From IMG/VR virus record IMGVR_UViG_3300029953_000019: a DNA stretch of 64,000 nt. One strand, written 5' to 3'. The position numbers and the translations under genes are program-made. The notes under the pieces were generated by a model. The model was not told the DNA's origin. It did no database searches and saw only the letters and a list, made by a program, of their open reading frames with translations. Origin of the DNA: an uncultured virus (IMG/VR IMGVR_UViG_3300029953_000019). Its lineage: Duplodnaviria; Heunggongvirae; Uroviricota; Caudoviricetes. Shown here piece after piece: positions 1 to 64,000 of the stretch (position 1 is the stretch's first letter; each line of letters starts with the position of its first letter).

Positions 1-1
1 T

Positions 2-427
2 ATGACAATAACAAAAATAAACAATAGATGGTATGACGAAAACAATAATAGCTGGTTATCAGAAGAAGCAGCTACTCAATACTCACCTACCCTAACTAAT
101 TGTAGAGATTGTAGAGGTTGTAGTAATTGTGATGATTGTAGTTATTGTGATGATTGTAGTAATTGTAGTGGTTGTAGTACTTGTGGAGGTTGTATTAATT
201 GTAGTGTTTGTAGTGTTTGTAGTGATTGTAGTAGTTGTGGAGGTTGTATTAATTGTAGTGTTTGTAGTGTTTGTAGTGATTGTAGTAGTTGTAATGATTG
301 TAGTGATTGTAAAAAATGTTATAAATGTGATAATGGAACACATCTAGAGCCAGTTCAAATTAAGACTGAAGTTATGATAAGACCAGAATTAGACATTAAT
401 GATAGAAAGTTGGAACCAGACTTATGA
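2..427 (+). CDS. Cys-rich (Cxx)n repeat protein, family A copy 1, C-terminal tag RKLEPDL
   Basis: N-terminal RWYDENNNSW..SPTLTNC, Cys every third residue; 54-bp perfect tandem duplication 181-234/235-288. Confidence 0.85.
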   Translation: MTITKINNRWYDENNNSWLSEEAATQYSPTLTNCRDCRGCSNCDDCSYCDDCSNCSGCSTCGGCINCSVCSVCSDCSSCGGCINCSVCSVCSDCSSCNDCSDCKKCYKCDNGTHLEPVQIKTEVMIRPELDINDRKLEPDL

Positions 428-801
428 CAATAACAAAAAGAAATAATAGATGGTATGACGAAAATAATAATAGTTGGATAACTGAAGAATCAGCTACTCA
501 ATACTCACCTACCTTAACTAATTGTTATGATTGTAGAGGTTGTAGTAATTGTAGTAGTTGTAGAGATTGTTATAATTGTAGTTATTGTAGTAGTTGTAGT
601 AATTGTAGTAGTTGTATTAATTGTAATAATTGTAGTAATTGTAGTAATTGTAATAATTGTAATAGGTGTAGTGATTGTAGTGATTGTAGTTATTGTAGTC
701 GTTGTAGAGATTGTAGTGATTGGACTGATAATAAGAAATATGAACCGGTAATTAGACCATTTATAGACTGTACTAACAGACTATTAGAACCAGATTTATG
801 A
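424..801 (+). CDS. Cys-rich repeat protein, family A copy 2 (RLLEPDL)
   Basis: Same N-terminus and Cys periodicity; ATGA overlap with the previous gene. Confidence 0.85.
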   Translation: MTITKRNNRWYDENNNSWITEESATQYSPTLTNCYDCRGCSNCSSCRDCYNCSYCSSCSNCSSCINCNNCSNCSNCNNCNRCSDCSDCSYCSRCRDCSDWTDNKKYEPVIRPFIDCTNRLLEPDL

Positions 802-1295
802 ATAACAACCTTAAAATAGTAGAACAAAACATATTATTAGCAGACGCCCAAGTAGTTGCTCATTGCTGTAATAATATGAACAAAATGGGTAGTGGGGTAG
901 CCAGAGCCCTAAGATGTAGATTTCCGGAAGTATATGCAACTGATACCAAGTCTTATATTAACTTTGGTTCAGCTATGTTGGGTAAATGTGTGTTAGTTCC
1001 TATCACTACTCTACCTAATCAGACCAAGCTACTATACGTTGCCAATCTATATGGTCAATTAGGTTATGGTACAATGCATCTTAGATATGTGCATTATGAA
1101 GGATTTTACTTAGCTTTAGAGTCATTAATAAAGCAAATGAGTGAGCAGAATATGACTAGACTGGCTTTACCTTATAAGATAGGTGCGGATAGGGCTGGCG
1201 GTAATTGGAATATTATTGAAACTATGGTTAAGGAGGTTATTAAAGGAAGTAACATTGAAGTTACTCTATATAAACTTCCTAAAAAGTTAATGTAG
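798..1295 (+). CDS. Macrodomain (ADP-ribose binding/hydrolase, Poa1/DarG-like) protein
   Basis: HCCN..MGSGVA, NLYGQ and KIGADRAGGNW motifs typical of macrodomains. Confidence 0.85.
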   Translation: MNNNLKIVEQNILLADAQVVAHCCNNMNKMGSGVARALRCRFPEVYATDTKSYINFGSAMLGKCVLVPITTLPNQTKLLYVANLYGQLGYGTMHLRYVHYEGFYLALESLIKQMSEQNMTRLALPYKIGADRAGGNWNIIETMVKEVIKGSNIEVTLYKLPKKLM

Positions 1296-1297
1296 TT

Positions 1298-1531
1298 ATG
1301 ACTCTTTATATCATTCTAAGACATATCAGATCTCCATCAACTAACGCTATTATAGACGTCCTATATCAAGCGTTTCAAAATAAGGAGGCAGCCCTGGAAT
1401 ATATCAAATTTTTAACAGATAATAGTACTGTAGTAGGTGAATTTGAATTGAAGGAGTTTGTATCGGTTGAGAAAGATGAGATAACAATTAGAAGTGAGGG
1501 TGGGGAAAGAAGATTAGAACCAGATTTATGA
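1298..1531 (+). CDS. Small protein, family B copy 1, tag IRSEGGERRLEPDL
   Basis: ORF in operon; shares C-terminus with 3989-4282. Confidence 0.75.
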   Translation: MTLYIILRHIRSPSTNAIIDVLYQAFQNKEAALEYIKFLTDNSTVVGEFELKEFVSVEKDEITIRSEGGERRLEPDL

Positions 1532-1941
1532 CAATAACTAAAAGAGATACTAGATGGTATGACGAAAACTATAATAGCTGGGATACTAAAGAATCAGCTA
1601 CTTTACACTCACCTACCCTAACTGATTGTAGATGGTGTAGAGGTTGTAGTGATTGTAGAAGGTGTAGTAATTGTAGATATTGTAGTGATTGTAATGCTTG
1701 TAGTGGTTGTAATGGTTGTAGAGATTGTTATAATTGTAGTAATTGTATTGATTGTAGAGATTGTAATGGTTGTAGTGATTGTAGTAGTTGTAGAGATTGT
1801 ATTTATTGTAGTAGTTGTAGTAATATTTCTTCAGAAAATGATAAATCGTGGTTTAAGTCCATGTATTATGGAGATGAAGTTAATAAGGAAATAAGACCAG
1901 AATTAGACATTAATAATAGAAAGCTAGACCTAGATTTATGA
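1528..1941 (+). CDS. Cys-rich repeat protein, family A copy 3 (RKLDLDL)
   Basis: Conserved N-terminus, Cxx repeats. Confidence 0.85.
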   Translation: MTITKRDTRWYDENYNSWDTKESATLHSPTLTDCRWCRGCSDCRRCSNCRYCSDCNACSGCNGCRDCYNCSNCIDCRDCNGCSDCSSCRDCIYCSSCSNISSENDKSWFKSMYYGDEVNKEIRPELDINNRKLDLDL

Positions 1942-2264
1942 TTGTATATGCTATTAAAATATTGAAAGTTAAATATAGTAGAAATACCCTACCTAATAAG
2001 TTTGTTAGAGTAGTTATTAAGTATATCGAATTTTATGATAGGGAAGGTTACTGTGATGATGAAGAACAGACTAGTATTGAACCTGTAGATTTATACCAAG
2101 CCTCTTTGTATCTTAGTAAAGAAGCTGTGGAACAAGAAATTAAAAGGGTAAGGATGATAAAAGAAGCGTACAAATACGAAATAGTTGAGATAGAATTAGC
2201 TGAGTTAAGTAAGCCTGAAATAAGAATAGAGAACCAGTACAGAAGATTAGATCTAGAATTATAA
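1938..2264 (+). CDS. Small protein, family B copy 2, tag RRLDLEL
   Basis: ATGA-coupled ORF; MxxYxI start and ExEL motif like the other family B members. Confidence 0.75.
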   Translation: MIVYAIKILKVKYSRNTLPNKFVRVVIKYIEFYDREGYCDDEEQTSIEPVDLYQASLYLSKEAVEQEIKRVRMIKEAYKYEIVEIELAELSKPEIRIENQYRRLDLEL

Positions 2265-2269
2265 ACAAT

Positions 2270-2710
2270 ATGCCTAAAGCCACAAATATAAATTGTCATG
2301 CCGCCAAAGATATCAATAAACTACCAGATAACACAGTATTGATATCAATAAATGAAGAATATGAGCCACTTTATCCTTTAAAGTTGGATAGAGAGTCAGA
2401 AAATGTGTTAACTTTAAGATTTACTGATATAACTGCACCTTTAACTCATGAAGGCGAAATGTATCATCCTATTAGTGCTGAAGATGCTTTTAAAATATTA
2501 AAGTTCATTGATAAGCATTTAACCAAAGATTTCATAGTTCATTGTGCAGCTGGGGTATCTAGAAGTTCAGCTATTTGTCTCTATCTACATATTATGCATT
2601 CATATGTGTTAAAAGACAATTTTTGGCTTTCTTCTTCACCTAATTGCTATGTACTTGGTATGTTAATGCGGCGTAAGGTTGAGCAGGAATCTATGTTAGA
2701 CGAGATTTAG
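2270..2710 (+). CDS. Cys-based (CX5R) protein tyrosine/dual-specificity phosphatase-like protein
   Basis: VHCAAGVSRS active-site loop. Confidence 0.85.
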   Translation: MPKATNINCHAAKDINKLPDNTVLISINEEYEPLYPLKLDRESENVLTLRFTDITAPLTHEGEMYHPISAEDAFKILKFIDKHLTKDFIVHCAAGVSRSSAICLYLHIMHSYVLKDNFWLSSSPNCYVLGMLMRRKVEQESMLDEI

Positions 2711-2711
2711 T

Positions 2712-2957
2712 ATGTCAGATCCAAATCCTCGTATCTTTCCTACTCGATTTCGGCTTTTGAGTAATATGGAAGTCATAATAACTAAAGAAATAGATGTACA
2801 GTGGTGGGGTGATCTACATTATTTATTCGATGTAATTATAGAAGATAATAATAACTACTTTTTAGTATATAATAAAGTAGGAGAGACACAGGTTAAAGCT
2901 ATTATAAAAAGGAGAGAACTTAAACAGTATAATGGTGAATACTATGAAAATAACTAA
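2712..2957 (+). CDS. Hypothetical protein
   Basis: 81-aa ORF packed between neighbours. Confidence 0.55.
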   Translation: MSDPNPRIFPTRFRLLSNMEVIITKEIDVQWWGDLHYLFDVIIEDNNNYFLVYNKVGETQVKAIIKRRELKQYNGEYYENN

Positions 2958-3276
2958 AAGAGATGATAGATGGTATGACGAAAACGATAATAGTTGGTCT
3001 ACAGAAGAATCAGCTACTCAATTCTCACCTACTCTAACTAATTGTATTAGTTGTAGAGATTGTAGATGGTGTAATGATTGTAGAGATTGTAGAGATTGTT
3101 ATAATTGTAGTAATTGTAGTAATTGTAGTAATTGTAGTAGTTGTACTTATTGTAGATGGTGTAATGATTGTAGTAACTGTATTGATTGTAGTGATTGGAC
3201 TGATAATAAGAAGTATGAACCAGTAACTAGACCGTTTATAGATTGTAGAGATAGACTATTAGAACCAGATTTATGA
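2944..3276 (+). CDS. Cys-rich repeat protein, family A copy 4 (RLLEPDL)
   Basis: Start placed at MKITKR (2944) by alignment with paralogs. Confidence 0.85.
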   Translation: MKITKRDDRWYDENDNSWSTEESATQFSPTLTNCISCRDCRWCNDCRDCRDCYNCSNCSNCSNCSSCTYCRWCNDCSNCIDCSDWTDNKKYEPVTRPFIDCRDRLLEPDL

Positions 3277-3671
3277 AAATAACAAAAATAGCTAATAGAT
3301 GGTATGACGAAAACAATAATAGCTGGGATACTGAAGAAGCAGCTACTTTATATTCACCTACCCTAACTAATTGTTATAATTGTAGTAATTGTAGTAATTG
3401 TAGTGTTTGTAGTGATTGTAGTAATTGGTGTAGTAATTGTAATGATTGTGATAGTTGTAGAGATTGTATTAATTGTAATAATTGTGGTAGTTGTAGTAGT
3501 TGTAGTAATTGTAGGAGTTGTTGTAGGTGTAGTGATTGTGATAATTGTAAGTTTATTGCTTCTTTATTTGATAGAGTTGAAGTTGATGCAAGTTTAATTG
3601 AAAGCTGCAAAGAAAATTTAGTTAGAGAAGAATTTGACTTAAACAATAGAAAACTGGAAATAGAACTATGA
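3273..3671 (+). CDS. Cys-rich repeat protein, family A copy 5 (RKLEIEL)
   Basis: Conserved N-terminus, Cxx repeats. Confidence 0.85.
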   Translation: MKITKIANRWYDENNNSWDTEEAATLYSPTLTNCYNCSNCSNCSVCSDCSNWCSNCNDCDSCRDCINCNNCGSCSSCSNCRSCCRCSDCDNCKFIASLFDRVEVDASLIESCKENLVREEFDLNNRKLEIEL

Positions 3672-3940
3672 AGACACTATACGAATTTGAAGAACAACAA
3701 AAAGAACTTATAGCTGCTTGTGAGAGAGAAGCTAAAGCTAAATTAGAAGGCAAAAATGTATTTATGGATACTTTTGCGCATCGGTTTGAAGATATAGTTG
3801 AAGAAATACAAAGAGATGCTAGGAGAGAAGGGGTTAGAGATTGTATAAGGGATATACATATGTGTAAATCAGTTCAATCTAATCCAGACATTATTTATAC
3901 CCATGAATTAATAATAGCAAGATTAATTAAACTATTATGA
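3668..3940 (+). CDS. Hypothetical helical protein
   Basis: ATGA-coupled 90-aa ORF. Confidence 0.65.
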   Translation: MKTLYEFEEQQKELIAACEREAKAKLEGKNVFMDTFAHRFEDIVEEIQRDARREGVRDCIRDIHMCKSVQSNPDIIYTHELIIARLIKLL

Positions 3941-3988
3941 ACATATATGAAGTAGTAGATAAATATGAACTAGCACAATATATTCTAA

Positions 3989-4282
3989 ATGAAAATATAC
4001 CTAATACAGGTTCTAAAACTAAATGGTTTTCTATATGATAATGCTGATGAAATTCGGTATTTAGCAGTGAATTCTTATATAGACTATACAACAAGGGAAG
4101 TAAAAAATGCTAGAGTATTTGAAGATAGAGAAAAAATTGGAGACGAACTATATGAAATTACACTAATGAATAGTTTTAATTTTCTCGTTACTAAAATTCT
4201 TGAGTTTGAGCTAGTAGAATTTAAAGGTAATAAGTCAATTAGAAGTGAGGGAGGAGAGAGAAGATTAGAACTAGACTTATGA
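3989..4282 (+). CDS. Small protein, family B copy 3, tag IRSEGGERRLELDL
   Basis: Shares C-terminus with 1298-1531. Confidence 0.75.
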   Translation: MKIYLIQVLKLNGFLYDNADEIRYLAVNSYIDYTTREVKNARVFEDREKIGDELYEITLMNSFNFLVTKILEFELVEFKGNKSIRSEGGERRLELDL

Positions 4283-4758
4283 CAATAACTAAAATAGATA
4301 ATAGATGGTATGACGAAAACAATAATAGTTGGTCTACAGAAGAACTAGCTACTACTGACTCTCCTACCCTAACTAATTGTAGTAGTTGTAGAGATTGTAG
4401 ATGGTGTAGGAATTGTATTCATTGTAAAGGTTGTATTGGTTGTATTGATTGTTATGATTGTAATGATTGTAGTAATTGTAGTAGTTGTAGTGGTTGTAGT
4501 AGTTGTATTGATTGTAATCGTTGTAGTGATTGTACTGGCTGTATTGATTGTAGTTATTGTAGTTATTGTAATAATTGTAGTGAGTGTAGTAACTGTAAAA
4601 ACTGTTATAAATGTAATACCTTTTCTTTTTGTAGAAACTGTGCTTTTGGTTTTAAGAAAAGCTATTATAAACCTATGAAGTATAAACGTAGAGCTAAGAA
4701 GAGTAAAATTAGACAGGAATATGACATTAATGATAGAAGATTGGAGATTGAACTGTGA
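4279..4758 (+). CDS. Cys-rich repeat protein, family A copy 6 (RRLEIEL)
   Basis: Longest Cxx tract, basic linker. Confidence 0.85.
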   Translation: MTITKIDNRWYDENNNSWSTEELATTDSPTLTNCSSCRDCRWCRNCIHCKGCIGCIDCYDCNDCSNCSSCSGCSSCIDCNRCSDCTGCIDCSYCSYCNNCSECSNCKNCYKCNTFSFCRNCAFGFKKSYYKPMKYKRRAKKSKIRQEYDINDRRLEIEL

Positions 4759-5000
4759 TAGCAAACCATATAATATTAACCAGCTGTTACTTAGTAGTAG
4801 GGATACTTATAGCTTTAAGAACTGTTATTGAATATACTGACATCCATTACTATCCTAAGAAGTGTAAGTTAATATTATTTATCCTAGTAATTGCCATATA
4901 TGCTGTAATAGATGTAACAATTTGGCCTTTATATGCAATTTTAGGTTTGATATCAGGAATAAGAAGATTAACCAAAGAATTTTTTAAGAATAACAACTAG
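4755..5000 (+). CDS. Small membrane protein
   Basis: GTGA overlap; two hydrophobic segments. Confidence 0.6.
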   Translation: MIANHIILTSCYLVVGILIALRTVIEYTDIHYYPKKCKLILFILVIAIYAVIDVTIWPLYAILGLISGIRRLTKEFFKNNN

Positions 5001-5025
5001 ACAAACAAACAAATTAACGTATAAT
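4998..5025 (+). promoter_or_regulatory. Sigma70-like promoter, probably leaderless transcript
   Basis: TAGACA-16nt-TATAAT, ATG 6 nt after the -10 box. Confidence 0.55.
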
Positions 5026-5031
5026 AAACAT

Positions 5032-5664
5032 ATGAAATTAACATCAATAACATCAATAATGGCAGTAATTAGTCTATGCACTATTTCTGCTTTCGGTCAA
5101 ACTAATGTCACTCAAGTCCCAAACTTGATGGCCAACATTCCTGTCTCAACAGCTGTGCAGGCTATCTATCAGGACATTGCAAATTCTGGTATTATGCAGG
5201 CAACTAATTGGGGAGTTAGTCCTTATGGTACTTATGCACCTAAGTCAGCTAACAAATATGGTGGTGGTGTATTGGCAGTATATAATGTCCCAACACTTAC
5301 CGGGTCTTTAGGAGCAGTTGGTGCAGTGTTAGGGGCAGATTGGTTGGGGTCCTGGTCTTTGGTCAGTGGTTCAGTAACTCTTTCAACACCTACGCATCCA
5401 TTAGCATCAACATCACTATTAAACTGGCTTCCTACCGGTATTCGTAACATTGAAGCTGATCCTATTGCTATTGCTGGTATCGGAACACCCTTATCTGGGT
5501 CATCTGGGGCAGCTGAGTTGTGGGATATAGGATACAACGTTGATATTTATAATACTGCTACTAGTAAAGTCGGCGCTGGGTTTACTTGGGGTGAATGGAT
5601 CAATGCCGGAACTGAGTCTGGACATAGATATCACTTATTCGTTAGTTGGAAATACAACTTCTAA
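5032..5664 (+). CDS. Signal-peptide protein, probable outer-membrane beta-barrel
   Basis: MK+hydrophobic+AFG/Q leader; amphipathic beta strands; ends LFVSWKYNF (terminal Phe). Confidence 0.65.
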   Translation: MKLTSITSIMAVISLCTISAFGQTNVTQVPNLMANIPVSTAVQAIYQDIANSGIMQATNWGVSPYGTYAPKSANKYGGGVLAVYNVPTLTGSLGAVGAVLGADWLGSWSLVSGSVTLSTPTHPLASTSLLNWLPTGIRNIEADPIAIAGIGTPLSGSSGAAELWDIGYNVDIYNTATSKVGAGFTWGEWINAGTESGHRYHLFVSWKYNF

Positions 5665-5694
5665 TTTAGTTAGAGTAGTTTATACTACTACACT

Positions 5695-6018
5695 ATGAAA
5701 CTAACAAAAAGAAATGATAGATGGTATGACGAAAACAATAATAGTTGGATAACAGAACAACTAGCTACTCTACACTCACCTAATCTAACTAATTGTAACT
5801 GGTGTAGTGATTGTAGTAATTGTAATAATTGTAATAGTTGTAGTGATTGTAGTGATTGTAGAGATTGTTATATGTGTGTTAATTGTAGGAGTTGTAATCA
5901 TCTTGCAAATAAGAAAAACTATAAACCACAACCTATTAAATCTAAGAAAAAGAAGAAAATTACTAAAATTAGACAAGAATACAATATTAACGATAGAAGA
6001 TTGGAACTAGAATTATGA
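5695..6018 (+). CDS. Cys-rich repeat protein, family A copy 7 (RRLELEL)
   Basis: Conserved N-terminus, Cxx repeats. Confidence 0.85.
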   Translation: MKLTKRNDRWYDENNNSWITEQLATLHSPNLTNCNWCSDCSNCNNCNSCSDCSDCRDCYMCVNCRSCNHLANKKNYKPQPIKSKKKKKITKIRQEYNINDRRLELEL

Positions 6019-6713
6019 AAATAATAGCAGATGGTGATAGTTGGAACAGCTACCCACTTCCTTTCTCTGGTGGTGGGTTGGCTGATCATTTAGCTGTTGT
6101 GTTAGATATTGATATTGAAAACTATGCCCATCCCGGTGATAGTACTGAAGAAACAATGGGCTTAAAGAAGAGATTAAAGTTGGAACAATATCTACCAAAC
6201 AGTGATATCTTATTATTCTCAGGTGGTGGTGATGATTTTGTGGGTGATCAGCTTCCTATATTTCTAAATGATAATAAGGATGGAAATATTAATAAAGCCA
6301 TAGATCTTGATAGACTTGATGCAGCCATGGATCTTGCTATAGCAGATTATGAGGATCTGTTTCAGTTAAGAGATGAAATAGCTCCTAACTGTCTCATAAT
6401 TACACATAGCTATGATTTTCCTGTTCCTGAAATGATTGGTAATGGTGTATTGTGGTTAGGTCCTTGGATTAAACCTGGGATGGATCATTGTGGCTGGACT
6501 AATCCTAAAGATGCTGCTGATATAACGAAGCTTATTCTTTTAGAATTTGAAAGAAGAATAAGTTTGCTCAGTCTACCTAATCATCTTCATATTAATTTTC
6601 AAGGAACATTAACTACTTCTGACTGGGGTAATGAAATACATCCTAATAGTAGTGGTTGGAAGAAGTTAGCTAATCAAATTAAATTGAAATTAGTCCATTA
6701 TTTAAATAAATAA
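6015..6713 (+). CDS. SGNH/GDSL-family hydrolase
   Basis: ADGDSW, SGGGDD and NEIHP blocks. Confidence 0.8.
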   Translation: MKIIADGDSWNSYPLPFSGGGLADHLAVVLDIDIENYAHPGDSTEETMGLKKRLKLEQYLPNSDILLFSGGGDDFVGDQLPIFLNDNKDGNINKAIDLDRLDAAMDLAIADYEDLFQLRDEIAPNCLIITHSYDFPVPEMIGNGVLWLGPWIKPGMDHCGWTNPKDAADITKLILLEFERRISLLSLPNHLHINFQGTLTTSDWGNEIHPNSSGWKKLANQIKLKLVHYLNK

Positions 6714-6726
6714 TATCAATCTTAAC

Positions 6727-6754
6727 ATAGCCTCCTACAAAATTAGGAGGCTAT
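6727..6754 (+). terminator. Intergenic hairpin (terminator or processing site)
   Basis: Perfect 11-bp stem ATAGCCTCCTA/TAGGAGGCTAT, 6-nt loop; weak U-tract. Confidence 0.5.
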
Positions 6755-6774
6755 TATCATTTACAAACAGCACT

Positions 6775-7188
6775 ATGAAACTAAGAAAACGAAATAATAG
6801 ATGGTATGACGAAAATAATAATAGTTGGATAACTGAAGAATCAGCTACTCAATACTCACCTACCTTAACTAATTGTTATGATTGTAGAGGTTGTAGTAAT
6901 TGTAGTAGTTGTAGAGATTGTTATAATTGTAGTTATTGTAGTAGTTGTAGTAATTGTAGTAGTTGTATTAATTGTTATAATTGTAGTGATTGTAGTAATT
7001 GTAGAAATTGTATTAGTTGTAGTCGTTGTAGTGGTTGTAGTATTTGTAAAGGTTGCAAACAGTCAATAGAATTAGACTTTAAGAAAAACTATAAACCACA
7101 GCCTATTAAATCTAAGAAAAAGAATAAAATTGCTAAAATTAGACAGGAATACAATATTAATGATAGAAGATTGGAGATTGAACTATGA
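6775..7188 (+). CDS. Cys-rich repeat protein, family A copy 8 (RRLEIEL)
   Basis: 5' part identical to copy 2, 3' part identical to copy 9. Confidence 0.85.
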   Translation: MKLRKRNNRWYDENNNSWITEESATQYSPTLTNCYDCRGCSNCSSCRDCYNCSYCSSCSNCSSCINCYNCSDCSNCRNCISCSRCSGCSICKGCKQSIELDFKKNYKPQPIKSKKKNKIAKIRQEYNINDRRLEIEL

Positions 7189-7367
7189 TAATAAACAATA
7201 AAAATACAATCGATGATACTTATATATTGGTTGATAAGATAAATGGAACATTAAATTTTGAAGACCTTACCATAGTTGATTTAAGTGATGATGAAGTTAG
7301 AATACTTAATTACGCTTATGCTTTAAATGGTAGTTCTTTACGTTATATTTCAGTAACACAATCATGA
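7185..7367 (+). CDS. Hypothetical protein
   Basis: 60 aa, ATGA overlaps at both ends. Confidence 0.55.
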   Translation: MIINNKNTIDDTYILVDKINGTLNFEDLTIVDLSDDEVRILNYAYALNGSSLRYISVTQS

Positions 7368-7741
7368 AACTAACAAAAAGAGCTGATAGATGGTATGACG
7401 AAAACGGTAATAGTTGGATAACTGAAGAACTAGCTACTACATATTCACCTACCTTAACTAATTGTTATAATTGTAGAGATTGTAGTAGTTGTAGTAATTG
7501 TAGTAGTTGTATTAATTGTAGTTATTGTAGTGATTGTATTAATTGTAATAGTTGTAGAAGTTGTAGTCGTTGTAGTGCTTGTTATAATTGTATAGGTTGT
7601 AAAGGTTGCAAACAGTCAATAGAATTAGACTTTAAGAAAAACTATAAACCACAGCCTATTAAATCTAAGAAAAAGAATAAAATTGCTAAAATTAGACAGG
7701 AATACAATATTAATGATAGAAAGCTAGAATTAGAATTATGA
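7364..7741 (+). CDS. Cys-rich repeat protein, family A copy 9 (RKLELEL)
   Basis: Conserved N-terminus, Cxx repeats. Confidence 0.85.
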   Translation: MKLTKRADRWYDENGNSWITEELATTYSPTLTNCYNCRDCSSCSNCSSCINCSYCSDCINCNSCRSCSRCSACYNCIGCKGCKQSIELDFKKNYKPQPIKSKKKNKIAKIRQEYNINDRKLELEL

Positions 7742-7937
7742 AACTTCACATATTATATAATATAGCAACAATGGCAGATATTAAGTTGACTAAGAATGAA
7801 GCTAGACCACTTAATTATAGCCCTCCCAGATATGTTCTGTTTTAATCTACCTAAGGTGATAGCTGCAAAGCACACCTTTTTTTAGCTATCAGTAAGTTTG
7901 CCTTGAATATAGATTAACTTGATTGTATTATATAGTT

Positions 7938-8489
7938 ATGTCAGCTATTATCTCATTGTGTGAAAGGAATGGTGTTATACCAGGCTTGATTACAGAGAAT
8001 ATAAGCTCAATTAGTTGGAAAGCTGTAGATGATGTTACTACTCCATATAGTTCTTATAATGCTGTCCTCAATCTAGGCAATAATAGCTATACTGTATATA
8101 ATTATTTTAAATTTACTGGAGTATTTACAAGTATAGGAAATGTATCAGTTACTCATTTAACCGGTACCCTCCCTTCCGGAGTGAAATTAATGTCGAATCC
8201 AACTATAACTCAAACTAGTAATAGACCACTTTATATTACACCTACTACAGCAACTACCTCCATCACCTCCAATGATTTAAGTAGTGTAGGTAGTTCAGTT
8301 AATCTGTTAATAGGTCCTGCTCCTAATAATGTAGATGGTGCTGGAGCTGATGGTAAGTCTAATGCAGCTGGTAATTCAGGAACTCCATTATATAGCACAT
8401 ATTTTATAACTCAATTACAAGTAGCCATCAATGCCAATGCTGGAGATTTAAACAATGTAATACTCCAGGTAAGTTATAATGAAGTTTAA
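7938..8489 (+). CDS. Probable virion structural protein
   Basis: Ser/Thr/Asn-rich beta-type composition; first ATG at 7938. Confidence 0.55.
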   Translation: MSAIISLCERNGVIPGLITENISSISWKAVDDVTTPYSSYNAVLNLGNNSYTVYNYFKFTGVFTSIGNVSVTHLTGTLPSGVKLMSNPTITQTSNRPLYITPTTATTSITSNDLSSVGSSVNLLIGPAPNNVDGAGADGKSNAAGNSGTPLYSTYFITQLQVAINANAGDLNNVILQVSYNEV

Positions 8490-8853
8490 ATATTTATACA
8501 AAGTAGTTTATAATGATGGGTCTACTTATGAACAGAATGAGGAAGATATTTCTATTATAGATCCTACTAAAAGCTGTTATTCTGATCTTAAATTGGATGA
8601 AATTAAGACATTTACTCTCTATAATGACGAAAACTGGTTTAGTTTGGACCTAGCTACATTAACATTTTATTTTAAAAAGCATATAATATTTAAACCAACC
8701 CATACTAATCCTAACTATATAAAATTGAAGCACTTTAGAAGAAATACTATAACTATCCAAAGTGACGGTAAAATAATTAATACTGAGTATCATTTAGGTT
8801 ATACTGGTGAAGATGATGGAAAACTTATAGGCGAGACGATAATCATAACATAA
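8479..8853 (+). CDS. Hypothetical phage protein
   Basis: 124-aa ORF overlapping the upstream stop. Confidence 0.65.
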   Translation: MKFKYLYKVVYNDGSTYEQNEEDISIIDPTKSCYSDLKLDEIKTFTLYNDENWFSLDLATLTFYFKKHIIFKPTHTNPNYIKLKHFRRNTITIQSDGKIINTEYHLGYTGEDDGKLIGETIIIT

Positions 8854-8856
8854 TTT

Positions 8857-9954
8857 ATGGCTTTTACTTTTGATCTTCACAAGAACCTGGTTAGTACTTC
8901 AGTATTAGGTGCCCCTAGTCCAGCCCTATCCGGAACATCTTTAACTCTAGCTAGTGGTGGTGGAGCCTTATTTCCTAGCCCGCCATTTAATGTAGTAGTA
9001 TATCCTACAGGTATTTTCCCAACCTTATTAAACTCGGAAATCTTTAGAGTTACTGCTGTTAGTGGGGATACATTTACAGCAATAACTAGAGCACAGGAAG
9101 GAACTAGTCCAAGGTCTATATTAGTAGGGGATATAATTAGTTTAGTAGTTACAGCAAAAACACTTACTGATATTGAATCTGCTATCAATACATTAGCAGC
9201 TACTACTTCTACTTTTGATGCCTCTGCTATTATATCCGGAACATTGCCTACGCTAAGAATGCCAGCCTTGACCGGAGATATAACAACTTCAGTAGGATCA
9301 GTATTAACTACCTTAGCTACAGTAAACTCTAATGTAGGTATTTTTGGTGATTTACAACACATTCCAGTAATTACAGTTAATGCTAAAGGTTTGATTACTG
9401 CAGTTTCTACTCAAGCGGTATCAGGAGCTTCCTTCTTTCCAGACATAACCGATGCTGGAGGTATTGTTAGTGGTACAAGTTTAAATTACGTTAATTATAT
9501 ATATAATAACAGTAGTTTAAATATGACCAGGGATTTATATGGTAATTATACATTAGGGGTTACTGGAGTTAGGTTTAAAGAGAATATAGGGTGGCAATTA
9601 TATCATATACCTACAACTTCCTGGTATACATTAATGAATTACGGCTCAACCCCCCAACCAGCTTTTAATAATAACTTATTTAATAATAACTTCTCTAATG
9701 TGAGATTTATAGACAATCTAGGTTTTCAATTCTACAATACTTCTACTACTAAATGGCATACGCTTCTTTGTATAAGTAATCCAGCCGAACTAGCTTTTGA
9801 TGATGGAACCACAACTACAGGTTCAGGTAGTAACTTTAGATTTGATTTGGTAAAAGGTATGCAATATCATAATAGTACAACCAATCTATGGCATACCCTA
9901 ACTACAGGCAATACCTCCTTACCCACACCTACATTAGATGCAGGTAATGTATAA
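8857..9954 (+). CDS. Tail fibre-like protein
   Basis: TRAQEGT and ITVNAKGLITAVS fibre-type motifs; three C-terminal repeats. Confidence 0.65.
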   Translation: MAFTFDLHKNLVSTSVLGAPSPALSGTSLTLASGGGALFPSPPFNVVVYPTGIFPTLLNSEIFRVTAVSGDTFTAITRAQEGTSPRSILVGDIISLVVTAKTLTDIESAINTLAATTSTFDASAIISGTLPTLRMPALTGDITTSVGSVLTTLATVNSNVGIFGDLQHIPVITVNAKGLITAVSTQAVSGASFFPDITDAGGIVSGTSLNYVNYIYNNSSLNMTRDLYGNYTLGVTGVRFKENIGWQLYHIPTTSWYTLMNYGSTPQPAFNNNLFNNNFSNVRFIDNLGFQFYNTSTTKWHTLLCISNPAELAFDDGTTTTGSGSNFRFDLVKGMQYHNSTTNLWHTLTTGNTSLPTPTLDAGNV

Positions 9955-9956
9955 TT

Positions 9957-10469
9957 ATGAGTACAAATCTAATAACTAACAAGACTTTGGCTGCAACCTA
10001 TGAATATGATGCCAATGCTATTCAAGTAGGTGGTGGCTGGACTTCTCCTACCTTTACCGTAACTTTAGTAAATGGTACTAATCCTCCAGCTCAAGGTGCA
10101 GAAGTAAGTATCAATTATCTTATTACAAGTTCCAATCTACCTTTAACTAGTTCTGGTCTAATTGCTGGTTCGATTAGGCAGAATGTTGTAGTAGACGGTA
10201 ATTCAGGGTCTACTACTATAAAGACTATTAATCCTTATAATAGTAACTTATTTGATTTTGAATCAAATACTAATCTTAATTTAACCGGTAATTATCTATA
10301 TATTTGGATCTCTCATGATAATCTATATAATCCAGTAACATTATCTGTAGTAGGATCTAGTACATCAAATGGTTCATCGTTTATTTATAGCAATACCACT
10401 ACTGGATTAAGTTATAATTTACAGTGTGTCAACAATCCTCCTCAACTCGCTTGGGTAGTATCTAATTAA
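9957..10469 (+). CDS. Virion-like protein with C-terminal PPQLAW module
   Basis: C-terminus NTTTGLSYNLQCVNNPPQLAW matches repeats in 24347-26542. Confidence 0.6.
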   Translation: MSTNLITNKTLAATYEYDANAIQVGGGWTSPTFTVTLVNGTNPPAQGAEVSINYLITSSNLPLTSSGLIAGSIRQNVVVDGNSGSTTIKTINPYNSNLFDFESNTNLNLTGNYLYIWISHDNLYNPVTLSVVGSSTSNGSSFIYSNTTTGLSYNLQCVNNPPQLAWVVSN

Positions 10470-10472
10470 TTT

Positions 10473-12968
10473 ATGTTTAAGAAATTCATAGCATCATCAA
10501 TCCTATTATTTAGTTTAGTATCAATCCAGGCTAATATTATATCAGTAGCTGTTATTACTGATACTAATGGGGTTTTAGCAGGTTCAAGTACTAATCTATT
10601 CCAGACCAATGCTCCGGCTTTGGCTGCAACACTGACTAATAGCACAGTGTTAGGATTTACCATACCTCAGAATATCCTTAGTAATAATGCTACTGGACCT
10701 GTAACCTTTAGTAATAATGTAACCGTGAACAACACACTATTGGTGAGTGGTAATTTTACGGCTACGAATGGCATTACACAGACAGCTAGTGAGACGATTT
10801 ACGGACTAACTGGATTTGATTTCATTGGTGGCTTTCAGGCAATTAATACAACTACTCGACAGCTTCGTGATTCTGGTGGAAACTTAGTAGCAACGTGGAC
10901 GAATGGATTTAACCTCGTCGAGCCATCGAATCTAGGCGCTGGGACTAATCTGTCCGGCCCAAACATCGTCGGTATTATCAACCCGACCAATCTACCTTCG
11001 TTTGTCACTAATGGCGCATCACCAGCATTGAATCTGGTCAACGCAACCAACTACTCGGTTTCCACCGCAACCGGCACGCTCCCAATCGCCAGCCTGCCAG
11101 GGAGTGTGGTGACGACGAATAACTACGTCAGCACAAATACTGCAATAACGATATATAATGACACTCTTGCCAGAACTTACTGCAATACAAATCATGTATC
11201 AGACATTGAAGCACAGTCATTTCTTACAACAGCTTGGAATGATCAGTACGCATTAAGTGTCGCGTCTAATGTGGTGTCAGCTGGATGCTTTGATAGCCGG
11301 TTCAACCCCACCAATTACGATTTAATGCTGAACCCGATGACAGTCCCATTGGGGGTGAGCTACGGTTTTACAGGCCCGAACATCAACGGAGCACGGGAGT
11401 CCGGAACCAACATTTTCACGGTCAACATTGCCCCATTAACTAATTTCTTTGCGGTCTTATGGTATTGGAATAATGCCAGCAATATGGATGCAAATAACCT
11501 TAACGAGGGTAATGGGGCGTGTCCATGGGTGGCACTTTATAATACCAATAATTGGTCCGGCATTGCTGGTACGACCATTGACGTAAACCAAAATGAACAG
11601 ATATGGGCAAGCCCATTTGGTACAAATTTCAACACTTATCAGAACCCATTTAATATTTCGACAAATCAAGCCAAGATCATGATGAATGGGCAGTACGATT
11701 CGCGCACACCGATGGGAATCCCTTATGTCATCGGCATTAGTGGTAACACCAATGGTCAAGCCAGTTATTGGTGCCAGTCGAAGCCTGGTTTCTTCACATT
11801 CGCGGCAGTGCCAACGAATGTCAACAACTTTGGTCCAGCAGGCGGCCCTTATAATCAATTATGGATTGGTGGTGCTGGAACCAATTTTGCCTTGAGTGCA
11901 CCTGGGAACTTCATCACCAACGCCGTGGGCACTCTGGGTGGTTATATCCTGTACAATGTTAGTGCGGAAAATAACCCGTCTGTTGCTATCGCGGGATACA
12001 AATTTGCGACCGATTTAATGCGTTATCACTCGGCGGTTGATTTTGGCGGGTCGAGTCTCATTAATTTTGCTGTACCTGCCAAGTTCGTCGGTCTGGGAAG
12101 CGGCATTGTCTACACCAACTCGATGCCTTATTTGTTCGCGGTCGAGAACCCAGACGTGCTGACGCTTGTTGATGCTTCGCCCGGAAGCACGATGGCGACC
12201 TATAACAATGAGGGTTATGGGACAAACTCTTGGAGTCCGGGTGCCATGACCAACCTAAACCGCTTGCGCTATCCCAGTGTAATATTTGAGACTGATGGGC
12301 CGCGCAACGATGCCTTTGCCAACACGTCCATTGCCAATATTATCTCTTATTGGAACTCGTTTTATATCCCCTTATACAATGTGGGCATCCCAATTTGGTT
12401 AATAGATACACACTGGGACTACCGCTTTGGGGCGTCAACGAATCTGTATTGGAAGAACGTGCAAGCGGCCTTGTATACCAACTTTCTGCAATCCATCGCC
12501 GGGGTAATCCGGGAGTCGGATTATGTGGGGTCAAATGTCGAGGCCGCATTTTCGGCCGACGTGCCCCCCATCCATCCTGACGCACGCACTCTTTTCGCGC
12601 ACAATTTTAACCTCGGTTTCGCGGATCTCTGTGCATTCAAACCGTGGCCGTATCCGAACTGGTCAGCAACATGGCTGAATTACAATTCCAGCATGGGGAC
12701 GGTTGATGCCGGGATTCAGGGAATGCAACAGCTGTCGTTTCAATTGGGGGATACAAATGGCGCACAACGCACGACATTTGATGGAAGTGCATTGACCAAT
12801 CTAGTATATCGCATTTACAACTTAACGAGTACTCCGACATGGTTTGGAATTTCTAACGTATCGCTTTTGTGGGAAAGCAACAATGCAGCAGGGACCGCTG
12901 TACCAATCGGATACAGAACGTACTTTGATGCTGGACAGGTGGCACATACAGCAGTGACTGGATTCTAA
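10473..12968 (+). CDS. Signal-peptide-bearing fibre/spike-like protein, possible C-terminal SGNH-like domain
   Basis: MFKK-hydrophobic-IQA leader; TN-rich stalk; GGSSL..GPRND..IHP pattern; GC-rich body. Confidence 0.6.
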   Translation: MFKKFIASSILLFSLVSIQANIISVAVITDTNGVLAGSSTNLFQTNAPALAATLTNSTVLGFTIPQNILSNNATGPVTFSNNVTVNNTLLVSGNFTATNGITQTASETIYGLTGFDFIGGFQAINTTTRQLRDSGGNLVATWTNGFNLVEPSNLGAGTNLSGPNIVGIINPTNLPSFVTNGASPALNLVNATNYSVSTATGTLPIASLPGSVVTTNNYVSTNTAITIYNDTLARTYCNTNHVSDIEAQSFLTTAWNDQYALSVASNVVSAGCFDSRFNPTNYDLMLNPMTVPLGVSYGFTGPNINGARESGTNIFTVNIAPLTNFFAVLWYWNNASNMDANNLNEGNGACPWVALYNTNNWSGIAGTTIDVNQNEQIWASPFGTNFNTYQNPFNISTNQAKIMMNGQYDSRTPMGIPYVIGISGNTNGQASYWCQSKPGFFTFAAVPTNVNNFGPAGGPYNQLWIGGAGTNFALSAPGNFITNAVGTLGGYILYNVSAENNPSVAIAGYKFATDLMRYHSAVDFGGSSLINFAVPAKFVGLGSGIVYTNSMPYLFAVENPDVLTLVDASPGSTMATYNNEGYGTNSWSPGAMTNLNRLRYPSVIFETDGPRNDAFANTSIANIISYWNSFYIPLYNVGIPIWLIDTHWDYRFGASTNLYWKNVQAALYTNFLQSIAGVIRESDYVGSNVEAAFSADVPPIHPDARTLFAHNFNLGFADLCAFKPWPYPNWSATWLNYNSSMGTVDAGIQGMQQLSFQLGDTNGAQRTTFDGSALTNLVYRIYNLTSTPTWFGISNVSLLWESNNAAGTAVPIGYRTYFDAGQVAHTAVTGF

Positions 12969-13043
12969 CTATGACCCTAACCACCGCAATCCTGTTTTTG
13001 ACCAATATTATTAAGTGAATTCCGAAATCAGACTTAAATTAAA

Positions 13044-14876
13044 ATGAAGATCGTGAATCAAGTATTTATTCTATTATTGTTATCAATTAACTATATTTTA
13101 GCTTCTACCTCCATACCTAATGAGTATTGGGTATCTACAGTTAATACCGGTAATATCTTTCCTACTAATGGTACTATAGATAATCCATTAGACGGTTCAA
13201 ATAATACTAATTTCGATTTGAATATGGGTCTAATCCCAGCAAATTCTACTATTCACTTATTAACAGGTACATTCCAAACTAAAGGATCGTGGCAAGGATA
13301 TGGATTAAAGTCTGGACAGAAAGTATGCGGTAGTGGCATTGATAATACTATAGTCCAATTAGTAGCACCAACTTTTGTAGGAGGTTCAGGAGTATCAGTA
13401 ATGGGAAATTTTGGTTCAGTTACTAACAATGAGATACAAGACTTAACTATAGATTGTAATGTAAGTAATGTTTTAGATACATATAGTGGAGTTGGATTGA
13501 TTGGTACAGAAAATAGTATAAGAAGAGTTAAGGTAATTAACTGCGGTAAATTTGGTGGCAATAGTGAGGCTTGGGGAATAGTGATAGCAAATTATTATTT
13601 ACCAGACAGTATAGGAAATATTATAGAAGAATGTGAAGTATCTCAGTATAGGGGTGGTGGAGGTATCACTAGTATAGCATTAGCAGGTGGTGGAGATAAT
13701 TTTGGTAGTAATTCAGAACCAGCTCAAACTATATCTGGTATTATAAGAAATAATAAAGTTATATTAGTTAGTACAAATTATCCTATATATTCAAAAGGTT
13801 CATGGTTTGGTATCGGTTTAGGTGGTTGGCAGCATGATGTATTGATTGAAGGCAATTATCTAGAAGGTTGTGACGTTGGCATACCTGGAGATACGGGTTG
13901 GGCACATAATGTAATAATTCAAAATAATCAAATACTGGATTGTGATTACGGAGTAGAAGCTATAGGATTTGATAGAGTTAATATAACTATAGCCAATAAT
14001 CATGTAAGGATATTAAGTTTCTTTAATAACTCAACTAATGTAGGAGCTGAACCATTTCCTCCCTGTGCATTCTATTTTTATCCAGGAACTATATATACTT
14101 CATTTACGAACATCTGGATAACAGGGAATGTAGTTGAATATGTAGCAGGTGTATCTAATGCAATCTGGCAAGGATTCGTAGCTGGTGGGGCATTTACTGG
14201 ATTAAATGTAAGCGGTAATAGTTATGATAGTTCAATGAATTATAATATATTTACCTGGGCACCTTCCATTAATGTAGCTATTCATAACAATACAGATTTA
14301 TTCGGAAATCCAATGCTAGGTATAGGTACTAATATATTCACTGATCCTATAAATGTGAGGAATGATTTAACTGTAAATGGTGCTATAACAGGTAATGGGT
14401 CTACTATAACAAATATTAATACTACTAATTTGGTTGGGTTTATAACATCTTCATTAATATCAGGTAACTACTCTAATATAGTTAACTTTACAAGTACTAG
14501 TAATACATTCATAGGTAATTATATAGGTAATGGAGTTAATCTTACTAATCTAACCGCCTCCAATCTATTACCTGGAACTTATTCTAATAACTTTACCGGT
14601 ACTTTTAGTGGGAGTGGACTTAATCTAACTAATTTAAATACTACTAACCTAAATAAGGGTACAATTAGTTCTTCATTGATTTCTGGCACATATTCCAATA
14701 CAATTAATCTTAACAACAATACTAATAAGTTAACTGGTACATTTTCAGGTAATGGTAGTGGAGTTACAAATATACCTTATCTAGGATTAATAGGTGGATT
14801 GACAACTAATGAAGTAATATCATCTAATATAACTCTAGTATATAGTAATGGGGTATTAGTAGGTATTAAGAAATAA
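13044..14876 (+). CDS. Signal-peptide-bearing parallel beta-helix protein
   Basis: Hydrophobic leader; GSGIDNTIV and repeated IxxN rungs; C-terminal GNGxxLTNL repeats. Confidence 0.65.
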   Translation: MKIVNQVFILLLLSINYILASTSIPNEYWVSTVNTGNIFPTNGTIDNPLDGSNNTNFDLNMGLIPANSTIHLLTGTFQTKGSWQGYGLKSGQKVCGSGIDNTIVQLVAPTFVGGSGVSVMGNFGSVTNNEIQDLTIDCNVSNVLDTYSGVGLIGTENSIRRVKVINCGKFGGNSEAWGIVIANYYLPDSIGNIIEECEVSQYRGGGGITSIALAGGGDNFGSNSEPAQTISGIIRNNKVILVSTNYPIYSKGSWFGIGLGGWQHDVLIEGNYLEGCDVGIPGDTGWAHNVIIQNNQILDCDYGVEAIGFDRVNITIANNHVRILSFFNNSTNVGAEPFPPCAFYFYPGTIYTSFTNIWITGNVVEYVAGVSNAIWQGFVAGGAFTGLNVSGNSYDSSMNYNIFTWAPSINVAIHNNTDLFGNPMLGIGTNIFTDPINVRNDLTVNGAITGNGSTITNINTTNLVGFITSSLISGNYSNIVNFTSTSNTFIGNYIGNGVNLTNLTASNLLPGTYSNNFTGTFSGSGLNLTNLNTTNLNKGTISSSLISGTYSNTINLNNNTNKLTGTFSGNGSGVTNIPYLGLIGGLTTNEVISSNITLVYSNGVLVGIKK

Positions 14877-14877
14877 T

Positions 14878-15105
14878 ATGAATACGAACGAAATTCAATT
14901 AGCACAACAAATAGCTAGTGCAGCAGGTTATCATTTAAGTGGTTATGAAGTAGCATTACTACTTGCACTCCCTCACACACTCTATCTTCATATCTGGGCT
15001 TGTATTAAGTTCTGGACTCAATTAGGTGGGTGGAAGGGTGTTAGTCTATTCTTTAAAACTGGTACTTTAAATCCAGAGATAATTGAGGAAGTTAAACCGA
15101 AATAA
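14878..15105 (+). CDS. Small membrane protein (holin-like?)
   Basis: 75 aa with central hydrophobic segment and charged tail. Confidence 0.45.
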   Translation: MNTNEIQLAQQIASAAGYHLSGYEVALLLALPHTLYLHIWACIKFWTQLGGWKGVSLFFKTGTLNPEIIEEVKPK

Positions 15106-15108
15106 TTT

Positions 15109-17001
15109 ATGTTTAAGAAATATTTAATACCGTTAGCTTTATTATTTAATGTATTTTGCGTTAAAGCCCAACTAGTAGATTTGGAAGTTGTTACTGATAC
15201 TAACGAAGTTCTGCTAGGTCAAAGTACAAATATATTTGCCTCCAACTCTATTCCTTTTAATGCTGCAGTAAATGCTAGTAGCCCTACAATTGTGACTAAT
15301 TTTACCTTTATTTCACCGATGCAATATGGTGCAGTTGGTAACGGTATAGCAAATGATACTTTGGCTTTGAGCAATTCAGTTACCGCCATGAACGCGGGCA
15401 ACATCCTGGTATGGGATGGGCAGGGGCAGACGTATTATATCACCTCTGGAGTTGCTTGGACTAGGGGACATATTGAAATTAGGAATGCAACCATAGTAGT
15501 CCCTAGTAATTTCGTTGGGTCTGTGTTTATACACAGCCAATCAATACAAGGACAGTTAGGCAATGGAGCTTATTATCACGGTCTAACAATTGAGAGACAA
15601 GGAACAAATGCCCCCGATCCATCCGTTGTAGGTATCCAAAATGGGGTATTAGGATTTAGCTATTTCGAAGATTTAAAAACAGAATTTGTTCACTTTTCAA
15701 ACCTCTGGAGGAATGTAGAGATTATTAATACACCGCAATTCGATATTAGACATTGTATGATGGGTAACTGTTGGAGCAACAAGGTTTATGTGGCCCAGTC
15801 GGTTGCACAATCGCAGACGTCGAGCGAGGGCGGTGACGAGAGCATAATCACGCTGAACGACATGAACACCCTGGATGACAATAACTCGTCACCGACCAGC
15901 GTTGTTGATTCACAGCGTCATAATTGCATCGACATCCAGCTAGATGCGTACTGCATCCATCTAGAGGTCAGCTACAATAACGGCGGCAGCGATAAGCAAG
16001 CTTTCAAAGTGTCGCCCTGGGTGGGTGGATCAACGATCTTTTTCCGGGGTGGCGAATATGAAGGGATGTTTGCGAGCTATCCCACAAATCTGTGCCAGTT
16101 CGAAATCTGGAACTCAGTAGTGCACTTCGAGGATTGCCACATTGCGGGGAACGGTGTCTTTGGAACAAGTAATTATCTTGCCGCAATTGGTTTGTACGCG
16201 ACGAACGGTCAGCATATCTCTTTCCGGTCGGACACGTTTACCGGCCAGCTGCCGAATGAGACGAACGTATTCGATATTTGGACGGCAGACGGATTCATGG
16301 GCAACATTGATTTTTTGCAATATCCGCAATATTTATCTGCAAACACATGTGGTTTTACGTGGCATACAAACTTGAATGATGTAGGGGTAAATTATCCGAT
16401 TCAAGGGACGGTGCCGGCAGTAATTAGCGGGACAAATACGGTAGTTTGGGCGCCAGGCCAAGGCACGGTAACAATTGGGGCGGCAGGATGTATGGTTGCA
16501 GTGAATGAAAACGGCGTAGGACAATATTGCACGTTTGGCAATTCAGCGAATTTTAATAACGGTTTTTTGTCGCTTGGGAATGCTTATTTTAATAACGGAG
16601 TCACGGAAAACGGAGGAAGACCAGACATGTCGGTCAATGCTCCTTATTCTCACGTCTTAGACTTTTTTGTGCAATCATCAGGTTTATCAGATTCACACTG
16701 GGTTAACGGGACAAATTGGGTAGCAGATGTTGTTGATTATACCAATCAAGCTAATGTATTTGCTGGTTCAATCGGAATATTAGGTACTAATCAAGCAACT
16801 ATGACCTCTACCGGTTATACTAACAATAATACCTATGATGTTAGAGTATTCAATCTTCAAGGTACAACTATCATATTTAGTAATAACGTTAGTACCGCCA
16901 ATGCTATTATAGGTACGATTGCTGTTAATAATGATTTCCTTACTCTACATCCTCACGAAATGTTATATGGTACTGGTATGACTGGTAGTATCATACAATA
17001 A
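15109..17001 (+). CDS. Signal-peptide-bearing tailspike/depolymerase-like beta-helix protein
   Basis: MFKK..VKA leader; QYGAVGNGIANDT pectate-lyase-3-type entry motif. Confidence 0.7.
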   Translation: MFKKYLIPLALLFNVFCVKAQLVDLEVVTDTNEVLLGQSTNIFASNSIPFNAAVNASSPTIVTNFTFISPMQYGAVGNGIANDTLALSNSVTAMNAGNILVWDGQGQTYYITSGVAWTRGHIEIRNATIVVPSNFVGSVFIHSQSIQGQLGNGAYYHGLTIERQGTNAPDPSVVGIQNGVLGFSYFEDLKTEFVHFSNLWRNVEIINTPQFDIRHCMMGNCWSNKVYVAQSVAQSQTSSEGGDESIITLNDMNTLDDNNSSPTSVVDSQRHNCIDIQLDAYCIHLEVSYNNGGSDKQAFKVSPWVGGSTIFFRGGEYEGMFASYPTNLCQFEIWNSVVHFEDCHIAGNGVFGTSNYLAAIGLYATNGQHISFRSDTFTGQLPNETNVFDIWTADGFMGNIDFLQYPQYLSANTCGFTWHTNLNDVGVNYPIQGTVPAVISGTNTVVWAPGQGTVTIGAAGCMVAVNENGVGQYCTFGNSANFNNGFLSLGNAYFNNGVTENGGRPDMSVNAPYSHVLDFFVQSSGLSDSHWVNGTNWVADVVDYTNQANVFAGSIGILGTNQATMTSTGYTNNNTYDVRVFNLQGTTIIFSNNVSTANAIIGTIAVNNDFLTLHPHEMLYGTGMTGSIIQ

Positions 17002-17139
17002 GATGTTCAATCTAGTTCATCAGTATATGAGGTATGATGGTAGCCTTAATTGGTGGGAGCATGCCTGGTTTATTGAATGGAAAAGACTGGCTAATATCTC
17101 TTCTTGACTAGTTCTTTATTTCATCATAGTATTTCAATT

Positions 17140-17373
17140 ATGAATAAAGGATATTTACTTACAATACCGGAAGAGGTCACATTAACTCCAGAAGTGTTTA
17201 AGCAGATGATGAATCAATATAAACATTATAGGAGTGTTTCATATACATTTAGTAAGAAACATACTAATGATATTCTCAATTATAGGAAGTCTTCAGGAAA
17301 GAGTAATATAATCCCTGGTAATGTATATAATCTGCCTATTACTTATAACGCAGATATTACTGGCGTTAAATAG
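17140..17373 (+). CDS. Hypothetical protein
   Basis: ATG at 17140, preceded by TTGACT-17nt-TAGTAT. Confidence 0.45.
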   Translation: MNKGYLLTIPEEVTLTPEVFKQMMNQYKHYRSVSYTFSKKHTNDILNYRKSSGKSNIIPGNVYNLPITYNADITGVK

Positions 17374-17632
17374 GAAGATAAATCGGCCTTCTAGTCATTC
17401 TGGCATTACAGTTATAACTAACTTTATTAGTTTGTGTAAAGCCAGAAGTATTAATTATCCTGGCATGACTACGATAACAATGCTCAGAAGTTTTATATAC
17501 CAAGGTATTCTCTCTCCAAACCGGTTGCCCTAACTCACACAATCCTAGAATACCAGGCATTACAGGATTAATAGGTGGTATTATAGCTGGACTACCTAAT
17601 TCCGGCTCGCCATATTCAATAGTTCCTATCAT
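17366..17632 (-). CDS. Hypothetical protein, last gene of the minus-strand operon
   Basis: Starts 1 nt after the upstream stop. Confidence 0.5.
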   Translation of the reverse strand: MIGTIEYGEPELGSPAIIPPINPVMPGILGLCELGQPVWRENTLVYKTSEHCYRSHARIINTSGFTQTNKVSYNCNARMTRRPIYLPI

Positions 17633-17633
17633 A

Positions 17634-18005
17634 TTAGTTATTGAACATTTTAGGGAATTTATCGAATTGGGTAGGAACGTTTAACTTCACCTTATTATCT
17701 AACAATCTTTCATTAAAGAAGGTAGATATATTACTCCCTCTAGGTCTCATATTTTTAGATAGAATAGAAGCAAGAATAAGTCTAGGTCTATTAACTACTC
17801 CTCCTACTACCTTATAAGCAGCATAGCCTAGTAAATTCTGTCTCGGGTCTCTAATATTGCTATAATAGTTCTTTCCAGTAAGTTTCTTATACCCACCAGA
17901 ATACCACATCTTATCAGCAGCTCTTTGTAAAGCACTGACAGATTCTGGACTGAGGTTTAGTCTTTCTTTGCCTCTCTCCTCTGCATGATAAGGTTTAATA
18001 TTCAT
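17634..18005 (-). CDS. Basic protein with N-terminal HAxER motif
   Basis: YHAEERGKER; ATGA-coupled. Confidence 0.6.
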   Translation of the reverse strand: MNIKPYHAEERGKERLNLSPESVSALQRAADKMWYSGGYKKLTGKNYYSNIRDPRQNLLGYAAYKVVGGVVNRPRLILASILSKNMRPRGSNISTFFNERLLDNKVKLNVPTQFDKFPKMFNN

Positions 18006-18469
18006 CCTGCACTAAAATATTGAATACCTACATAATTAGGTATTGGTCTACCTACATCATTATTACAGTATCTATTATTGATATTGATATTAAAGTAATT
18101 ACTACTAGCTGCAGGAGTGATCGAAAATACTAGCTGTGTCAAAACATGTCTAGTATTAACATCTCGATCTGTAGAGCCGGCTAGCGTTAAATAGTATATA
18201 CCTGGCAGAAAGGTTTGTGCAGTACTAGCTCTTATCTTTATAATAACAAATCCATCTTCTAATACTATGCCATCATCTCTAGAACCTTCCCAGACTAGAC
18301 CCGGACCATCTAATTCAGCTTTAAGATATGCATGTAATGTATATTTAGCAGTATCTATCAGTTCAAAAATAGGAATAATAATATTATCTCCTTGATAGTG
18401 GTTAGGAGCTTCTTGTTTCACACCATACATTTCAAATTGGGTTGGCAAGTAATTTGGTAACTCTTTCAT
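18002..18469 (-). CDS. Probable baseplate/Ig-like virion protein
   Basis: YQGD..PGIYY pattern, tail context. Confidence 0.5.
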   Translation of the reverse strand: MKELPNYLPTQFEMYGVKQEAPNHYQGDNIIIPIFELIDTAKYTLHAYLKAELDGPGLVWEGSRDDGIVLEDGFVIIKIRASTAQTFLPGIYYLTLAGSTDRDVNTRHVLTQLVFSITPAASSNYFNININNRYCNNDVGRPIPNYVGIQYFSAG

Positions 18470-18487
18470 AATTCATTATAGCTTAAT

Positions 18488-18799
18488 CTAGATACACTTC
18501 AAAGTAGTTTTACCAGAGCTATCTCTAGTATAATAACAGATTTTATCCACTTTTAATATAGTTTTTGCAACTATATGATCACCCTGGCTTAACATATCTA
18601 GACTGCGTTCAAAGGTGTTCTTATTAGCAGCATAGACTGGTCCAGCACTACAACCACAACCACTCTTCTTTACTGCATCCTGGGCTTTCTTAGCTATGTC
18701 TTTAATAGGAGTAAGACTAGATAAGGCCATTAATTGAGGATATTGGCTTAATAGTCTTATTACATGGTCTATTCCACTTATAGTATAACTGTTACTCAT
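18488..18799 (-). CDS. Hypothetical protein (GCGC motif)
   Basis: Coupled ORF. Confidence 0.6.
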   Translation of the reverse strand: MSNSYTISGIDHVIRLLSQYPQLMALSSLTPIKDIAKKAQDAVKKSGCGCSAGPVYAANKNTFERSLDMLSQGDHIVAKTILKVDKICYYTRDSSGKTTLKCI

Positions 18800-19545
18800 A
18801 TTGTAGGAGGGTTAGGTAGGGTTGTAGGAAGTATATCTGTAATGTTAAAATCCAACCCAATATAAACACGACTATTGTTAATATCATCGTATACTTTAAA
18901 GTGATTCCCTGCTTTTATATAGATTGGGTTGCCAGTATTTGAGGGACTAGCTCCATTAACCGTACTAACTATGCTGCTACAATCATTTACTACACCTTTA
19001 ATATTGATACAAGGTAGTGGATGTCCTTCATTTCTACCCACTTCTATACTTAATTCTTGTTTTTCTGGTAATAAAGTTAATTGATATCCATCACTTAAAC
19101 TCACATTTCCAGTAAGATTATTCCCATTTATATTAAGATTAGTCAGACCTAAAGTGTTGGGGTAAATCTCTATCAAAGTAGTAGGTTCAAATACAGCATT
19201 GACATTAAAGGTAAGATTATTTGATATGTGGGTTGCATCTCCTACTACTAATAAACTATTACTACTATTTCTTACATAATAAGGATAAGTTGCAGTAAGA
19301 TAGTTAGGTATCGTAAATACAGGTTGTCCAGTTATGTTTATGGATAATGCAGTAGTTGTAATTATGGTATTTAAAGTAACCGAACTAGGCACACTACTAT
19401 AGAATAAGCAGGCATCAAGTATCAATGGTTTAATATATATTGTAGTACTCCCTGTAGTGATTGAATAAGGACTATTTGCTACTAAAGGATAATCCCTTAA
19501 AGCATTTTCATTCAGCCACTCTAATATTGTTGAACTATTACTCAT
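18796..19545 (-). CDS. Baseplate/tail protein, YP-motif paralog 5
   Basis: EWLNENALRDYPL; TVNGASP..GN. Confidence 0.65.
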   Translation of the reverse strand: MSNSSTILEWLNENALRDYPLVANSPYSITTGSTTIYIKPLILDACLFYSSVPSSVTLNTIITTTALSINITGQPVFTIPNYLTATYPYYVRNSSNSLLVVGDATHISNNLTFNVNAVFEPTTLIEIYPNTLGLTNLNINGNNLTGNVSLSDGYQLTLLPEKQELSIEVGRNEGHPLPCINIKGVVNDCSSIVSTVNGASPSNTGNPIYIKAGNHFKVYDDINNSRVYIGLDFNITDILPTTLPNPPTI

Positions 19546-20971
19546 AAACTACAGACCTGGCTACATTTAAGTTACTGTCTTTAATAGGTATATTCAAGGT
19601 TAAAGTATTTCCAGTAGTTTGAGCGATGGACATTACTGCATCACCTGTAATAGTAATTTGATTATTATATGGTGATACTCCATTAATAGTTTTTAAAGGT
19701 ATAATGCTATTCAATGTAATAGTAGGTCCTCCAATAAATACAGTGTTTATATTATTCGATAAGTTGTAAGTTGATTGAAAATAAGGAGTTATATAAAGTG
19801 TATTAGTGTTGATATTGTATATATTAAAACTAGTACTATACATATTCCAACCATACAATGCATTATTATAGATGAATATCCCTCCTAACCAAGGAACATG
19901 TTGATTAGCAGTATAATGTATAGAGTTATTTATAGTTGGATCTACTAGAGGGCCTAATAATGTAGAAGTAGCAGTAAGACCACTAACTGTAACAGTATAA
20001 ATAAAGCTGCTAAAATATACAATACTCGGCAATGTACTATAATCTTGTGGACCATTAGTAAAGGTATAAAAAGTACTATTTAGATAAGTTAGTCCTAGAG
20101 TATTAGTTATCCCAGTATCGATTCCAGTATTATTAACGGTATATGGATAATGACCATAGTTATAAAGACTATTGTTTATTAATACCCAAAGATTAGAAGC
20201 ATTATCTGTAGTGATACCAGTTATATTTCCAGTTATATTAGTTAATAATGGTGTAGCTGGAATACTGGATAAATCATAGATGGTAGCTTTATTATATTCA
20301 TTTAATACTCCAATTAAATGAGAACTTTCATCATAGATAATATCATACACCTTATCTAATGTAGTTTGAGGGGAAAGCGTATTATTTACAGTATTTGCTA
20401 GAATGAGTTCCTGGCTAGAGTTAAAAAGGTATGCTTGGTTAGCAGATAATTCTAAAGTTTGTAGATTTGTAGGTAGACTAGCAGCACTGATGGTAGGGTA
20501 GCCGAAGTAGGAGCTAGTGTTATATATTAGATTGTTATCGAAAGCTATACTTACATTCCCTAATAAGCCATTAATACTATATACTCCATTAGTAGAGGTA
20601 ATTGTCCTTACCGTATTATTATTGAAAGCGGCATTTAAAGTAATTATATTACTGTATTTCTTAGCTATTATATCAGATATTAACTGGCCAAATACTAGAC
20701 ATCCGTAGCTTCTATTAATAGTCCTTAGTCTAACTGATACACCTTCAGACAAAGTAGATAATGCATAAGCAAAATCATAAGCTCCATCATCCATTAATAT
20801 ATTTAGTATAAGCTCAGTTTCAGTAATGGTAATAGTATTTAATGTAGGTACAAAATTATCATAGCTAATAAATGATGCATCACAGAATACTCCATTTAAT
20901 CCTCCAGCATTGACTAGAGGATATTCAGTATTATTTATATTTTGCCAGTTAGTTATTCCTATTCCTTGCAT
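19538..20971 (-). CDS. Baseplate/tail protein, YP-motif paralog 4 with inserted domain
   Basis: NWQNINNTEYPL; TINGVSP. Confidence 0.6.
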   Translation of the reverse strand: MQGIGITNWQNINNTEYPLVNAGGLNGVFCDASFISYDNFVPTLNTITITETELILNILMDDGAYDFAYALSTLSEGVSVRLRTINRSYGCLVFGQLISDIIAKKYSNIITLNAAFNNNTVRTITSTNGVYSINGLLGNVSIAFDNNLIYNTSSYFGYPTISAASLPTNLQTLELSANQAYLFNSSQELILANTVNNTLSPQTTLDKVYDIIYDESSHLIGVLNEYNKATIYDLSSIPATPLLTNITGNITGITTDNASNLWVLINNSLYNYGHYPYTVNNTGIDTGITNTLGLTYLNSTFYTFTNGPQDYSTLPSIVYFSSFIYTVTVSGLTATSTLLGPLVDPTINNSIHYTANQHVPWLGGIFIYNNALYGWNMYSTSFNIYNINTNTLYITPYFQSTYNLSNNINTVFIGGPTITLNSIIPLKTINGVSPYNNQITITGDAVMSIAQTTGNTLTLNIPIKDSNLNVARSVVYE

Positions 20972-20972
20972 A

Positions 20973-21794
20973 TTAAGAGTATTGTGGCCAGGTACTATAT
21001 TCTGGATTAACTATGGTATTAATAGGCTCATAGCTAGTCTGGGATGGGTTAATAGGAGGTAGATTGATAGGAACACAAACATTAGACAAGGTTATTCCAG
21101 GTGTAGTTATAATTAGTTGAGTAACTCCATCTACTACACCAGTACTTATTACTAATGGAGATATGGCATAGATATCAATATTTCCATTAAGGTTAGGTAT
21201 TACAGTATTTATACCAGATATTACAAAGTTATTGCAAGATAACTGGGTTGAACTTAAATCCCCTCTAGATAATATATTAACTGGATAAAGGACAGATAGA
21301 TTTAGTTCTGAACCTGTATTTATACCAAGACTAGTACTGGTCAATGTAATAGCACCCGTCATAGTTGTACCTTTGATAGTTATACCAGTTACTAGAGGTG
21401 GTGAGATAATCGTAATAGTGCTTCCTTCAATCAATCCATTAGTATTGTTAAACGAGAATGTTTGCTTAGGCATGATTCTGGCACTATTCCCTATCGTAAC
21501 ATTTCCTATCACTCCTTCATTAAAGTTATAGATGATTAAGTTTTGATTATTTGTAGTAATTACACTATTAGCATAACCTATTGGACCATTATTACCTGCA
21601 AATGTAATCCCTATATTCCCATTATCAGTTACAATCTTGTTAATATATAAATCTAAATCTGATAATAGACAACTTATCTTTAAACCTACTATAATATCGG
21701 TAGGTAATTTATTATTATAAGAATCAAATCCACCGTTAAAATTCCTAAACGGATATTGTCTTAACCAATTGCTCTGTATAAAATTTAATTCCAT
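20973..21794 (-). CDS. Baseplate/tail protein, YP-motif paralog 3
   Basis: NFIQSNWLRQYPF; GINTVIP..GN. Confidence 0.65.
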   Translation of the reverse strand: MELNFIQSNWLRQYPFRNFNGGFDSYNNKLPTDIIVGLKISCLLSDLDLYINKIVTDNGNIGITFAGNNGPIGYANSVITTNNQNLIIYNFNEGVIGNVTIGNSARIMPKQTFSFNNTNGLIEGSTITIISPPLVTGITIKGTTMTGAITLTSTSLGINTGSELNLSVLYPVNILSRGDLSSTQLSCNNFVISGINTVIPNLNGNIDIYAISPLVISTGVVDGVTQLIITTPGITLSNVCVPINLPPINPSQTSYEPINTIVNPEYSTWPQYS

Positions 21795-21795
21795 A

Positions 21796-23472
21796 TTAAA
21801 TTAGCACTATATTCACAGTCTTGCTAGCACTTCCTACTCCAGAAGTAGTAAAAGTTATGGGATATGTACCACTTAAAGTTGCAGCACAGGTTAGAGTTAA
21901 GTAATAATGATTACTATTTACAGGATTAATACTTAAACTAGTAAATCCAGAACCACTATGACTAGCTGTAACTCCATCAAATATAGTCTGATTAAGAGTT
22001 ACTGTACCTACTATTCCTGAAACTGCCAAGCTTAAATTTCCAGTAGTATTAGTTGGATCTAGAAAACCTAAATCAAATGATACTACTTGATAAGCTATAG
22101 GTGATAATATGTTACCTGGAACTGAATAGATGTATTGAACTACATAAGCTAGTGTGAAGTTAAAATTACTTGGGTTTAAAGGCAAAACAAATCCACTTAT
22201 CCCAACACTACTAGTAGTTAATAAAAAGGTTGCATCATATAAAGCAGTTCCTTGATTTAAATGGGACATGCCTGATACTGCCGCTTCTTGTAAAGTCAGT
22301 CCAGCTAATGTAGTAGTGGCACAATTAAATGAAGTATTGAATAATGGAGCAGTACTGGATGAAAATACTGGGGTAGGCTGAACCTTCTTAGTATTATCTT
22401 CCACTAAATAATAAGTTCCACTTACTATAGTAAACTCAGAGGTATTTAAAGATAGTGATAATGAAGTAGTTATAGCTGAATTAGTAGAATAATACACACC
22501 TACAACGATGGTATGATATTGATTAACTATATTAGTAATACTGTTGGCCTGAGCTAATATATATGGAGTAGATGGTTGTAGCTGTGCATTTTGAGTTATA
22601 GTATAGTTAGTAAGCCAGGTATTATAATTGGTATTAGTTGTATTAGCATAACCAGCCATCTGAGTTGTTAAATCTGTAACTCTATTATAGTAGTCAGCAA
22701 AATTGATTATATTAGCTGCAGTACATTCGGGGTTACATATATTTTGTAGATGTAATCCACTTATTCCTGCATAAGAAGAATAGCAGCCATCATTAGTTAA
22801 CACAAAATTTCCCGTACTATCAGCTTCAACCTCATTAATAGTTAAGATTGCACTACTAGCAGGACAATTATCATATTGTCCTTGGCCTAACCCTTGATTA
22901 ACATCAAAAGTACAAGTATTAGGTGTAGTGGTAAAGCCAAGATTTGTTCCTTCACTCAAAGCCAATCCAGTTCCAGGTACTAGTATAGCTCCGGTATCAT
23001 ATATAGTAGTTATTCCTAAACTAGTAGTATTAATCAAAGCTATTCTAGTTATATTAGGAGGTAGTAGTTTTACACAAGATAAACAGATTGAACAACTACC
23101 ATCAAAGGTATAAGTTCCGTAAGATAATCCAGTAAAATAAGTTGTTAATGCAGTAACGTTAATATCTACATATAATACTTTAGTAGAAGTACTTATATTA
23201 AATGTACTTATACAGGCAGGACTAGGTATAGGTACCGTTATTGATAAGCTTGCTGAACCAGTGAAATTAAATATCCAGGAAATAGAACTATACACTATTG
23301 TTGTTAAGGATAGTGAGGAAAATACACTATCCAGAGCTATTAATTGAGCATCGACAATAACATTATTAGGCAGAACTCCACTATTACCGCCACTACTCCA
23401 TATTAATGTAGCTGTATCCCGGAATGGATAGCGAATTTGGCTACATTCATTTTGATATTCTAAAACCTGCAT
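21796..23472 (-). CDS. Baseplate/tail protein, YP-motif paralog 2
   Basis: EYQNECSQIRYPF; TINEVEADSTGNF. Confidence 0.65.
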   Translation of the reverse strand: MQVLEYQNECSQIRYPFRDTATLIWSSGGNSGVLPNNVIVDAQLIALDSVFSSLSLTTIVYSSISWIFNFTGSASLSITVPIPSPACISTFNISTSTKVLYVDINVTALTTYFTGLSYGTYTFDGSCSICLSCVKLLPPNITRIALINTTSLGITTIYDTGAILVPGTGLALSEGTNLGFTTTPNTCTFDVNQGLGQGQYDNCPASSAILTINEVEADSTGNFVLTNDGCYSSYAGISGLHLQNICNPECTAANIINFADYYNRVTDLTTQMAGYANTTNTNYNTWLTNYTITQNAQLQPSTPYILAQANSITNIVNQYHTIVVGVYYSTNSAITTSLSLSLNTSEFTIVSGTYYLVEDNTKKVQPTPVFSSSTAPLFNTSFNCATTTLAGLTLQEAAVSGMSHLNQGTALYDATFLLTTSSVGISGFVLPLNPSNFNFTLAYVVQYIYSVPGNILSPIAYQVVSFDLGFLDPTNTTGNLSLAVSGIVGTVTLNQTIFDGVTASHSGSGFTSLSINPVNSNHYYLTLTCAATLSGTYPITFTTSGVGSASKTVNIVLI

Positions 23473-23475
23473 AGA

Positions 23476-24354
23476 TTAGCACTGACATTGGTAGTTCAGT
23501 AATGTTGTTGCTTGAGTAATAGCAGCTTGCAGGTTATTTGTAAAGTTTCTTATATTGATCACACTAGTCTCCAAGCTATTTACTTGAGTAGTTAGTGTTT
23601 CTATAGCTGTACAACCCAAACAAGTCTGGCCACAATTATCAGCAATAGATAAACCGAATTGTGCAGTTGTTAATGCTACACATTGCTCAGGAATTAGCGT
23701 AAAATTACCATCTGAATTAGGAGGCACCCCATTAATAGTAGTAATAGGGATTTGATTGGAAACACAAATTTTATTTAGTCCTAAATCTTCACCAGCATCT
23801 ATATAGACTACCCCACTACCTAGTCTGAATTGGATGTTACTATGACCATCAATTTGTACATAGCCAGTTTGAGTTGAGGTATTGCCTTTAACATCACTAA
23901 ATGATATCCAGCTAAGTCCTGGATTACTAGGACTATAAACTCTCATTAATAAAGTTGTAGCAGTATAACTAAAGATAAAGTTTCCTGATACTAAATCTAC
24001 TAAATCATCTCCTGAACCAATAGTAATATTCCCAGTAGCTGAGGGGAAGTTTGAACCAGGAATCAAAGATAAATCAGTATTATAGTTAGTTAGTGGTAAT
24101 GTAGTTTGAAATACCCCCATTTCTCCTAAAGTTTGATCAGATATTTCAATAGATAAATTTGTAGGAGAGACAGATACAGCAGAAATATAAAGGCTTAAAC
24201 TCACTGTACCTGGATTACATAATACCAAATCTACAATTAAACTGTTCGGAATAGTAAACAATCCATCCACAGAAGTTCTAGAGCAACCATCCTTAATAGG
24301 GTAGTTACGTAGTGAATTCGTGTTAAGATAATCTAATGTTACCATATTATGCAA
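23476..24354 (-). CDS. Baseplate/tail protein, YP-motif paralog 1
   Basis: DYLNTNSLRNYPI; TINGVPPNSDGNF; C-terminal coiled coil. Confidence 0.65.
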   Translation of the reverse strand: MHNMVTLDYLNTNSLRNYPIKDGCSRTSVDGLFTIPNSLIVDLVLCNPGTVSLSLYISAVSVSPTNLSIEISDQTLGEMGVFQTTLPLTNYNTDLSLIPGSNFPSATGNITIGSGDDLVDLVSGNFIFSYTATTLLMRVYSPSNPGLSWISFSDVKGNTSTQTGYVQIDGHSNIQFRLGSGVVYIDAGEDLGLNKICVSNQIPITTINGVPPNSDGNFTLIPEQCVALTTAQFGLSIADNCGQTCLGCTAIETLTTQVNSLETSVINIRNFTNNLQAAITQATTLLNYQCQC

Positions 24355-26542
24355 TTATCCAAAGAACACCAAGTATACCTATGGAATTACTATAGTTAGA
24401 ATTCACTCTAGCTATTCTGAAGTTTACATATGACCCTCCTGAGAACGCAGAGGCTGGAATAGTGAAATAAGGATTATTGTTTGAATCAGTATAAATAGTA
24501 GTCTGAGTTAAACTAGGGAATAGTGAACCAGGTATACTTACATTAGATAATACTGTAGCACTTGATATGGAAGAGGTATTATAGCTTACTGCATATTCAA
24601 ATGTAAAGGCAGCCGTACCAGAACCAACCGTATTATTATCAGTAAAGCATACTAATTGAATAGAGATTGGCGTATTACTTGGTATAGTAGCAGGCACCAT
24701 AAACTTGCCTACAAACCCCAGCTTTTGATTAACTATAGGATTCTTTAGTCTAAGATATGCATTAAGTCCTTTATATATAAAATCTGCCTCTTCTGGCTCA
24801 ATATCGGCAACTTCTCCGGTTAATGAGAAATTACTAAGTGAAAGGACTAATTGACCTGGTATATTCTGCGTAACTACTAATCCAGGTCCTACCACTACAC
24901 TATTTATTACTGGTGCAGTTTGTGTAGTAGTTAATCCAGTAGAAGTATTATAAGCTATACTTTGTAGTGCAGTTCCATTACCAGTACTTCCTATATTAGT
25001 AATAGGAAGTTGTAGCTGTATATTTAAATTCCCTACCGTAGCAGGTTGACCGGCAGGATTAGTTATGGTTAAAGCTGAGTTAGTCGGTGTTAGACTAGTA
25101 ACTACACTATCACTAAAGTTAGGATTAAGCTTGGTTATAAGCAATTGCAAATCTACTGGACCTGGACTTCCTGACCAAGGTACATAATTGATTTGATTTT
25201 GAGTCCACCATAATCCATTCTCATCTATAATATAAGCTCCGTTAGGGTGGTCAGTATCATTTAAGGTCTGTAATATACCATTCATGAAAACCATGGTATA
25301 AGCTACTGGATAAGCTGGTAAAGCATTCAACAATTCCAAAGCATTATCTTTTTGCAGAGCTGTCAAATAATAGGGTTGAGTATTATCTTCTGTAGTTGCA
25401 ATAATTACTGCAGCAGTAGGAAGATTATAATAGAATTGAGCATTAGTAGGCGGTGTGATTAATAGTACTGATTGAGCATCTGAAGCATTAACCCAACCTA
25501 CTTTATTAGTCATGTCAGTAGTAGCATTTGGATTATGAATAATAGTCCAAACATTAGTATTAACTGAGGTTGTAAGCCAGGCTAGTTGGGGAGGAGCACC
25601 AATAGCTTCAATAGTATAGTTTAGATTAGTAGTTGTATTATTCCATACCATCACTGCTCCGTTATTAGTATTGGGAGAACCGGTTAGTACCCAAGCTAGT
25701 TGGGGTGGGTTATTGACACAGCTAATAGTATAATTAAGTCCATTAGTAGGATCGGTCCAGATTAAACCTGCTCCATTATTGTTAGCATTAATAGCAGTAG
25801 CGGTAACAACCCAGGCTAGTTGGGGTGGGTTATTAACACTACTAATAGTATAATTAAGACCAGTAGTAGTATTATGCCATACAAATAAAGAACCATTGTC
25901 AGCACTAGGTAATGACGGTGTACCAGCTACTAGAGGAGGGACTTCTATTCTATAATTAAAATATAGTTGATTTAAAGAATCAATGTTAGGAGCTAGTACC
26001 AGGCTTTCTGAACCAATATAATAACCTACAAATATACCAGCACCACTAGGATAGATGGTTAATTTACCAGGCTCATTACTAGAGAGATAAAGTGGTCCAG
26101 GTTGTAAAGTCCCTTCAGCTAAACTTGCAGTATCTAGTACCTGACTAAAATCAATACCACTTATCAATCCTCTTACATAAATATCACCATATACTACAGG
26201 ACCGGTTTGCCCTTCATATATATCATCTACTATACCAAATATAAAGGCAGAGGTAGCAGGAATTAGATGACCGGTACTATCAGGTGAATATCCAGCTTGC
26301 GCAGGATATAAGACTGCCTGCCCACTAGAGTTATTAAAGTAAACTGGTGTGCCTGGAGCTAGGTTACCATAAATAGGTTGGTTATAACTGATTAATACAG
26401 TCTTATCTGACTTATTATTCAGCATTTCAAATAGATATTGATCTCTATTAGCTAGTGCAGTAACTACAGGATTAACCGTAGCTTGATTCAATATACTAAC
26501 ACCGTCTGTAAATAACGGCACATTTGCAGTCCATGTACTCAT
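24347..26542 (-). CDS. Baseplate/fibre-attachment protein with three PPQLAW repeats
   Basis: LANRDQYL N-terminal fibre-type motif; internal repeats. Confidence 0.65.
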   Translation of the reverse strand: MSTWTANVPLFTDGVSILNQATVNPVVTALANRDQYLFEMLNNKSDKTVLISYNQPIYGNLAPGTPVYFNNSSGQAVLYPAQAGYSPDSTGHLIPATSAFIFGIVDDIYEGQTGPVVYGDIYVRGLISGIDFSQVLDTASLAEGTLQPGPLYLSSNEPGKLTIYPSGAGIFVGYYIGSESLVLAPNIDSLNQLYFNYRIEVPPLVAGTPSLPSADNGSLFVWHNTTTGLNYTISSVNNPPQLAWVVTATAINANNNGAGLIWTDPTNGLNYTISCVNNPPQLAWVLTGSPNTNNGAVMVWNNTTTNLNYTIEAIGAPPQLAWLTTSVNTNVWTIIHNPNATTDMTNKVGWVNASDAQSVLLITPPTNAQFYYNLPTAAVIIATTEDNTQPYYLTALQKDNALELLNALPAYPVAYTMVFMNGILQTLNDTDHPNGAYIIDENGLWWTQNQINYVPWSGSPGPVDLQLLITKLNPNFSDSVVTSLTPTNSALTITNPAGQPATVGNLNIQLQLPITNIGSTGNGTALQSIAYNTSTGLTTTQTAPVINSVVVGPGLVVTQNIPGQLVLSLSNFSLTGEVADIEPEEADFIYKGLNAYLRLKNPIVNQKLGFVGKFMVPATIPSNTPISIQLVCFTDNNTVGSGTAAFTFEYAVSYNTSSISSATVLSNVSIPGSLFPSLTQTTIYTDSNNNPYFTIPASAFSGGSYVNFRIARVNSNYSNSIGILGVLWIIA

Positions 26543-26545
26543 ATT

Positions 26546-27070
26546 TTAAGAAGCACGAAAAGTTAATCCCCAAGTAATTACTAATCCTTGAGTACTATTA
26601 TATGTAATAGGGCTAAAAGCAATTCTAGAAAATAGCTTATCACCAGAAGAGCTACTCGGAACACTAGCATTGACAAGACCCAAACTAGTAATAAAATTTC
26701 CATTAGGTATTGTAGAACCTGTAATATACACACTAAAATAGACCAGATTTGATGTATAACCTGCTTCATTTGAATAGTTGGGTGAAAATGTTAATGGTAT
26801 TCTAGTAAATGTACTACCAAAACTAGTTACCGTATCATTGACTGTTACTGTAGGAATAGCCCCTACATTATCATTAGCTACATACATATGAGTAATACCA
26901 GTATTAGGTAATCCACTCAATGCTTTGGCTGTAATGTCTGCTCCACCTAAAACAATAGTGTTCTGTTGTTCAAGTATCAGTTCTTTACTACCTTCAGGAT
27001 TAACACGCCATATCCGAACTCTACCAAATGCATCTTTATTTACAGTATAGGCTTTATCTAAATAGTCCAT
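26546..27070 (-). CDS. Baseplate wedge/fibre-collar-like protein
   Basis: NTIVLGG..THMY..LFSRIAF..ITW pattern. Confidence 0.6.
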   Translation of the reverse strand: MDYLDKAYTVNKDAFGRVRIWRVNPEGSKELILEQQNTIVLGGADITAKALSGLPNTGITHMYVANDNVGAIPTVTVNDTVTSFGSTFTRIPLTFSPNYSNEAGYTSNLVYFSVYITGSTIPNGNFITSLGLVNASVPSSSSGDKLFSRIAFSPITYNSTQGLVITWGLTFRAS

Positions 27071-27110
27071 AATAATGATAATAACAGTTTTATTCTAGCA
27101 TCTCAATGTT

Positions 27111-28781
27111 TTAAGATGCAATAGTTAAGCTCACACCAGTAATTGGTGAAATAGGATTAGTTACAATAACCCGGCTCGGACTCATATCTTTAATCAGCAA
27201 TCCTGAACCTGAGTTAAATGATACTAAATCGTTAGTCTTTTGTAGTGGTTGATAAGTCCTCATTCCATCATCGATCACTTCAGTATTCATCTGGTAAATT
27301 TCATCTCCAACATTACCAATATCACATAAAACTATCAAGAATATATTAGGAGGCAGCATATCCTTTACTGCTTCGAAATATTGTTGAAATGCTGCAACTT
27401 GGTCAGTAGTAAAGAACTTTATCCTTAATAGAGCGGCACAACTCTTTAATATGCAATTAAATATGAAATTTACTGGATTAATTACATTAACTGGATTTGA
27501 ATTGGATAGAGGTGGGGATATTTGAGTATTAACCAAGTTTAAAAATGCTGTATTTTTTAATGATGCTTGATAGTTAGCTACGTCAGTTGGATTGCCTATT
27601 ACTGGGAAGATAGGAAATCCATTATTATCCAAAGAGATTGGTTCCAGATCATTATTGAATTGAACTGAATAATTAGCAGAGACTAATATCATACTAGCAG
27701 GTAATACTAAAGGAACCAGAGATAATCCAGTAACAGGTACTAATAATCCTGATTGATGTGTAGGGTCAATTACATATCTAGTTGTAGGCGTAGATATATT
27801 AATACCTAATTGTGTCTGCCACCAATTAGCAGTATTTACTTCATCATATACTTCTACTACTTCTACTGGAACATCACCTATATTCAATACAGAACTTACA
27901 ATTATACCAGGTTTGATGGTATATGTATTTGGATATCTATAAGCTCCAGTATTAGTTACAAATACATTATATCCATTATCACTTAATATGGATTGGATAG
28001 TTGATTGCTGAGTAATGACCGGCAAGCCTAGACTACTAAGAGCAATTGCTTTTAGATCATTTATGGTAGGTCCATTAGTAAACATTTGTACTACACTTGC
28101 TAATACTTGTTTACCTAGTTCTGAATGAGGGACATCAAGGCCGAATAAATAACCTATATTGTATTTTAAACTCTCACTATCTATGGCCGCATTATAACAC
28201 CATAGAGTAAGTAATCTATCTCCAGAATCTGTACCGTCAGAATTATAGATGATAGTTGGAGTTACCCCAGGTATGGTAAAAGGGTTTCCATAAAAGAATA
28301 ACCTTTCATTTATTAATTGAAAGTTCTGACCATTAACCCATACATAGTTAGGATTGATTATCTGATCTACTATAATAGAAGTTAACATCAAGCTATTAGG
28401 TAGAATTACACTATAAACATTGGTATCTTCAGGTATGGGGGCTCCGAATAAATACGGATTCCCCATCACTTCAGCTCCAAACAATACATTTTCACCAAAT
28501 AATAAGGTGTTATTATCCATTGCCGATAAATATATGTAAATAGGATACCAATTTTGATGATCAAATATACTTATCTGTTTACTACTATAACTATTAATCA
28601 ATTCAAGCATGTTAGTATATGCTTGTTGTGCTGCCGCTGCTTGCCCAGAAGTCAACCCAGTAATAACTTGTTGCTCACTAAATACTCGCTGCCAGAAATA
28701 GCCTAGAGAATTGAACAAATATCTACTATCGGTAGCATTGTTACCAGGATAAATATCTTGATTGTAACTTAAGAAGCTCAT
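27111..28781 (-). CDS. Baseplate wedge protein
   Basis: Follows the baseplate J-like gene. Confidence 0.6.
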   Translation of the reverse strand: MSFLSYNQDIYPGNNATDSRYLFNSLGYFWQRVFSEQQVITGLTSGQAAAAQQAYTNMLELINSYSSKQISIFDHQNWYPIYIYLSAMDNNTLLFGENVLFGAEVMGNPYLFGAPIPEDTNVYSVILPNSLMLTSIIVDQIINPNYVWVNGQNFQLINERLFFYGNPFTIPGVTPTIIYNSDGTDSGDRLLTLWCYNAAIDSESLKYNIGYLFGLDVPHSELGKQVLASVVQMFTNGPTINDLKAIALSSLGLPVITQQSTIQSILSDNGYNVFVTNTGAYRYPNTYTIKPGIIVSSVLNIGDVPVEVVEVYDEVNTANWWQTQLGINISTPTTRYVIDPTHQSGLLVPVTGLSLVPLVLPASMILVSANYSVQFNNDLEPISLDNNGFPIFPVIGNPTDVANYQASLKNTAFLNLVNTQISPPLSNSNPVNVINPVNFIFNCILKSCAALLRIKFFTTDQVAAFQQYFEAVKDMLPPNIFLIVLCDIGNVGDEIYQMNTEVIDDGMRTYQPLQKTNDLVSFNSGSGLLIKDMSPSRVIVTNPISPITGVSLTIAS

Positions 28782-30352
28782 TTAACAGTTATATTAATAT
28801 TTTGTGTCCCAGAATCATTATAATAGCTTAAGAAGAACATTGTATTTGCTGGAGAGACACCATATTGAGTTAATGTAGTAGGTATCTCTAAGAAGTCATT
28901 TCCTTCAATTATAATATTTTCATCAGTAGCGTTTTGATTTGCATCATAAGGAGCTAGTATTTGTCCATTTAACAATATAGGTAAATCTACTCTAGCTATA
29001 TTAAACTGATGACAAATACTGACTATTTGACTTACTGCTACTGAACTTCCGATAGGCAGGCTATTGACATAATTAAATATGGCAGATTGGATAGCAGATA
29101 CATTAATTACATCAGTTACATTATTTCTTACAATAGAAATAGACATGCTAACATTACAAGGAATAATACCTTTAGCTAGATAATCGGTACAAGGAATCCT
29201 ATTATTATTGTTTAAAAACAGTGCTTGGGTAGGACTTAGATTAAATGGAGCAATAGCTGTTATATTGAATGTAAACGGCTGACTCATTACAGGAGGTACA
29301 TAAGTAATAGCTAAAGTTGCGGTCTGATAAATGGAATATCTAGCTTGAGCAGGTGTGGTTATCTGACTAGGAGTAGTATTATCATAACCATAAGTAACTG
29401 TAAATGGTAAATAAGCTAAGTTTGTAGCTGCTGCATCCTGTACATTAACTATTCTATAAAATCCAGGAGCTTGAGTAGCTGGAATAGTAACATCCCAGAC
29501 TGCATTGATTGAATCATAAGAACCAACTATTTGGAAGCTTGTTTGTGGAATAGTAATGTCATTTTTAACATATACATCTACACAACCAGGTACTTTTATA
29601 TTTAGAAGGTTATTTTGACTTCTTATATTTACTGGAGAAGTTGTATCTGCTAAATATGCCCCTCTAAAGCTGGGATATAACTGAGTTAATTGATTATTAA
29701 TACTAGCAGCAGTTAATAGATTTGTTGTAGCCAGCCCAGTTCTGAATCTAGTAATAAGTTGTTGGTCTGTTTCTTGATTAATACCTTGTGAGAAAGTGCC
29801 ATAAGCCACTGAATTTACATAGTTTGGAATAGCACTAGTAGCATTTAGTATGAATGGAGCTAGATTAGATACTGCAGTTTGAATACCTATCGTAGTAGCA
29901 TAAACAGGTATGATAAAGTAATACAAACCATTTTGAAGTATGAATGAACCAGAATTTAAGGTTATCGGACTAGTAGTTTGATAAGTATAGCCTAGAGCTG
30001 GTTGGGTAAACGAAGTCCCACTAGGTAAAACATAAGTGTTGGCATTTTGTGCAGAAGTGAATACTTTAATATTACCAGCAGCTGCCGCTCCTTGAATTCT
30101 AGTTACATTATAATTACTAGCAATTTGATCTATTATAGAGCTGTAAGTAGGTGTTAAGCTATTGATGACTTGACTAATAGCTTGTTCTGTAGATATAGCA
30201 TCAATATCATTATATACCTGATTCTGTATTTGAGATTCCAAACCTAGTATTAGCTCACTAAATACTGAACCTGGAGATAAATCAAGAGTAGGTGCTGATG
30301 ATTGTATAAATGCAGTCAATCTAGCTAAAGTCTGGGCAATTGTTTCTGACAT
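28778..30352 (-). CDS. Baseplate J-like wedge protein
   Basis: LDLSPGSV, GxNQETDxQL..R, GCVDVYV motifs. Confidence 0.8.
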   Translation of the reverse strand: MSETIAQTLARLTAFIQSSAPTLDLSPGSVFSELILGLESQIQNQVYNDIDAISTEQAISQVINSLTPTYSSIIDQIASNYNVTRIQGAAAAGNIKVFTSAQNANTYVLPSGTSFTQPALGYTYQTTSPITLNSGSFILQNGLYYFIIPVYATTIGIQTAVSNLAPFILNATSAIPNYVNSVAYGTFSQGINQETDQQLITRFRTGLATTNLLTAASINNQLTQLYPSFRGAYLADTTSPVNIRSQNNLLNIKVPGCVDVYVKNDITIPQTSFQIVGSYDSINAVWDVTIPATQAPGFYRIVNVQDAAATNLAYLPFTVTYGYDNTTPSQITTPAQARYSIYQTATLAITYVPPVMSQPFTFNITAIAPFNLSPTQALFLNNNNRIPCTDYLAKGIIPCNVSMSISIVRNNVTDVINVSAIQSAIFNYVNSLPIGSSVAVSQIVSICHQFNIARVDLPILLNGQILAPYDANQNATDENIIIEGNDFLEIPTTLTQYGVSPANTMFFLSYYNDSGTQNINITVK

Positions 30353-30355
30353 AAA

Positions 30356-30799
30356 TTAAAGTGGTAAAGGTAATAAAACTGTAACTGTGGTACCTGCTTG
30401 AGTAGTTAAAGTCATGGAATAATTTACATATGTCCCAGTACTGGTCACGTTATTTAGTTGCACTGTGCTTAACTGTTCATCCAAGAATAAAGAGGGTGTT
30501 TGACTATTCTGATAACTCTTAAAGTTTTGAATAACAATAGCATTATAGTTGTTAAATAAATTCTTGGCAGTCTGTATATTATTACTGGATAACCCTATCA
30601 AATCTTCAACAAATCCTGAATTTATAAGACTTATAATATAACGTTGTATTAACTTTTGTACCCCAGCTATATATTGAGTAGGATAGCCAAATGAATAAGT
30701 AATATTCTGAGTAGCGGTACTTAATGGATTTAAAGTACCAGAAATATACATATCAACTAGTCTACCACTATAATCTACTGATGTTCCTGAGACTGGCAT
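30356..30799 (-). CDS. Baseplate gp25-like (sheath initiator) protein
   Basis: GVQKLIQR motif, size, position upstream of J. Confidence 0.55.
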   Translation of the reverse strand: MPVSGTSVDYSGRLVDMYISGTLNPLSTATQNITYSFGYPTQYIAGVQKLIQRYIISLINSGFVEDLIGLSSNNIQTAKNLFNNYNAIVIQNFKSYQNSQTPSLFLDEQLSTVQLNNVTSTGTYVNYSMTLTTQAGTTVTVLLPLPL

Positions 30800-31212
30800 T
30801 AAGTACCTTTCATTATTGCTTGTAACAAATTATATCTACCTAAACTTATTGCTATGGATGTTGAGGTTCTAATATCTTTATTCTCAATATCATCCCGATA
30901 ATTTCTCAGCCTAGGTTGATGTCTATACACCATTGATTTAGCTAGACTATATATATTATCTGCTTCTAGTTGTAGTTGGGCTACTGGTACATTGGTTAAT
31001 GTTTTAGCTTGTGCCACAGCTGCTACTTGGGCATCAAATGCTTTATTAGGGACACTTGAATCAAAATAAGTATCTATATTGCTTGGTGTAAGTATATCAG
31101 TTATTCCTAGTAAACACCACTGTCTTTCAGTAGGATCAGTATACATTGAAGTATATGTATCACTTAACCAAGTTCTAATAGATTCTGCTAATTGTGTATA
31201 TGTTTGAGGCAT
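30799..31212 (-). CDS. Hypothetical tail-region protein
   Basis: TAATG overlaps on both sides. Confidence 0.6.
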   Translation of the reverse strand: MPQTYTQLAESIRTWLSDTYTSMYTDPTERQWCLLGITDILTPSNIDTYFDSSVPNKAFDAQVAAVAQAKTLTNVPVAQLQLEADNIYSLAKSMVYRHQPRLRNYRDDIENKDIRTSTSIAISLGRYNLLQAIMKGT

Positions 31213-31853
31213 TATTCATCATCCTCCCAACCAGATTTAACTTTATCTCCTATAACTTTTACCCTACTTATTACAGTATTGGTAGAGATATTCAATTTTT
31301 TAGCTATCTCTTCGTTATTTAATGTAGGTTTATTATTAAAACCAGTTTTATATTCAAATATTACTCTATCTAAATCTGATAAATCATGGTATACAAAATG
31401 AAGCCAATCATCATTTTGATTAGTTAAAAAGACTGGAGTATGTGTTAAACTACTTAGATTAACTTCATTGGCTTTGTTTTGTTTTATCTTATTTACATGA
31501 ACCAATGGTATATGTGTATACTCACTTACTTCCATAGCTGATGGTTCTCTACCTAATTCATCTTTTAGATATAGTTCCGCCTCATTAATGTGCTGTGATT
31601 TAAATTGTTTATTTTCAGGCAATCTCACTGCAGCACCATATAAAGTTGATATTCTACTAAGCTTCTTCAATTGATTAGTAAGATGAGTACTGAATTTAAT
31701 ATTCTTAGAAGGATCAAATGACTCAGCTGCTTTATGAGCTAACTTATATGCCTCAGCCAATACTACTTCATAAGGAATTAACTTACTATATTTTCCAGCT
31801 TCATATTTTATCATTTTATCGTAGTCAGCTAAAAGTTTTTTAATATCGTTCAT
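31212..31853 (-). CDS. Phage RNA polymerase sigma factor (sigma70 family)
   Basis: FDPSKNIKFSTH (region 2), LGREPS..EVS (region 3), EEIAKKLNIS HTH (region 4). Confidence 0.85.
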   Translation of the reverse strand: MNDIKKLLADYDKMIKYEAGKYSKLIPYEVVLAEAYKLAHKAAESFDPSKNIKFSTHLTNQLKKLSRISTLYGAAVRLPENKQFKSQHINEAELYLKDELGREPSAMEVSEYTHIPLVHVNKIKQNKANEVNLSSLTHTPVFLTNQNDDWLHFVYHDLSDLDRVIFEYKTGFNNKPTLNNEEIAKKLNISTNTVISRVKVIGDKVKSGWEDDE

Positions 31854-31854
31854 A

Positions 31855-33528
31855 TTAACTAGGAGATATATCAGTTACAAAATGGTTACAAAAATCCTGA
31901 CTATTAGCATATGTATAATTATATAGAGGCACAGAAGTTAAGCCAGAACTAATTGATTTACCAGGTCTTCCCCCGTTAAAGTTTACATTGGTTGATGCAT
32001 TACCACTGCCAGGAGTTACTTGAAATGAATGACTTACTTCAGTTACGTAAAAGTGAACCCAAGTACCAGGATGATTAGTATATGCAGCCCCAGGAGCACC
32101 AGGAGTCCAATTATTGTTAAATGGCATTGATATCGAACCAACTCTATCGCCATACTTTATTCTACAATATTCACCTTGAGCCCAGGCATTTAAGAATGAT
32201 AAAATATTATCCCGTTCAGCCAGTATCTGGCTCTTATTAGCCATGAAATTATCAGTAGCTTCTTCAGTTTCCACTTTTTTAGTTATCAAATTATCTCCAT
32301 TTTTTATATTTGTCTGAATAGCCATACTACCTTGAGTAACTATCCTACTAACGTATGATTCCGCTAACTGAGGTAGTGTTTTTACTACAATATTACCTAA
32401 GGTATTAGGAGCAGGATCTATATAATAACCATTTAATACATTAACCCCTCCAACTGCCCAAGTTCCTTGCAAACCTACTGTATCTGGTACTACATATACG
32501 CCTTTAATCGTATTCTCTCCATTATCATTAAAGTTAAAAGAATCATAATCAGCAGGGTAAGCCACATTTCTTTGTATTGACCTTTTATTGACTAGTAGTG
32601 AAGGATCTATAGTAACTTGTAGATATGCCGCTTCAGGAACAACAAAGGCAGTTTTATTACCAACTACAAATGTCGAACCATATTGTCCTATAAAGCGTAT
32701 CATTGAATTAAGTACTGTATCATCCAGACCAGACATGGCACTTATGATGGAACAGGCGATGGTCGGACTACCAGCACTTAATAAGGTATTACTAGCTTGT
32801 AATACCTCATTTGAAGTATAACTTGTATTAATTTGATTTAAGAGATTCTTAACAACTGGTAATAGATTATTGGCATTTATTTGTTGGGCTTCGATAACCT
32901 TGCCTAAAGCATTTTGTATGTTTAAATAACTGTTAGCTACTTGTAGAACACCAGTAGTTGCTTGATATACTACTACAATTTTAAATAATTGAATAATAAA
33001 TGGAATAATAGGTAATGTCAGGTCAGGTGTAAATTGTGGTCCACTAAATATGCCATATAAAGGTAAATCACTGGTCAAGAATTGAGTATTGGCTGAAGCT
33101 GGTCCAAATTGATTAGGTTCATAAGTTACTGGTTGTTGGACCGTAAACATATTAGCAGTACCGGCGTTGAGTCCTAATATTCTAGGATAAATTTCATTCA
33201 ACAATACAAACTTATGCTTGATTATTAAAGCCGAAGATAAGCTACCAGGATGTTGGGATATATTAACACCATCCAACCAGCCATTAAATTGTAAGCAACC
33301 AGGATCATAGGATAACCCACCAGTCTTTATAGTTACCGTAAGATCTCTTCTACGGTAGTTATCAAAGTCACAGAAAGTTTGCAGTCCTGATGGATCTACA
33401 TCTACTTGAGCTACAGGCAACCTATTTATTCCATAAGATATAGAAGCTCCTAATACCTTTAAGTTTGGGATAATAGCAGTTATAATCGGGTCGGTGCTGC
33501 TCAAAGTTATCTGTACATTTGTATTCAT
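31855..33528 (-). CDS. Baseplate hub-like protein
   Basis: Position after tape measure; FYVTEVSHSF C-terminal motif. Confidence 0.55.
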   Translation of the reverse strand: MNTNVQITLSSTDPIITAIIPNLKVLGASISYGINRLPVAQVDVDPSGLQTFCDFDNYRRRDLTVTIKTGGLSYDPGCLQFNGWLDGVNISQHPGSLSSALIIKHKFVLLNEIYPRILGLNAGTANMFTVQQPVTYEPNQFGPASANTQFLTSDLPLYGIFSGPQFTPDLTLPIIPFIIQLFKIVVVYQATTGVLQVANSYLNIQNALGKVIEAQQINANNLLPVVKNLLNQINTSYTSNEVLQASNTLLSAGSPTIACSIISAMSGLDDTVLNSMIRFIGQYGSTFVVGNKTAFVVPEAAYLQVTIDPSLLVNKRSIQRNVAYPADYDSFNFNDNGENTIKGVYVVPDTVGLQGTWAVGGVNVLNGYYIDPAPNTLGNIVVKTLPQLAESYVSRIVTQGSMAIQTNIKNGDNLITKKVETEEATDNFMANKSQILAERDNILSFLNAWAQGEYCRIKYGDRVGSISMPFNNNWTPGAPGAAYTNHPGTWVHFYVTEVSHSFQVTPGSGNASTNVNFNGGRPGKSISSGLTSVPLYNYTYANSQDFCNHFVTDISPS

Positions 33529-33530
33529 CT

Positions 33531-33980
33531 TTAACCTAATTTATATGAATAATTACAGATTAGCCCAGCCAATTTTTGCAAATTAGTAGTGCCATTTTCA
33601 TATATATCCAAATATAAAGGATAGTTGGTATTGTAATTTAACATATTGGTAGTAGTTATATTACCAATGACACTTGAAGCCACACTTATTAAATTTGGCG
33701 GAGTAGTTTGAAACACTGCTAAATCTTGTAATGTATAGGCTATTCTAGGATCTACTTGTTTAAAAACCTGATCTAATTTACAAGCAACTATTAACTGAGT
33801 ATAAGCATTAGTTCTGGTAAGAATATCAGTCTCTGTATTGGATGGATACAATAAACTATAGAAGCTGCTTAATTGTGTAGGTAAAGTTATGGTTGTAAAG
33901 GTTGAATCAATATATTCTCCAGCTATATTAGTGGGAGTAATATTCATCAATCTAGTTCTAAAATTATTAATGTATGACAT
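33531..33980 (-). CDS. Hypothetical tail protein
   Basis: Operon context. Confidence 0.55.
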   Translation of the reverse strand: MSYINNFRTRLMNITPTNIAGEYIDSTFTTITLPTQLSSFYSLLYPSNTETDILTRTNAYTQLIVACKLDQVFKQVDPRIAYTLQDLAVFQTTPPNLISVASSVIGNITTTNMLNYNTNYPLYLDIYENGTTNLQKLAGLICNYSYKLG

Positions 33981-33981
33981 A

Positions 33982-34500
33982 TTAACAGTTTGAAATAAAT
34001 ACTGGTGATGGCAAAGTATGATCTACAATCTCGAATTGCAGGTTATACTCTACAAAGTTTATGGCTGAAGACTCGGATGAAGCCTTAAAAGAGAAACTGG
34101 ATAATACACACCAGAATGTAGTATTTCCAAAGGTTATCTGTTGTGACTTGCCTCTTAATTGATTTCCTATTACATTCATTAACTGATCTACTCCAGGATA
34201 GTTTGTAGGTCCATTATAACTGAATTGTGAAGAAGAAGTTAAACAGGAACCAGCAATTAACCCACTAATAGACAAACTACCCAATCCTTTACCGAAATAA
34301 AAGAAGGTAACCAAATCATTGAAGGTTAAAAAGTATTGTACCGTATCTTTATTCTGAATGCTTACTTCACAAACTATTAACATAGCATCTGGATTAATAA
34401 GATTGGTGAGAAATGGTATATGAACAGAGTTATTTACAGTTATTCCTCCTTGAAAGACACTGTTACCATTATCAGGGATTGTATAAAATATAGCAGCCAT
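33982..34500 (-). CDS. Tail tube initiator/tube-like protein
   Basis: YFGKGLGSLSISG motif; directly after tape measure. Confidence 0.55.
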   Translation of the reverse strand: MAAIFYTIPDNGNSVFQGGITVNNSVHIPFLTNLINPDAMLIVCEVSIQNKDTVQYFLTFNDLVTFFYFGKGLGSLSISGLIAGSCLTSSSQFSYNGPTNYPGVDQLMNVIGNQLRGKSQQITFGNTTFWCVLSSFSFKASSESSAINFVEYNLQFEIVDHTLPSPVFISNC

Positions 34501-34507
34501 ATTACGT

Positions 34508-37216
34508 TTACATGTTGGTTAAGGTACTGTTTATTTGTTGTAATTGCGTGACTAAACTAGCAATACCATTTTTTATACCATCCATATCACTTGCTTGTTT
34601 CACAGCACTATCCTTAATTGCCTGACTATCTGCATCAGCTTGGGTCTTTTCTCCTACTAATCCTGTTACAGTAGAATTAGAACCAGCTATGGCTTGTACG
34701 GTTTCAGCAGCTTTTTTAGCCGCATCTTCTGAATCAAATTCTTTCCCCCAATCTTTACCTATGCCCAAGCCAAACTTTAATGTGTCTCCAGTTAATACAT
34801 ATTTACCATTTTTATTTTTTTCATAACCCATTCCAGCCTCACTCTGTATACCATTTAATACATCCCAAGCATTACTACCAAGGCTACTAATAGCCTTACC
34901 TAACTGACCACCTTCCCCACCACCTTTTTGAAGGTCTGAAGCCCAACCCATCAACATATCATTGAAACCTTTATTCCTTTGAGCTGTATTCCCTAACGCA
35001 TCTACCGTAGCTCCAACTAAAGGTTGTTTTAAGAAATCAGCAATACTACCTTGAGAAAAATCTCCAACATAACCTGATAACGTTCCACCATTAACCATAT
35101 GTTGGGTAGCGGTGAATAATTGCTGAGCTGAAGCTGAATCCATATTAGCAGGATTAGCTACTAGTTTTTTCAATGCATCAGCACTTGGCCCAGCCTTTAA
35201 TATGTCTTGTATAGCACTGGATTTTATTCCAAATTTCTGAGCTAAAGCTGCAAAAGTAGCTACATTTTTAGCAGCTGGTCCTTTAGCTCCAGATACAAGC
35301 ATTAAATTCTCTATAGAATTAGCACCTGTTAACTTCTGTATCTGGTCTACATTTTTCATTATACCAGCAGTTACAGTATTATCTTTTGAGAATCCCAAAC
35401 TTTCAAACATGGATGAAATACCCTTATCTTTCAAATCACCACTAAACAAAGACTGAATCATTCTTTGCATAGTAGGGGCATTCATTTTACCCATATGATA
35501 AGATACAGTTTTATCTAATAATATAGTAGATTGTACTCTATTTCTTAACAATGCATCTTGTTTAGCAAATGTACTATTATTAGCTACCGCATAATCATAA
35601 AGATACCCTTTAGATAAAGCATCTTCCCAAGCCGGTCCAAATTCCCCTTGATTTAATCTTCTATCAGTTAACAATTGCTTAAAATTACCACTTCTAATCA
35701 AACCAGCAGCATATTTACCATAACTATTATTACCATAGAATAAGTTTATACCTTGTAGTAAACCTTGTACTTGAGCTTGTCCACCAGCTTTTAATATTTC
35801 CGGAGCATCTTGAAAACCATATCTAGTAGCAGCAGGATTGTATTGGGTATATCTCTGCATATCCACAGCATTTACACCAGTTGCTCTAGCTATACTTTCT
35901 TGAAATGCCTGCCAACCACCAGCAGTCTTATTACCAGATACGGCATAATTTCTTATTGCTTGTTGCACAGTTCCATTACCTTGAAAGTAAGTGTGCATAG
36001 CGGCTAATTGAGTAGATATACCTTGTCCAGCACTACTTAAATTCCCCTCAATAGTACTTCTAAACATATTAGCAGTACCACCTAAATAACGAACATCTTG
36101 CCCAGTCATACCAGAAGCCATCACCATAGTCCTTAAAGCTGCCTCACTAGCCATGGGTCCTAATTCAGCACCACCTAAATGAGATAATAGAGGATTACTT
36201 CCTGCTACTCCTTGTGCCTGACCTATAACATTCAGCATAGTATCGTAACTAATACCAGTTACTCTAGCAGTGGCTTTTAAAGTACGTAGATTATTCTCTA
36301 ATGCTGTCTGACCAGCTGTAGTATTGAGATTGTAATTACTGTATCCTACAAATGAGCTTAATCTATCTGCTAATTGCTTGCCACTTAAGTCATTACCAAA
36401 AGCAGATCTAGCAGCATCTAATAACTTGGGTATTCCGGCATTATTACTCCCACCAAATTGTTCACTTATCTTTATTAAATCAGTAAATCCCTTTCCACCT
36501 ACCAGACCATTTCTAATCATCTCATCTCTAGCACCCATCAAATTCTCATAACTAAAGCCCAAAGTATTAGTATAATTTACACCTCTAGTAATCTTAAAAG
36601 AATCTTCCGTACCTTTAGATATGCCAGCTTTAGCACCCTTCTCCACAGCATCAGTAATTTGCTTAAGGCTGTCTGGGGCTAGTTTAATACCAGTATTCTG
36701 TTGATTATAGAAGTACTTCTCAAAAGCGTCTGCAGCCCCTCTAAGCTCTCCAATACTAGTACCAGTGACTTTACCTAACCCTGCAGCTCCAATGCCTTGT
36801 AGGTTAGCGAAAGCGGCCATTTGAGCTTGTATAGGGTTACCTCCTAAGAAAGGCTTCATTAAAGTAGCAGCAATACCATCTGGATTGCTCATCATACTAG
36901 TAGCTACCGTACTTAGTAGACTATTTTGATTTAAACCGCCTAAATTCTGAAATGGCCTCCAACTAGCAACAGTATTTCTAGCTATCTGCATCATCTGAAT
37001 ACTCTGCTGCCTTTGAGCCATAGCATCATATATACCTTCAGGAGTACCCGGAGAAGGTATAGGAGCCATCATATTACCCATTAAGGCTGTAAGCAAGCTA
37101 CCACTACCAAAAGATAGTCTATCTCCGTAACCTGCCCCAGTAGAATAGGAATGAAGCCCTGCAAATTGAGCTAGACTTGCAGGTTGTTCACCAGGTAAAT
37201 ATATAAAATGTCCCAT
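34508..37216 (-). CDS. Tape measure protein
   Basis: 902 aa, Ala/Gly/Gln-rich helical, follows tail chaperones. Confidence 0.7.
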   Translation of the reverse strand: MGHFIYLPGEQPASLAQFAGLHSYSTGAGYGDRLSFGSGSLLTALMGNMMAPIPSPGTPEGIYDAMAQRQQSIQMMQIARNTVASWRPFQNLGGLNQNSLLSTVATSMMSNPDGIAATLMKPFLGGNPIQAQMAAFANLQGIGAAGLGKVTGTSIGELRGAADAFEKYFYNQQNTGIKLAPDSLKQITDAVEKGAKAGISKGTEDSFKITRGVNYTNTLGFSYENLMGARDEMIRNGLVGGKGFTDLIKISEQFGGSNNAGIPKLLDAARSAFGNDLSGKQLADRLSSFVGYSNYNLNTTAGQTALENNLRTLKATARVTGISYDTMLNVIGQAQGVAGSNPLLSHLGGAELGPMASEAALRTMVMASGMTGQDVRYLGGTANMFRSTIEGNLSSAGQGISTQLAAMHTYFQGNGTVQQAIRNYAVSGNKTAGGWQAFQESIARATGVNAVDMQRYTQYNPAATRYGFQDAPEILKAGGQAQVQGLLQGINLFYGNNSYGKYAAGLIRSGNFKQLLTDRRLNQGEFGPAWEDALSKGYLYDYAVANNSTFAKQDALLRNRVQSTILLDKTVSYHMGKMNAPTMQRMIQSLFSGDLKDKGISSMFESLGFSKDNTVTAGIMKNVDQIQKLTGANSIENLMLVSGAKGPAAKNVATFAALAQKFGIKSSAIQDILKAGPSADALKKLVANPANMDSASAQQLFTATQHMVNGGTLSGYVGDFSQGSIADFLKQPLVGATVDALGNTAQRNKGFNDMLMGWASDLQKGGGEGGQLGKAISSLGSNAWDVLNGIQSEAGMGYEKNKNGKYVLTGDTLKFGLGIGKDWGKEFDSEDAAKKAAETVQAIAGSNSTVTGLVGEKTQADADSQAIKDSAVKQASDMDGIKNGIASLVTQLQQINSTLTNM

Positions 37217-37613
37217 TAAGGTTTAGGAGGTTTCTTTGTTAACTTCTTATTAGTTACTGCTTTAGGTTGCTGCATTAACTTCTTCATAGCTGCCAAGTTA
37301 TCTTTGATTGCTTTAATTTCAGTCTTAGGTATATCCTTAATATTAGCCAATTTTTTGTTGTTGGGCAAAACTATTCCACAATAAGCTTCATACTTATCAA
37401 ACACATTCTTAGCTATATCTTTGGATTTACCTGAAAGAGGGAGAAGACTAGACAACATTAATGCCTGAACCTTTAACAATTCAGCCACTACTTGATTTTC
37501 TAGATAATTTACTAGGTAATCCTCCCTAAGCCGGCTAAACGGCATGGGATATTCAAAACTAGTCAAGCCGCCAACATACCCTCTAGTTATAGCTATGGCG
37601 CGACGGCTATTTA
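37216..37613 (-). CDS. Tail assembly chaperone frameshift extension (gpGT-like)
   Basis: Frame is open from the slippery site to the stop at 37216; only a TTG (37566) or a later ATG could start it independently. Confidence 0.7.
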
Positions 37614-37620
37614 AAAATTT
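37565..37620 (-). promoter_or_regulatory. Programmed -1 frameshift signal
   Basis: A AAT TTT heptamer before TAA plus GC-rich stem 5 nt downstream. Confidence 0.7.
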
Positions 37621-38111
37621 TCTTTGAAACTTTCCTCAGTCAATGCCCTGACTTTCTTCTCAAAGCTCTGGAAAGCTGCTGTTATACCACTAATTTTGAA
37701 AGTAGGCCAGTTATCCATTATCTTGAGTTTTTCAATCAAATAAGTTGTGCCAGTTTTAAGGTCAGTTGGATTGCTGGTTTCATTTATACCAGCGTTAAAT
37801 GGCTTTTTATCTAATTCTATTAAACTAGCTGCTATTCTATATTGAATAACTTTAATAAGGTAAGCATCATTATCCTTGGCTGTACCATTTTCTTTGTCTA
37901 GTTGCATTTGTAGCATGACTAGATTGCTTTCAGCCATATTCAATGTCTTAAACTTGGCTGTTAGTTTTCCATTAAAAAGAGTTTCCTCTGCTACATAAGG
38001 TTTATCTGCTAAGAAAGCTTTAAAGAATTGCTCCTTCTCCGCTTCAGTTAACTTCTCTTTTACTTCTTTTAATTGATCTGTCTGTGTATTAGGTAATATT
38101 AGGTCTTCCAT
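37611..38111 (-). CDS. Tail assembly chaperone (gpG-like)
   Basis: Upstream of tape measure; ends KENF-stop at slippery site. Confidence 0.7.
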   Translation of the reverse strand: MEDLILPNTQTDQLKEVKEKLTEAEKEQFFKAFLADKPYVAEETLFNGKLTAKFKTLNMAESNLVMLQMQLDKENGTAKDNDAYLIKVIQYRIAASLIELDKKPFNAGINETSNPTDLKTGTTYLIEKLKIMDNWPTFKISGITAAFQSFEKKVRALTEESFKENF

Positions 38112-38113
38112 AT

Positions 38114-40456
38114 TTAAAATGATTTATAATCTGTGAATATATTTTTAACGGCGAAAGGTTGTTCTTGGGAGATTAATCCCACTGCTTTGTTTGCTAGATC
38201 GGTATTTGATATATTACTTAAAGGTATGGTGATATAGGTTTGAGCATTATCATTACCTGGATAAGGATAAGTATTATTTACCGGGGTTTCAATCCAATTA
38301 TTTAAGTTTTCATTTAACAAGGCATCAATTTGCTGGGATACGGTTTGAGGAATAACATCAGAAGCTTCCAACTCATAATAACTGCTAGGTAGAAATTGAA
38401 ATTTGATAGTATTGTATTGTGTAGGAGTGCTAAATACATCTAGTAGTTTAGCTGTGTTTGTAGCCTCTAATTGAGTTACCACTGCTTGTACCTGGGTTAT
38501 GAACTTGTTAGATTGAGGTAATAATCCTTCTACTGGAATTTCTCCACCACCAAAGTTAGCTGCCCCAAAGTATTGTCCTTTAATACCAACTAAACTTTGA
38601 GACAATCCTATCATTACATTTGACCCATTACTAAAGCTTATTATTTCCTGGTCTGCAAATACACCAGTTACATTACTAGATAGATATAAGCTTTGATCAC
38701 TTAATAGTAGTAGATCATTGGTAGTTTGAATAATTGCGTCCGGAGAAGTAGCTATGAGTGAATTGCTGGCATTTAATCCTATTTGACTAGCGTTAGCACT
38801 TATTGATGAATTGGGAGCATTTATTACAATACCAGATACACTAGATATTACAGTTGAGTTAGGATAAGTAGATACATTGTTGGTAAAGTCCTGACCATCT
38901 GTATGTAATACTATCCCGCCTTGGCTACTATATAGATATTGTGCCAAGTTTGTCTTTACTCTCATACCACCAGAAGTACTGCTTAAATCTATATCTTGTT
39001 GAGCTGCAATACTTATATTACCACCAACCTTACCTATAATATTTCGATTAGGTTGAACTATTAAATCCTTGGCTGGTTGAATATAGATGTTGCCACCTTC
39101 CATATTAATAGCACTACCCCAACTATCAGAAAGACTTATTCCACCATTCTTCATTAAAGCTATGCAACTCTTATTCTTTTTAAAACTAGAACCAGTTAAT
39201 GGATCTACAAAGGTGATATTATTTAACTCTGTCTCTTTAGTAATATCATCATTAACATAGAAATCCTTGGTCTGGGCTTTAAAATTAGCATAACCTATCT
39301 CTTCATTGATATAAGCTAGATAATCTTTCAGCTGTAGATAATAAAGAAAAGCTGTGTCATTGTAATTTGCATCTAGTGCAGTATAAGTATCAGTAAATGT
39401 ATAATCTTCGGTAGTAGGATAATCTAATAGATCACCAGCATCACCAGTAGGGTCTTCTGGAGTTCTAATTCTATGTGGTACTCTAATCCAATCAGTTTTC
39501 TCCAAATATATACCATTGGCACTTCTAAGAATGAGTGTACCGTCTAATCCTGCTTTAACTTGTAGCAAACCGGTATCTGGTGTTTTAGGTACAGTTCCGT
39601 CCAAAGTGTGAGGTATATTAGCAGGTTTAACTATTAAAAAGTTCACAAATTGCCCTAATTTACCTACAAATACTTTCATTCTTTCCAACATATTTAATTG
39701 GTCAGAAGATAATTTATAGAATCTTGATAAATTAGATTCGGTTTGTGGATCGGTAGGTGATATAGCAGGATTGACGGAATTCCCCATACTTTCATCTGGA
39801 TCATGAGTAGCGCCAATTTCAAGATGGATTCCTTGTCCATCATGAAATACTCTTAACTCACCCAAAGCTGTATAATGTTGAAAGTTATGACTAATAATTC
39901 TAACCAAATCATCCAGAAAGTGACATTGAATTTGTGATAGTTCAGAAGCTTTGAGATTAGCAAATAACTTAAATAAACCCATCATTACACCAAATTCATT
40001 GGCAATAACTTTCTCACCCTGCACAGTATCAGTAGGTAGATTATTATTTAATACTGCACCTTTAGTTATATGAGAGGCATAACCAGTTTTATGAACTGAA
40101 TCATGTACCGGCTCCCTACTAGCCAGGATTGCTTTATTAGCTAAAACTGAGGAAGCTAAAACACCATTGGATTCAGGACTAGGAATAGTGCCAATTAATA
40201 TTGTACTATCACCACTTCTACCTTGACACAATACTCTAGAACCAACTCCAGGTAAGATAGTTTCATTAAATCCCATAGCTGCACTGTAAGTAGCACAAAG
40301 GGGATGTGCTTGATAAGTCATAAATCCAGACTCACCATCAGGAGAGACAATTATACAATGAGTAGCCGGATCACAACTAACTACAGTGGCATTAAAAATA
40401 TCACTATTAAGATAGGGGGCGAAATTTTTACTCAGTTCTTGTTGACTTAGAGACAT
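38114..40456 (-). CDS. Baseplate central spike (gp5/VgrG-like) protein
   Basis: N-terminal OB-fold-like LPGVGSRVL; beta-helix-like GNIYI/GNISI repeats. Confidence 0.65.
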   Translation of the reverse strand: MSLSQQELSKNFAPYLNSDIFNATVVSCDPATHCIIVSPDGESGFMTYQAHPLCATYSAAMGFNETILPGVGSRVLCQGRSGDSTILIGTIPSPESNGVLASSVLANKAILASREPVHDSVHKTGYASHITKGAVLNNNLPTDTVQGEKVIANEFGVMMGLFKLFANLKASELSQIQCHFLDDLVRIISHNFQHYTALGELRVFHDGQGIHLEIGATHDPDESMGNSVNPAISPTDPQTESNLSRFYKLSSDQLNMLERMKVFVGKLGQFVNFLIVKPANIPHTLDGTVPKTPDTGLLQVKAGLDGTLILRSANGIYLEKTDWIRVPHRIRTPEDPTGDAGDLLDYPTTEDYTFTDTYTALDANYNDTAFLYYLQLKDYLAYINEEIGYANFKAQTKDFYVNDDITKETELNNITFVDPLTGSSFKKNKSCIALMKNGGISLSDSWGSAINMEGGNIYIQPAKDLIVQPNRNIIGKVGGNISIAAQQDIDLSSTSGGMRVKTNLAQYLYSSQGGIVLHTDGQDFTNNVSTYPNSTVISSVSGIVINAPNSSISANASQIGLNASNSLIATSPDAIIQTTNDLLLLSDQSLYLSSNVTGVFADQEIISFSNGSNVMIGLSQSLVGIKGQYFGAANFGGGEIPVEGLLPQSNKFITQVQAVVTQLEATNTAKLLDVFSTPTQYNTIKFQFLPSSYYELEASDVIPQTVSQQIDALLNENLNNWIETPVNNTYPYPGNDNAQTYITIPLSNISNTDLANKAVGLISQEQPFAVKNIFTDYKSF

Positions 40457-40524
40457 AAATGATAAAACCTAGTTTAGCTATTAAAGGATAAAGCCAAACT
40501 AGGTTGTTGTCAAATTTCTTATTA

Positions 40525-41061
40525 TTAGCTAGGACCAGTAGGAGGAAAGTTAGGATCTTGGGAAACATTAATAGGAGACCAGCCAGATGTAAGTAGTTGC
40601 AAGAATTCAATAGTAATATTATCAACTACTTGTAGGTCATCAGCGTTACCTTGGAATGAGTAAGCAGTGACGTAACAACCAGCTAATTGAAAAGCACCAG
40701 TAGAAGTAGAACAATCAGTAGCATTTGCACCACTAAGATTAATATGAATGGTTGCTGGGTTTAAACAGACATTCCAACCTAGCAATGTAGTAAAAATATC
40801 TTGCTGAGTACCAACAAATAAACGGCCAATCGTCATGGTACCTATAGGACGACCTGGAATTATAACTGCTTGATTCTGTTGGCTAGAAAGTGTGTATCTA
40901 CGAGACACTGATTGCTGATATTGAAGCTGCACATTAGTAGCTTGATAAATATCATCAAAACTACCATCCACACCTTCCCATTGTATATAAATCTGGTCAG
41001 CTGTAATTGGATGGGTGATTCCAAATTGTGGCTTGCCAAAGATGTCTTGGTTTGTTGCCAT
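40525..41061 (-). CDS. Tail tube protein
   Basis: Downstream of sheath; QYQQSVSRRY..GRPIG motif. Confidence 0.7.
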   Translation of the reverse strand: MATNQDIFGKPQFGITHPITADQIYIQWEGVDGSFDDIYQATNVQLQYQQSVSRRYTLSSQQNQAVIIPGRPIGTMTIGRLFVGTQQDIFTTLLGWNVCLNPATIHINLSGANATDCSTSTGAFQLAGCYVTAYSFQGNADDLQVVDNITIEFLQLLTSGWSPINVSQDPNFPPTGPS

Positions 41062-41086
41062 ATATTATTATCCTGTAAATATTTTG

Positions 41087-41287
41087 TTAAATTAAGCCTA
41101 AATCAGCTGCTACTTCACTAAAATTCTTATCTTCACCTTTAGTAAATCTTATCCAACCTTTACCAGTATCTTGAATTTTATAGATTACGTTTGGTCTGCC
41201 TTCGTCATCAGCTATCAATAATGCTGTGGCCTCAGTTGTATCTAGTAATACTGGGTTTTTAAGCCCACCTGCTACTAAAATTCTCAT
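41087..41287 (-). CDS. Hypothetical protein
   Basis: 66 aa, TAATG overlap with sheath. Confidence 0.6.
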   Translation of the reverse strand: MRILVAGGLKNPVLLDTTEATALLIADDEGRPNVIYKIQDTGKGWIRFTKGEDKNFSEVAADLGLI

Positions 41288-42945
41288 TAAACACTCAGAG
41301 ACAAGGTGATAAAGTTCATTGGGTATGGAACCTGCAATGTAACTACAATATCAATCTGGTCTAGATAAGTTGGGTCTTGCTGAATACTATTAATAGTATA
41401 TCCGATTAATTGATTACCAGCTCTTTCAGTAAAGGTTTCCAACATGTAAAATTGCAATACTGAATTGATAGCAGCTTTAACTCCAAGAACCGTAGCTGGT
41501 GTAATGTTGTAAATACCTATGAATGGAGTTAGAGCAGCTTGTAGTGCATAGCTAATACTATCTACGTTAGCTGTAATACTATCTTCTGAGAAATTAAGAT
41601 TAGTATTATCACCAGTTAATTGCTGTCTAGTATAGGCTGTAGCACCTTTACCTACCTGTGTTACAATCCAGACACCAGCCGCAGCTAATTGATTGAGTTG
41701 TGTATCAGTAAAAGTAGACAAAGGTTTATCTAGATAGTAAGGTCCAAGAACCTGAGTATTGGTTAAACTCTGATTAGGAGCAGCACCAGACCTCGTAGCA
41801 GCTAATGAAGCAGCTAAGTAATATCCAGAAACATTAGTACTAGGTCCAATATAATAAGTATCAGGGAAAACATAGTGTATTCTACGAGGACCAGTATTAA
41901 TGTTAATATTCTCAGCTAATCCGTCTGGAAGAGCTGCAATATATGCATTAATTTGTGTTTGTAAACTACCAATACCAGAAAGTGAGGGAGACAACCAACA
42001 AGTACGCCATTTAGCATTGGCTGGTGTACTCATAGAGTTTATATGACTAATAACGGCAGCACTGATTCCAGAAATAGTTGCATCATTAGTTAACGGTACA
42101 ATACCATAGTAATTATTTGATTTAGCAGCCAAGGCTAAAATAGCATTGTAGCCAGCCAAGTTATTAGTAGGAACTGCACCATAATAAACAGTATTGTTAT
42201 TACTATTTAATACTGCACAATAAAGACCATAAGCTAAAGGATTTGCACTAGGATTAGCAGTAGGATTACCAAACAAATTTTCGATATCTGTTATTGTGTT
42301 GACCGAGCCAATAGCAGAACTATAAGCAGTATTAAGAACAGGTGAAGAACTTATAGTAACAGTGCCAGGAACTGCATTTACACCACTACCATTAGAATCA
42401 GTAACCACCAGAACTGGTGTAAGATAACTATTACCACCATTTACAACAGTATAACTAGTAATAGCACCAGTAGATAGAGTTGCAGCACCAGGAACAGCGT
42501 TATGCCCAGTAGAATCTCCAGGAGCATTAGTTACTGTGATAACTGGAGAAGTATAATTAAATCCACCAGAAACTACAGTATATGAACCAACTGCATTACC
42601 ACTTAAATTTGATGTGATTACTGCACCATAACCAGTAGGATCAGCAATTGAAACTATAGGTGGAAGAGTATACAAAGAACCAGCAGTACCCAGAGCTACA
42701 GCAGTAATTGCACCTACTGGAACACAATTAGCTGTAATAATTGCACCAGCACCAGAACCGGTTGAATCAGTTACTGCAACTACTGGGGCTGTGTAACCAG
42801 TACCAGCAGTACCCAGAGCTACAGCAGTAATAGAATTATTAGTGTAAGCGGGACCAATTATCAAGGCAGAAAGTGGGCTTACTACAGAAGTTGGCGTATT
42901 AGTAAATTGCTGACTAATCTGTAGTTGGGGGACTGTATATGCCAT
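41287..42945 (-). CDS. Tail sheath protein
   Basis: Sheath-type C-terminus (LAAAGV, EDSITANVD, VPYPMNFI); inserted ITAVALGTAG repeat domain. Confidence 0.85.
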   Translation of the reverse strand: MAYTVPQLQISQQFTNTPTSVVSPLSALIIGPAYTNNSITAVALGTAGTGYTAPVVAVTDSTGSGAGAIITANCVPVGAITAVALGTAGSLYTLPPIVSIADPTGYGAVITSNLSGNAVGSYTVVSGGFNYTSPVITVTNAPGDSTGHNAVPGAATLSTGAITSYTVVNGGNSYLTPVLVVTDSNGSGVNAVPGTVTISSSPVLNTAYSSAIGSVNTITDIENLFGNPTANPSANPLAYGLYCAVLNSNNNTVYYGAVPTNNLAGYNAILALAAKSNNYYGIVPLTNDATISGISAAVISHINSMSTPANAKWRTCWLSPSLSGIGSLQTQINAYIAALPDGLAENININTGPRRIHYVFPDTYYIGPSTNVSGYYLAASLAATRSGAAPNQSLTNTQVLGPYYLDKPLSTFTDTQLNQLAAAGVWIVTQVGKGATAYTRQQLTGDNTNLNFSEDSITANVDSISYALQAALTPFIGIYNITPATVLGVKAAINSVLQFYMLETFTERAGNQLIGYTINSIQQDPTYLDQIDIVVTLQVPYPMNFITLSLSV

Positions 42946-43025
42946 AAAATTATTTATCTCTTGTTAGATTACTTAAATGTCTTACTATAATATTATCTTG
43001 TTATACTGGCTTAGGCAACTACTTT

Positions 43026-43709
43026 TTATAACGAAATCTCTTCTATTAAGTCCTGCACTGCATTATAAATCTCAATAGATATATGCTTCATTTTCAGTGA
43101 GTTTCTAGTAATAGACCAACTATCATTATAAGTTACATTAAGCATTAATTGGATGGAAAAGTTGTTTTTACCTTCTTTTAAGAGTTCAGGAGCTGACATC
43201 TTTTCTAGTTCAAATGTTCTAATACCGAAATCTTGTTGAATAGTACGTCTAAAATATAATAGTGGTTGTTTAACGTATTCAGCTAAGTTTTCAACTACCT
43301 CTACTGGTTCGGCTGCTACACAAGTAATGATGACTGGTAATTTAACAAATACATCTCTAATCTCTAATCCATCTGGTTGATTACCTGCTATAGCCTGTCT
43401 CAGTACTTTGGCCTGAAAATCTGCCTCACCTCTTTGAACATAGATAGCTGGAACCTTACTCATCGTCTTAGGTTTCCAATCATAACCAATAGCTAATAGA
43501 ATGTCACTCTCAGCTTCTATCGCACTATATTTTTGAGCTAGCCTGACACCTACATCACAAGGTTTATTAGTGAGCATATACCTCTTTATTATTTCATATA
43601 CTATTCTAGGTATGGTGATAGTATTTAAAAATAATCTATCATGTTCACATACTTCAAGTCCATGTCTTTGACTAGGGGTAAGTGCAGTTGAGGTAATATT
43701 GTAGCTCAT
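43026..43709 (-). CDS. Tail completion/terminator-like protein
   Basis: PAIYVQRG motif; position upstream of sheath. Confidence 0.6.
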   Translation of the reverse strand: MSYNITSTALTPSQRHGLEVCEHDRLFLNTITIPRIVYEIIKRYMLTNKPCDVGVRLAQKYSAIEAESDILLAIGYDWKPKTMSKVPAIYVQRGEADFQAKVLRQAIAGNQPDGLEIRDVFVKLPVIITCVAAEPVEVVENLAEYVKQPLLYFRRTIQQDFGIRTFELEKMSAPELLKEGKNNFSIQLMLNVTYNDSWSITRNSLKMKHISIEIYNAVQDLIEEISL

Positions 43710-44506
43710 AGAACTGGAAATGGAGGAACTTGAATGCTTTGTGTAGTATCAGTACTTGGTATTAATCTTAGTGTAGGAGATTGTAGTAATATCATAGTAG
43801 TACCAGGAAAGTATTTATTTGCCGGGTCTATTACTATGAATCTCTTACCATCTCTCATTACTATTATATCATGTTGATCTATATATGGGAACCCTGCACT
43901 TCTAATTAACAACATTTCTGAAAATTGTGTCCCTCGACCCGCAGCATCATAATCTTCTTTAACTTCCCTGTTCTCAATACTTATCCTAGTCAATACTGGT
44001 TCATAATATCCACCTACCACACCAGTACCGAAAGTCTTAACTGTATCTAGCATAGGTTCCCCAGTTATAGGATCTGTTTCTGCTATACAGTCAGTCGCAT
44101 AGTTCTTTCGCTTTAATAAGTAAACATATAGTCCAGCATAGTTAAATCTTACCTGTTCCCTTCTAGTAATTTCCGAAGCTAATAGATAGTGATGTTGAGT
44201 TACTGAATCTGAAGGATGCCAGCCAAAGAAATTGCTATAATAACATTTCTTATTTAAATCTGTTAACCTTAGTTTGTAGAAGAATCCAGGTAGTTGATTC
44301 TGCCTAATATTAGTATTATCTATTACAAAGAAAGTAGTACTAGGGATACAATATAGTGTAGTTTTAAATGATTCATCTTCAAATGCTAGTAGTTCAAAAG
44401 TATAAGGTGCCCTGCCATTAAATAAAGGGTCAATGTCATATTGTACCGTAATGACATTTCCAACTATACTTAATTGTATATTAATGAATGGATTAGTGTT
44501 TAACAT
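43706..44506 (-). CDS. Neck/head-closure-like protein
   Basis: FGTGVVGGYY motif; position. Confidence 0.6.
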   Translation of the reverse strand: MLNTNPFINIQLSIVGNVITVQYDIDPLFNGRAPYTFELLAFEDESFKTTLYCIPSTTFFVIDNTNIRQNQLPGFFYKLRLTDLNKKCYYSNFFGWHPSDSVTQHHYLLASEITRREQVRFNYAGLYVYLLKRKNYATDCIAETDPITGEPMLDTVKTFGTGVVGGYYEPVLTRISIENREVKEDYDAAGRGTQFSEMLLIRSAGFPYIDQHDIIVMRDGKRFIVIDPANKYFPGTTMILLQSPTLRLIPSTDTTQSIQVPPFPVL

Positions 44507-44795
44507 TTAGTCTAGTAAATTTATCGTAGTATTCTTTAGTAATATTCCAGGCAGTTTTCCCCTTACTTCTACCACTCATAAATAGGTTAGGATTATTCAT
44601 TATCTTATCGTGAATCATTTTCTGTATTTGATCCTGAGCCACAACCTTACTACCAGACAGTCTCTTTAATGATGATTTAATCTTCTTCTCACAACACCAC
44701 TGCCTTAAGTTCAATGCAAACTTCTTATCACCTAGTATTTGATTAGTGGTAGGTCCACTTTTAGCATTATCTACTATCTTATCGTATTCAGCCAT
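44493..44795 (-). CDS. Hypothetical basic protein
   Basis: Operon context. Confidence 0.55.
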   Translation of the reverse strand: MAEYDKIVDNAKSGPTTNQILGDKKFALNLRQWCCEKKIKSSLKRLSGSKVVAQDQIQKMIHDKIMNNPNLFMSGRSKGKTAWNITKEYYDKFTRLNVKH

Positions 44796-44796
44796 A

Positions 44797-45237
44797 TCAT
44801 CTAGCTACATAGATCAACTCTGAAGGCATAGTTCCAAATGCATTAGCTACATTGATAGTGATCTTTATATTAACTACCTTATCTTTAAACTCTTCCCAGA
44901 ATTGATTACCTATACTAGCAAAAATCTGTGCCTTATTCTTATCTTGAACAGTTACCCCATCCGCAGAATAGTCTAATTGATTGCTAGCTTCATTTATACT
45001 AGCACTTCTTAATAGATGCCCTGCCACACCTATAAGAAGTGTGTATCTATAAGGAAAGGTTTGAGGAGTAAATGATACTACAAAAGGTGCAGTTTCATTA
45101 AAAAAATCCGTACAGCGATTCAAGGCATTATCTATATCTTCAGTAGACCATCTAACCCCACGTAAGAGAGAGTTAAGTTCTTTACGGTCCATGCAGAAGG
45201 TTCTTATATCAGTTTCTGTAATTTGAGCTATTGCCAT
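44797..45237 (-). CDS. Head-tail adaptor-like protein
   Basis: NQLDYSADGVTV motif; between capsid and tail genes. Confidence 0.6.
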   Translation of the reverse strand: MAIAQITETDIRTFCMDRKELNSLLRGVRWSTEDIDNALNRCTDFFNETAPFVVSFTPQTFPYRYTLLIGVAGHLLRSASINEASNQLDYSADGVTVQDKNKAQIFASIGNQFWEEFKDKVVNIKITINVANAFGTMPSELIYVAR

Positions 45238-45322
45238 ATTATTATTGTAGTTAATTCAAGCACTCTTCTTTCATTTTATATAAATCTAGTAATTGTAACA
45301 TTATTTATATTCTATTCTTATA

Positions 45323-46465
45323 TTACTGTATTTTATCAGCTTCAGCAATCTTCTTATAAACCCAGCGTAATTTGCCCACATCCCAGATTCTATATAAACC
45401 ATTCTGAATGCTCCATTGTTTCTCAGTCAATCCTGCAGGGCAATTTGTATTTCCCTTTTTCTGTGACTGCTTCGATAATCTAACTATCTTACTACTATTA
45501 ATATTAACATAGCTGTAGTCTGCATCCAAACTATCTTCTAGTACAAACCCAAGCTTAGGATATACTCCACCCGAGAACCACCTACAATCAGACCAGCTAA
45601 TCAACTCAGTAATTCCAGTATGATTCAACAAGAACTTAAATAATTTCGAAGCCCCACCAGTAACATTAACATCATATTTAAAGCACAGTCTATCTAATAC
45701 AAACTTACCTATGTCTCTATGATGCTTGCCAAAACTCATAACTCCTAGCAACTCATTGTTAAAATACAGACCCGCAAATACAAAGCTCAAAAAGCTCTTC
45801 CCTTGTATATGGTTTTCGTCATAAAATGCATTACCCATATCTTTGGAGATAATCCGTACTTCACATTTCCTAGCATAGAATATCCGGGAGTTCTTACCTA
45901 GCATGGATAAGATAGCACCTTTTACCTGCTTATTTCTATTTATCCATTCATCTTCAAAAATAGTAATTAGATGTATATTGTTATTCTTACAGTTAGTATA
46001 TTTAGTGTAGTTATACTTTTGCCCACATCCTTTAGATTCATTGCAATCCTTTAATATGCAGTAGTTTATACCTACTTTAAGGTCATCATTATATAGATCT
46101 GCGTCTTTAGTAGAGGTAAAGGTCAAACTAGTTATCTCTTCCAGCCAAGTTTTAATAGGTAGTATAGGGTTCAAGGTTCTATTCCTTTTAGGTATATTGT
46201 TCTCTCTTAATAGCTTTAATAGTGTAGGATTAGTTATATTATGTTTACTCCATATATCAGCTACCTTCATTCCAGTATTATAATCGTTAATTAGTTCAGT
46301 TATATTTACTTTAGCTTTTTGACGATTAAGATTACCTAGTTTCTTAGCTTTATCCTTTATCCTAGGCCAGGTCGTGTTAAATAAGGCTTCCAGATCTTCT
46401 TGAGGGGCAAATCTATATAGGTCTTTTAGTTGTAGTTCTTCTTCCAGAGTCCAGAGTTTATTCAT
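45323..46465 (-). CDS. Free-standing putative homing endonuclease (Hef-like)
   Basis: IFEDEW, YARKC, NHIQG, GGASKL, RIWDVG motifs; HTH-like N-terminus. Confidence 0.65.
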   Translation of the reverse strand: MNKLWTLEEELQLKDLYRFAPQEDLEALFNTTWPRIKDKAKKLGNLNRQKAKVNITELINDYNTGMKVADIWSKHNITNPTLLKLLRENNIPKRNRTLNPILPIKTWLEEITSLTFTSTKDADLYNDDLKVGINYCILKDCNESKGCGQKYNYTKYTNCKNNNIHLITIFEDEWINRNKQVKGAILSMLGKNSRIFYARKCEVRIISKDMGNAFYDENHIQGKSFLSFVFAGLYFNNELLGVMSFGKHHRDIGKFVLDRLCFKYDVNVTGGASKLFKFLLNHTGITELISWSDCRWFSGGVYPKLGFVLEDSLDADYSYVNINSSKIVRLSKQSQKKGNTNCPAGLTEKQWSIQNGLYRIWDVGKLRWVYKKIAEADKIQ

Positions 46466-46895
46466 GTTTTTGGAGATAGGTTATAGCGTTATTTAGATTA
46501 GTTATACTGTCTTTGAATTGCCCAAGCCCAAAATTACAGTCAATATAGAGCAAACCTCTTACTTTATTAGTAGTGTGGTTATGATCAACACTTAGATTAA
46601 CTTTAAAAGTAGAAGCATCTTTACCACATATAGCACACTTATTATTTTGCAATTGTAGTATGTCATTATATTTTTCTAATGTTATATTAAATTTTCTTTT
46701 TAAATCTCTTCTTCTATCATAATCAGGATTTTTCTCTTTCCATTTAGCTATAGTAGTATATTTATGAGCTATTCTGTATTGTTTATCACATAGTATACAA
46801 CTAGCTCTAGGTTTGCCTTTACGTATTCCTTTCTTTCTAATATAGAATGCTGATATATCTTTAGTTAATTTACACTGAGTACACTGTTTATTCAT
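46458..46895 (-). CDS. Endonuclease VII-family (HNH) protein
   Basis: CAICG..VDHNH..VRGLL..CN; one Zn-ligand Cys replaced by Tyr. Confidence 0.8.
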   Translation of the reverse strand: MNKQCTQCKLTKDISAFYIRKKGIRKGKPRASCILCDKQYRIAHKYTTIAKWKEKNPDYDRRRDLKRKFNITLEKYNDILQLQNNKCAICGKDASTFKVNLSVDHNHTTNKVRGLLYIDCNFGLGQFKDSITNLNNAITYLQKHE

Positions 46896-46940
46896 GTTTA
46901 CTACCTTATCAGAAAGAAATAAATTGTCAAGTAAGAAATG

Positions 46941-46978
46941 AAAGAAGAAGGCCTCCTACTAGTGAAAGTAGAAGGCCT
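46941..46978 (-). terminator. Rho-independent terminator after major capsid gene
   Basis: 12-bp stem AGGCCTTCTACT/AGTAGGAGGCCT then TCTTCTTT. Confidence 0.65.
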
Positions 46979-47009
46979 ATGAAACCCTTAATTTTAAAGG
47001 GAATTATTA

Positions 47010-47969
47010 TTATACAAAATCAACACGGAAAGCACCTTTTGGTCCACCTATACTCATGCCCACGTTCAAGTACTGGAAGAACTGTAGGAAAAACGCCTTA
47101 GTCTCCATAAATACTGTTAACGGTTGGAGACGGAAGTATTTGCCTAGAAATTCCTCAGAACTGAAGAAGTAGATAGTACCATCAGGAACCAATTCACGTT
47201 TAATAGTCATGATAGTCTTGATACCGAGAATAGAAGGAGGAGGAGTACCCTCTAAATAAGCACGTTCAGCTTCATCACCACCAACTTCACTACGTTCAAA
47301 CTTCAAGAAGTCAGCCATAGTTACGTTGTTAGCAAGCATAACACCCTTACTAGAAGCACCATCAGGTTGGAGCGGTCCGAAGGGAACGCGCAATCTCTGG
47401 AACGCTTTAACTGCTTCAATAAAGTTTGTTCTAGTAATACCACCACTCAAGGTAATATAGCTAGGCAGACCAGTAGCAGTAAAGGAGTTAGCAGTATTAG
47501 CTACACCAAGGATACTGTTAACCTTTTCCAAGAGCTTACTATCAAGTTCAGTAGCCAAGTCTTTAGTACTGTTTTCAAGCAAGATTTGGCGAATATCGTA
47601 ATCATAACCACGAAGTTTATCAATATCTTTCTGGAACACAGGACTCATCAACCTAGAGAAGTAAACTGGATAACGAGTACCAGCGAATTGGTAACCATCT
47701 GGAACGTTACCTAGTGGGACTGTAACTGCCGGAGGTTGATCAGGTTCACGATCACACCATTTCACATGCAATTCAGGATTCTCACTCTTATCAAGTTCAT
47801 CATTAGCGATGTCAATAGGAGTAAGGATCTTCTCTGCAAATGAATTTTCACGGAGTTTATTACGAGTAAAGGTAAGAGCAGATTGAGCTGCTTTCTTTTC
47901 ATTTCCACCCTCTAACATATCAACAAAAGTATTATTGAATACTTTAATATCAGCAATTTTTTCTAACAT
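47010..47969 (-). CDS. Major capsid protein (HK97-like fold)
   Basis: 319 aa; RNKLRENSFAEKIL motif; CGT/AAC-biased codons of a highly expressed gene; downstream terminator. Confidence 0.75.
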   Translation of the reverse strand: MLEKIADIKVFNNTFVDMLEGGNEKKAAQSALTFTRNKLRENSFAEKILTPIDIANDELDKSENPELHVKWCDREPDQPPAVTVPLGNVPDGYQFAGTRYPVYFSRLMSPVFQKDIDKLRGYDYDIRQILLENSTKDLATELDSKLLEKVNSILGVANTANSFTATGLPSYITLSGGITRTNFIEAVKAFQRLRVPFGPLQPDGASSKGVMLANNVTMADFLKFERSEVGGDEAERAYLEGTPPPSILGIKTIMTIKRELVPDGTIYFFSSEEFLGKYFRLQPLTVFMETKAFFLQFFQYLNVGMSIGGPKGAFRVDFV

Positions 47970-47988
47970 ATAATTATTTCCTTTAAGG

Positions 47989-48609
47989 TTAGACGGTAGC
48001 AGCGAGCTTAATCGTCAGAACAGGGACATTAATTTGGGCCTTGTAAGTGTTTGATTTAGTAGTAGGTGTATAAGCTGGAAAAGCTGTATTACCTGATGCA
48101 TTAGAAGCAGCATAGTCAGCAGCTTCAGTAGCAGATGTATAGTTCTGTGTAAGTGAAGAACCGGCACCAGCAATAGGAGGACCAAGTGAGCTGGGGGTTG
48201 ACAATTGCAAGAACCGAACGTCTCTAACCCATCCAACCAAAGTACCAGTAGAGGTTTTCTGTACTAGACCAGGGTTATTAGTACTACCATAAATAGCAGT
48301 ACCGACAGGGTAGTTAGTGAGTGAAATGACAGAAACGCTGTCAGTAGCAATATCTACTTGGTCGGTTTCAAGAATAGTATTTCCATCCAAAGAATAGAGG
48401 GCGATTTTCTGACTCTCAATAACATCACCATCTGTAGAGTTATTGATAGCAAAACCACGAATACCATTTGAACCTGAGCCACCAGCAGTAATACTACCAG
48501 TAGTTGAATCGATGCGGCATAACATTCCAGCATAAATGCCTGAAGTAGCTGGGCCAATAAGATCGGCTTGTGCTAGCGAATGACTTGTACCTTTTCTTAC
48601 GTTAATCAT
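47989..48609 (-). CDS. Capsid decoration/cement-like protein
   Basis: Immediately upstream of capsid gene; Gly/Thr-rich beta protein. Confidence 0.6.
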   Translation of the reverse strand: MINVRKGTSHSLAQADLIGPATSGIYAGMLCRIDSTTGSITAGGSGSNGIRGFAINNSTDGDVIESQKIALYSLDGNTILETDQVDIATDSVSVISLTNYPVGTAIYGSTNNPGLVQKTSTGTLVGWVRDVRFLQLSTPSSLGPPIAGAGSSLTQNYTSATEAADYAASNASGNTAFPAYTPTTKSNTYKAQINVPVLTIKLAATV

Positions 48610-48700
48610 ATAAAAATCCTTTTATAAGGTTTAAAATTGTTCTCTTTTGATGAGTAGGTTATGCTGGTCAAGATAACCGACCACTTACTAGATTAATATT

Positions 48701-48729
48701 ATTTTAAGGTAATTATATAGTTATGTCAA
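48701..48729 (-). promoter_or_regulatory. Sigma70-like promoter for decoration/capsid genes
   Basis: TTGACA-17nt-TAAAAT. Confidence 0.55.
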
Positions 48730-48750
48730 TTAATTATATAATAAGTACTA

Positions 48751-49143
48751 TTATGAAAGAAGAAGACTTGGAGAATGCTTTTGTAGATATTTTATAGCAT
48801 TTGTGAGGGTGTTAATATTCTCATCAGCCCTACTTAGTATATAATTGCAGTTGTTATGCACAATACCTCTAACCTTGCCTGTCTTGTGTGAATGATCTAA
48901 ATGAATACTTTTTAATATTGTAAAGTCTAAAGGTTTATTACATATAGGACAAATATTTTTCTGTTTAATTAATATATTATTATATTCTTCTAGTGTGATA
49001 TTATACAGTCTTTTTAACCTACTATTTCTATACTGTAGTTTAATTTCAGGCCGGTTTCTATATTCTTTACCTCTAGCTGCAATTCTTAGTTTAACTTCAG
49101 GCCTGCTTCTATATATTTTATTCCAAATAGGGTTATTACTCAT
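48751..49143 (-). CDS. Endonuclease VII-family protein
   Basis: CPIC..HLDHSH..VRGIVHNNCN; ATG at 49143. Confidence 0.8.
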   Translation of the reverse strand: MSNNPIWNKIYRSRPEVKLRIAARGKEYRNRPEIKLQYRNSRLKRLYNITLEEYNNILIKQKNICPICNKPLDFTILKSIHLDHSHKTGKVRGIVHNNCNYILSRADENINTLTNAIKYLQKHSPSLLLS

Positions 49144-49630
49144 TATCTTGTAAATATTTAATAGCATTTAATAACGTTTGTGGATTTTCATAAGCAAATC
49201 CTAATAAGTGATTACATTTACTATGCAAAACACCACGTATTTTGCTGGTTATGTGGTCATGATCTAGATGGGTATGCCTAGTATTAACAAGATCTAATGG
49301 TTGTTCACAAATAGGACATTTATTATCTTGTGCTTTAAGTAGACTATTATATTCTTCTAGCGTAATACCAAATCTTCTTTTTAGATCATTATTCCTACGT
49401 CTTAATTTATTTTCAGGTTTAGCATCATAGTCTATATTATAATGTGTTATACAGAGACCTAAATGTTTAACTGGGAAATTACAACCTGCTCTTATACATA
49501 CTTTTGGTTTTTCTGGTTTTATAGGTAATTCTAGTGTTCCGTGTTTCTTAAGTCTATAGTAATGTTTTTGGCAATATCCATTACTATTTACATTTTTATC
49601 ACAGTCTTCAACCTTACATTTGCTTGGCAT
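49136..49630 (-). CDS. Endonuclease VII-family protein with two N-terminal Zn-finger repeats
   Basis: C..C..GYCQKHY repeats; CPIC..HLDHDH..RGVLHSKCN. Confidence 0.8.
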   Translation of the reverse strand: MPSKCKVEDCDKNVNSNGYCQKHYYRLKKHGTLELPIKPEKPKVCIRAGCNFPVKHLGLCITHYNIDYDAKPENKLRRRNNDLKRRFGITLEEYNSLLKAQDNKCPICEQPLDLVNTRHTHLDHDHITSKIRGVLHSKCNHLLGFAYENPQTLLNAIKYLQDNE

Positions 49631-49711
49631 AATTCTCTAATATATCTAATTATATAATTAAGTCAAATAATATAATGAAAGAAGAAGGCTTTGAAATTAA
49701 TACTAATACCT

Positions 49712-49749
49712 AAAAATAAGAAGGGTGGTTAAACTTAATTAACCACCCT
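49712..49749 (-). terminator. Rho-independent terminator
   Basis: Perfect 11-bp stem AGGGTGGTTAA/TTAACCACCCT then TCTTATTTTT. Confidence 0.65.
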
Positions 49750-49776
49750 CAATATATGAATAATCAATCAACCAAC

Positions 49777-50172
49777 CTATTCGTCAACCAAAGTTCTAGC
49801 ACTATAACCGAAAGCAGCTTCCATTACGGGGTCGTAGGATTCAGCAGTTTTAGGTCTAGCCGCAATTCTAGCAGGTTTACCTATTTGCGCCACATCACTA
49901 GCAGCACAAACCTTTTCGAGTGTCCTTATTATATAGATAGGATCTTCCATAGCTTTTTTAACAAAGCTTCTCTTCTCATGTTCCCCACTCAAAAAATCAC
50001 TATCATATAAAACATCAGCAACCTTATTCAAAGCCATCTTATATTTTTCTTTATTTAATTCTTGAACGGTAGCAGCTTTTATTTGATTCAACAATCTATC
50101 TTGCAAATCTTCATTTACTTCTATAGCTAACTTAATAAAGGATGCCGCTTGATGTAAAAAATTATTATCCAT
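49777..50172 (-). CDS. Head-region protein
   Basis: Helical, FIKLA motif. Confidence 0.65.
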   Translation of the reverse strand: MDNNFLHQAASFIKLAIEVNEDLQDRLLNQIKAATVQELNKEKYKMALNKVADVLYDSDFLSGEHEKRSFVKKAMEDPIYIIRTLEKVCAASDVAQIGKPARIAARPKTAESYDPVMEAAFGYSARTLVDE

Positions 50173-50329
50173 TAGCTTGTTTAGATAGATGTTTTACTGC
50201 ACTTATATAATCGATTACCTTTAACTTTTCTTTATCTGGGAGTTTATCCAGACTATTGCTATTAACTTTGCTAGAAGTAGGTTTATTTACTTCTAGCTTA
50301 GTCTGAAGTTTATTTAACAGAGAAGGCAT
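50165..50329 (-). CDS. 54-aa protein (not in ORF track)
   Basis: MPSLLNKLQ...HLSKQANG, overlaps both neighbours. Confidence 0.5.
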   Translation of the reverse strand: MPSLLNKLQTKLEVNKPTSSKVNSNSLDKLPDKEKLKVIDYISAVKHLSKQANG

Positions 50330-51495
50330 TATTTAGCAGACTCAGTCTTAAGTCTAGCAATAACTTCTTCCACTACTCTACCACCCCAGGAAGCAAATTT
50401 AGCATCAAGTTTAGCTTCTTCTGCCTGCTTCTCAATAGTAGTTTCATAATGAGCTACCTTGTCAGCCAGTTCTTTAGCTTTCTTTTCAGCTGCATACTTC
50501 TCATTAGTCAAAGCATTAACCTTCTGTTCAAATGCAGCCTTGATTTGATTAGCTTGTTCTTCTTCCTGTGCCTGCTTCAAAAGAGCATAGAACGCTTGGG
50601 CACCGGCTTCTTCTGCCTGCTTAACTTGCTGTTCTTCTGCCTGTTTCTGGAGTTGAGCATCATTAACATTAGCTTGCTTAGTAACAGGTTTAGGAGCAAC
50701 TACTTTATTCTCATTTTCTAGTTCAGCCGCAGCAGTAGCAATAAGAGCTTCGAAGTCTCTCCTACCCGCTTCCTTATAGATATTAGCATCTACACTAGCA
50801 GTCTTACTCTTCAAGAATTCACGAGCAAACTGTCTACCCAACTCAAAGCTAGCTTCCTTATCCAATTCAAGTTCTTCAGCATTCTTAATAGCCTTGTCAT
50901 TACCTTTTTCCTGCTTAAATTCTTGAGGATTGTGTTCGGGATGACCTTCCTTATTCTTATTAACCTTCTCAGTCTCTTTACTAACAGAGACGTAATGTGT
51001 ATCAGCAGAGGGTTTACCGGTAGCCTTACCAGCTTCACCTGACTTCTGCATCTCATTAATAGTATCTAACAATTGCTGACCTAACTGAGCCAACTTTTCA
51101 TTAGCGCCAGATTCAGCAGCCATTTTCTTACCTTCATGTTGCATAATTGTAGTAGGAGCTTCTTCTTTAGCTACTTCAGCAGGCTTAGTATTAGGAACCG
51201 CACATTCTTCTTTCTTGGCTTCCTTGGCAATTTCCGCTACTTTTTCAGGTTCAGGAGTAGGAGTGGCTTCAGCATTCTTAATAGCCTTGTCATTACCCAT
51301 CTCTTGTTTAAACTCTTGAGGATTATGTTCGGGGTGACCTTCTTTATTCTTGTCTACCTTTTCATGTTCCTTGCTTACTTCTGTATAATGTGTATCAGCT
51401 CCAGGCTTACCTGTAGCTACTCCTGCAGTGGCTTCTTTCTTGATCATAGTATTAAGTTGTTCTAGAAAGGCTGCATTCTTAGTAATTTTACCCAT
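50329..51495 (-). CDS. Capsid scaffold-like protein
   Basis: Glu/Lys/Ala-rich coiled coil, internal ~50-aa duplication, many KxA sites. Confidence 0.65.
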   Translation of the reverse strand: MGKITKNAAFLEQLNTMIKKEATAGVATGKPGADTHYTEVSKEHEKVDKNKEGHPEHNPQEFKQEMGNDKAIKNAEATPTPEPEKVAEIAKEAKKEECAVPNTKPAEVAKEEAPTTIMQHEGKKMAAESGANEKLAQLGQQLLDTINEMQKSGEAGKATGKPSADTHYVSVSKETEKVNKNKEGHPEHNPQEFKQEKGNDKAIKNAEELELDKEASFELGRQFAREFLKSKTASVDANIYKEAGRRDFEALIATAAAELENENKVVAPKPVTKQANVNDAQLQKQAEEQQVKQAEEAGAQAFYALLKQAQEEEQANQIKAAFEQKVNALTNEKYAAEKKAKELADKVAHYETTIEKQAEEAKLDAKFASWGGRVVEEVIARLKTESAK

Positions 51496-51537
51496 AATTA
51501 TTATTGGTTAGTGGTTATTAGTTATTATCTAGCTTTA

Positions 51538-52338
51538 TTAGGAGGGACCTTGGGGACCAGCTGGCATTGGAGGCATTGCACCAGGACCTCCTGGGGGTGC
51601 TCCGGCAGGACCTGCTCCGGCTGGACTTGGTCCACCACCTTGGCCACTAATTGCAGCTAAAAGACTTTGAATTATTTGTTGCTGTTCTTCAGGAGGCAAG
51701 CTTTGAAGCATCTGCATAATTTGTGCAGTTTCAGCATCAGCACCTGGAGCACCTTGGCTAGGATCACTACCAGGACCACTAGGACCACCAGGACTTGGAG
51801 GTGCACCAGCAGAAGGATCACTAGGAGGAGCACCGGCACCAGCATCAGGAGGTTGCTTAAACATTCCGGTACTATCATCTGAACCATGTGCTTGCTTCTC
51901 TCTATCAACAACATCAACTAAAAGTGAAACAGCTTCATCTTGACTTAGACCAGCTTGTTTAGCCATACCAATAAACCCTTCAGCATATTGGCTGAGTCTT
52001 GGGTCATTAGCGATGGCATTAACCTTAGACATAAATGCCAACTTAGTATTGGTGGCATCTAGAGCAGTCTTGGTGAATTGCAAAGCTTGGGCAACATTAG
52101 CACCATTCATAAATGCTTCATTAAGAATACCATTTACATAACTAATCGAAGAAGCATTCTTTTCCATTCCAGCATTCTTAAGTAAACTATCTACAATATC
52201 TAGTTTAGGAGCAGCTGCAGTTTTTGTTTGTCTACTAGCAATTTGAGAGGCCTTGTTTAGAAGGGCGGCAATGTTTTGTTGAGGTACACCATTAGCCAAA
52301 GCTTGCTTAGTGAACTCTTGGACGTATAAATTATTCAT
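51538..52338 (-). CDS. Head-region protein with Pro/Gly-rich tail
   Basis: FTKQA repeats, low-complexity C-terminus. Confidence 0.7.
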   Translation of the reverse strand: MNNLYVQEFTKQALANGVPQQNIAALLNKASQIASRQTKTAAAPKLDIVDSLLKNAGMEKNASSISYVNGILNEAFMNGANVAQALQFTKTALDATNTKLAFMSKVNAIANDPRLSQYAEGFIGMAKQAGLSQDEAVSLLVDVVDREKQAHGSDDSTGMFKQPPDAGAGAPPSDPSAGAPPSPGGPSGPGSDPSQGAPGADAETAQIMQMLQSLPPEEQQQIIQSLLAAISGQGGGPSPAGAGPAGAPPGGPGAMPPMPAGPQGPS

Positions 52339-52360
52339 GATATCCTGTGTTGTTATAATT

Positions 52361-52389
52361 ATAATATGTTAAATTGATTAAATCGTCAA
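52361..52389 (-). promoter_or_regulatory. Sigma70-like promoter
   Basis: TTGACG-17nt-TATTAT. Confidence 0.5.
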
Positions 52390-52401
52390 CTATTTAGTAT
52401 C

Positions 52402-53274
52402 TTAAGGACCGTGGTTTATAGCACCATTAATTACGTTAGTTTCATCTTGATTAGGCTTTGGTGCATTGAATGCTCCATCAGTTAAGGCAGACAAAGGACC
52501 ATGACTACCACCAGGAGCACTAGAAGGTAATTCTTGTTGGCCTAATAGTTTAGCTAGTACATGTGGGTCAATTGAAGCACCACCTAATCCACCCAAACCA
52601 GCTCCAGTCAATCCACCTAGTAAAGCTCCACTACCTCTATGTTCTTTCCCACCAGCCATAGCTCCTAAACTAGCTCCACCCAATCCACCACCTATAGCAC
52701 CAGCAGCTTCAGGGTGTTGAGCTATTAATTGTTGTAATTGATGCATATCAAAGGCGTGCTTCAATAATTTAACAGCTAATAGAGGTTGTACTCCGTTAGT
52801 CAGTGCAGTCTTTATAAATCCTCTATCAAATGCTTCTTTGTTCATGTCTTTAAGTGCTTCAGGTTTAACTATCTCTTTAATTAGTTTCTTATCTTCTTGT
52901 TCATCTCCATGTCCGATACACTCAGGACATTTACCACATTCACAACTACCTCGCTTAACATCAATACCGGTCATGTCTTTGAATTTTTCTGGAGAATAGT
53001 GCCCATTAATATTGTTGATGTTATTACGATATTCTTCATACCAGCCTGCTCGCTTTTCTTTATTCATCTGTTTCTTAATAGTTTTAAGTATTTCTGCTCT
53101 TTTAGGCAGTGATTTATCTATATGTCCTCTTCCCATAAAATGTTCTACAGAGCTTGGTTTCAGTTCGTGCGCAACTTCTTCTACTTTAGGATAGCCTTTA
53201 CCACTAGCTTCACCCTTTTGAACTGCATGCACAAAATTAAAGAACTTTTCTTGTTTCTGACTAGTACTAGGCAT
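52402..53274 (-). CDS. Head-region protein with glycine zipper
   Basis: MPSTSQKQ N-terminus, GFIKTA, GxxxG repeats. Confidence 0.7.
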   Translation of the reverse strand: MPSTSQKQEKFFNFVHAVQKGEASGKGYPKVEEVAHELKPSSVEHFMGRGHIDKSLPKRAEILKTIKKQMNKEKRAGWYEEYRNNINNINGHYSPEKFKDMTGIDVKRGSCECGKCPECIGHGDEQEDKKLIKEIVKPEALKDMNKEAFDRGFIKTALTNGVQPLLAVKLLKHAFDMHQLQQLIAQHPEAAGAIGGGLGGASLGAMAGGKEHRGSGALLGGLTGAGLGGLGGASIDPHVLAKLLGQQELPSSAPGGSHGPLSALTDGAFNAPKPNQDETNVINGAINHGP

Positions 53275-53315
53275 ATTGTTAATTGTAAGTGATATCTTTA
53301 ATCATTTTAACTTAT

Positions 53316-53726
53316 TTATATATTATTACAAGCTGATAAATGTGTTAATATATCTTCTGCAACTTTATCAAACTCTTTTAGTATGGCAGAACCTTTATAT
53401 CTTAGAACAATATAATTTAACTTTTGTAATCTACTATTTATCCTGGCATCACGAAATCTTCTTTTAGCTCCTGAATGCCATCTATCTCCATCACAATAAA
53501 TCAATACATTATTATCTAAAACAAAGTCAGGAACAGAAATATTCTTTATACTTACTTGAGATTTAAAGTTTATATTTTGTTTCTCCAACCATTCTCTCAT
53601 CTTCTTCTCTATATCAGTTTCATGGTGATGGCTAGCTATGTAGAATAGAGAACCACATTTTCTAGAACAGTAGTTTTTCCATCTACCTTTTAATACTTTA
53701 CCACAATTTTTACATTTAAGTTCCAT
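53316..53726 (-). CDS. Vsr/DUF559-like endonuclease with Zn ribbon
   Basis: CKNCG..YCSRKC; PDF..CDGDRWH..RD motifs. Confidence 0.75.
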   Translation of the reverse strand: MELKCKNCGKVLKGRWKNYCSRKCGSLFYIASHHHETDIEKKMREWLEKQNINFKSQVSIKNISVPDFVLDNNVLIYCDGDRWHSGAKRRFRDARINSRLQKLNYIVLRYKGSAILKEFDKVAEDILTHLSACNNI

Positions 53727-53727
53727 A

Positions 53728-55128
53728 TTACTTCGATTCATGCCAGGCTAGGAATGAGGGTTGGAATAAGGCCCCACTTCTCATCTGCTTACTATATCTT
53801 ACATTAGCTACTCGTCCTAAATAATCTTTAGGATTGTTGTATATATCTTTTCTAGTAGCATCAGTCAATCCACTCGCAACCTCACCTACTACTTTACTTT
53901 TAGGTGTTAAAGAATATTTAACTGCACCCACTCCTTTATTCTTCAATCTACCCTTACCTTCAGAAAATCCTCTAGCATATACATCTCTTTCAATAAAGTT
54001 CTTCAATTTAAAAGGCTCATTATTTTTTCTAGACCAGGCTACCACACCCTCACTAGTCAACTTATTCTTACCTTTAGCTATATCCTGTATCTTCTTAACT
54101 ACATTTTCTCTATCTAGATACGGTACTTCTTCAAATTTATCTTTAGGTAGGTGTTGTAGTATCTCTTGTATTTTAGCTCTTCTATTATCTGGGCCACCTT
54201 TAAATCCTACTATATCAAATATGGCAGCTTTAAGTTTTATCTTTTCCTTCTTCTGTGTATTTAATGACTTCTCAGTACTAGAATTAAGCAGCCCACCTAA
54301 AGTTTGTTCAGGTATAGCTTCACCATTTCTAATACCATATAGTTCACCTCTCAATATAGTACCAACCAATTCATCTGGTATATCCAAGTCTTGTTTATCT
54401 AGTCCGAACATTTTAAGAGTATGTATTATAGGCCTCCCAGTCTTACTAACTCTATAAGATACTACATCTACACTATTTTTATTAAGTCTAAACAAGTTCG
54501 AAGCCCCACTCAATTTAGCTGAGATTAGATGTGTCTTAGATAGTTCTTTTAAGTCTGGATTAGTTAGAGACTTCATTTTTAATTTATTCAATGCTTCTGG
54601 ATTCTTAATATACTTCTTAGCATTGGTAGGACTTGTATTTAATGCCAACCAGTTTTTACCTTTAGTATTGATTAAGGAGAACTGTTCAGGAAACTTTCTA
54701 TGTAATAAGGTGAAGTTAATCTTTTTAGGTTCAGCTTTAGTTACAATAGCACTGCCTGATTCATTGGTGGTTACTTTTCCAGCCCCATATCCACTTTTAA
54801 TCTCTCCTCGAAAATCTGCATATTCTCTAGTATGTAAAGGTTGTTGGATAAATAACCTCTTCTCTCCAGGTTTAGGTAGTCCATGTTTAGATACAAAACT
54901 ATGGAGTTCTTTATCTCCTAATCTAATATCATGGTGAAATCCAGCCTTCCTAGCATAATGATTTTGAACAACGAACTTAAGCTTTTTATAGAGTGGAATA
55001 TCTTTTACATTTCCATAGTTGTTTCTATCTTTAATTCCAGGAGCAAAATCAGCTAGCTTAGTATAAAGAGGAACTCCACCAAATTTGGTGGAGTTCTTTA
55101 TTATATCTCTTAGTACTTCAAAACTCAT
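53728..55128 (-). CDS. LigD-type 3'-phosphoesterase fused to ATP-dependent DNA ligase
   Basis: FVVQNH.A..H.D.RL and YGAG (PE domain); KLSG, RGE, FDI, EGVV ligase motifs; OB-like C-terminus. Confidence 0.75.
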   Translation of the reverse strand: MSFEVLRDIIKNSTKFGGVPLYTKLADFAPGIKDRNNYGNVKDIPLYKKLKFVVQNHYARKAGFHHDIRLGDKELHSFVSKHGLPKPGEKRLFIQQPLHTREYADFRGEIKSGYGAGKVTTNESGSAIVTKAEPKKINFTLLHRKFPEQFSLINTKGKNWLALNTSPTNAKKYIKNPEALNKLKMKSLTNPDLKELSKTHLISAKLSGASNLFRLNKNSVDVVSYRVSKTGRPIIHTLKMFGLDKQDLDIPDELVGTILRGELYGIRNGEAIPEQTLGGLLNSSTEKSLNTQKKEKIKLKAAIFDIVGFKGGPDNRRAKIQEILQHLPKDKFEEVPYLDRENVVKKIQDIAKGKNKLTSEGVVAWSRKNNEPFKLKNFIERDVYARGFSEGKGRLKNKGVGAVKYSLTPKSKVVGEVASGLTDATRKDIYNNPKDYLGRVANVRYSKQMRSGALFQPSFLAWHESK

Positions 55129-55271
55129 TTAATATATTGTTTAAGCCAACCAGCCCTCTTATTATATAGTTTGTTAGTGAAGTTATTATCTATACCTAAT
55201 TCTGCAGCAGCTTTGAAGAAACCAGCTTTGAATGCTATTTTTATTTTATTTTCTTTAACTGACTTATTCAT
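55125..55271 (-). CDS. 48-aa GFxKxA-motif protein (not in ORF track)
   Basis: MNKSVK..AFKAGFFKAAAE..KRAGW; ATGA overlap with ligase. Confidence 0.6.
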   Translation of the reverse strand: MNKSVKENKIKIAFKAGFFKAAAELGIDNNFTNKLYNKRAGWLKQYIK

Positions 55272-55276
55272 AGAGT

Positions 55277-55939
55277 TTAACCCATCCTTGCACCAATCAT
55301 ATCACCAAAAGGCAAAGCAGTGAGATAAGGATGTTCATTCTTCATTTTAAGTGCCCTATGTTGTGATTCATTAGTAGTATTATTTGTAATATATTTGTTT
55401 ATTGCACCACCCAAACCTCCGCCCAAACCTCCAACCAAACCTCCAACACCAGTACCAATTAAGGCTCCTACTCCACCATTCATTAGCATTTCTTTTGTGT
55501 TTAGTATTTCGGGGTCAGGCCCAACGTGGCTACCTGCATATCCACCAATAGCAGCACCAGCAAGACCACCTAATAGTGCCATAGGTTTTGCCCATTGTTT
55601 AGCACTATGCCATGTATTTTCACCCGTTGTCCTTGCCTTCATATCTTGCAAACTTTGATTCATCCTTTTCCCTCGTTCATCTTTTTTACCTAAGAAACGG
55701 CTGGCGAACATTTCTGGGGTACCTAACAAACTAACATAAGGAACAGAACCTAACATCATACCAGGAACTGATCTAGCTGGATTATCTACATATGTTTGCG
55801 CAGCTATAGCTTTTTGGGCAAAGTATCTACCTAACCCAGAAGATTCAGCTAATTTGAGTAGTTCTCCTGTCTGTAATAGATTTAATCCATTATCGATAGC
55901 AGCTTTAATGAAACCGTATTTAAAAGATTCTTCATTCAT
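55277..55939 (-). CDS. Head-region glycine-zipper protein
   Basis: GFIKAA N-terminus; two GxxxG hydrophobic segments. Confidence 0.7.
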   Translation of the reverse strand: MNEESFKYGFIKAAIDNGLNLLQTGELLKLAESSGLGRYFAQKAIAAQTYVDNPARSVPGMMLGSVPYVSLLGTPEMFASRFLGKKDERGKRMNQSLQDMKARTTGENTWHSAKQWAKPMALLGGLAGAAIGGYAGSHVGPDPEILNTKEMLMNGGVGALIGTGVGGLVGGLGGGLGGAINKYITNNTTNESQHRALKMKNEHPYLTALPFGDMIGARMG

Positions 55940-55942
55940 AAC

Positions 55943-58501
55943 TTACTGATTCATTAAAATAGTATTAAGTAGAATATCATCAGTTAGCTTACCTTGTTCA
56001 TTAATGTAGTTTAAACTAGCTAGCTGATACTCCGCATACTTCTTTGCAAATTCCAGGTCACATGCTTCTTTAGTAGGTTCTTGTTCTTCTCTCTTAATAT
56101 TCCCACTACCACAAATTACAATCATTAGTCTTCTAACTACTGGACCTTCTTTCAAACTATGCCCTTCCTCCAAACCTTTAACCGTCTTATCCAAATCATG
56201 AGGAGTATGAGTATGCAGGCTAGGATCAAATGTTTCAGAGTTTACAGCCTTATCATTATCCAGCTTATTATAGATATGAGGTAAATGTGTCTTCATTCCT
56301 TCTACTCGCTCAGGCTTAACCTTATCATCAAACACATATCTACTAAAATCCTCAGGCTTTAAAACTATTCCATGATCTGCCAATGTCTTCAATACAGTAC
56401 CTGGATCTAGTTTACGTAATGAATCTATGCTATTACTATCTATATTAGGAGTATGCTTAAGTTTATGTCCATGTTCCTTAATAAACTTATCCTTACTAGT
56501 AACTGGATTACCTTTAGTTACAGCATCCACATACTTTTCTAATTCTGCTAATTTCGTTAGTAATTCCCTTTTATCCGAAGCTTTCTTACTAATCATTAAT
56601 TCATCAGGTATATAAATATCACTGTATAGATTAAGGAAGTGAGAGGGAGGAAGTGGTTTATAAGTTAAATCTGACGCTAGTTTGGATAAGCTCATACCAA
56701 TCCTGTCAGCAGGTCTACGTACATAACTAATCTCAAACCATCTAGGGTCCGGAGTATTAATCATTCGGCACATTTCACCCTCTTTATTAATTTCTCCTAA
56801 ATGATTCTTAACGCAATCACATCTATCATTCTCTGTTTTAGCTCTATGACCACACCAAGAGCATAGGTCAGAGGCCATTTTTGCAGCCATACTCCAATTC
56901 GTATTACCTGTTCGTTCTTGCTCATCTAGAATATCTGCACATTTATCTCTATCCAATCCTACTACTAATTCTATTCTACGCATCTTGTCATTATAAGCTG
57001 AAGCTTTTATAGTTCCATACTTAGGATCATTTGGTTTATTTTGATGATGCCTATGCACAGCTCTTTTACTATCAGAGAAATAATGATGATTTTTGATACA
57101 ATCCTTCTCTAAAAAGCAATCGCCGTTGCGATTGCTATTATGTACTTGGATGTCCACTACATATGTATTATCTTCTTCAACTTCTAGATTATACTTTATT
57201 GTATCTTCTATTTCAGATAGTTCAACCAGTCCAACTTGTAATACTAAATGATTACTACTAATCCAAGATCTACCTGCAAGATATTTTGGTTGTTTACTTG
57301 ATGGAGCTAGTCGAAGAGTATATTGTAGTATTTTATTCGAATGACAACTCCCAACCCCTACAGTATAAATAACATGGTCAGTTTTTCCAAAGCATCCATT
57401 AGAGTGTTTATTCATTCCTTTATAAACATTCGAAGTTATACCACAAGAAGCCAATAACCGATGTAAATCATAAGCTAGATTTCTAGAAGCTGTGGAGGCT
57501 GACATTGAACCTATATATCTGGCTGCTCCATTTGAATCAGGTCCTATAACATGTCCATCACCATCAAAATAAGCAGCTAAGAACTTAAGTTTCCACTCAA
57601 TAGATTGCTGGAATATTATAGGTGATAAGAATTTTATAGTGGAATGACAACCAAATAGTTTTAGGCATTGTTGGGCTTTTTCATAATTTTGGAACGAAAA
57701 TCTTCTGCCATATTCACTAGTAAATGATTTTTGAATACTAGTTTCGGCCCCATTCAGTTTCTTTATAATAGATTGGATCTTATCAATACAAGGCTGATCC
57801 CCAACCGCCATAGTAAACAGGATTTTTGTATACTCACCACAATGACTTCTATCTTCTCTATATTCTTTCGCCAAACATCCTTCAGCTAAGTAATAACCAA
57901 ACAAATAAGCATCATCTTCAGAAAATACTTCTTTTTTATCTTCATTATCTATATTAATAGGAGTTAATACATAATCTCCAGGTTTAATCTCACTAGCTGG
58001 AATATAGGGGGCTTTGCTTATAATATCATCCAATACATCTTTGGGATTCACACCATCATCTAATAATGAAGGACAGCGATGTTTAGTTCTAAAATCTACA
58101 GCTTTAATTACTTGTATAGGATGATTATCAGTGCATTCTATTCTATCACACAGACTAACAATATCTAATGATACTTTAACTCCACTAAAATCATTTTCGT
58201 AGGTTTTTAGCACTTTTCTATATCTGCCTTTATGTGTAAGTACTAAATCTCCAACTTTTATATCTTCTATAGGTTTTATACCATTGATAGTTTGTACTGG
58301 TGCTCCTTTAAAGAAACATCCTGTACCTTCATATGATCCTACAGCAATTATATGCAAATCCTCTTGATTTGGAGTCTTTTCGTACTTCAATAATGATTTA
58401 GCAGAAGCCCTCTTCTTTAACTCTTTGCCTGAGTCTTTTAAAAGCACCACACTTTCACAATCAAAATCAAAGTCATTATTACCAGTAAATTTAAGAATCA
58501 T
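55943..58501 (-). CDS. Prohead protease precursor containing an intein
   Basis: Extein motifs NRNGD.F, HRHH, WSM, FEISYVRRPAD. Confidence 0.7.
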   Translation of the reverse strand: MILKFTGNNDFDFDCESVVLLKDSGKELKKRASAKSLLKYEKTPNQEDLHIIAVGSYEGTGCFFKGAPVQTINGIKPIEDIKVGDLVLTHKGRYRKVLKTYENDFSGVKVSLDIVSLCDRIECTDNHPIQVIKAVDFRTKHRCPSLLDDGVNPKDVLDDIISKAPYIPASEIKPGDYVLTPINIDNEDKKEVFSEDDAYLFGYYLAEGCLAKEYREDRSHCGEYTKILFTMAVGDQPCIDKIQSIIKKLNGAETSIQKSFTSEYGRRFSFQNYEKAQQCLKLFGCHSTIKFLSPIIFQQSIEWKLKFLAAYFDGDGHVIGPDSNGAARYIGSMSASTASRNLAYDLHRLLASCGITSNVYKGMNKHSNGCFGKTDHVIYTVGVGSCHSNKILQYTLRLAPSSKQPKYLAGRSWISSNHLVLQVGLVELSEIEDTIKYNLEVEEDNTYVVDIQVHNSNRNGDCFLEKDCIKNHHYFSDSKRAVHRHHQNKPNDPKYGTIKASAYNDKMRRIELVVGLDRDKCADILDEQERTGNTNWSMAAKMASDLCSWCGHRAKTENDRCDCVKNHLGEINKEGEMCRMINTPDPRWFEISYVRRPADRIGMSLSKLASDLTYKPLPPSHFLNLYSDIYIPDELMISKKASDKRELLTKLAELEKYVDAVTKGNPVTSKDKFIKEHGHKLKHTPNIDSNSIDSLRKLDPGTVLKTLADHGIVLKPEDFSRYVFDDKVKPERVEGMKTHLPHIYNKLDNDKAVNSETFDPSLHTHTPHDLDKTVKGLEEGHSLKEGPVVRRLMIVICGSGNIKREEQEPTKEACDLEFAKKYAEYQLASLNYINEQGKLTDDILLNTILMNQ
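57137..58318 (-). mobile_element. Intein (394 aa) with LAGLIDADG homing endonuclease
   Basis: Starts CFFKG, ends YNLEVE..VHN/S; FGYYLAEG and AYFDGDG motifs. Confidence 0.9.
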
Positions 58502-58505
58502 GATA

Positions 58506-59129
58506 TTACTTTAAATTAGCTGCATTCTCTCTTACCGCATTAAGATTGTTAACATCGTTATATCTTTCATCTTGCAGCCCATATTCATGTAGCCCACTAG
58601 ATAATCCATAACCTAAACCTGCACCTAACAAACCTTTAAATGATAACGTCTTTGTAGGATACTTGCCAAATTTGAGTTCTGGAGGAGCACCTTTATATTT
58701 GGCATACCAATGATCTGGATATTTTTCTGTATCTATTTGTTTTCTAGCATATTGTGATAGTCCAGGTAACACTGCCCCTCCACCCAATGAACTTAGTCCT
58801 GGATGTCCTGCCACCCAATCTAAACCACTATGTATCATGCCTTTCTGTTCTGTAGGTTTAGGAGTAGAAGCAGGGTTAAGCAAATCACCTAACCCAGCAG
58901 AAGGATCATGTGATGCTTCTGGATCTAAATAATCTTTGGCAGCGCGCATACCTCCACCAGTAACACCACCTAAAGCACCACCTAATAGCATACTCTTTAA
59001 CAAACTTCTTTTCTTGTGTTCTTCTGGAGATAGTAGATTAGCAGCACCCATACCAACTGCTCCAATTCCAGCACCTACACCTGCACTACTACCCAAACCT
59101 TTAAGTAAATCGATTGTTTGTTGGTCCAT
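58506..59129 (-). CDS. Glycine-zipper protein
   Basis: Several GxxxG segments. Confidence 0.7.
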   Translation of the reverse strand: MDQQTIDLLKGLGSSAGVGAGIGAVGMGAANLLSPEEHKKRSLLKSMLLGGALGGVTGGGMRAAKDYLDPEASHDPSAGLGDLLNPASTPKPTEQKGMIHSGLDWVAGHPGLSSLGGGAVLPGLSQYARKQIDTEKYPDHWYAKYKGAPPELKFGKYPTKTLSFKGLLGAGLGYGLSSGLHEYGLQDERYNDVNNLNAVRENAANLK

Positions 59130-59133
59130 AAAA

Positions 59134-59499
59134 TTAAATTACAGTAATAAATTCATTGCTGAAGTTATCTGTGGTAGATCTCAATGTAGTTATAGCACTA
59201 GTAATTCTAGTAACCATTGTAGTTCTATATAAGTCTAGATTAGCCTCTACAGTAACATCAAATGGTACAGTTCCTGAGAATGAAATACAGACTGGGAAAT
59301 CGTTAGGGAAGTCATAGTAATTACTAGGCATAGTATACATTTGAGTTCCATTAGTAAAAGAGCCACCAAAATCTATACTAGGTTGCCCAAATTTCCTGAC
59401 TAACAAATAATCTGTATCACTAATGCTTTCAGGATCAATAGTGAATAGAAACTTAAAGTTATCATTTACTATTTGTTGTTGTACTCTTAGTTTAGCCAT
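59134..59499 (-). CDS. Hypothetical (virion?) protein
   Basis: 121-aa ORF. Confidence 0.65.
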   Translation of the reverse strand: MAKLRVQQQIVNDNFKFLFTIDPESISDTDYLLVRKFGQPSIDFGGSFTNGTQMYTMPSNYYDFPNDFPVCISFSGTVPFDVTVEANLDLYRTTMVTRITSAITTLRSTTDNFSNEFITVI

Positions 59500-59535
59500 A
59501 AATTTGTTATATAGTTAAGAAGCACTCTTCTTTCA

Positions 59536-60927
59536 TTATTCCCCTGCTACTGGATTAGGAGGCGGTTGTAGTCCTCTTTGTAGTTGATGTTGCTTAAATA
59601 AACCTGTATTCGCCTTAATTAAGTCAGCTGCCTCAAATGGTGAAATGGCCTGACTCGCACCAGCTTGTCTAAGGAATGCTCTAGTAATTTCCTTCTCACT
59701 ACTTAATTCTGGAGCAATTCTAAGCATTTGTTGGTAAGCATCTACTACATGATGAGTAGGAAACTTACTTATAATAGGATCAGTAGCTACAAGTTCTTGT
59801 AGTAATAATGCTCTATCCCTGTTCGCTTCAGGAGTATTAGTACTGGCACTCAATTCTGGTTTACCTTGTTTATCCTTATAACCTGAAAAGCTTTTAGTTA
59901 TATTCATGAGGTCAATTGCAGACTTAATTCTACTATCAAACTCCTCCTCTACCGCAGCTTTCTTTTCAGCAATACAAGTCATAACCGGATCTTCAGGGTC
60001 AGCCTTGGCAATCTTACTTCTTTCTGCCTTGATAGATGCATCGACCTGGGCTAACAAAGAATCAGTATCTGCTATCTTTTCTATATCTTGTTTAAACAAT
60101 CCTTTAAAATAACTCTGTTCAAAATTAAGGTTATAGGCTGCATCTTCTGACTTTACGGTAGCTTCTTTAAGATATGTTACACTATTAATAAACTTATCAT
60201 ATAGTTCAGTTTCATTACATAGTGCAGCTAATTTAATGTTGGAATCATGAACACCTCTTTCTTCTTTTAGATTAGAGGTTTTATATAACAAATCCAAATA
60301 TCCATTACTAGCATTACCATACTTACTAAATACGCTAGTTTCAAATTCATGCCAGGCAGATCTACAATCATTACTCTCAGCGAATTTTCTAAGTATATTG
60401 CAGAAGTTTTTATTTACTTCAAATTCAGCATCTAATCTATCTGCTTCAGCATCATAGGCTTGTTTTTGTAATTTACTAATATATTTTACACTCTTATCAT
60501 AAGCACCAGATTTACTTAATTCATTTTTACCTACATCTTCAGTAAGTATTAGTTTAGCATAAGCTTCTTTATAAGGTCCTGGCTCCAAATATCTTGCAAA
60601 TTTAGGAGCAGTTTCTTGGATTTGAAAAGAAGAGAATAGTTCTGATTCCAATTCTGAGGCAGTCTTTTCTTTTCCGCTATATATATCTTCAGCAACTTTG
60701 GCTGCATCAACTATGGGAAAATCATCAGCTTTTGAGTCTGGATGCTTCTTAAAGTGATCATAGTGCAAAGCTACATTAATAGCTTCACAACTACGCTTAA
60801 TAAAGTTATGATTAAGTTCCAGTGATTTAGCAACCTTAGTAGCTGCTTCTTGAGGTGGAGTACCAGTATTTATCTCAGTAACTATCTCATGGACTGCAAA
60901 TTTTACCAATTCTTCAGGTGTGCGCAT
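59536..60927 (-). CDS. Head-region helical protein with KxA sites
   Basis: 463-aa ORF; KFA, KQA, KLA, KIA, KSA. Confidence 0.7.
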   Translation of the reverse strand: MRTPEELVKFAVHEIVTEINTGTPPQEAATKVAKSLELNHNFIKRSCEAINVALHYDHFKKHPDSKADDFPIVDAAKVAEDIYSGKEKTASELESELFSSFQIQETAPKFARYLEPGPYKEAYAKLILTEDVGKNELSKSGAYDKSVKYISKLQKQAYDAEADRLDAEFEVNKNFCNILRKFAESNDCRSAWHEFETSVFSKYGNASNGYLDLLYKTSNLKEERGVHDSNIKLAALCNETELYDKFINSVTYLKEATVKSEDAAYNLNFEQSYFKGLFKQDIEKIADTDSLLAQVDASIKAERSKIAKADPEDPVMTCIAEKKAAVEEEFDSRIKSAIDLMNITKSFSGYKDKQGKPELSASTNTPEANRDRALLLQELVATDPIISKFPTHHVVDAYQQMLRIAPELSSEKEITRAFLRQAGASQAISPFEAADLIKANTGLFKQHQLQRGLQPPPNPVAGE

Positions 60928-60979
60928 AAAAGTGTTTGTTATATCTATATTAATATGTTATATAATTCTAGTCAATTCA

Positions 60980-62050
60980 TTAAGGCTTTACCTCCAACAC
61001 ATCTACATATGAAGGATATTTGCCTGGATTCTCTAATAACATCATTTCTCTTAAGTTTTCCATTAAAGTATTATCTTCTACGGTAAGACTTACAGTTTCA
61101 TTGATACCCAACTCTTTTTCTATTCTTTGAGCATTCAACCTCATTACTGCAGCCCTTTGTTCAAGTTCAAGTCTGTGTAGATTAGCATTAACATAACCTA
61201 CTACAGAATTATTAAAGATAACTGATTCTTTAAGACTAGTTATGGCAAATCTCTGATCCATTAAGTTATCCACACCTGCTCCAGCTAAATAAGACTTAAC
61301 CTCATCCCTTTCATCTTCAGTTAATACTTGATGTCCCAATATACTTCTTAAACCCAGTTCTCCTAAATCATAAATACGCTTAAATGCATGATAATCAGCA
61401 TCATCTATCTCTTTATTATTGGCTAATTGTCTTAAGCAACTATATTGAACTAACTTATCTTTAGGCCAGCCAGAATAGTCAAAGAATATTAATCTTAAAG
61501 CTTCTATGAATTTAACTGGCTTATACCATTGTTTAGCTAGTTCTATATCTGTTTTATTACCATATATACTATAATTTAACCATTTACAATTAGTCTCATT
61601 AGTCTTGGTTTTATAGAACTTTATAGCTTCTGAAATATACTCATTAGCTTCATAGTTATAGCAATGAAAGATAAGTTTTTGAACATAATCGTCATTAATC
61701 TTTTTAACCTTATTAATGTTCCAGTTAATCATCCCTGCCCGGTTATTATTGAAAGTAACTTTTCTAACCCTATTATTAAAGTATCTTTTATCCCAAACTT
61801 TTATAAGTTGTTGATAAAGTAAGGCTGGAAGCTTGTTATATAATTGTTTAATATATATAGGTAGATCATAAGAATCTACAGGAACGATACCATTAGAAAT
61901 TAAACGCTTTAAATTGCCTGAGTTAACACCGGGCTGGGAACAGAACTTTTCAAATCCAAATCGTTCAGGGTAAAAAGCTAATTGATATCTCCAGGAAGGG
62001 GATTGAAACTGAGTCCCCATCTTGCTGATTGGAACTATAGGTAAAAGCAT
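60980..62050 (-). CDS. Hypothetical protein
   Basis: 356-aa ORF. Confidence 0.7.
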   Translation of the reverse strand: MLLPIVPISKMGTQFQSPSWRYQLAFYPERFGFEKFCSQPGVNSGNLKRLISNGIVPVDSYDLPIYIKQLYNKLPALLYQQLIKVWDKRYFNNRVRKVTFNNNRAGMINWNINKVKKINDDYVQKLIFHCYNYEANEYISEAIKFYKTKTNETNCKWLNYSIYGNKTDIELAKQWYKPVKFIEALRLIFFDYSGWPKDKLVQYSCLRQLANNKEIDDADYHAFKRIYDLGELGLRSILGHQVLTEDERDEVKSYLAGAGVDNLMDQRFAITSLKESVIFNNSVVGYVNANLHRLELEQRAAVMRLNAQRIEKELGINETVSLTVEDNTLMENLREMMLLENPGKYPSYVDVLEVKP

Positions 62051-62073
62051 GATTACTATCTGATTCCATCTAA

Positions 62074-62361
62074 TTAAATACTAAATGGTTTATTATTTAG
62101 ATTTGGAACTACTCCCGGTACTTGAGATATTGGATTTTGTTGTCTGAACTGGGAGAGTAATTGGTAGAAAGGGAGTTGTTGTGCTCCTGATTGATTTTGT
62201 GGTTGTGAAGGTTGAGCTGGTCTAGTAGCTTGAGGTCCTGGTTGATTCATTGCAGGGTTAGGTTGTGACATATTACTCATTGCACCTAAAGCCGGAATTT
62301 GACCACCTTCTCCTAACGCTGCTTTTATAAAACCATTAATATATGCATCTTCTATTGTCAT
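62074..62361 (-). CDS. GFxKxA-motif Gln/Pro-rich protein
   Basis: MTIEDAYINGFIKAA; ATG at 62361. Confidence 0.65.
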   Translation of the reverse strand: MTIEDAYINGFIKAALGEGGQIPALGAMSNMSQPNPAMNQPGPQATRPAQPSQPQNQSGAQQLPFYQLLSQFRQQNPISQVPGVVPNLNNKPFSI

Positions 62362-62362
62362 A

Positions 62363-64000
62363 TTATATATCATTTTTAGATTGGTCATTAGAATTGATAT
62401 CCATATTTGGCATCTGTTTTTTTAGGAAGATTACCAGATCTCCTAAATTATTAAATACATTTTTAACTAATTCAATTAGTTCTGGAAGTTGATCTTTGCC
62501 GAACAATTCATCAAATTCATCAGTATTCCAATAAGTTAAAAACAACATTTTACCAAGTTTATCTAGAGCCGATACAAAGTTAGGCACGTATTCCTGTATT
62601 TTATCTCCAGAATTAGTATATTTAGCCAATGCACCAATAGTCTGGGTATCGAATATTTCTTTTTGTCCTTGTTGAGCTAATTGAACTGCATGATTGATTG
62701 TACCGTCTAATTGTGCTTCATCAGGCTTAACCCCCAAACCTTGCTGTGTAGGATCTTTGGTATACCCATCACTACAATCATGCTGGTCTACCCAAGGAAT
62801 GCCATAATAAGTAGGTTGCCCAGCTTCATTACTTTCCGGAGTTTCATCTTGTAGAGTTAAAGTATGGTCACCTAACACAGATATTTTAACCATTCCTTCT
62901 CTTTTCTTATTAGGAATTAGGTCAGCCAAAACTGCCTCTGCATCCTTTTCTCTCAATCCAATATCAGTAACCATTGCAATTTTAGCTTCAAGTGGATTTG
63001 CATAAGTTACTTTTGCGCCAGCTACATTAAGGAAGAAGTCACTACCATTTGTGTGTAAAGTTAACGGGAAAGTATTGTTCTCTCTAAGGAAACTAGTTAG
63101 ATAACATAGACCACCAGGTTTGCCAGACTTGATTTCAGACTGCTGTTTCTGACCCTCCATTCTCTGTTTATCTTGTTGTGTCTTGGAAGCAGAATAATCT
63201 ATGTCAGGACGATAATAAGAACTTAAATGTATTTTAAGCAATTTGAATCCTTTAGGAACATAGACAGCCTTATTACGATGTTCTAGTTTATCCCCTGGTT
63301 TTTTAGTAAGTACCAATATTGTTTCGCCATTGTCTTTCTTCCTAGGTTCACCACAGTTATAAGCTTTTTTAGCTTCATTATACCAGGTAGGTTCAATTTT
63401 AAGCCTTCTAATACCAGAACCATCTTTATAGTTCTCAATGATTCTAAAAGGTTCAGTAGCTTTAAGATTCTCATTCAATAATACATAGTCATCATAGCTA
63501 GGCAAGGCTTCAGCTAATTCCTCCAAATTCTTCATAGCCTCACTTATATCTTTAACTACTATTTGGTCCTTAATAAATATATCCTTTACATTGCAATCAT
63601 AGGCCTGTCCCGGTCTAGCTGCTTGTAAATCTATAACCAAGGCTTTATCATGACCATAACCAGGTATTAATGATTCAACACTAGTTAATACTAACCCATA
63701 TCTAATAGTACCTAACTCAGTTATATATGGATAAAAACCAGTTTGTACAGGGTTGCTAAACTGCTCAGTAAACTTAAAGATACCAACTTCAGATATCTCT
63801 TCCTTCATTCTATTATCTACAATAGAAATTCCTTTAGTAACCAGTTCTTTCTTAGTATGTTCAGACAAATCTTTAAAGTTAGTTTCGGTATCAAAGTCTA
63901 TTACCTTTAATTTCTTAGGTTTAGCTTCTTTTACAATAGCTGGAACAGTCAAAGCTTCAGCAATTGCATTATCAGAATAGAATGTCCTGACAGCATCAGT
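62363..64000 (-). CDS. Large head-region protein, 5' end outside the window
   Basis: Frame stays open from 63952 to the window edge. Confidence 0.7.
   Translation of the reverse strand, partial: TDAVRTFYSDNAIAEALTVPAIVKEAKPKKLKVIDFDTETNFKDLSEHTKKELVTKGISIVDNRMKEEISEVGIFKFTEQFSNPVQTGFYPYITELGTIRYGLVLTSVESLIPGYGHDKALVIDLQAARPGQAYDCNVKDIFIKDQIVVKDISEAMKNLEELAEALPSYDDYVLLNENLKATEPFRIIENYKDGSGIRRLKIEPTWYNEAKKAYNCGEPRKKDNGETILVLTKKPGDKLEHRNKAVYVPKGFKLLKIHLSSYYRPDIDYSASKTQQDKQRMEGQKQQSEIKSGKPGGLCYLTSFLRENNTFPLTLHTNGSDFFLNVAGAKVTYANPLEAKIAMVTDIGLREKDAEAVLADLIPNKKREGMVKISVLGDHTLTLQDETPESNEAGQPTYYGIPWVDQHDCSDGYTKDPTQQGLGVKPDEAQLDGTINHAVQLAQQGQKEIFDTQTIGALAKYTNSGDKIQEYVPNFVSALDKLGKMLFLTYWNTDEFDELFGKDQLPELIELVKNVFNNLGDLVIFLKKQMPNMDINSNDQSKNDI

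What the first reader, a model, noticed from the sequence alone, without database searches (positions are those of the whole stretch)
1..7741. Twelve genes from two unrelated families share a terminal R-[RKL]-L-[ED]-x-[DE]-L-stop tag: candidate C-terminal addressing system
Seen: nine Cys-rich proteins and three non-Cys proteins (1298, 1938, 3989) all end RKLEPDL, RLLEPDL, RRLEPDL, RKLDLDL, RRLDLEL, RKLEIEL, RRLELDL, RRLEIEL, RRLELEL or RKLELEL. A hydrophobic/Thr-Arg pair (IR, VR, TR) lies 11-14 residues before the tag's end. Codons vary (TTG/TTA/CTA/CTG) while the peptide pattern is kept, which points to selection on the peptide. In 11 of 12 cases the stop overlaps the next start (ATGA/GTGA). 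The macrodomain, phosphatase, SGNH and membrane cargo genes lack the tag. Inference: the tag docks varied effectors on one shared partner (phage ATPase/chaperone, portal or capsid loading, protease, or a sliding clamp; it loosely resembles the RQLVLGL clamp-binding end of E. coli DinB). It could also act as a short homology site for gene shuffling. I know of no description of this tag.
Basis: partly seen in the sequence, partly recalled or inferred. Interest (0 to 1): 0.88.

Follow-up and report, generated by a model that had tools for sequence, protein, structure and literature searches.

The report
Shared C-terminal address tag in phage
Dozens of unrelated small proteins of a large uncultured phage end in the same seven-residue tail, which copies the tail of the phage's own AAA+ ATPase and so probably plugs them all into one machine.

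Summary
All 12 ORFs end R-[RKL]-L-[ED]-x-[DE]-L-stop, and a 13th tagged ORF ends at window base 5. In six-frame translations of seven related phage contigs the strict motif occurs 93 times, always at a stop and never internally.

Selection acts on the peptide. In 14 close gene pairs the tag shows 4 synonymous and 0 non-synonymous changes. Gene bodies show 21 and 138 (Fisher p=2.4e-4). No RNA structure was found.

The tag sits on at least 10 unrelated protein families. If contigs G000 and G002 are parts of one ~218 kb genome, 38 genes carry it.

New finding: the phage's Ycf46/Vps4-type AAA+ ATPase (...EDRALDPFN) and its operon neighbour DUF3150 (...RRLDFDEL) carry the same tail. In six other phage lineages the AAA tail, the DUF3150 tail and the tails of some extra proteins vary together. 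Examples are R-x-I-K-Φ in one lineage and ERRLDTxL in another.

Best reading: the tag addresses client proteins to the AAA–DUF3150 module. The receptor and the purpose are inferred, not shown. Tag-plus-ATGA junctions also appear to serve gene-cassette shuffling.

I found no published description. Interest is high.

The parts
1..5 (+). Last bases and TGA stop of an upstream 88-aa Cys-rich ORF ending ...INDRNLDPFL (class-B tag). Its stop overlaps the ATG of ORF 2-427.
   Evidence: ORF at window -261..5
2..427 (+). Cys-rich (CXX)n protein, 141 aa. Tag RKLEPDL at 404-424, stop at 425-427, ATGA overlap with the next gene.
   Evidence: phrog_15341
424..801 (+). Cys-rich protein, 125 aa. Tag RLLEPDL at 778-798, ATGA overlap with the macro-domain gene.
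1298..1531 (+). Non-Cys 77-aa protein ending ...IRSEGGERRLEPDL. Tag at 1508-1528, ATGA overlap with a Cys-rich gene.
   Evidence: no Pfam or PHROG family at the set thresholds, only a sub-cutoff UBA hit
1528..1941 (+). Cys-rich protein, 137 aa. Tag RKLDLDL at 1918-1938, ATGA overlap.
1938..2264 (+). Non-Cys 108-aa protein. Tag RRLDLEL at 2241-2261, TAA stop, next ATG 5 nt downstream.
   Evidence: no family
2932..3276 (+). Cys-rich protein, 114 aa. Tag RLLEPDL at 3253-3273, ATGA overlap.
3273..3671 (+). Cys-rich protein, 132 aa. Tag RKLEIEL at 3648-3668, ATGA overlap.
3989..4282 (+). Non-Cys 97-aa protein, paralogue of 1298-1531, ending ...IRSEGGERRLELDL. Tag at 4259-4279, ATGA overlap with a Cys-rich gene.
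4279..4758 (+). Cys-rich protein, 159 aa. Tag RRLEIEL at 4735-4755, GTGA overlap.
5695..6018 (+). Cys-rich protein, 107 aa. Tag RRLELEL at 5995-6015, ATGA overlap with the SGNH-like gene.
6775..7188 (+). Cys-rich protein, 137 aa. Tag RRLEIEL at 7165-7185, ATGA overlap.
7364..7741 (+). Cys-rich protein, 125 aa. Tag RKLELEL at 7718-7738, ATGA overlap. The AF2 model gives the tail as unstructured.

Best explanation
The ending R-[RKL]-L-[ED]-x-[DE]-L-COOH, with a sister form R-N-L-D-P-[YF]-L, is a strictly C-terminal short linear peptide motif kept by selection on the protein.

It is the local version of a tail of the form R-x-Φ-x-Φ...COOH. That tail ends two core proteins of a conserved operon in a group of large tailed phages: a Ycf46/SpoVK/Vps4-type classical AAA+ ATPase and the DUF3150 protein next to it. 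In each lineage the AAA tail, the DUF3150 tail and the tails of a few to dozens of small accessory proteins share the same variant.

The tag therefore most likely plugs the accessory proteins into the docking site used by the AAA and DUF3150 tails. That would address them, as clients, substrates or competitors, to this ATPase module. In this phage clade the tag has spread through a hyperplastic region of small genes. The junction 'tag + ATGA start of the next gene' doubles as a recombination and translational-coupling joint that moves cassettes.

Shown: the motif, its strict terminal position, peptide-level selection, its presence on many unrelated families, its presence on AAA and DUF3150, and covariation between lineages.

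Inferred: that one receptor reads all the tails, that the receptor belongs to the AAA-DUF3150 module, and what happens to clients. Possible fates are unfolding, loading into the virion as in PVC payload loading, timed removal, or regulation.
For: 1. Strict terminal position. The strict regex hits G000 15 times, G001 9, G002 23, G004 19, the G003 tail 9, G005 13 and L003 5. All hits are at a stop and on one strand, with 0 internal.

2. Peptide-level selection.
- Among 14 equal-length close gene pairs, the tag (98 codons) has 4 synonymous and 0 non-synonymous differences. Bodies (1510 codons) have 21 and 138. Fisher p=2.4e-4.
- In 52 unique tails the invariant Leu at -5 uses TTA 25, CTA 12, TTG 8, CTG 5, CTT 2. 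This is not different from genome usage (p=0.13).
- 11 of 52 tails end in TAA or TAG, so the stop forms no ATGA/GTGA overlap with a downstream start.

3. Many carriers. There are 79 unique tagged proteins in 21 BLAST groups, of which 4 are tag fragments of 9-14 aa and 1 (family 9) includes a truncated member. None of the non-Cys ones matches Pfam or PHROGs above threshold.

4. The AAA ATPase of the same phage ends ...GNGEDRALDPFN and the DUF3150 protein ends ...YTRRLDFDEL. The 13 closest full-length AAA homologues (50-67% identity) all end in R-x-[LV]-x-[ILVTM] tails such as NRELDIS, ERKLDTGGL and DRKVSVGEL.

5. Lineage covariation.
- G006: AAA NRRLDEKFS, DUF3150 TRRLDTEGI, plus 9 small proteins ending ERRLDT[DHQ]L, DRRLDPNL and similar. 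That is 11 of 200 genes against 1.06 expected.
- G011: AAA VRKIKA, DUF3150 FRAIKL, plus 4 proteins ending RAIKI, RAIKI, RKIKL, RAIRL. That is 6 of 56 genes against 0.18 expected.
- G010: AAA LRSIAI, DUF3150 VRRIEV, plus RRIEL and RRISL.
- G012: AAA RELSIE, DUF3150 RNLEI, plus RSLEI.
- L100: the DUF3150 protein ends in the exact tag RRLDLEL.
- A permutation test of AAA against DUF3150 tails over 7 lineages found 12 of 5040 permutations reaching the observed match.

6. A distant relative without DUF3150 (L104) has an AAA without the tail.

7. The tail is unstructured in AF2 models of a Cys-rich protein (pLDDT about 50-60) and of DUF3150 (residues 319-328 below 50), as expected for a docking peptide.

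8. Cassette joint. A 4-nt start overlap follows 14 of 18 tagged against 20 of 156 other genes in G000, 17 of 32 against 15 of 119 in G002, and 7 of 13 against 21 of 187 in G006. Tag fragments of 10-14 aa lie directly before Cys-gene starts.
Against: - No binding has been shown and no receptor identified.
- The AAA's own tail in this phage ends in Asn, not Leu, and DUF3150 has one extra residue, so neither fits the strict regex.
- In the wider AAA family only 31 of 123 representatives (480-620 aa) have an R-x-[LIVM] motif in the last 11 residues, so the tail is not universal.
- Shared tails on AAA, DUF3150 and the accessory proteins could equally mean that all of them are read by a host factor. 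Covariation between lineages would then track different hosts.
- Seven lineages is a small sample, and their tails were read by eye before the permutation test was designed.
- Gene calls come from my own simple longest-ORF caller.
- All relatives are metagenomic fragments and the host is unknown.
- Many paralogues share ancestry, and identical 15-nt stretches in tags of unrelated genes show that gene conversion also helps to keep the tags alike.
Confidence: 0.55

Rival explanations
1. The tails are read by a host protein, for example a protease or unfoldase that recognises free C-termini. On this view the tag is a degron or a hijacking handle, and AAA and DUF3150 are simply two more proteins under the same control.
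For: - The strict need for the extreme C-terminus (0 internal hits) fits readers of a free carboxylate.
- The tail variant changes between phage lineages of different G+C content (35% against 42%), which could reflect different hosts.
- No reader domain such as PDZ was found in any of the 4 Pfam scans.
Against: - The tail is conserved on the AAA family across very distant phages, including a mycobacteriophage AAA ending RVLDL. A host-specific reader would not predict this.
- The tail goes together with DUF3150: 7 lineages have both and 1 has neither.
- The host is unknown, so nothing could be tested.
Confidence: 0.15
2. The tag is a virion-targeting sequence independent of the AAA. It would bind the prohead core, capsid interior or portal so that the small proteins are packaged and ejected with the DNA. 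This resembles the T4 capsid targeting sequence or encapsulin cargo peptides. The upstream Φ-R-x-E would be a prohead-protease site that removes the tag.
For: - The locus is hyperplastic, holds many unrelated small ORFs with one terminal signal, and abuts tail-fibre-like genes.
- A Φ-R-x-E motif lies 4-7 residues before the tag in most families.
- The phage has a head maturation protease hit (phrog_18299, E 2.2e-6).
- That T4-type and giant-phage prohead proteases cut after Glu is recalled knowledge, not tested here.
Against: - It does not explain why a cytoplasmic AAA ATPase and DUF3150 carry the tail in every lineage.
- The protease type could not be assigned.
- The T4 signal is N-terminal.
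- No virion data exist.
Confidence: 0.12
3. The conservation is a nucleic-acid signal only: a translational-coupling or re-initiation region, or a recombination site, with the peptide as a by-product.
For: - ATGA overlap is far more common after tagged genes (14 of 18 against 20 of 156 in G000).
- The last Leu codon is biased to NTA (49 of 52 end in A; p=4.5e-5 against genome usage).
- The junction is less folded than shuffled sequence (mean z +0.56).
- Tag fragments lie in front of Cys-rich genes.
Against: - The tag shows 0 non-synonymous against 4 synonymous changes.
- The invariant Leu at -5 is spread over 5 codons that differ at up to 2 bases.
- 11 of 52 tails end in TAA or TAG, and several have no start nearby.
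- The same peptide motif ends AAA and DUF3150 in lineages with quite different DNA.
- No RNA structure was found (0 of 58 junctions with z below -2).
Confidence: 0.04
4. The tag is a sliding-clamp-binding motif of the QLxLxL type.
For: There is a loose likeness, x-L-x-Φ-x-L at a C-terminus. This is recalled knowledge of clamp motifs. Two G006 tags read RQLDPDL and RQLDPHL.
Against: - Position 1 is R, K, L or N in this clade and never Q.
- Pro occupies the middle hydrophobic position in 22 of 52 tails.
- No clamp family appeared in any of the 4 Pfam scans, and the polymerase is family A.
- Clamp motifs need not be terminal (recalled), whereas this motif is terminal in every case.
- It is hard to see why about 38 small proteins, an AAA ATPase and DUF3150 would all bind a clamp.
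Confidence: 0.02
5. The tail is a self-association module. Alternating Leu and acid residues would form a beta strand that zips tagged proteins, AAA and DUF3150 together without a dedicated receptor.
For: - The alternating pattern L-E-L-E-L, together with the upstream E-L-D-I segment, could form an amphipathic hairpin (reading).
- All carriers, including AAA and DUF3150, have the same piece.
Against: - Pro occupies the centre in 22 of 52 tails.
- The basic variant R-x-I-K-Φ lacks the acid-and-Leu alternation.
- The core is very short, at 5-7 residues.
- AF2 gives no structure for it.
Confidence: 0.04

Closest known systems
Payload signal peptides and the Pvc15 AAA ATPase of the Photorhabdus virulence cassette (extracellular contractile injection systems)
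   Same: - Many unrelated payload proteins are encoded beside a contractile-tail structure, and each carries a short disordered terminal signal.
- A classical AAA ATPase selects the signal and loads the payloads. [quoted passage not shown]
- Here the AAA's active domain best matches Cdc48/VCP D2 (E 5e-42), and the phage has a tail-sheath hit.
   Different: - The PVC signal is N-terminal and about 50 aa. Here the signal is C-terminal and 7-16 aa.
- Here the ATPase itself and DUF3150 carry the signal.
- This is a true phage with a genome to package.
- Homology of this AAA to Pvc15 was not tested.
- Loading into the virion is not shown.
Capsid targeting sequence of the T4 internal proteins
   Same: A short conserved terminal peptide sits on otherwise unrelated small proteins in a hyperplastic locus, with conserved coding DNA at cassette borders. 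This is recalled knowledge; reviews PMC3012670 and PMC9026906 were seen only in the search listing.
   Different: - The T4 signal is N-terminal and is cut off at L/I-x-E.
- T4 has only a few carriers.
- No ATPase shares the signal.
C-terminal docking or degron tails read by AAA+ machines (ssrA tag and ClpX, HbYX tails of proteasomal ATPases, tubulin tails and katanin or spastin, RbcL tail and CbbX)
   Same: Short, strictly C-terminal peptides with a terminal hydrophobic residue, handled by or belonging to classical AAA+ ATPases (recalled knowledge).
   Different: - The sequence differs.
- No peptidase partner was seen in about 187 kb.
- The same tail occurs on the ATPase and on its putative clients. 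I do not know this to be described for any of these systems.
   Same: An alternating hydrophobic pattern at a C-terminus.
   Different: No Gln at position 1, frequent Pro in the middle, obligatorily terminal, and no clamp found. See the membership test.

Membership tests
Beta-clamp-binding motif (QLxLxL / QL[SD]LF) | Gln at the first position (consensus recalled, not from a call) | tested here: not met
   At that position the 52 unique tails have K 22, R 18, L 8 and N 4, and never Q. Only two tags of the distant phage G006 have Q.
Beta-clamp-binding motif (QLxLxL / QL[SD]LF) | A sliding clamp available in the system | tested here: inconclusive
   No clamp family at E<=0.001 in the Pfam scans of 100 and 69 proteins, nor in the scans of 23 and 19 proteins at looser cut-offs. 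About 30 kb of the genome and the whole host are unseen.
T4-type capsid targeting sequence | N-terminal position, removed by the prohead protease after L/I-x-E (recalled) | tested here: not met
   The motif is C-terminal in every case. An upstream Φ-R-x-E exists in most families, but cleavage cannot be tested here.
T4-type capsid targeting sequence | Carriers are found inside the virion | not testable with these tools
   Uncultured phage; no proteome available.
eCIS/PVC payload signal with Pvc15-type loader | A classical AAA ATPase with an inactive first part and an active D2-like domain, encoded by the element | tested here: inconclusive
   An AAA is present. Its C-part hits PF00004 and AAA_lid_3 and its best PDB matches are Cdc48/VCP D2. 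The N-part (306 aa) has no assigned fold. Homology to Pvc15 itself was not tested.
eCIS/PVC payload signal with Pvc15-type loader | N-terminal disordered signal of about 50 aa on payloads | tested here: not met
   The signal here is C-terminal and 7-16 aa. It is disordered in the AF2 model.
C-terminal degron of an AAA+ protease | Obligatory free C-terminus | tested here: met
   0 internal occurrences among 93 strict hits in seven contigs.
C-terminal degron of an AAA+ protease | A partner peptidase | tested here: inconclusive
   None was seen in the Pfam, PHROG or NCBIfam scans apart from the head maturation protease hit. Host proteases are unknown.
Ycf46/SpoVK/Vps4-type AAA with R-x-Φ-x-Φ tail (the family whose tail the tag copies) | The tail motif lies at the C-terminus of the ATPase | tested here: met
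   It is present in this phage, in 13 of the 13 closest homologues, in the AAA of 6 further lineages and in mycobacteriophage Catdawg (RVLDL). It is seen in only 31 of 123 wider representatives.

The most novel reading that the evidence does not exclude
The tag is the cargo code of a phage-borne, AAA+-driven protein-loading system. The Ycf46/Vps4-type ATPase, working with DUF3150, would grasp the C-terminal tail of about 40 small, fast-evolving proteins and thread them into the virion (head or tail tube). They would then enter the host with the DNA. Tag and receptor would co-evolve between phage lineages, acidic in one and basic in another, which would make this a natural, re-programmable addressing code in a true phage, parallel to PVC payload loading.
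Probability: 0.15. Interest if true: 0.9.

Novelty: new variant of a known kind. Interest (0 to 1): 0.8.

Why it matters
- Scale. If G000 and G002 are parts of one ~218 kb genome, 38 genes carry one seven-residue ending.
- A conserved core. The same ending, in lineage-specific dialects, marks the tails of a conserved AAA+ ATPase and of a domain of unknown function (DUF3150).
- A handle on function. This gives a testable starting point for two unknown protein families (DUF3150, Ycf46-type AAA in phages) and for dozens of orphan phage proteins.
- A possible tool. If the tag directs proteins to a machine or into virions, it could be used as a short portable tag with natural orthogonal variants.
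- Gene evolution. It shows how a docking peptide and a cassette junction (tag + ATGA) can spread together through a hyperplastic locus.

Tried and rejected
Complex prediction
- One job was run: DUF3150 residues 1-300, the 120-aa operon protein and DUF1257 against the 40-residue tail of ORF 7364-7738. The verdict was 'no answer' (score 0.00), which says nothing either way. In hindsight, cutting DUF3150 at residue 300 removed the last helix of its helical bundle.

Family and homology searches on tagged proteins
- Pfam, PHROGs and NCBIfam gave nothing above threshold for the non-Cys proteins.
- A homologue search with one tagged 146-aa protein found only its own cluster.
- The ESM Atlas gave no lead, with scores at or below 0.79.

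DUF3150 fold
- Foldseek against the PDB gave no match at E<=0.001.
- VIA-align wide gave only generic helical bundles, Z at most 10.8, covering residues about 196-324. The N-terminal alpha/beta part is barely tested.

Nucleic-acid explanations
- RNA structure at the tag/start junction: none (mean z +0.56, 0 of 58 below -2).
- Shine-Dalgarno explanation: no SD-like sequence is visible before untagged gene starts on reading. This was done by eye only.
- Promoter timing from upstream regions was inconclusive. A repeated terminator-plus-TTGACA motif was seen but not interpreted.

Searches in public collections
- blastn of the region against GenBank phages found only low-complexity Cys-repeat matches.
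- tblastn of a Cys-rich protein and of DUF3150 against phages found no match.
- The IMG/VR scan for the tag DNA pattern returned 46 stretches. They were this clade plus 19 singletons, of which 17 lie in ORF tails of 41 aa or fewer. The pattern required Asp at -8 and a TGA stop, so it was narrow and missed G006.

Other
- Head protease type: not assignable.
- Rfam on the 291-nt insertion in the AAA gene: no hit.
- Literature: six searches found no description of the tag or of the DUF3150/Ycf46 tails. Only listings and abstracts were seen, plus one passage of PMC4284462 and the outline and abstract of PMC11495950.

Full report
**What is in the window**

Window 1-7741 is a tightly packed + strand block of small genes.

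Nine of them belong to one family. It has a conserved N-terminal piece (M-x-I-T-K-R-x-x-R-W-Y-D-E-N-N-N-S-W...S-P-T-L-T-N-C), a run of Cys-x-x repeats with 12-29 Cys, a linker and the tag. All nine hit phrog_15341, whose function is unknown.

The other three are 1298-1531, 3989-4282 and 1938-2264. The first two are paralogues (45% identity, tag included). The third shows no significant similarity to them once the tag is removed.

Eleven of the 12 stops overlap the next start (10 ATGA, 1 GTGA). A thirteenth tagged ORF (...INDRNLDPFL) ends at window base 5. In the block from -300 to 7760, 13 of 21 called genes are tagged.

The interspersed genes lack the tag. They are a macro-domain gene (DarG-like, weak hit), a dual-specificity-phosphatase-like gene, an SGNH-like gene, a membrane gene and a signal-peptide gene.

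**Is it more than chance?**

Yes. In the whole 127,352-bp assembly (G000; the window is its bases 42957-106956, minus strand) the regex hits 15 times in six frames. All hits are at a stop and on one strand, and none is internal.

In related IMG/VR contigs the picture is the same. The counts are G001 9, G002 23, G004 19, a 20-kb piece of G003 9, G005 13 and L003 5, with 0 internal hits. With a looser regex, G000 has 18 of 174 genes against 0.53 expected and G002 has 32 of 151 against 1.01. The expectation comes from internal windows of the same proteins. One of the 18 in G000 is a false hit.

**Peptide or nucleic acid?**

The evidence points to the peptide.
- In 52 unique tails the invariant Arg is AGA 39, AGG 10, CGA 3.
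- The invariant Leu at -5 is TTA 25, CTA 12, TTG 8, CTG 5, CTT 2. This does not differ from genome Leu usage (p=0.13).
- The last Leu is biased to codons ending in A (p=4.5e-5), as the ATGA overlap demands.
- Among 14 equal-length close gene pairs the 7 tag codons carry 4 synonymous and 0 non-synonymous differences in 98 codons. Bodies carry 21 and 138 in 1510 codons (Fisher p=2.4e-4).
- Eleven of the 52 tails end in TAA or TAG, so the stop forms no ATGA/GTGA overlap with a downstream start, and some have no start nearby.
- The junction RNA is, if anything, less folded than shuffles (mean z +0.56; 0 of 58 below -2).

**The conserved module is longer than seven residues**

Upstream lies Φ-R-x-E, and a D/N/E usually precedes the Arg. 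The consensus in the Cys family is I-R-x-E-x-D-I-N-D-R-x-L-E-P-D-L.

A sister form, R-N-L-D-P-[YF]-L, is common in relatives, along with N-R-R-L-D-P-F-L and E-R-R-L-E-P-Y-L.

**Who carries it?**

Across the seven contigs there are 79 unique tagged proteins in 21 BLAST groups. Four groups are tag fragments of 9-14 aa and one (family 9) includes a truncated member. The real groups are:
- the Cys family (46 members);
- several groups of about 80-97-aa proteins starting like small SH3-type barrels (label by eye; only weak sub-threshold Pfam hints);
- orphan proteins of 103-175 aa.

None has a Pfam or PHROG family above threshold.

The Cys family itself is older than the tag. Campylobacter phage CP21 gene 192 has a similar N-terminal piece and Cys-x-x repeats but ends ...KIYKILNA. 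The tag is therefore an add-on module.

**What genome is this?**

It is a large contractile-tailed phage. It has split multisubunit RNA polymerase genes, many inteins and homing endonucleases, a family A polymerase fused to a UDG-like domain, ThyX and other functions. The nearest cultured relative by RNA polymerase beta is only about 30% identical (Salmonella phage Arash, Vibrio phage D69).

G001 (151 kb; CheckV 69%, so about 218 kb in full) is 100% identical to G000 over 91,796 bases and extends it by 59 kb. Nine G001 proteins that I checked are 100% identical in G002.

The tagged region of G000 and bases 54-85 kb of G002 share only the Cys family. If these contigs are parts of one genome, an accessory region of some 60 kb holds 15 + 23 = 38 strict-tag genes. 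That they belong to one genome is an inference.

**The key lead**

In the 59-kb extension lies an operon with these genes in order:
- a classical AAA+ ATPase, split by a 291-nt insertion into a 306-aa N-part and a 256-aa C-part. The C-part hits PF00004 and AAA_lid_3, and its best PDB matches are Cdc48/VCP D2 at E 5e-42;
- a 136-aa ORF;
- a DUF3150 protein (328 aa);
- a 120-aa ORF;
- a DUF1257 protein;
- three small ORFs;
- a tagged Cys gene;
- a metallophosphatase;
- a tagged 166-aa gene;
- another Cys gene with a class-B tag.

The ATPase ends ...GNGEDRALDPFN. That is nearly the class-B tag of two accessory proteins (...DEDRNLDPNL and ...INDRNLDPFL). DUF3150 ends ...YTRRLDFDEL.

Uninterrupted full-length homologues of the ATPase (538-575 aa) are named by their sources SpoVK/Ycf46/Vps4 family. 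The 13 closest (50-67% identity) all end in R-x-[LV]-x-[ILVTM] tails: NKRELEIS, QNRELDIS, LRELDIS, LRELDV, IRELDIS, FRQLDLS, ERKLDTGGL, GRNVDMTL, DRKVSVGEL (twice), DRKVTVDDL, SRKLEVGKDL and GRNVQLDI.

In the wider family the tail is less regular. Of 123 representatives of 480-620 aa, 31 have R-x-[LIVM]-[DEQSNT] in the last 11 residues. Some read like the tag itself (...ETRKLEL...QQRRIEL). A mycobacteriophage homologue (Catdawg gp97) ends ...KVRVLDL.

**Covariation between lineages**

Loci found with the AAA and DUF3150 alignments show the operon in several other large phages. Its layout is terminase on the other strand, then AAA, DUF3150, DUF1257, small ORFs, an Mre11/SbcD-like phosphoesterase and a long SbcC-like ORF. 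The last two labels rest on Pfam Metallophos and on my reading of the N-terminus. In each lineage the two tails resemble each other.

| Lineage | AAA tail | DUF3150 tail | Other proteins with the tail |
|---|---|---|---|
| This phage | RALDPFN | RRLDFDEL | up to 38 strict-tag genes |
| G006 | RRLDEKFS | RRLDTEGI | 9 small proteins |
| L100 | RELDIS | RRLDLEL (the strict tag) | not scanned beyond the 7-kb contig |
| G007 | RKVTVDDL | RRLDVGDDL | homologue of the 166-aa protein, DRNLSFEL |
| G010 | RSIAI | RRIEV | RRIEL, RRISL |
| G011 | RKIKA | RAIKL | RAIKI, RAIKI, RKIKL, RAIRL |
| G012 | RELSIE | RNLEI | DRSLEI |

(Sources.)

A permutation of lineage labels reaches the observed likeness in 12 of 5040 cases. 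The score was chosen after seeing the data, and n is only 7.

The enrichment of extra tailed proteins is clear in two lineages.
- G006 (134.6 kb, G+C 42%, no Cys family) has nine small proteins at 112-129 kb ending ERRLDTDL (twice), ERNIEPDL, ERRLDTHL, ERRLDTQL, ARQLDPDL, DRRLDPNL, ERQLDPHL and DRNLDQTI. Counting AAA and DUF3150, that is 11 of 200 genes against 1.06 expected.
- G011 (42 kb, 56 genes) has four more proteins ending with its basic variant. Counting AAA and DUF3150, that is 6 against 0.18 expected.

A distant relative whose AAA is 32% identical (L104) has DUF1257 but no DUF3150, and its AAA ends ...DEDSFNLN without the motif.

**Reading**

The tail motif is an old feature of this AAA family and of DUF3150. 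It changes in step between them, which is what a shared docking site would give. In at least three lineages other proteins have adopted the same tail. In this clade the adoption ran to dozens of genes.

The strict need for the extreme C-terminus, a flexible linker before the tail, and the lack of predicted structure all fit a docking peptide read through its free end. The linkers are K-rich in the Cys family and low-complexity in the AAA. The tail has pLDDT about 50-60 in the Cys protein and below 50 for DUF3150 residues 319-328.

From general knowledge, classical AAA+ ATPases often work on terminal tails, by threading or through docking pockets. The closest worked example of 'many payloads, one terminal signal, one AAA ATPase, one contractile device' is PVC payload loading by Pvc15 (abstracts seen). 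I therefore favour the view that tagged proteins are addressed to the AAA-DUF3150 module.

What the module does with them is open. Possibilities are loading into the virion, unfolding, removal or regulation. A host reader of all these tails remains a serious rival.

**The DNA side**

A 4-nt start overlap follows 14 of 18 tagged genes against 20 of 156 others in G000, 17 of 32 against 15 of 119 in G002, and 7 of 13 against 21 of 187 in G006. Because the tag ends in Leu (mostly TTA or CTA) plus TGA, it carries a built-in ATG.

Short ORFlets consisting of little more than a tag (DINDRKLEPDL, FNNRRLDPFL, MYIGVRVRNLEPFL) sit right before Cys-gene starts. Tags of unrelated genes share identical 15-nt stretches. 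Variant arrays of one region carry different gene sets: G004 against G002, and G005 against G000.

**Limits**

- All gene calls outside the ORF listing outputs are from my own longest-ORF caller.
- All relatives are metagenomic fragments, and the host is unknown.
- No binding was shown, and the one complex job gave no answer.
- DUF3150 has no recognisable fold match.
- The IMG/VR pattern scan was narrow, so the true spread of tags is not known.
- Supplements of the cited papers were not consulted.

Noticed in passing
window 2-7741 (nine genes); L086:2400-2825: The Cys-rich family has a Cys-x-x repeat of 12-43 Cys, encoded by (TGT AGT RAT)-like tandem DNA that leaves long spurious ORFs in other frames. 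A homologous architecture without the tag occurs in Campylobacter phage CP21 gene 192. A radical SAM gene of about 287 aa lies near the family in both phages (CP21_189; G001 L030:2681-3538), although the two enzymes are not clearly homologous (E 0.017).
   Followed up: partly
L028:12640-12933 (G001 112643-112933): The AAA ATPase gene is interrupted between GVLLAG and PGTGKT by a 291-nt insertion with no Rfam hit. Homologues in G006 and elsewhere are uninterrupted. The L116 homologue is also split (300 + 222 aa). It may be an intron of an undescribed kind.
   Followed up: partly
window 55946-58501 (-); L019:8841-11738, 15592-17310; L020:643-2979; L029:5172-7580: There are many inteins and homing endonucleases (Hint, LAGLIDADG, Hom_end) inside core genes: the head protease candidate, a helicase, RNA polymerase subunits and others. 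Four endonuclease VII/HNH genes lie at window 45326-49630.
   Followed up: no
window 1298-1531 and 3989-4282; L030:5797-6066: Two small tagged proteins end ...IRSEGG-ERRLE[PL]DL and a third ends ...ESG-ERRLEPYL. The Gly-Gly before the tail recalls ubiquitin-like precursors. The phage also encodes a Prok-JAB (L029:17324-17818) and a ThiF-type E1-like protein (L029:18096-18704, PRTRC-type hit).
   Followed up: no
window 7846-7900; upstream of genes at window 79371 (-) and 90033 (+): A repeated element made of a hairpin followed by TTTTTTTAGCTATCAGTAA(T/G)TTGACA-like sequence. It looks like a terminator joined to a sigma-70-like -35 box and occurs at three operon borders.
   Followed up: no
window 5032-5664, 10473-12968, 13044-14876, 15109-17001: Four phage proteins (210, 831, 610 and 630 aa) begin with signal-peptide-like hydrophobic N-termini. 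This is unusual for phage structural regions. None has a family hit.
   Followed up: no
tagged genes in all contigs: Bodies of closely related tagged genes differ by 138 non-synonymous against 21 synonymous changes in 1510 codons. This excess suggests diversifying selection, or repeat slippage in the Cys-x-x region.
   Followed up: no
L137:2506-3270 (Mycobacterium phage Catdawg gp103, gp102): Two adjacent proteins share another C-terminal ending (...DELTAKVQY), near an AAA ATPase whose tail is RVLDL.
   Followed up: no
window 798-1295 and 2270-2710: An untagged macro-domain protein (weak DarG-like hit, E 1.1e-7; phrog_335) and a dual-specificity-phosphatase-like protein lie between tagged genes.
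   Followed up: partly
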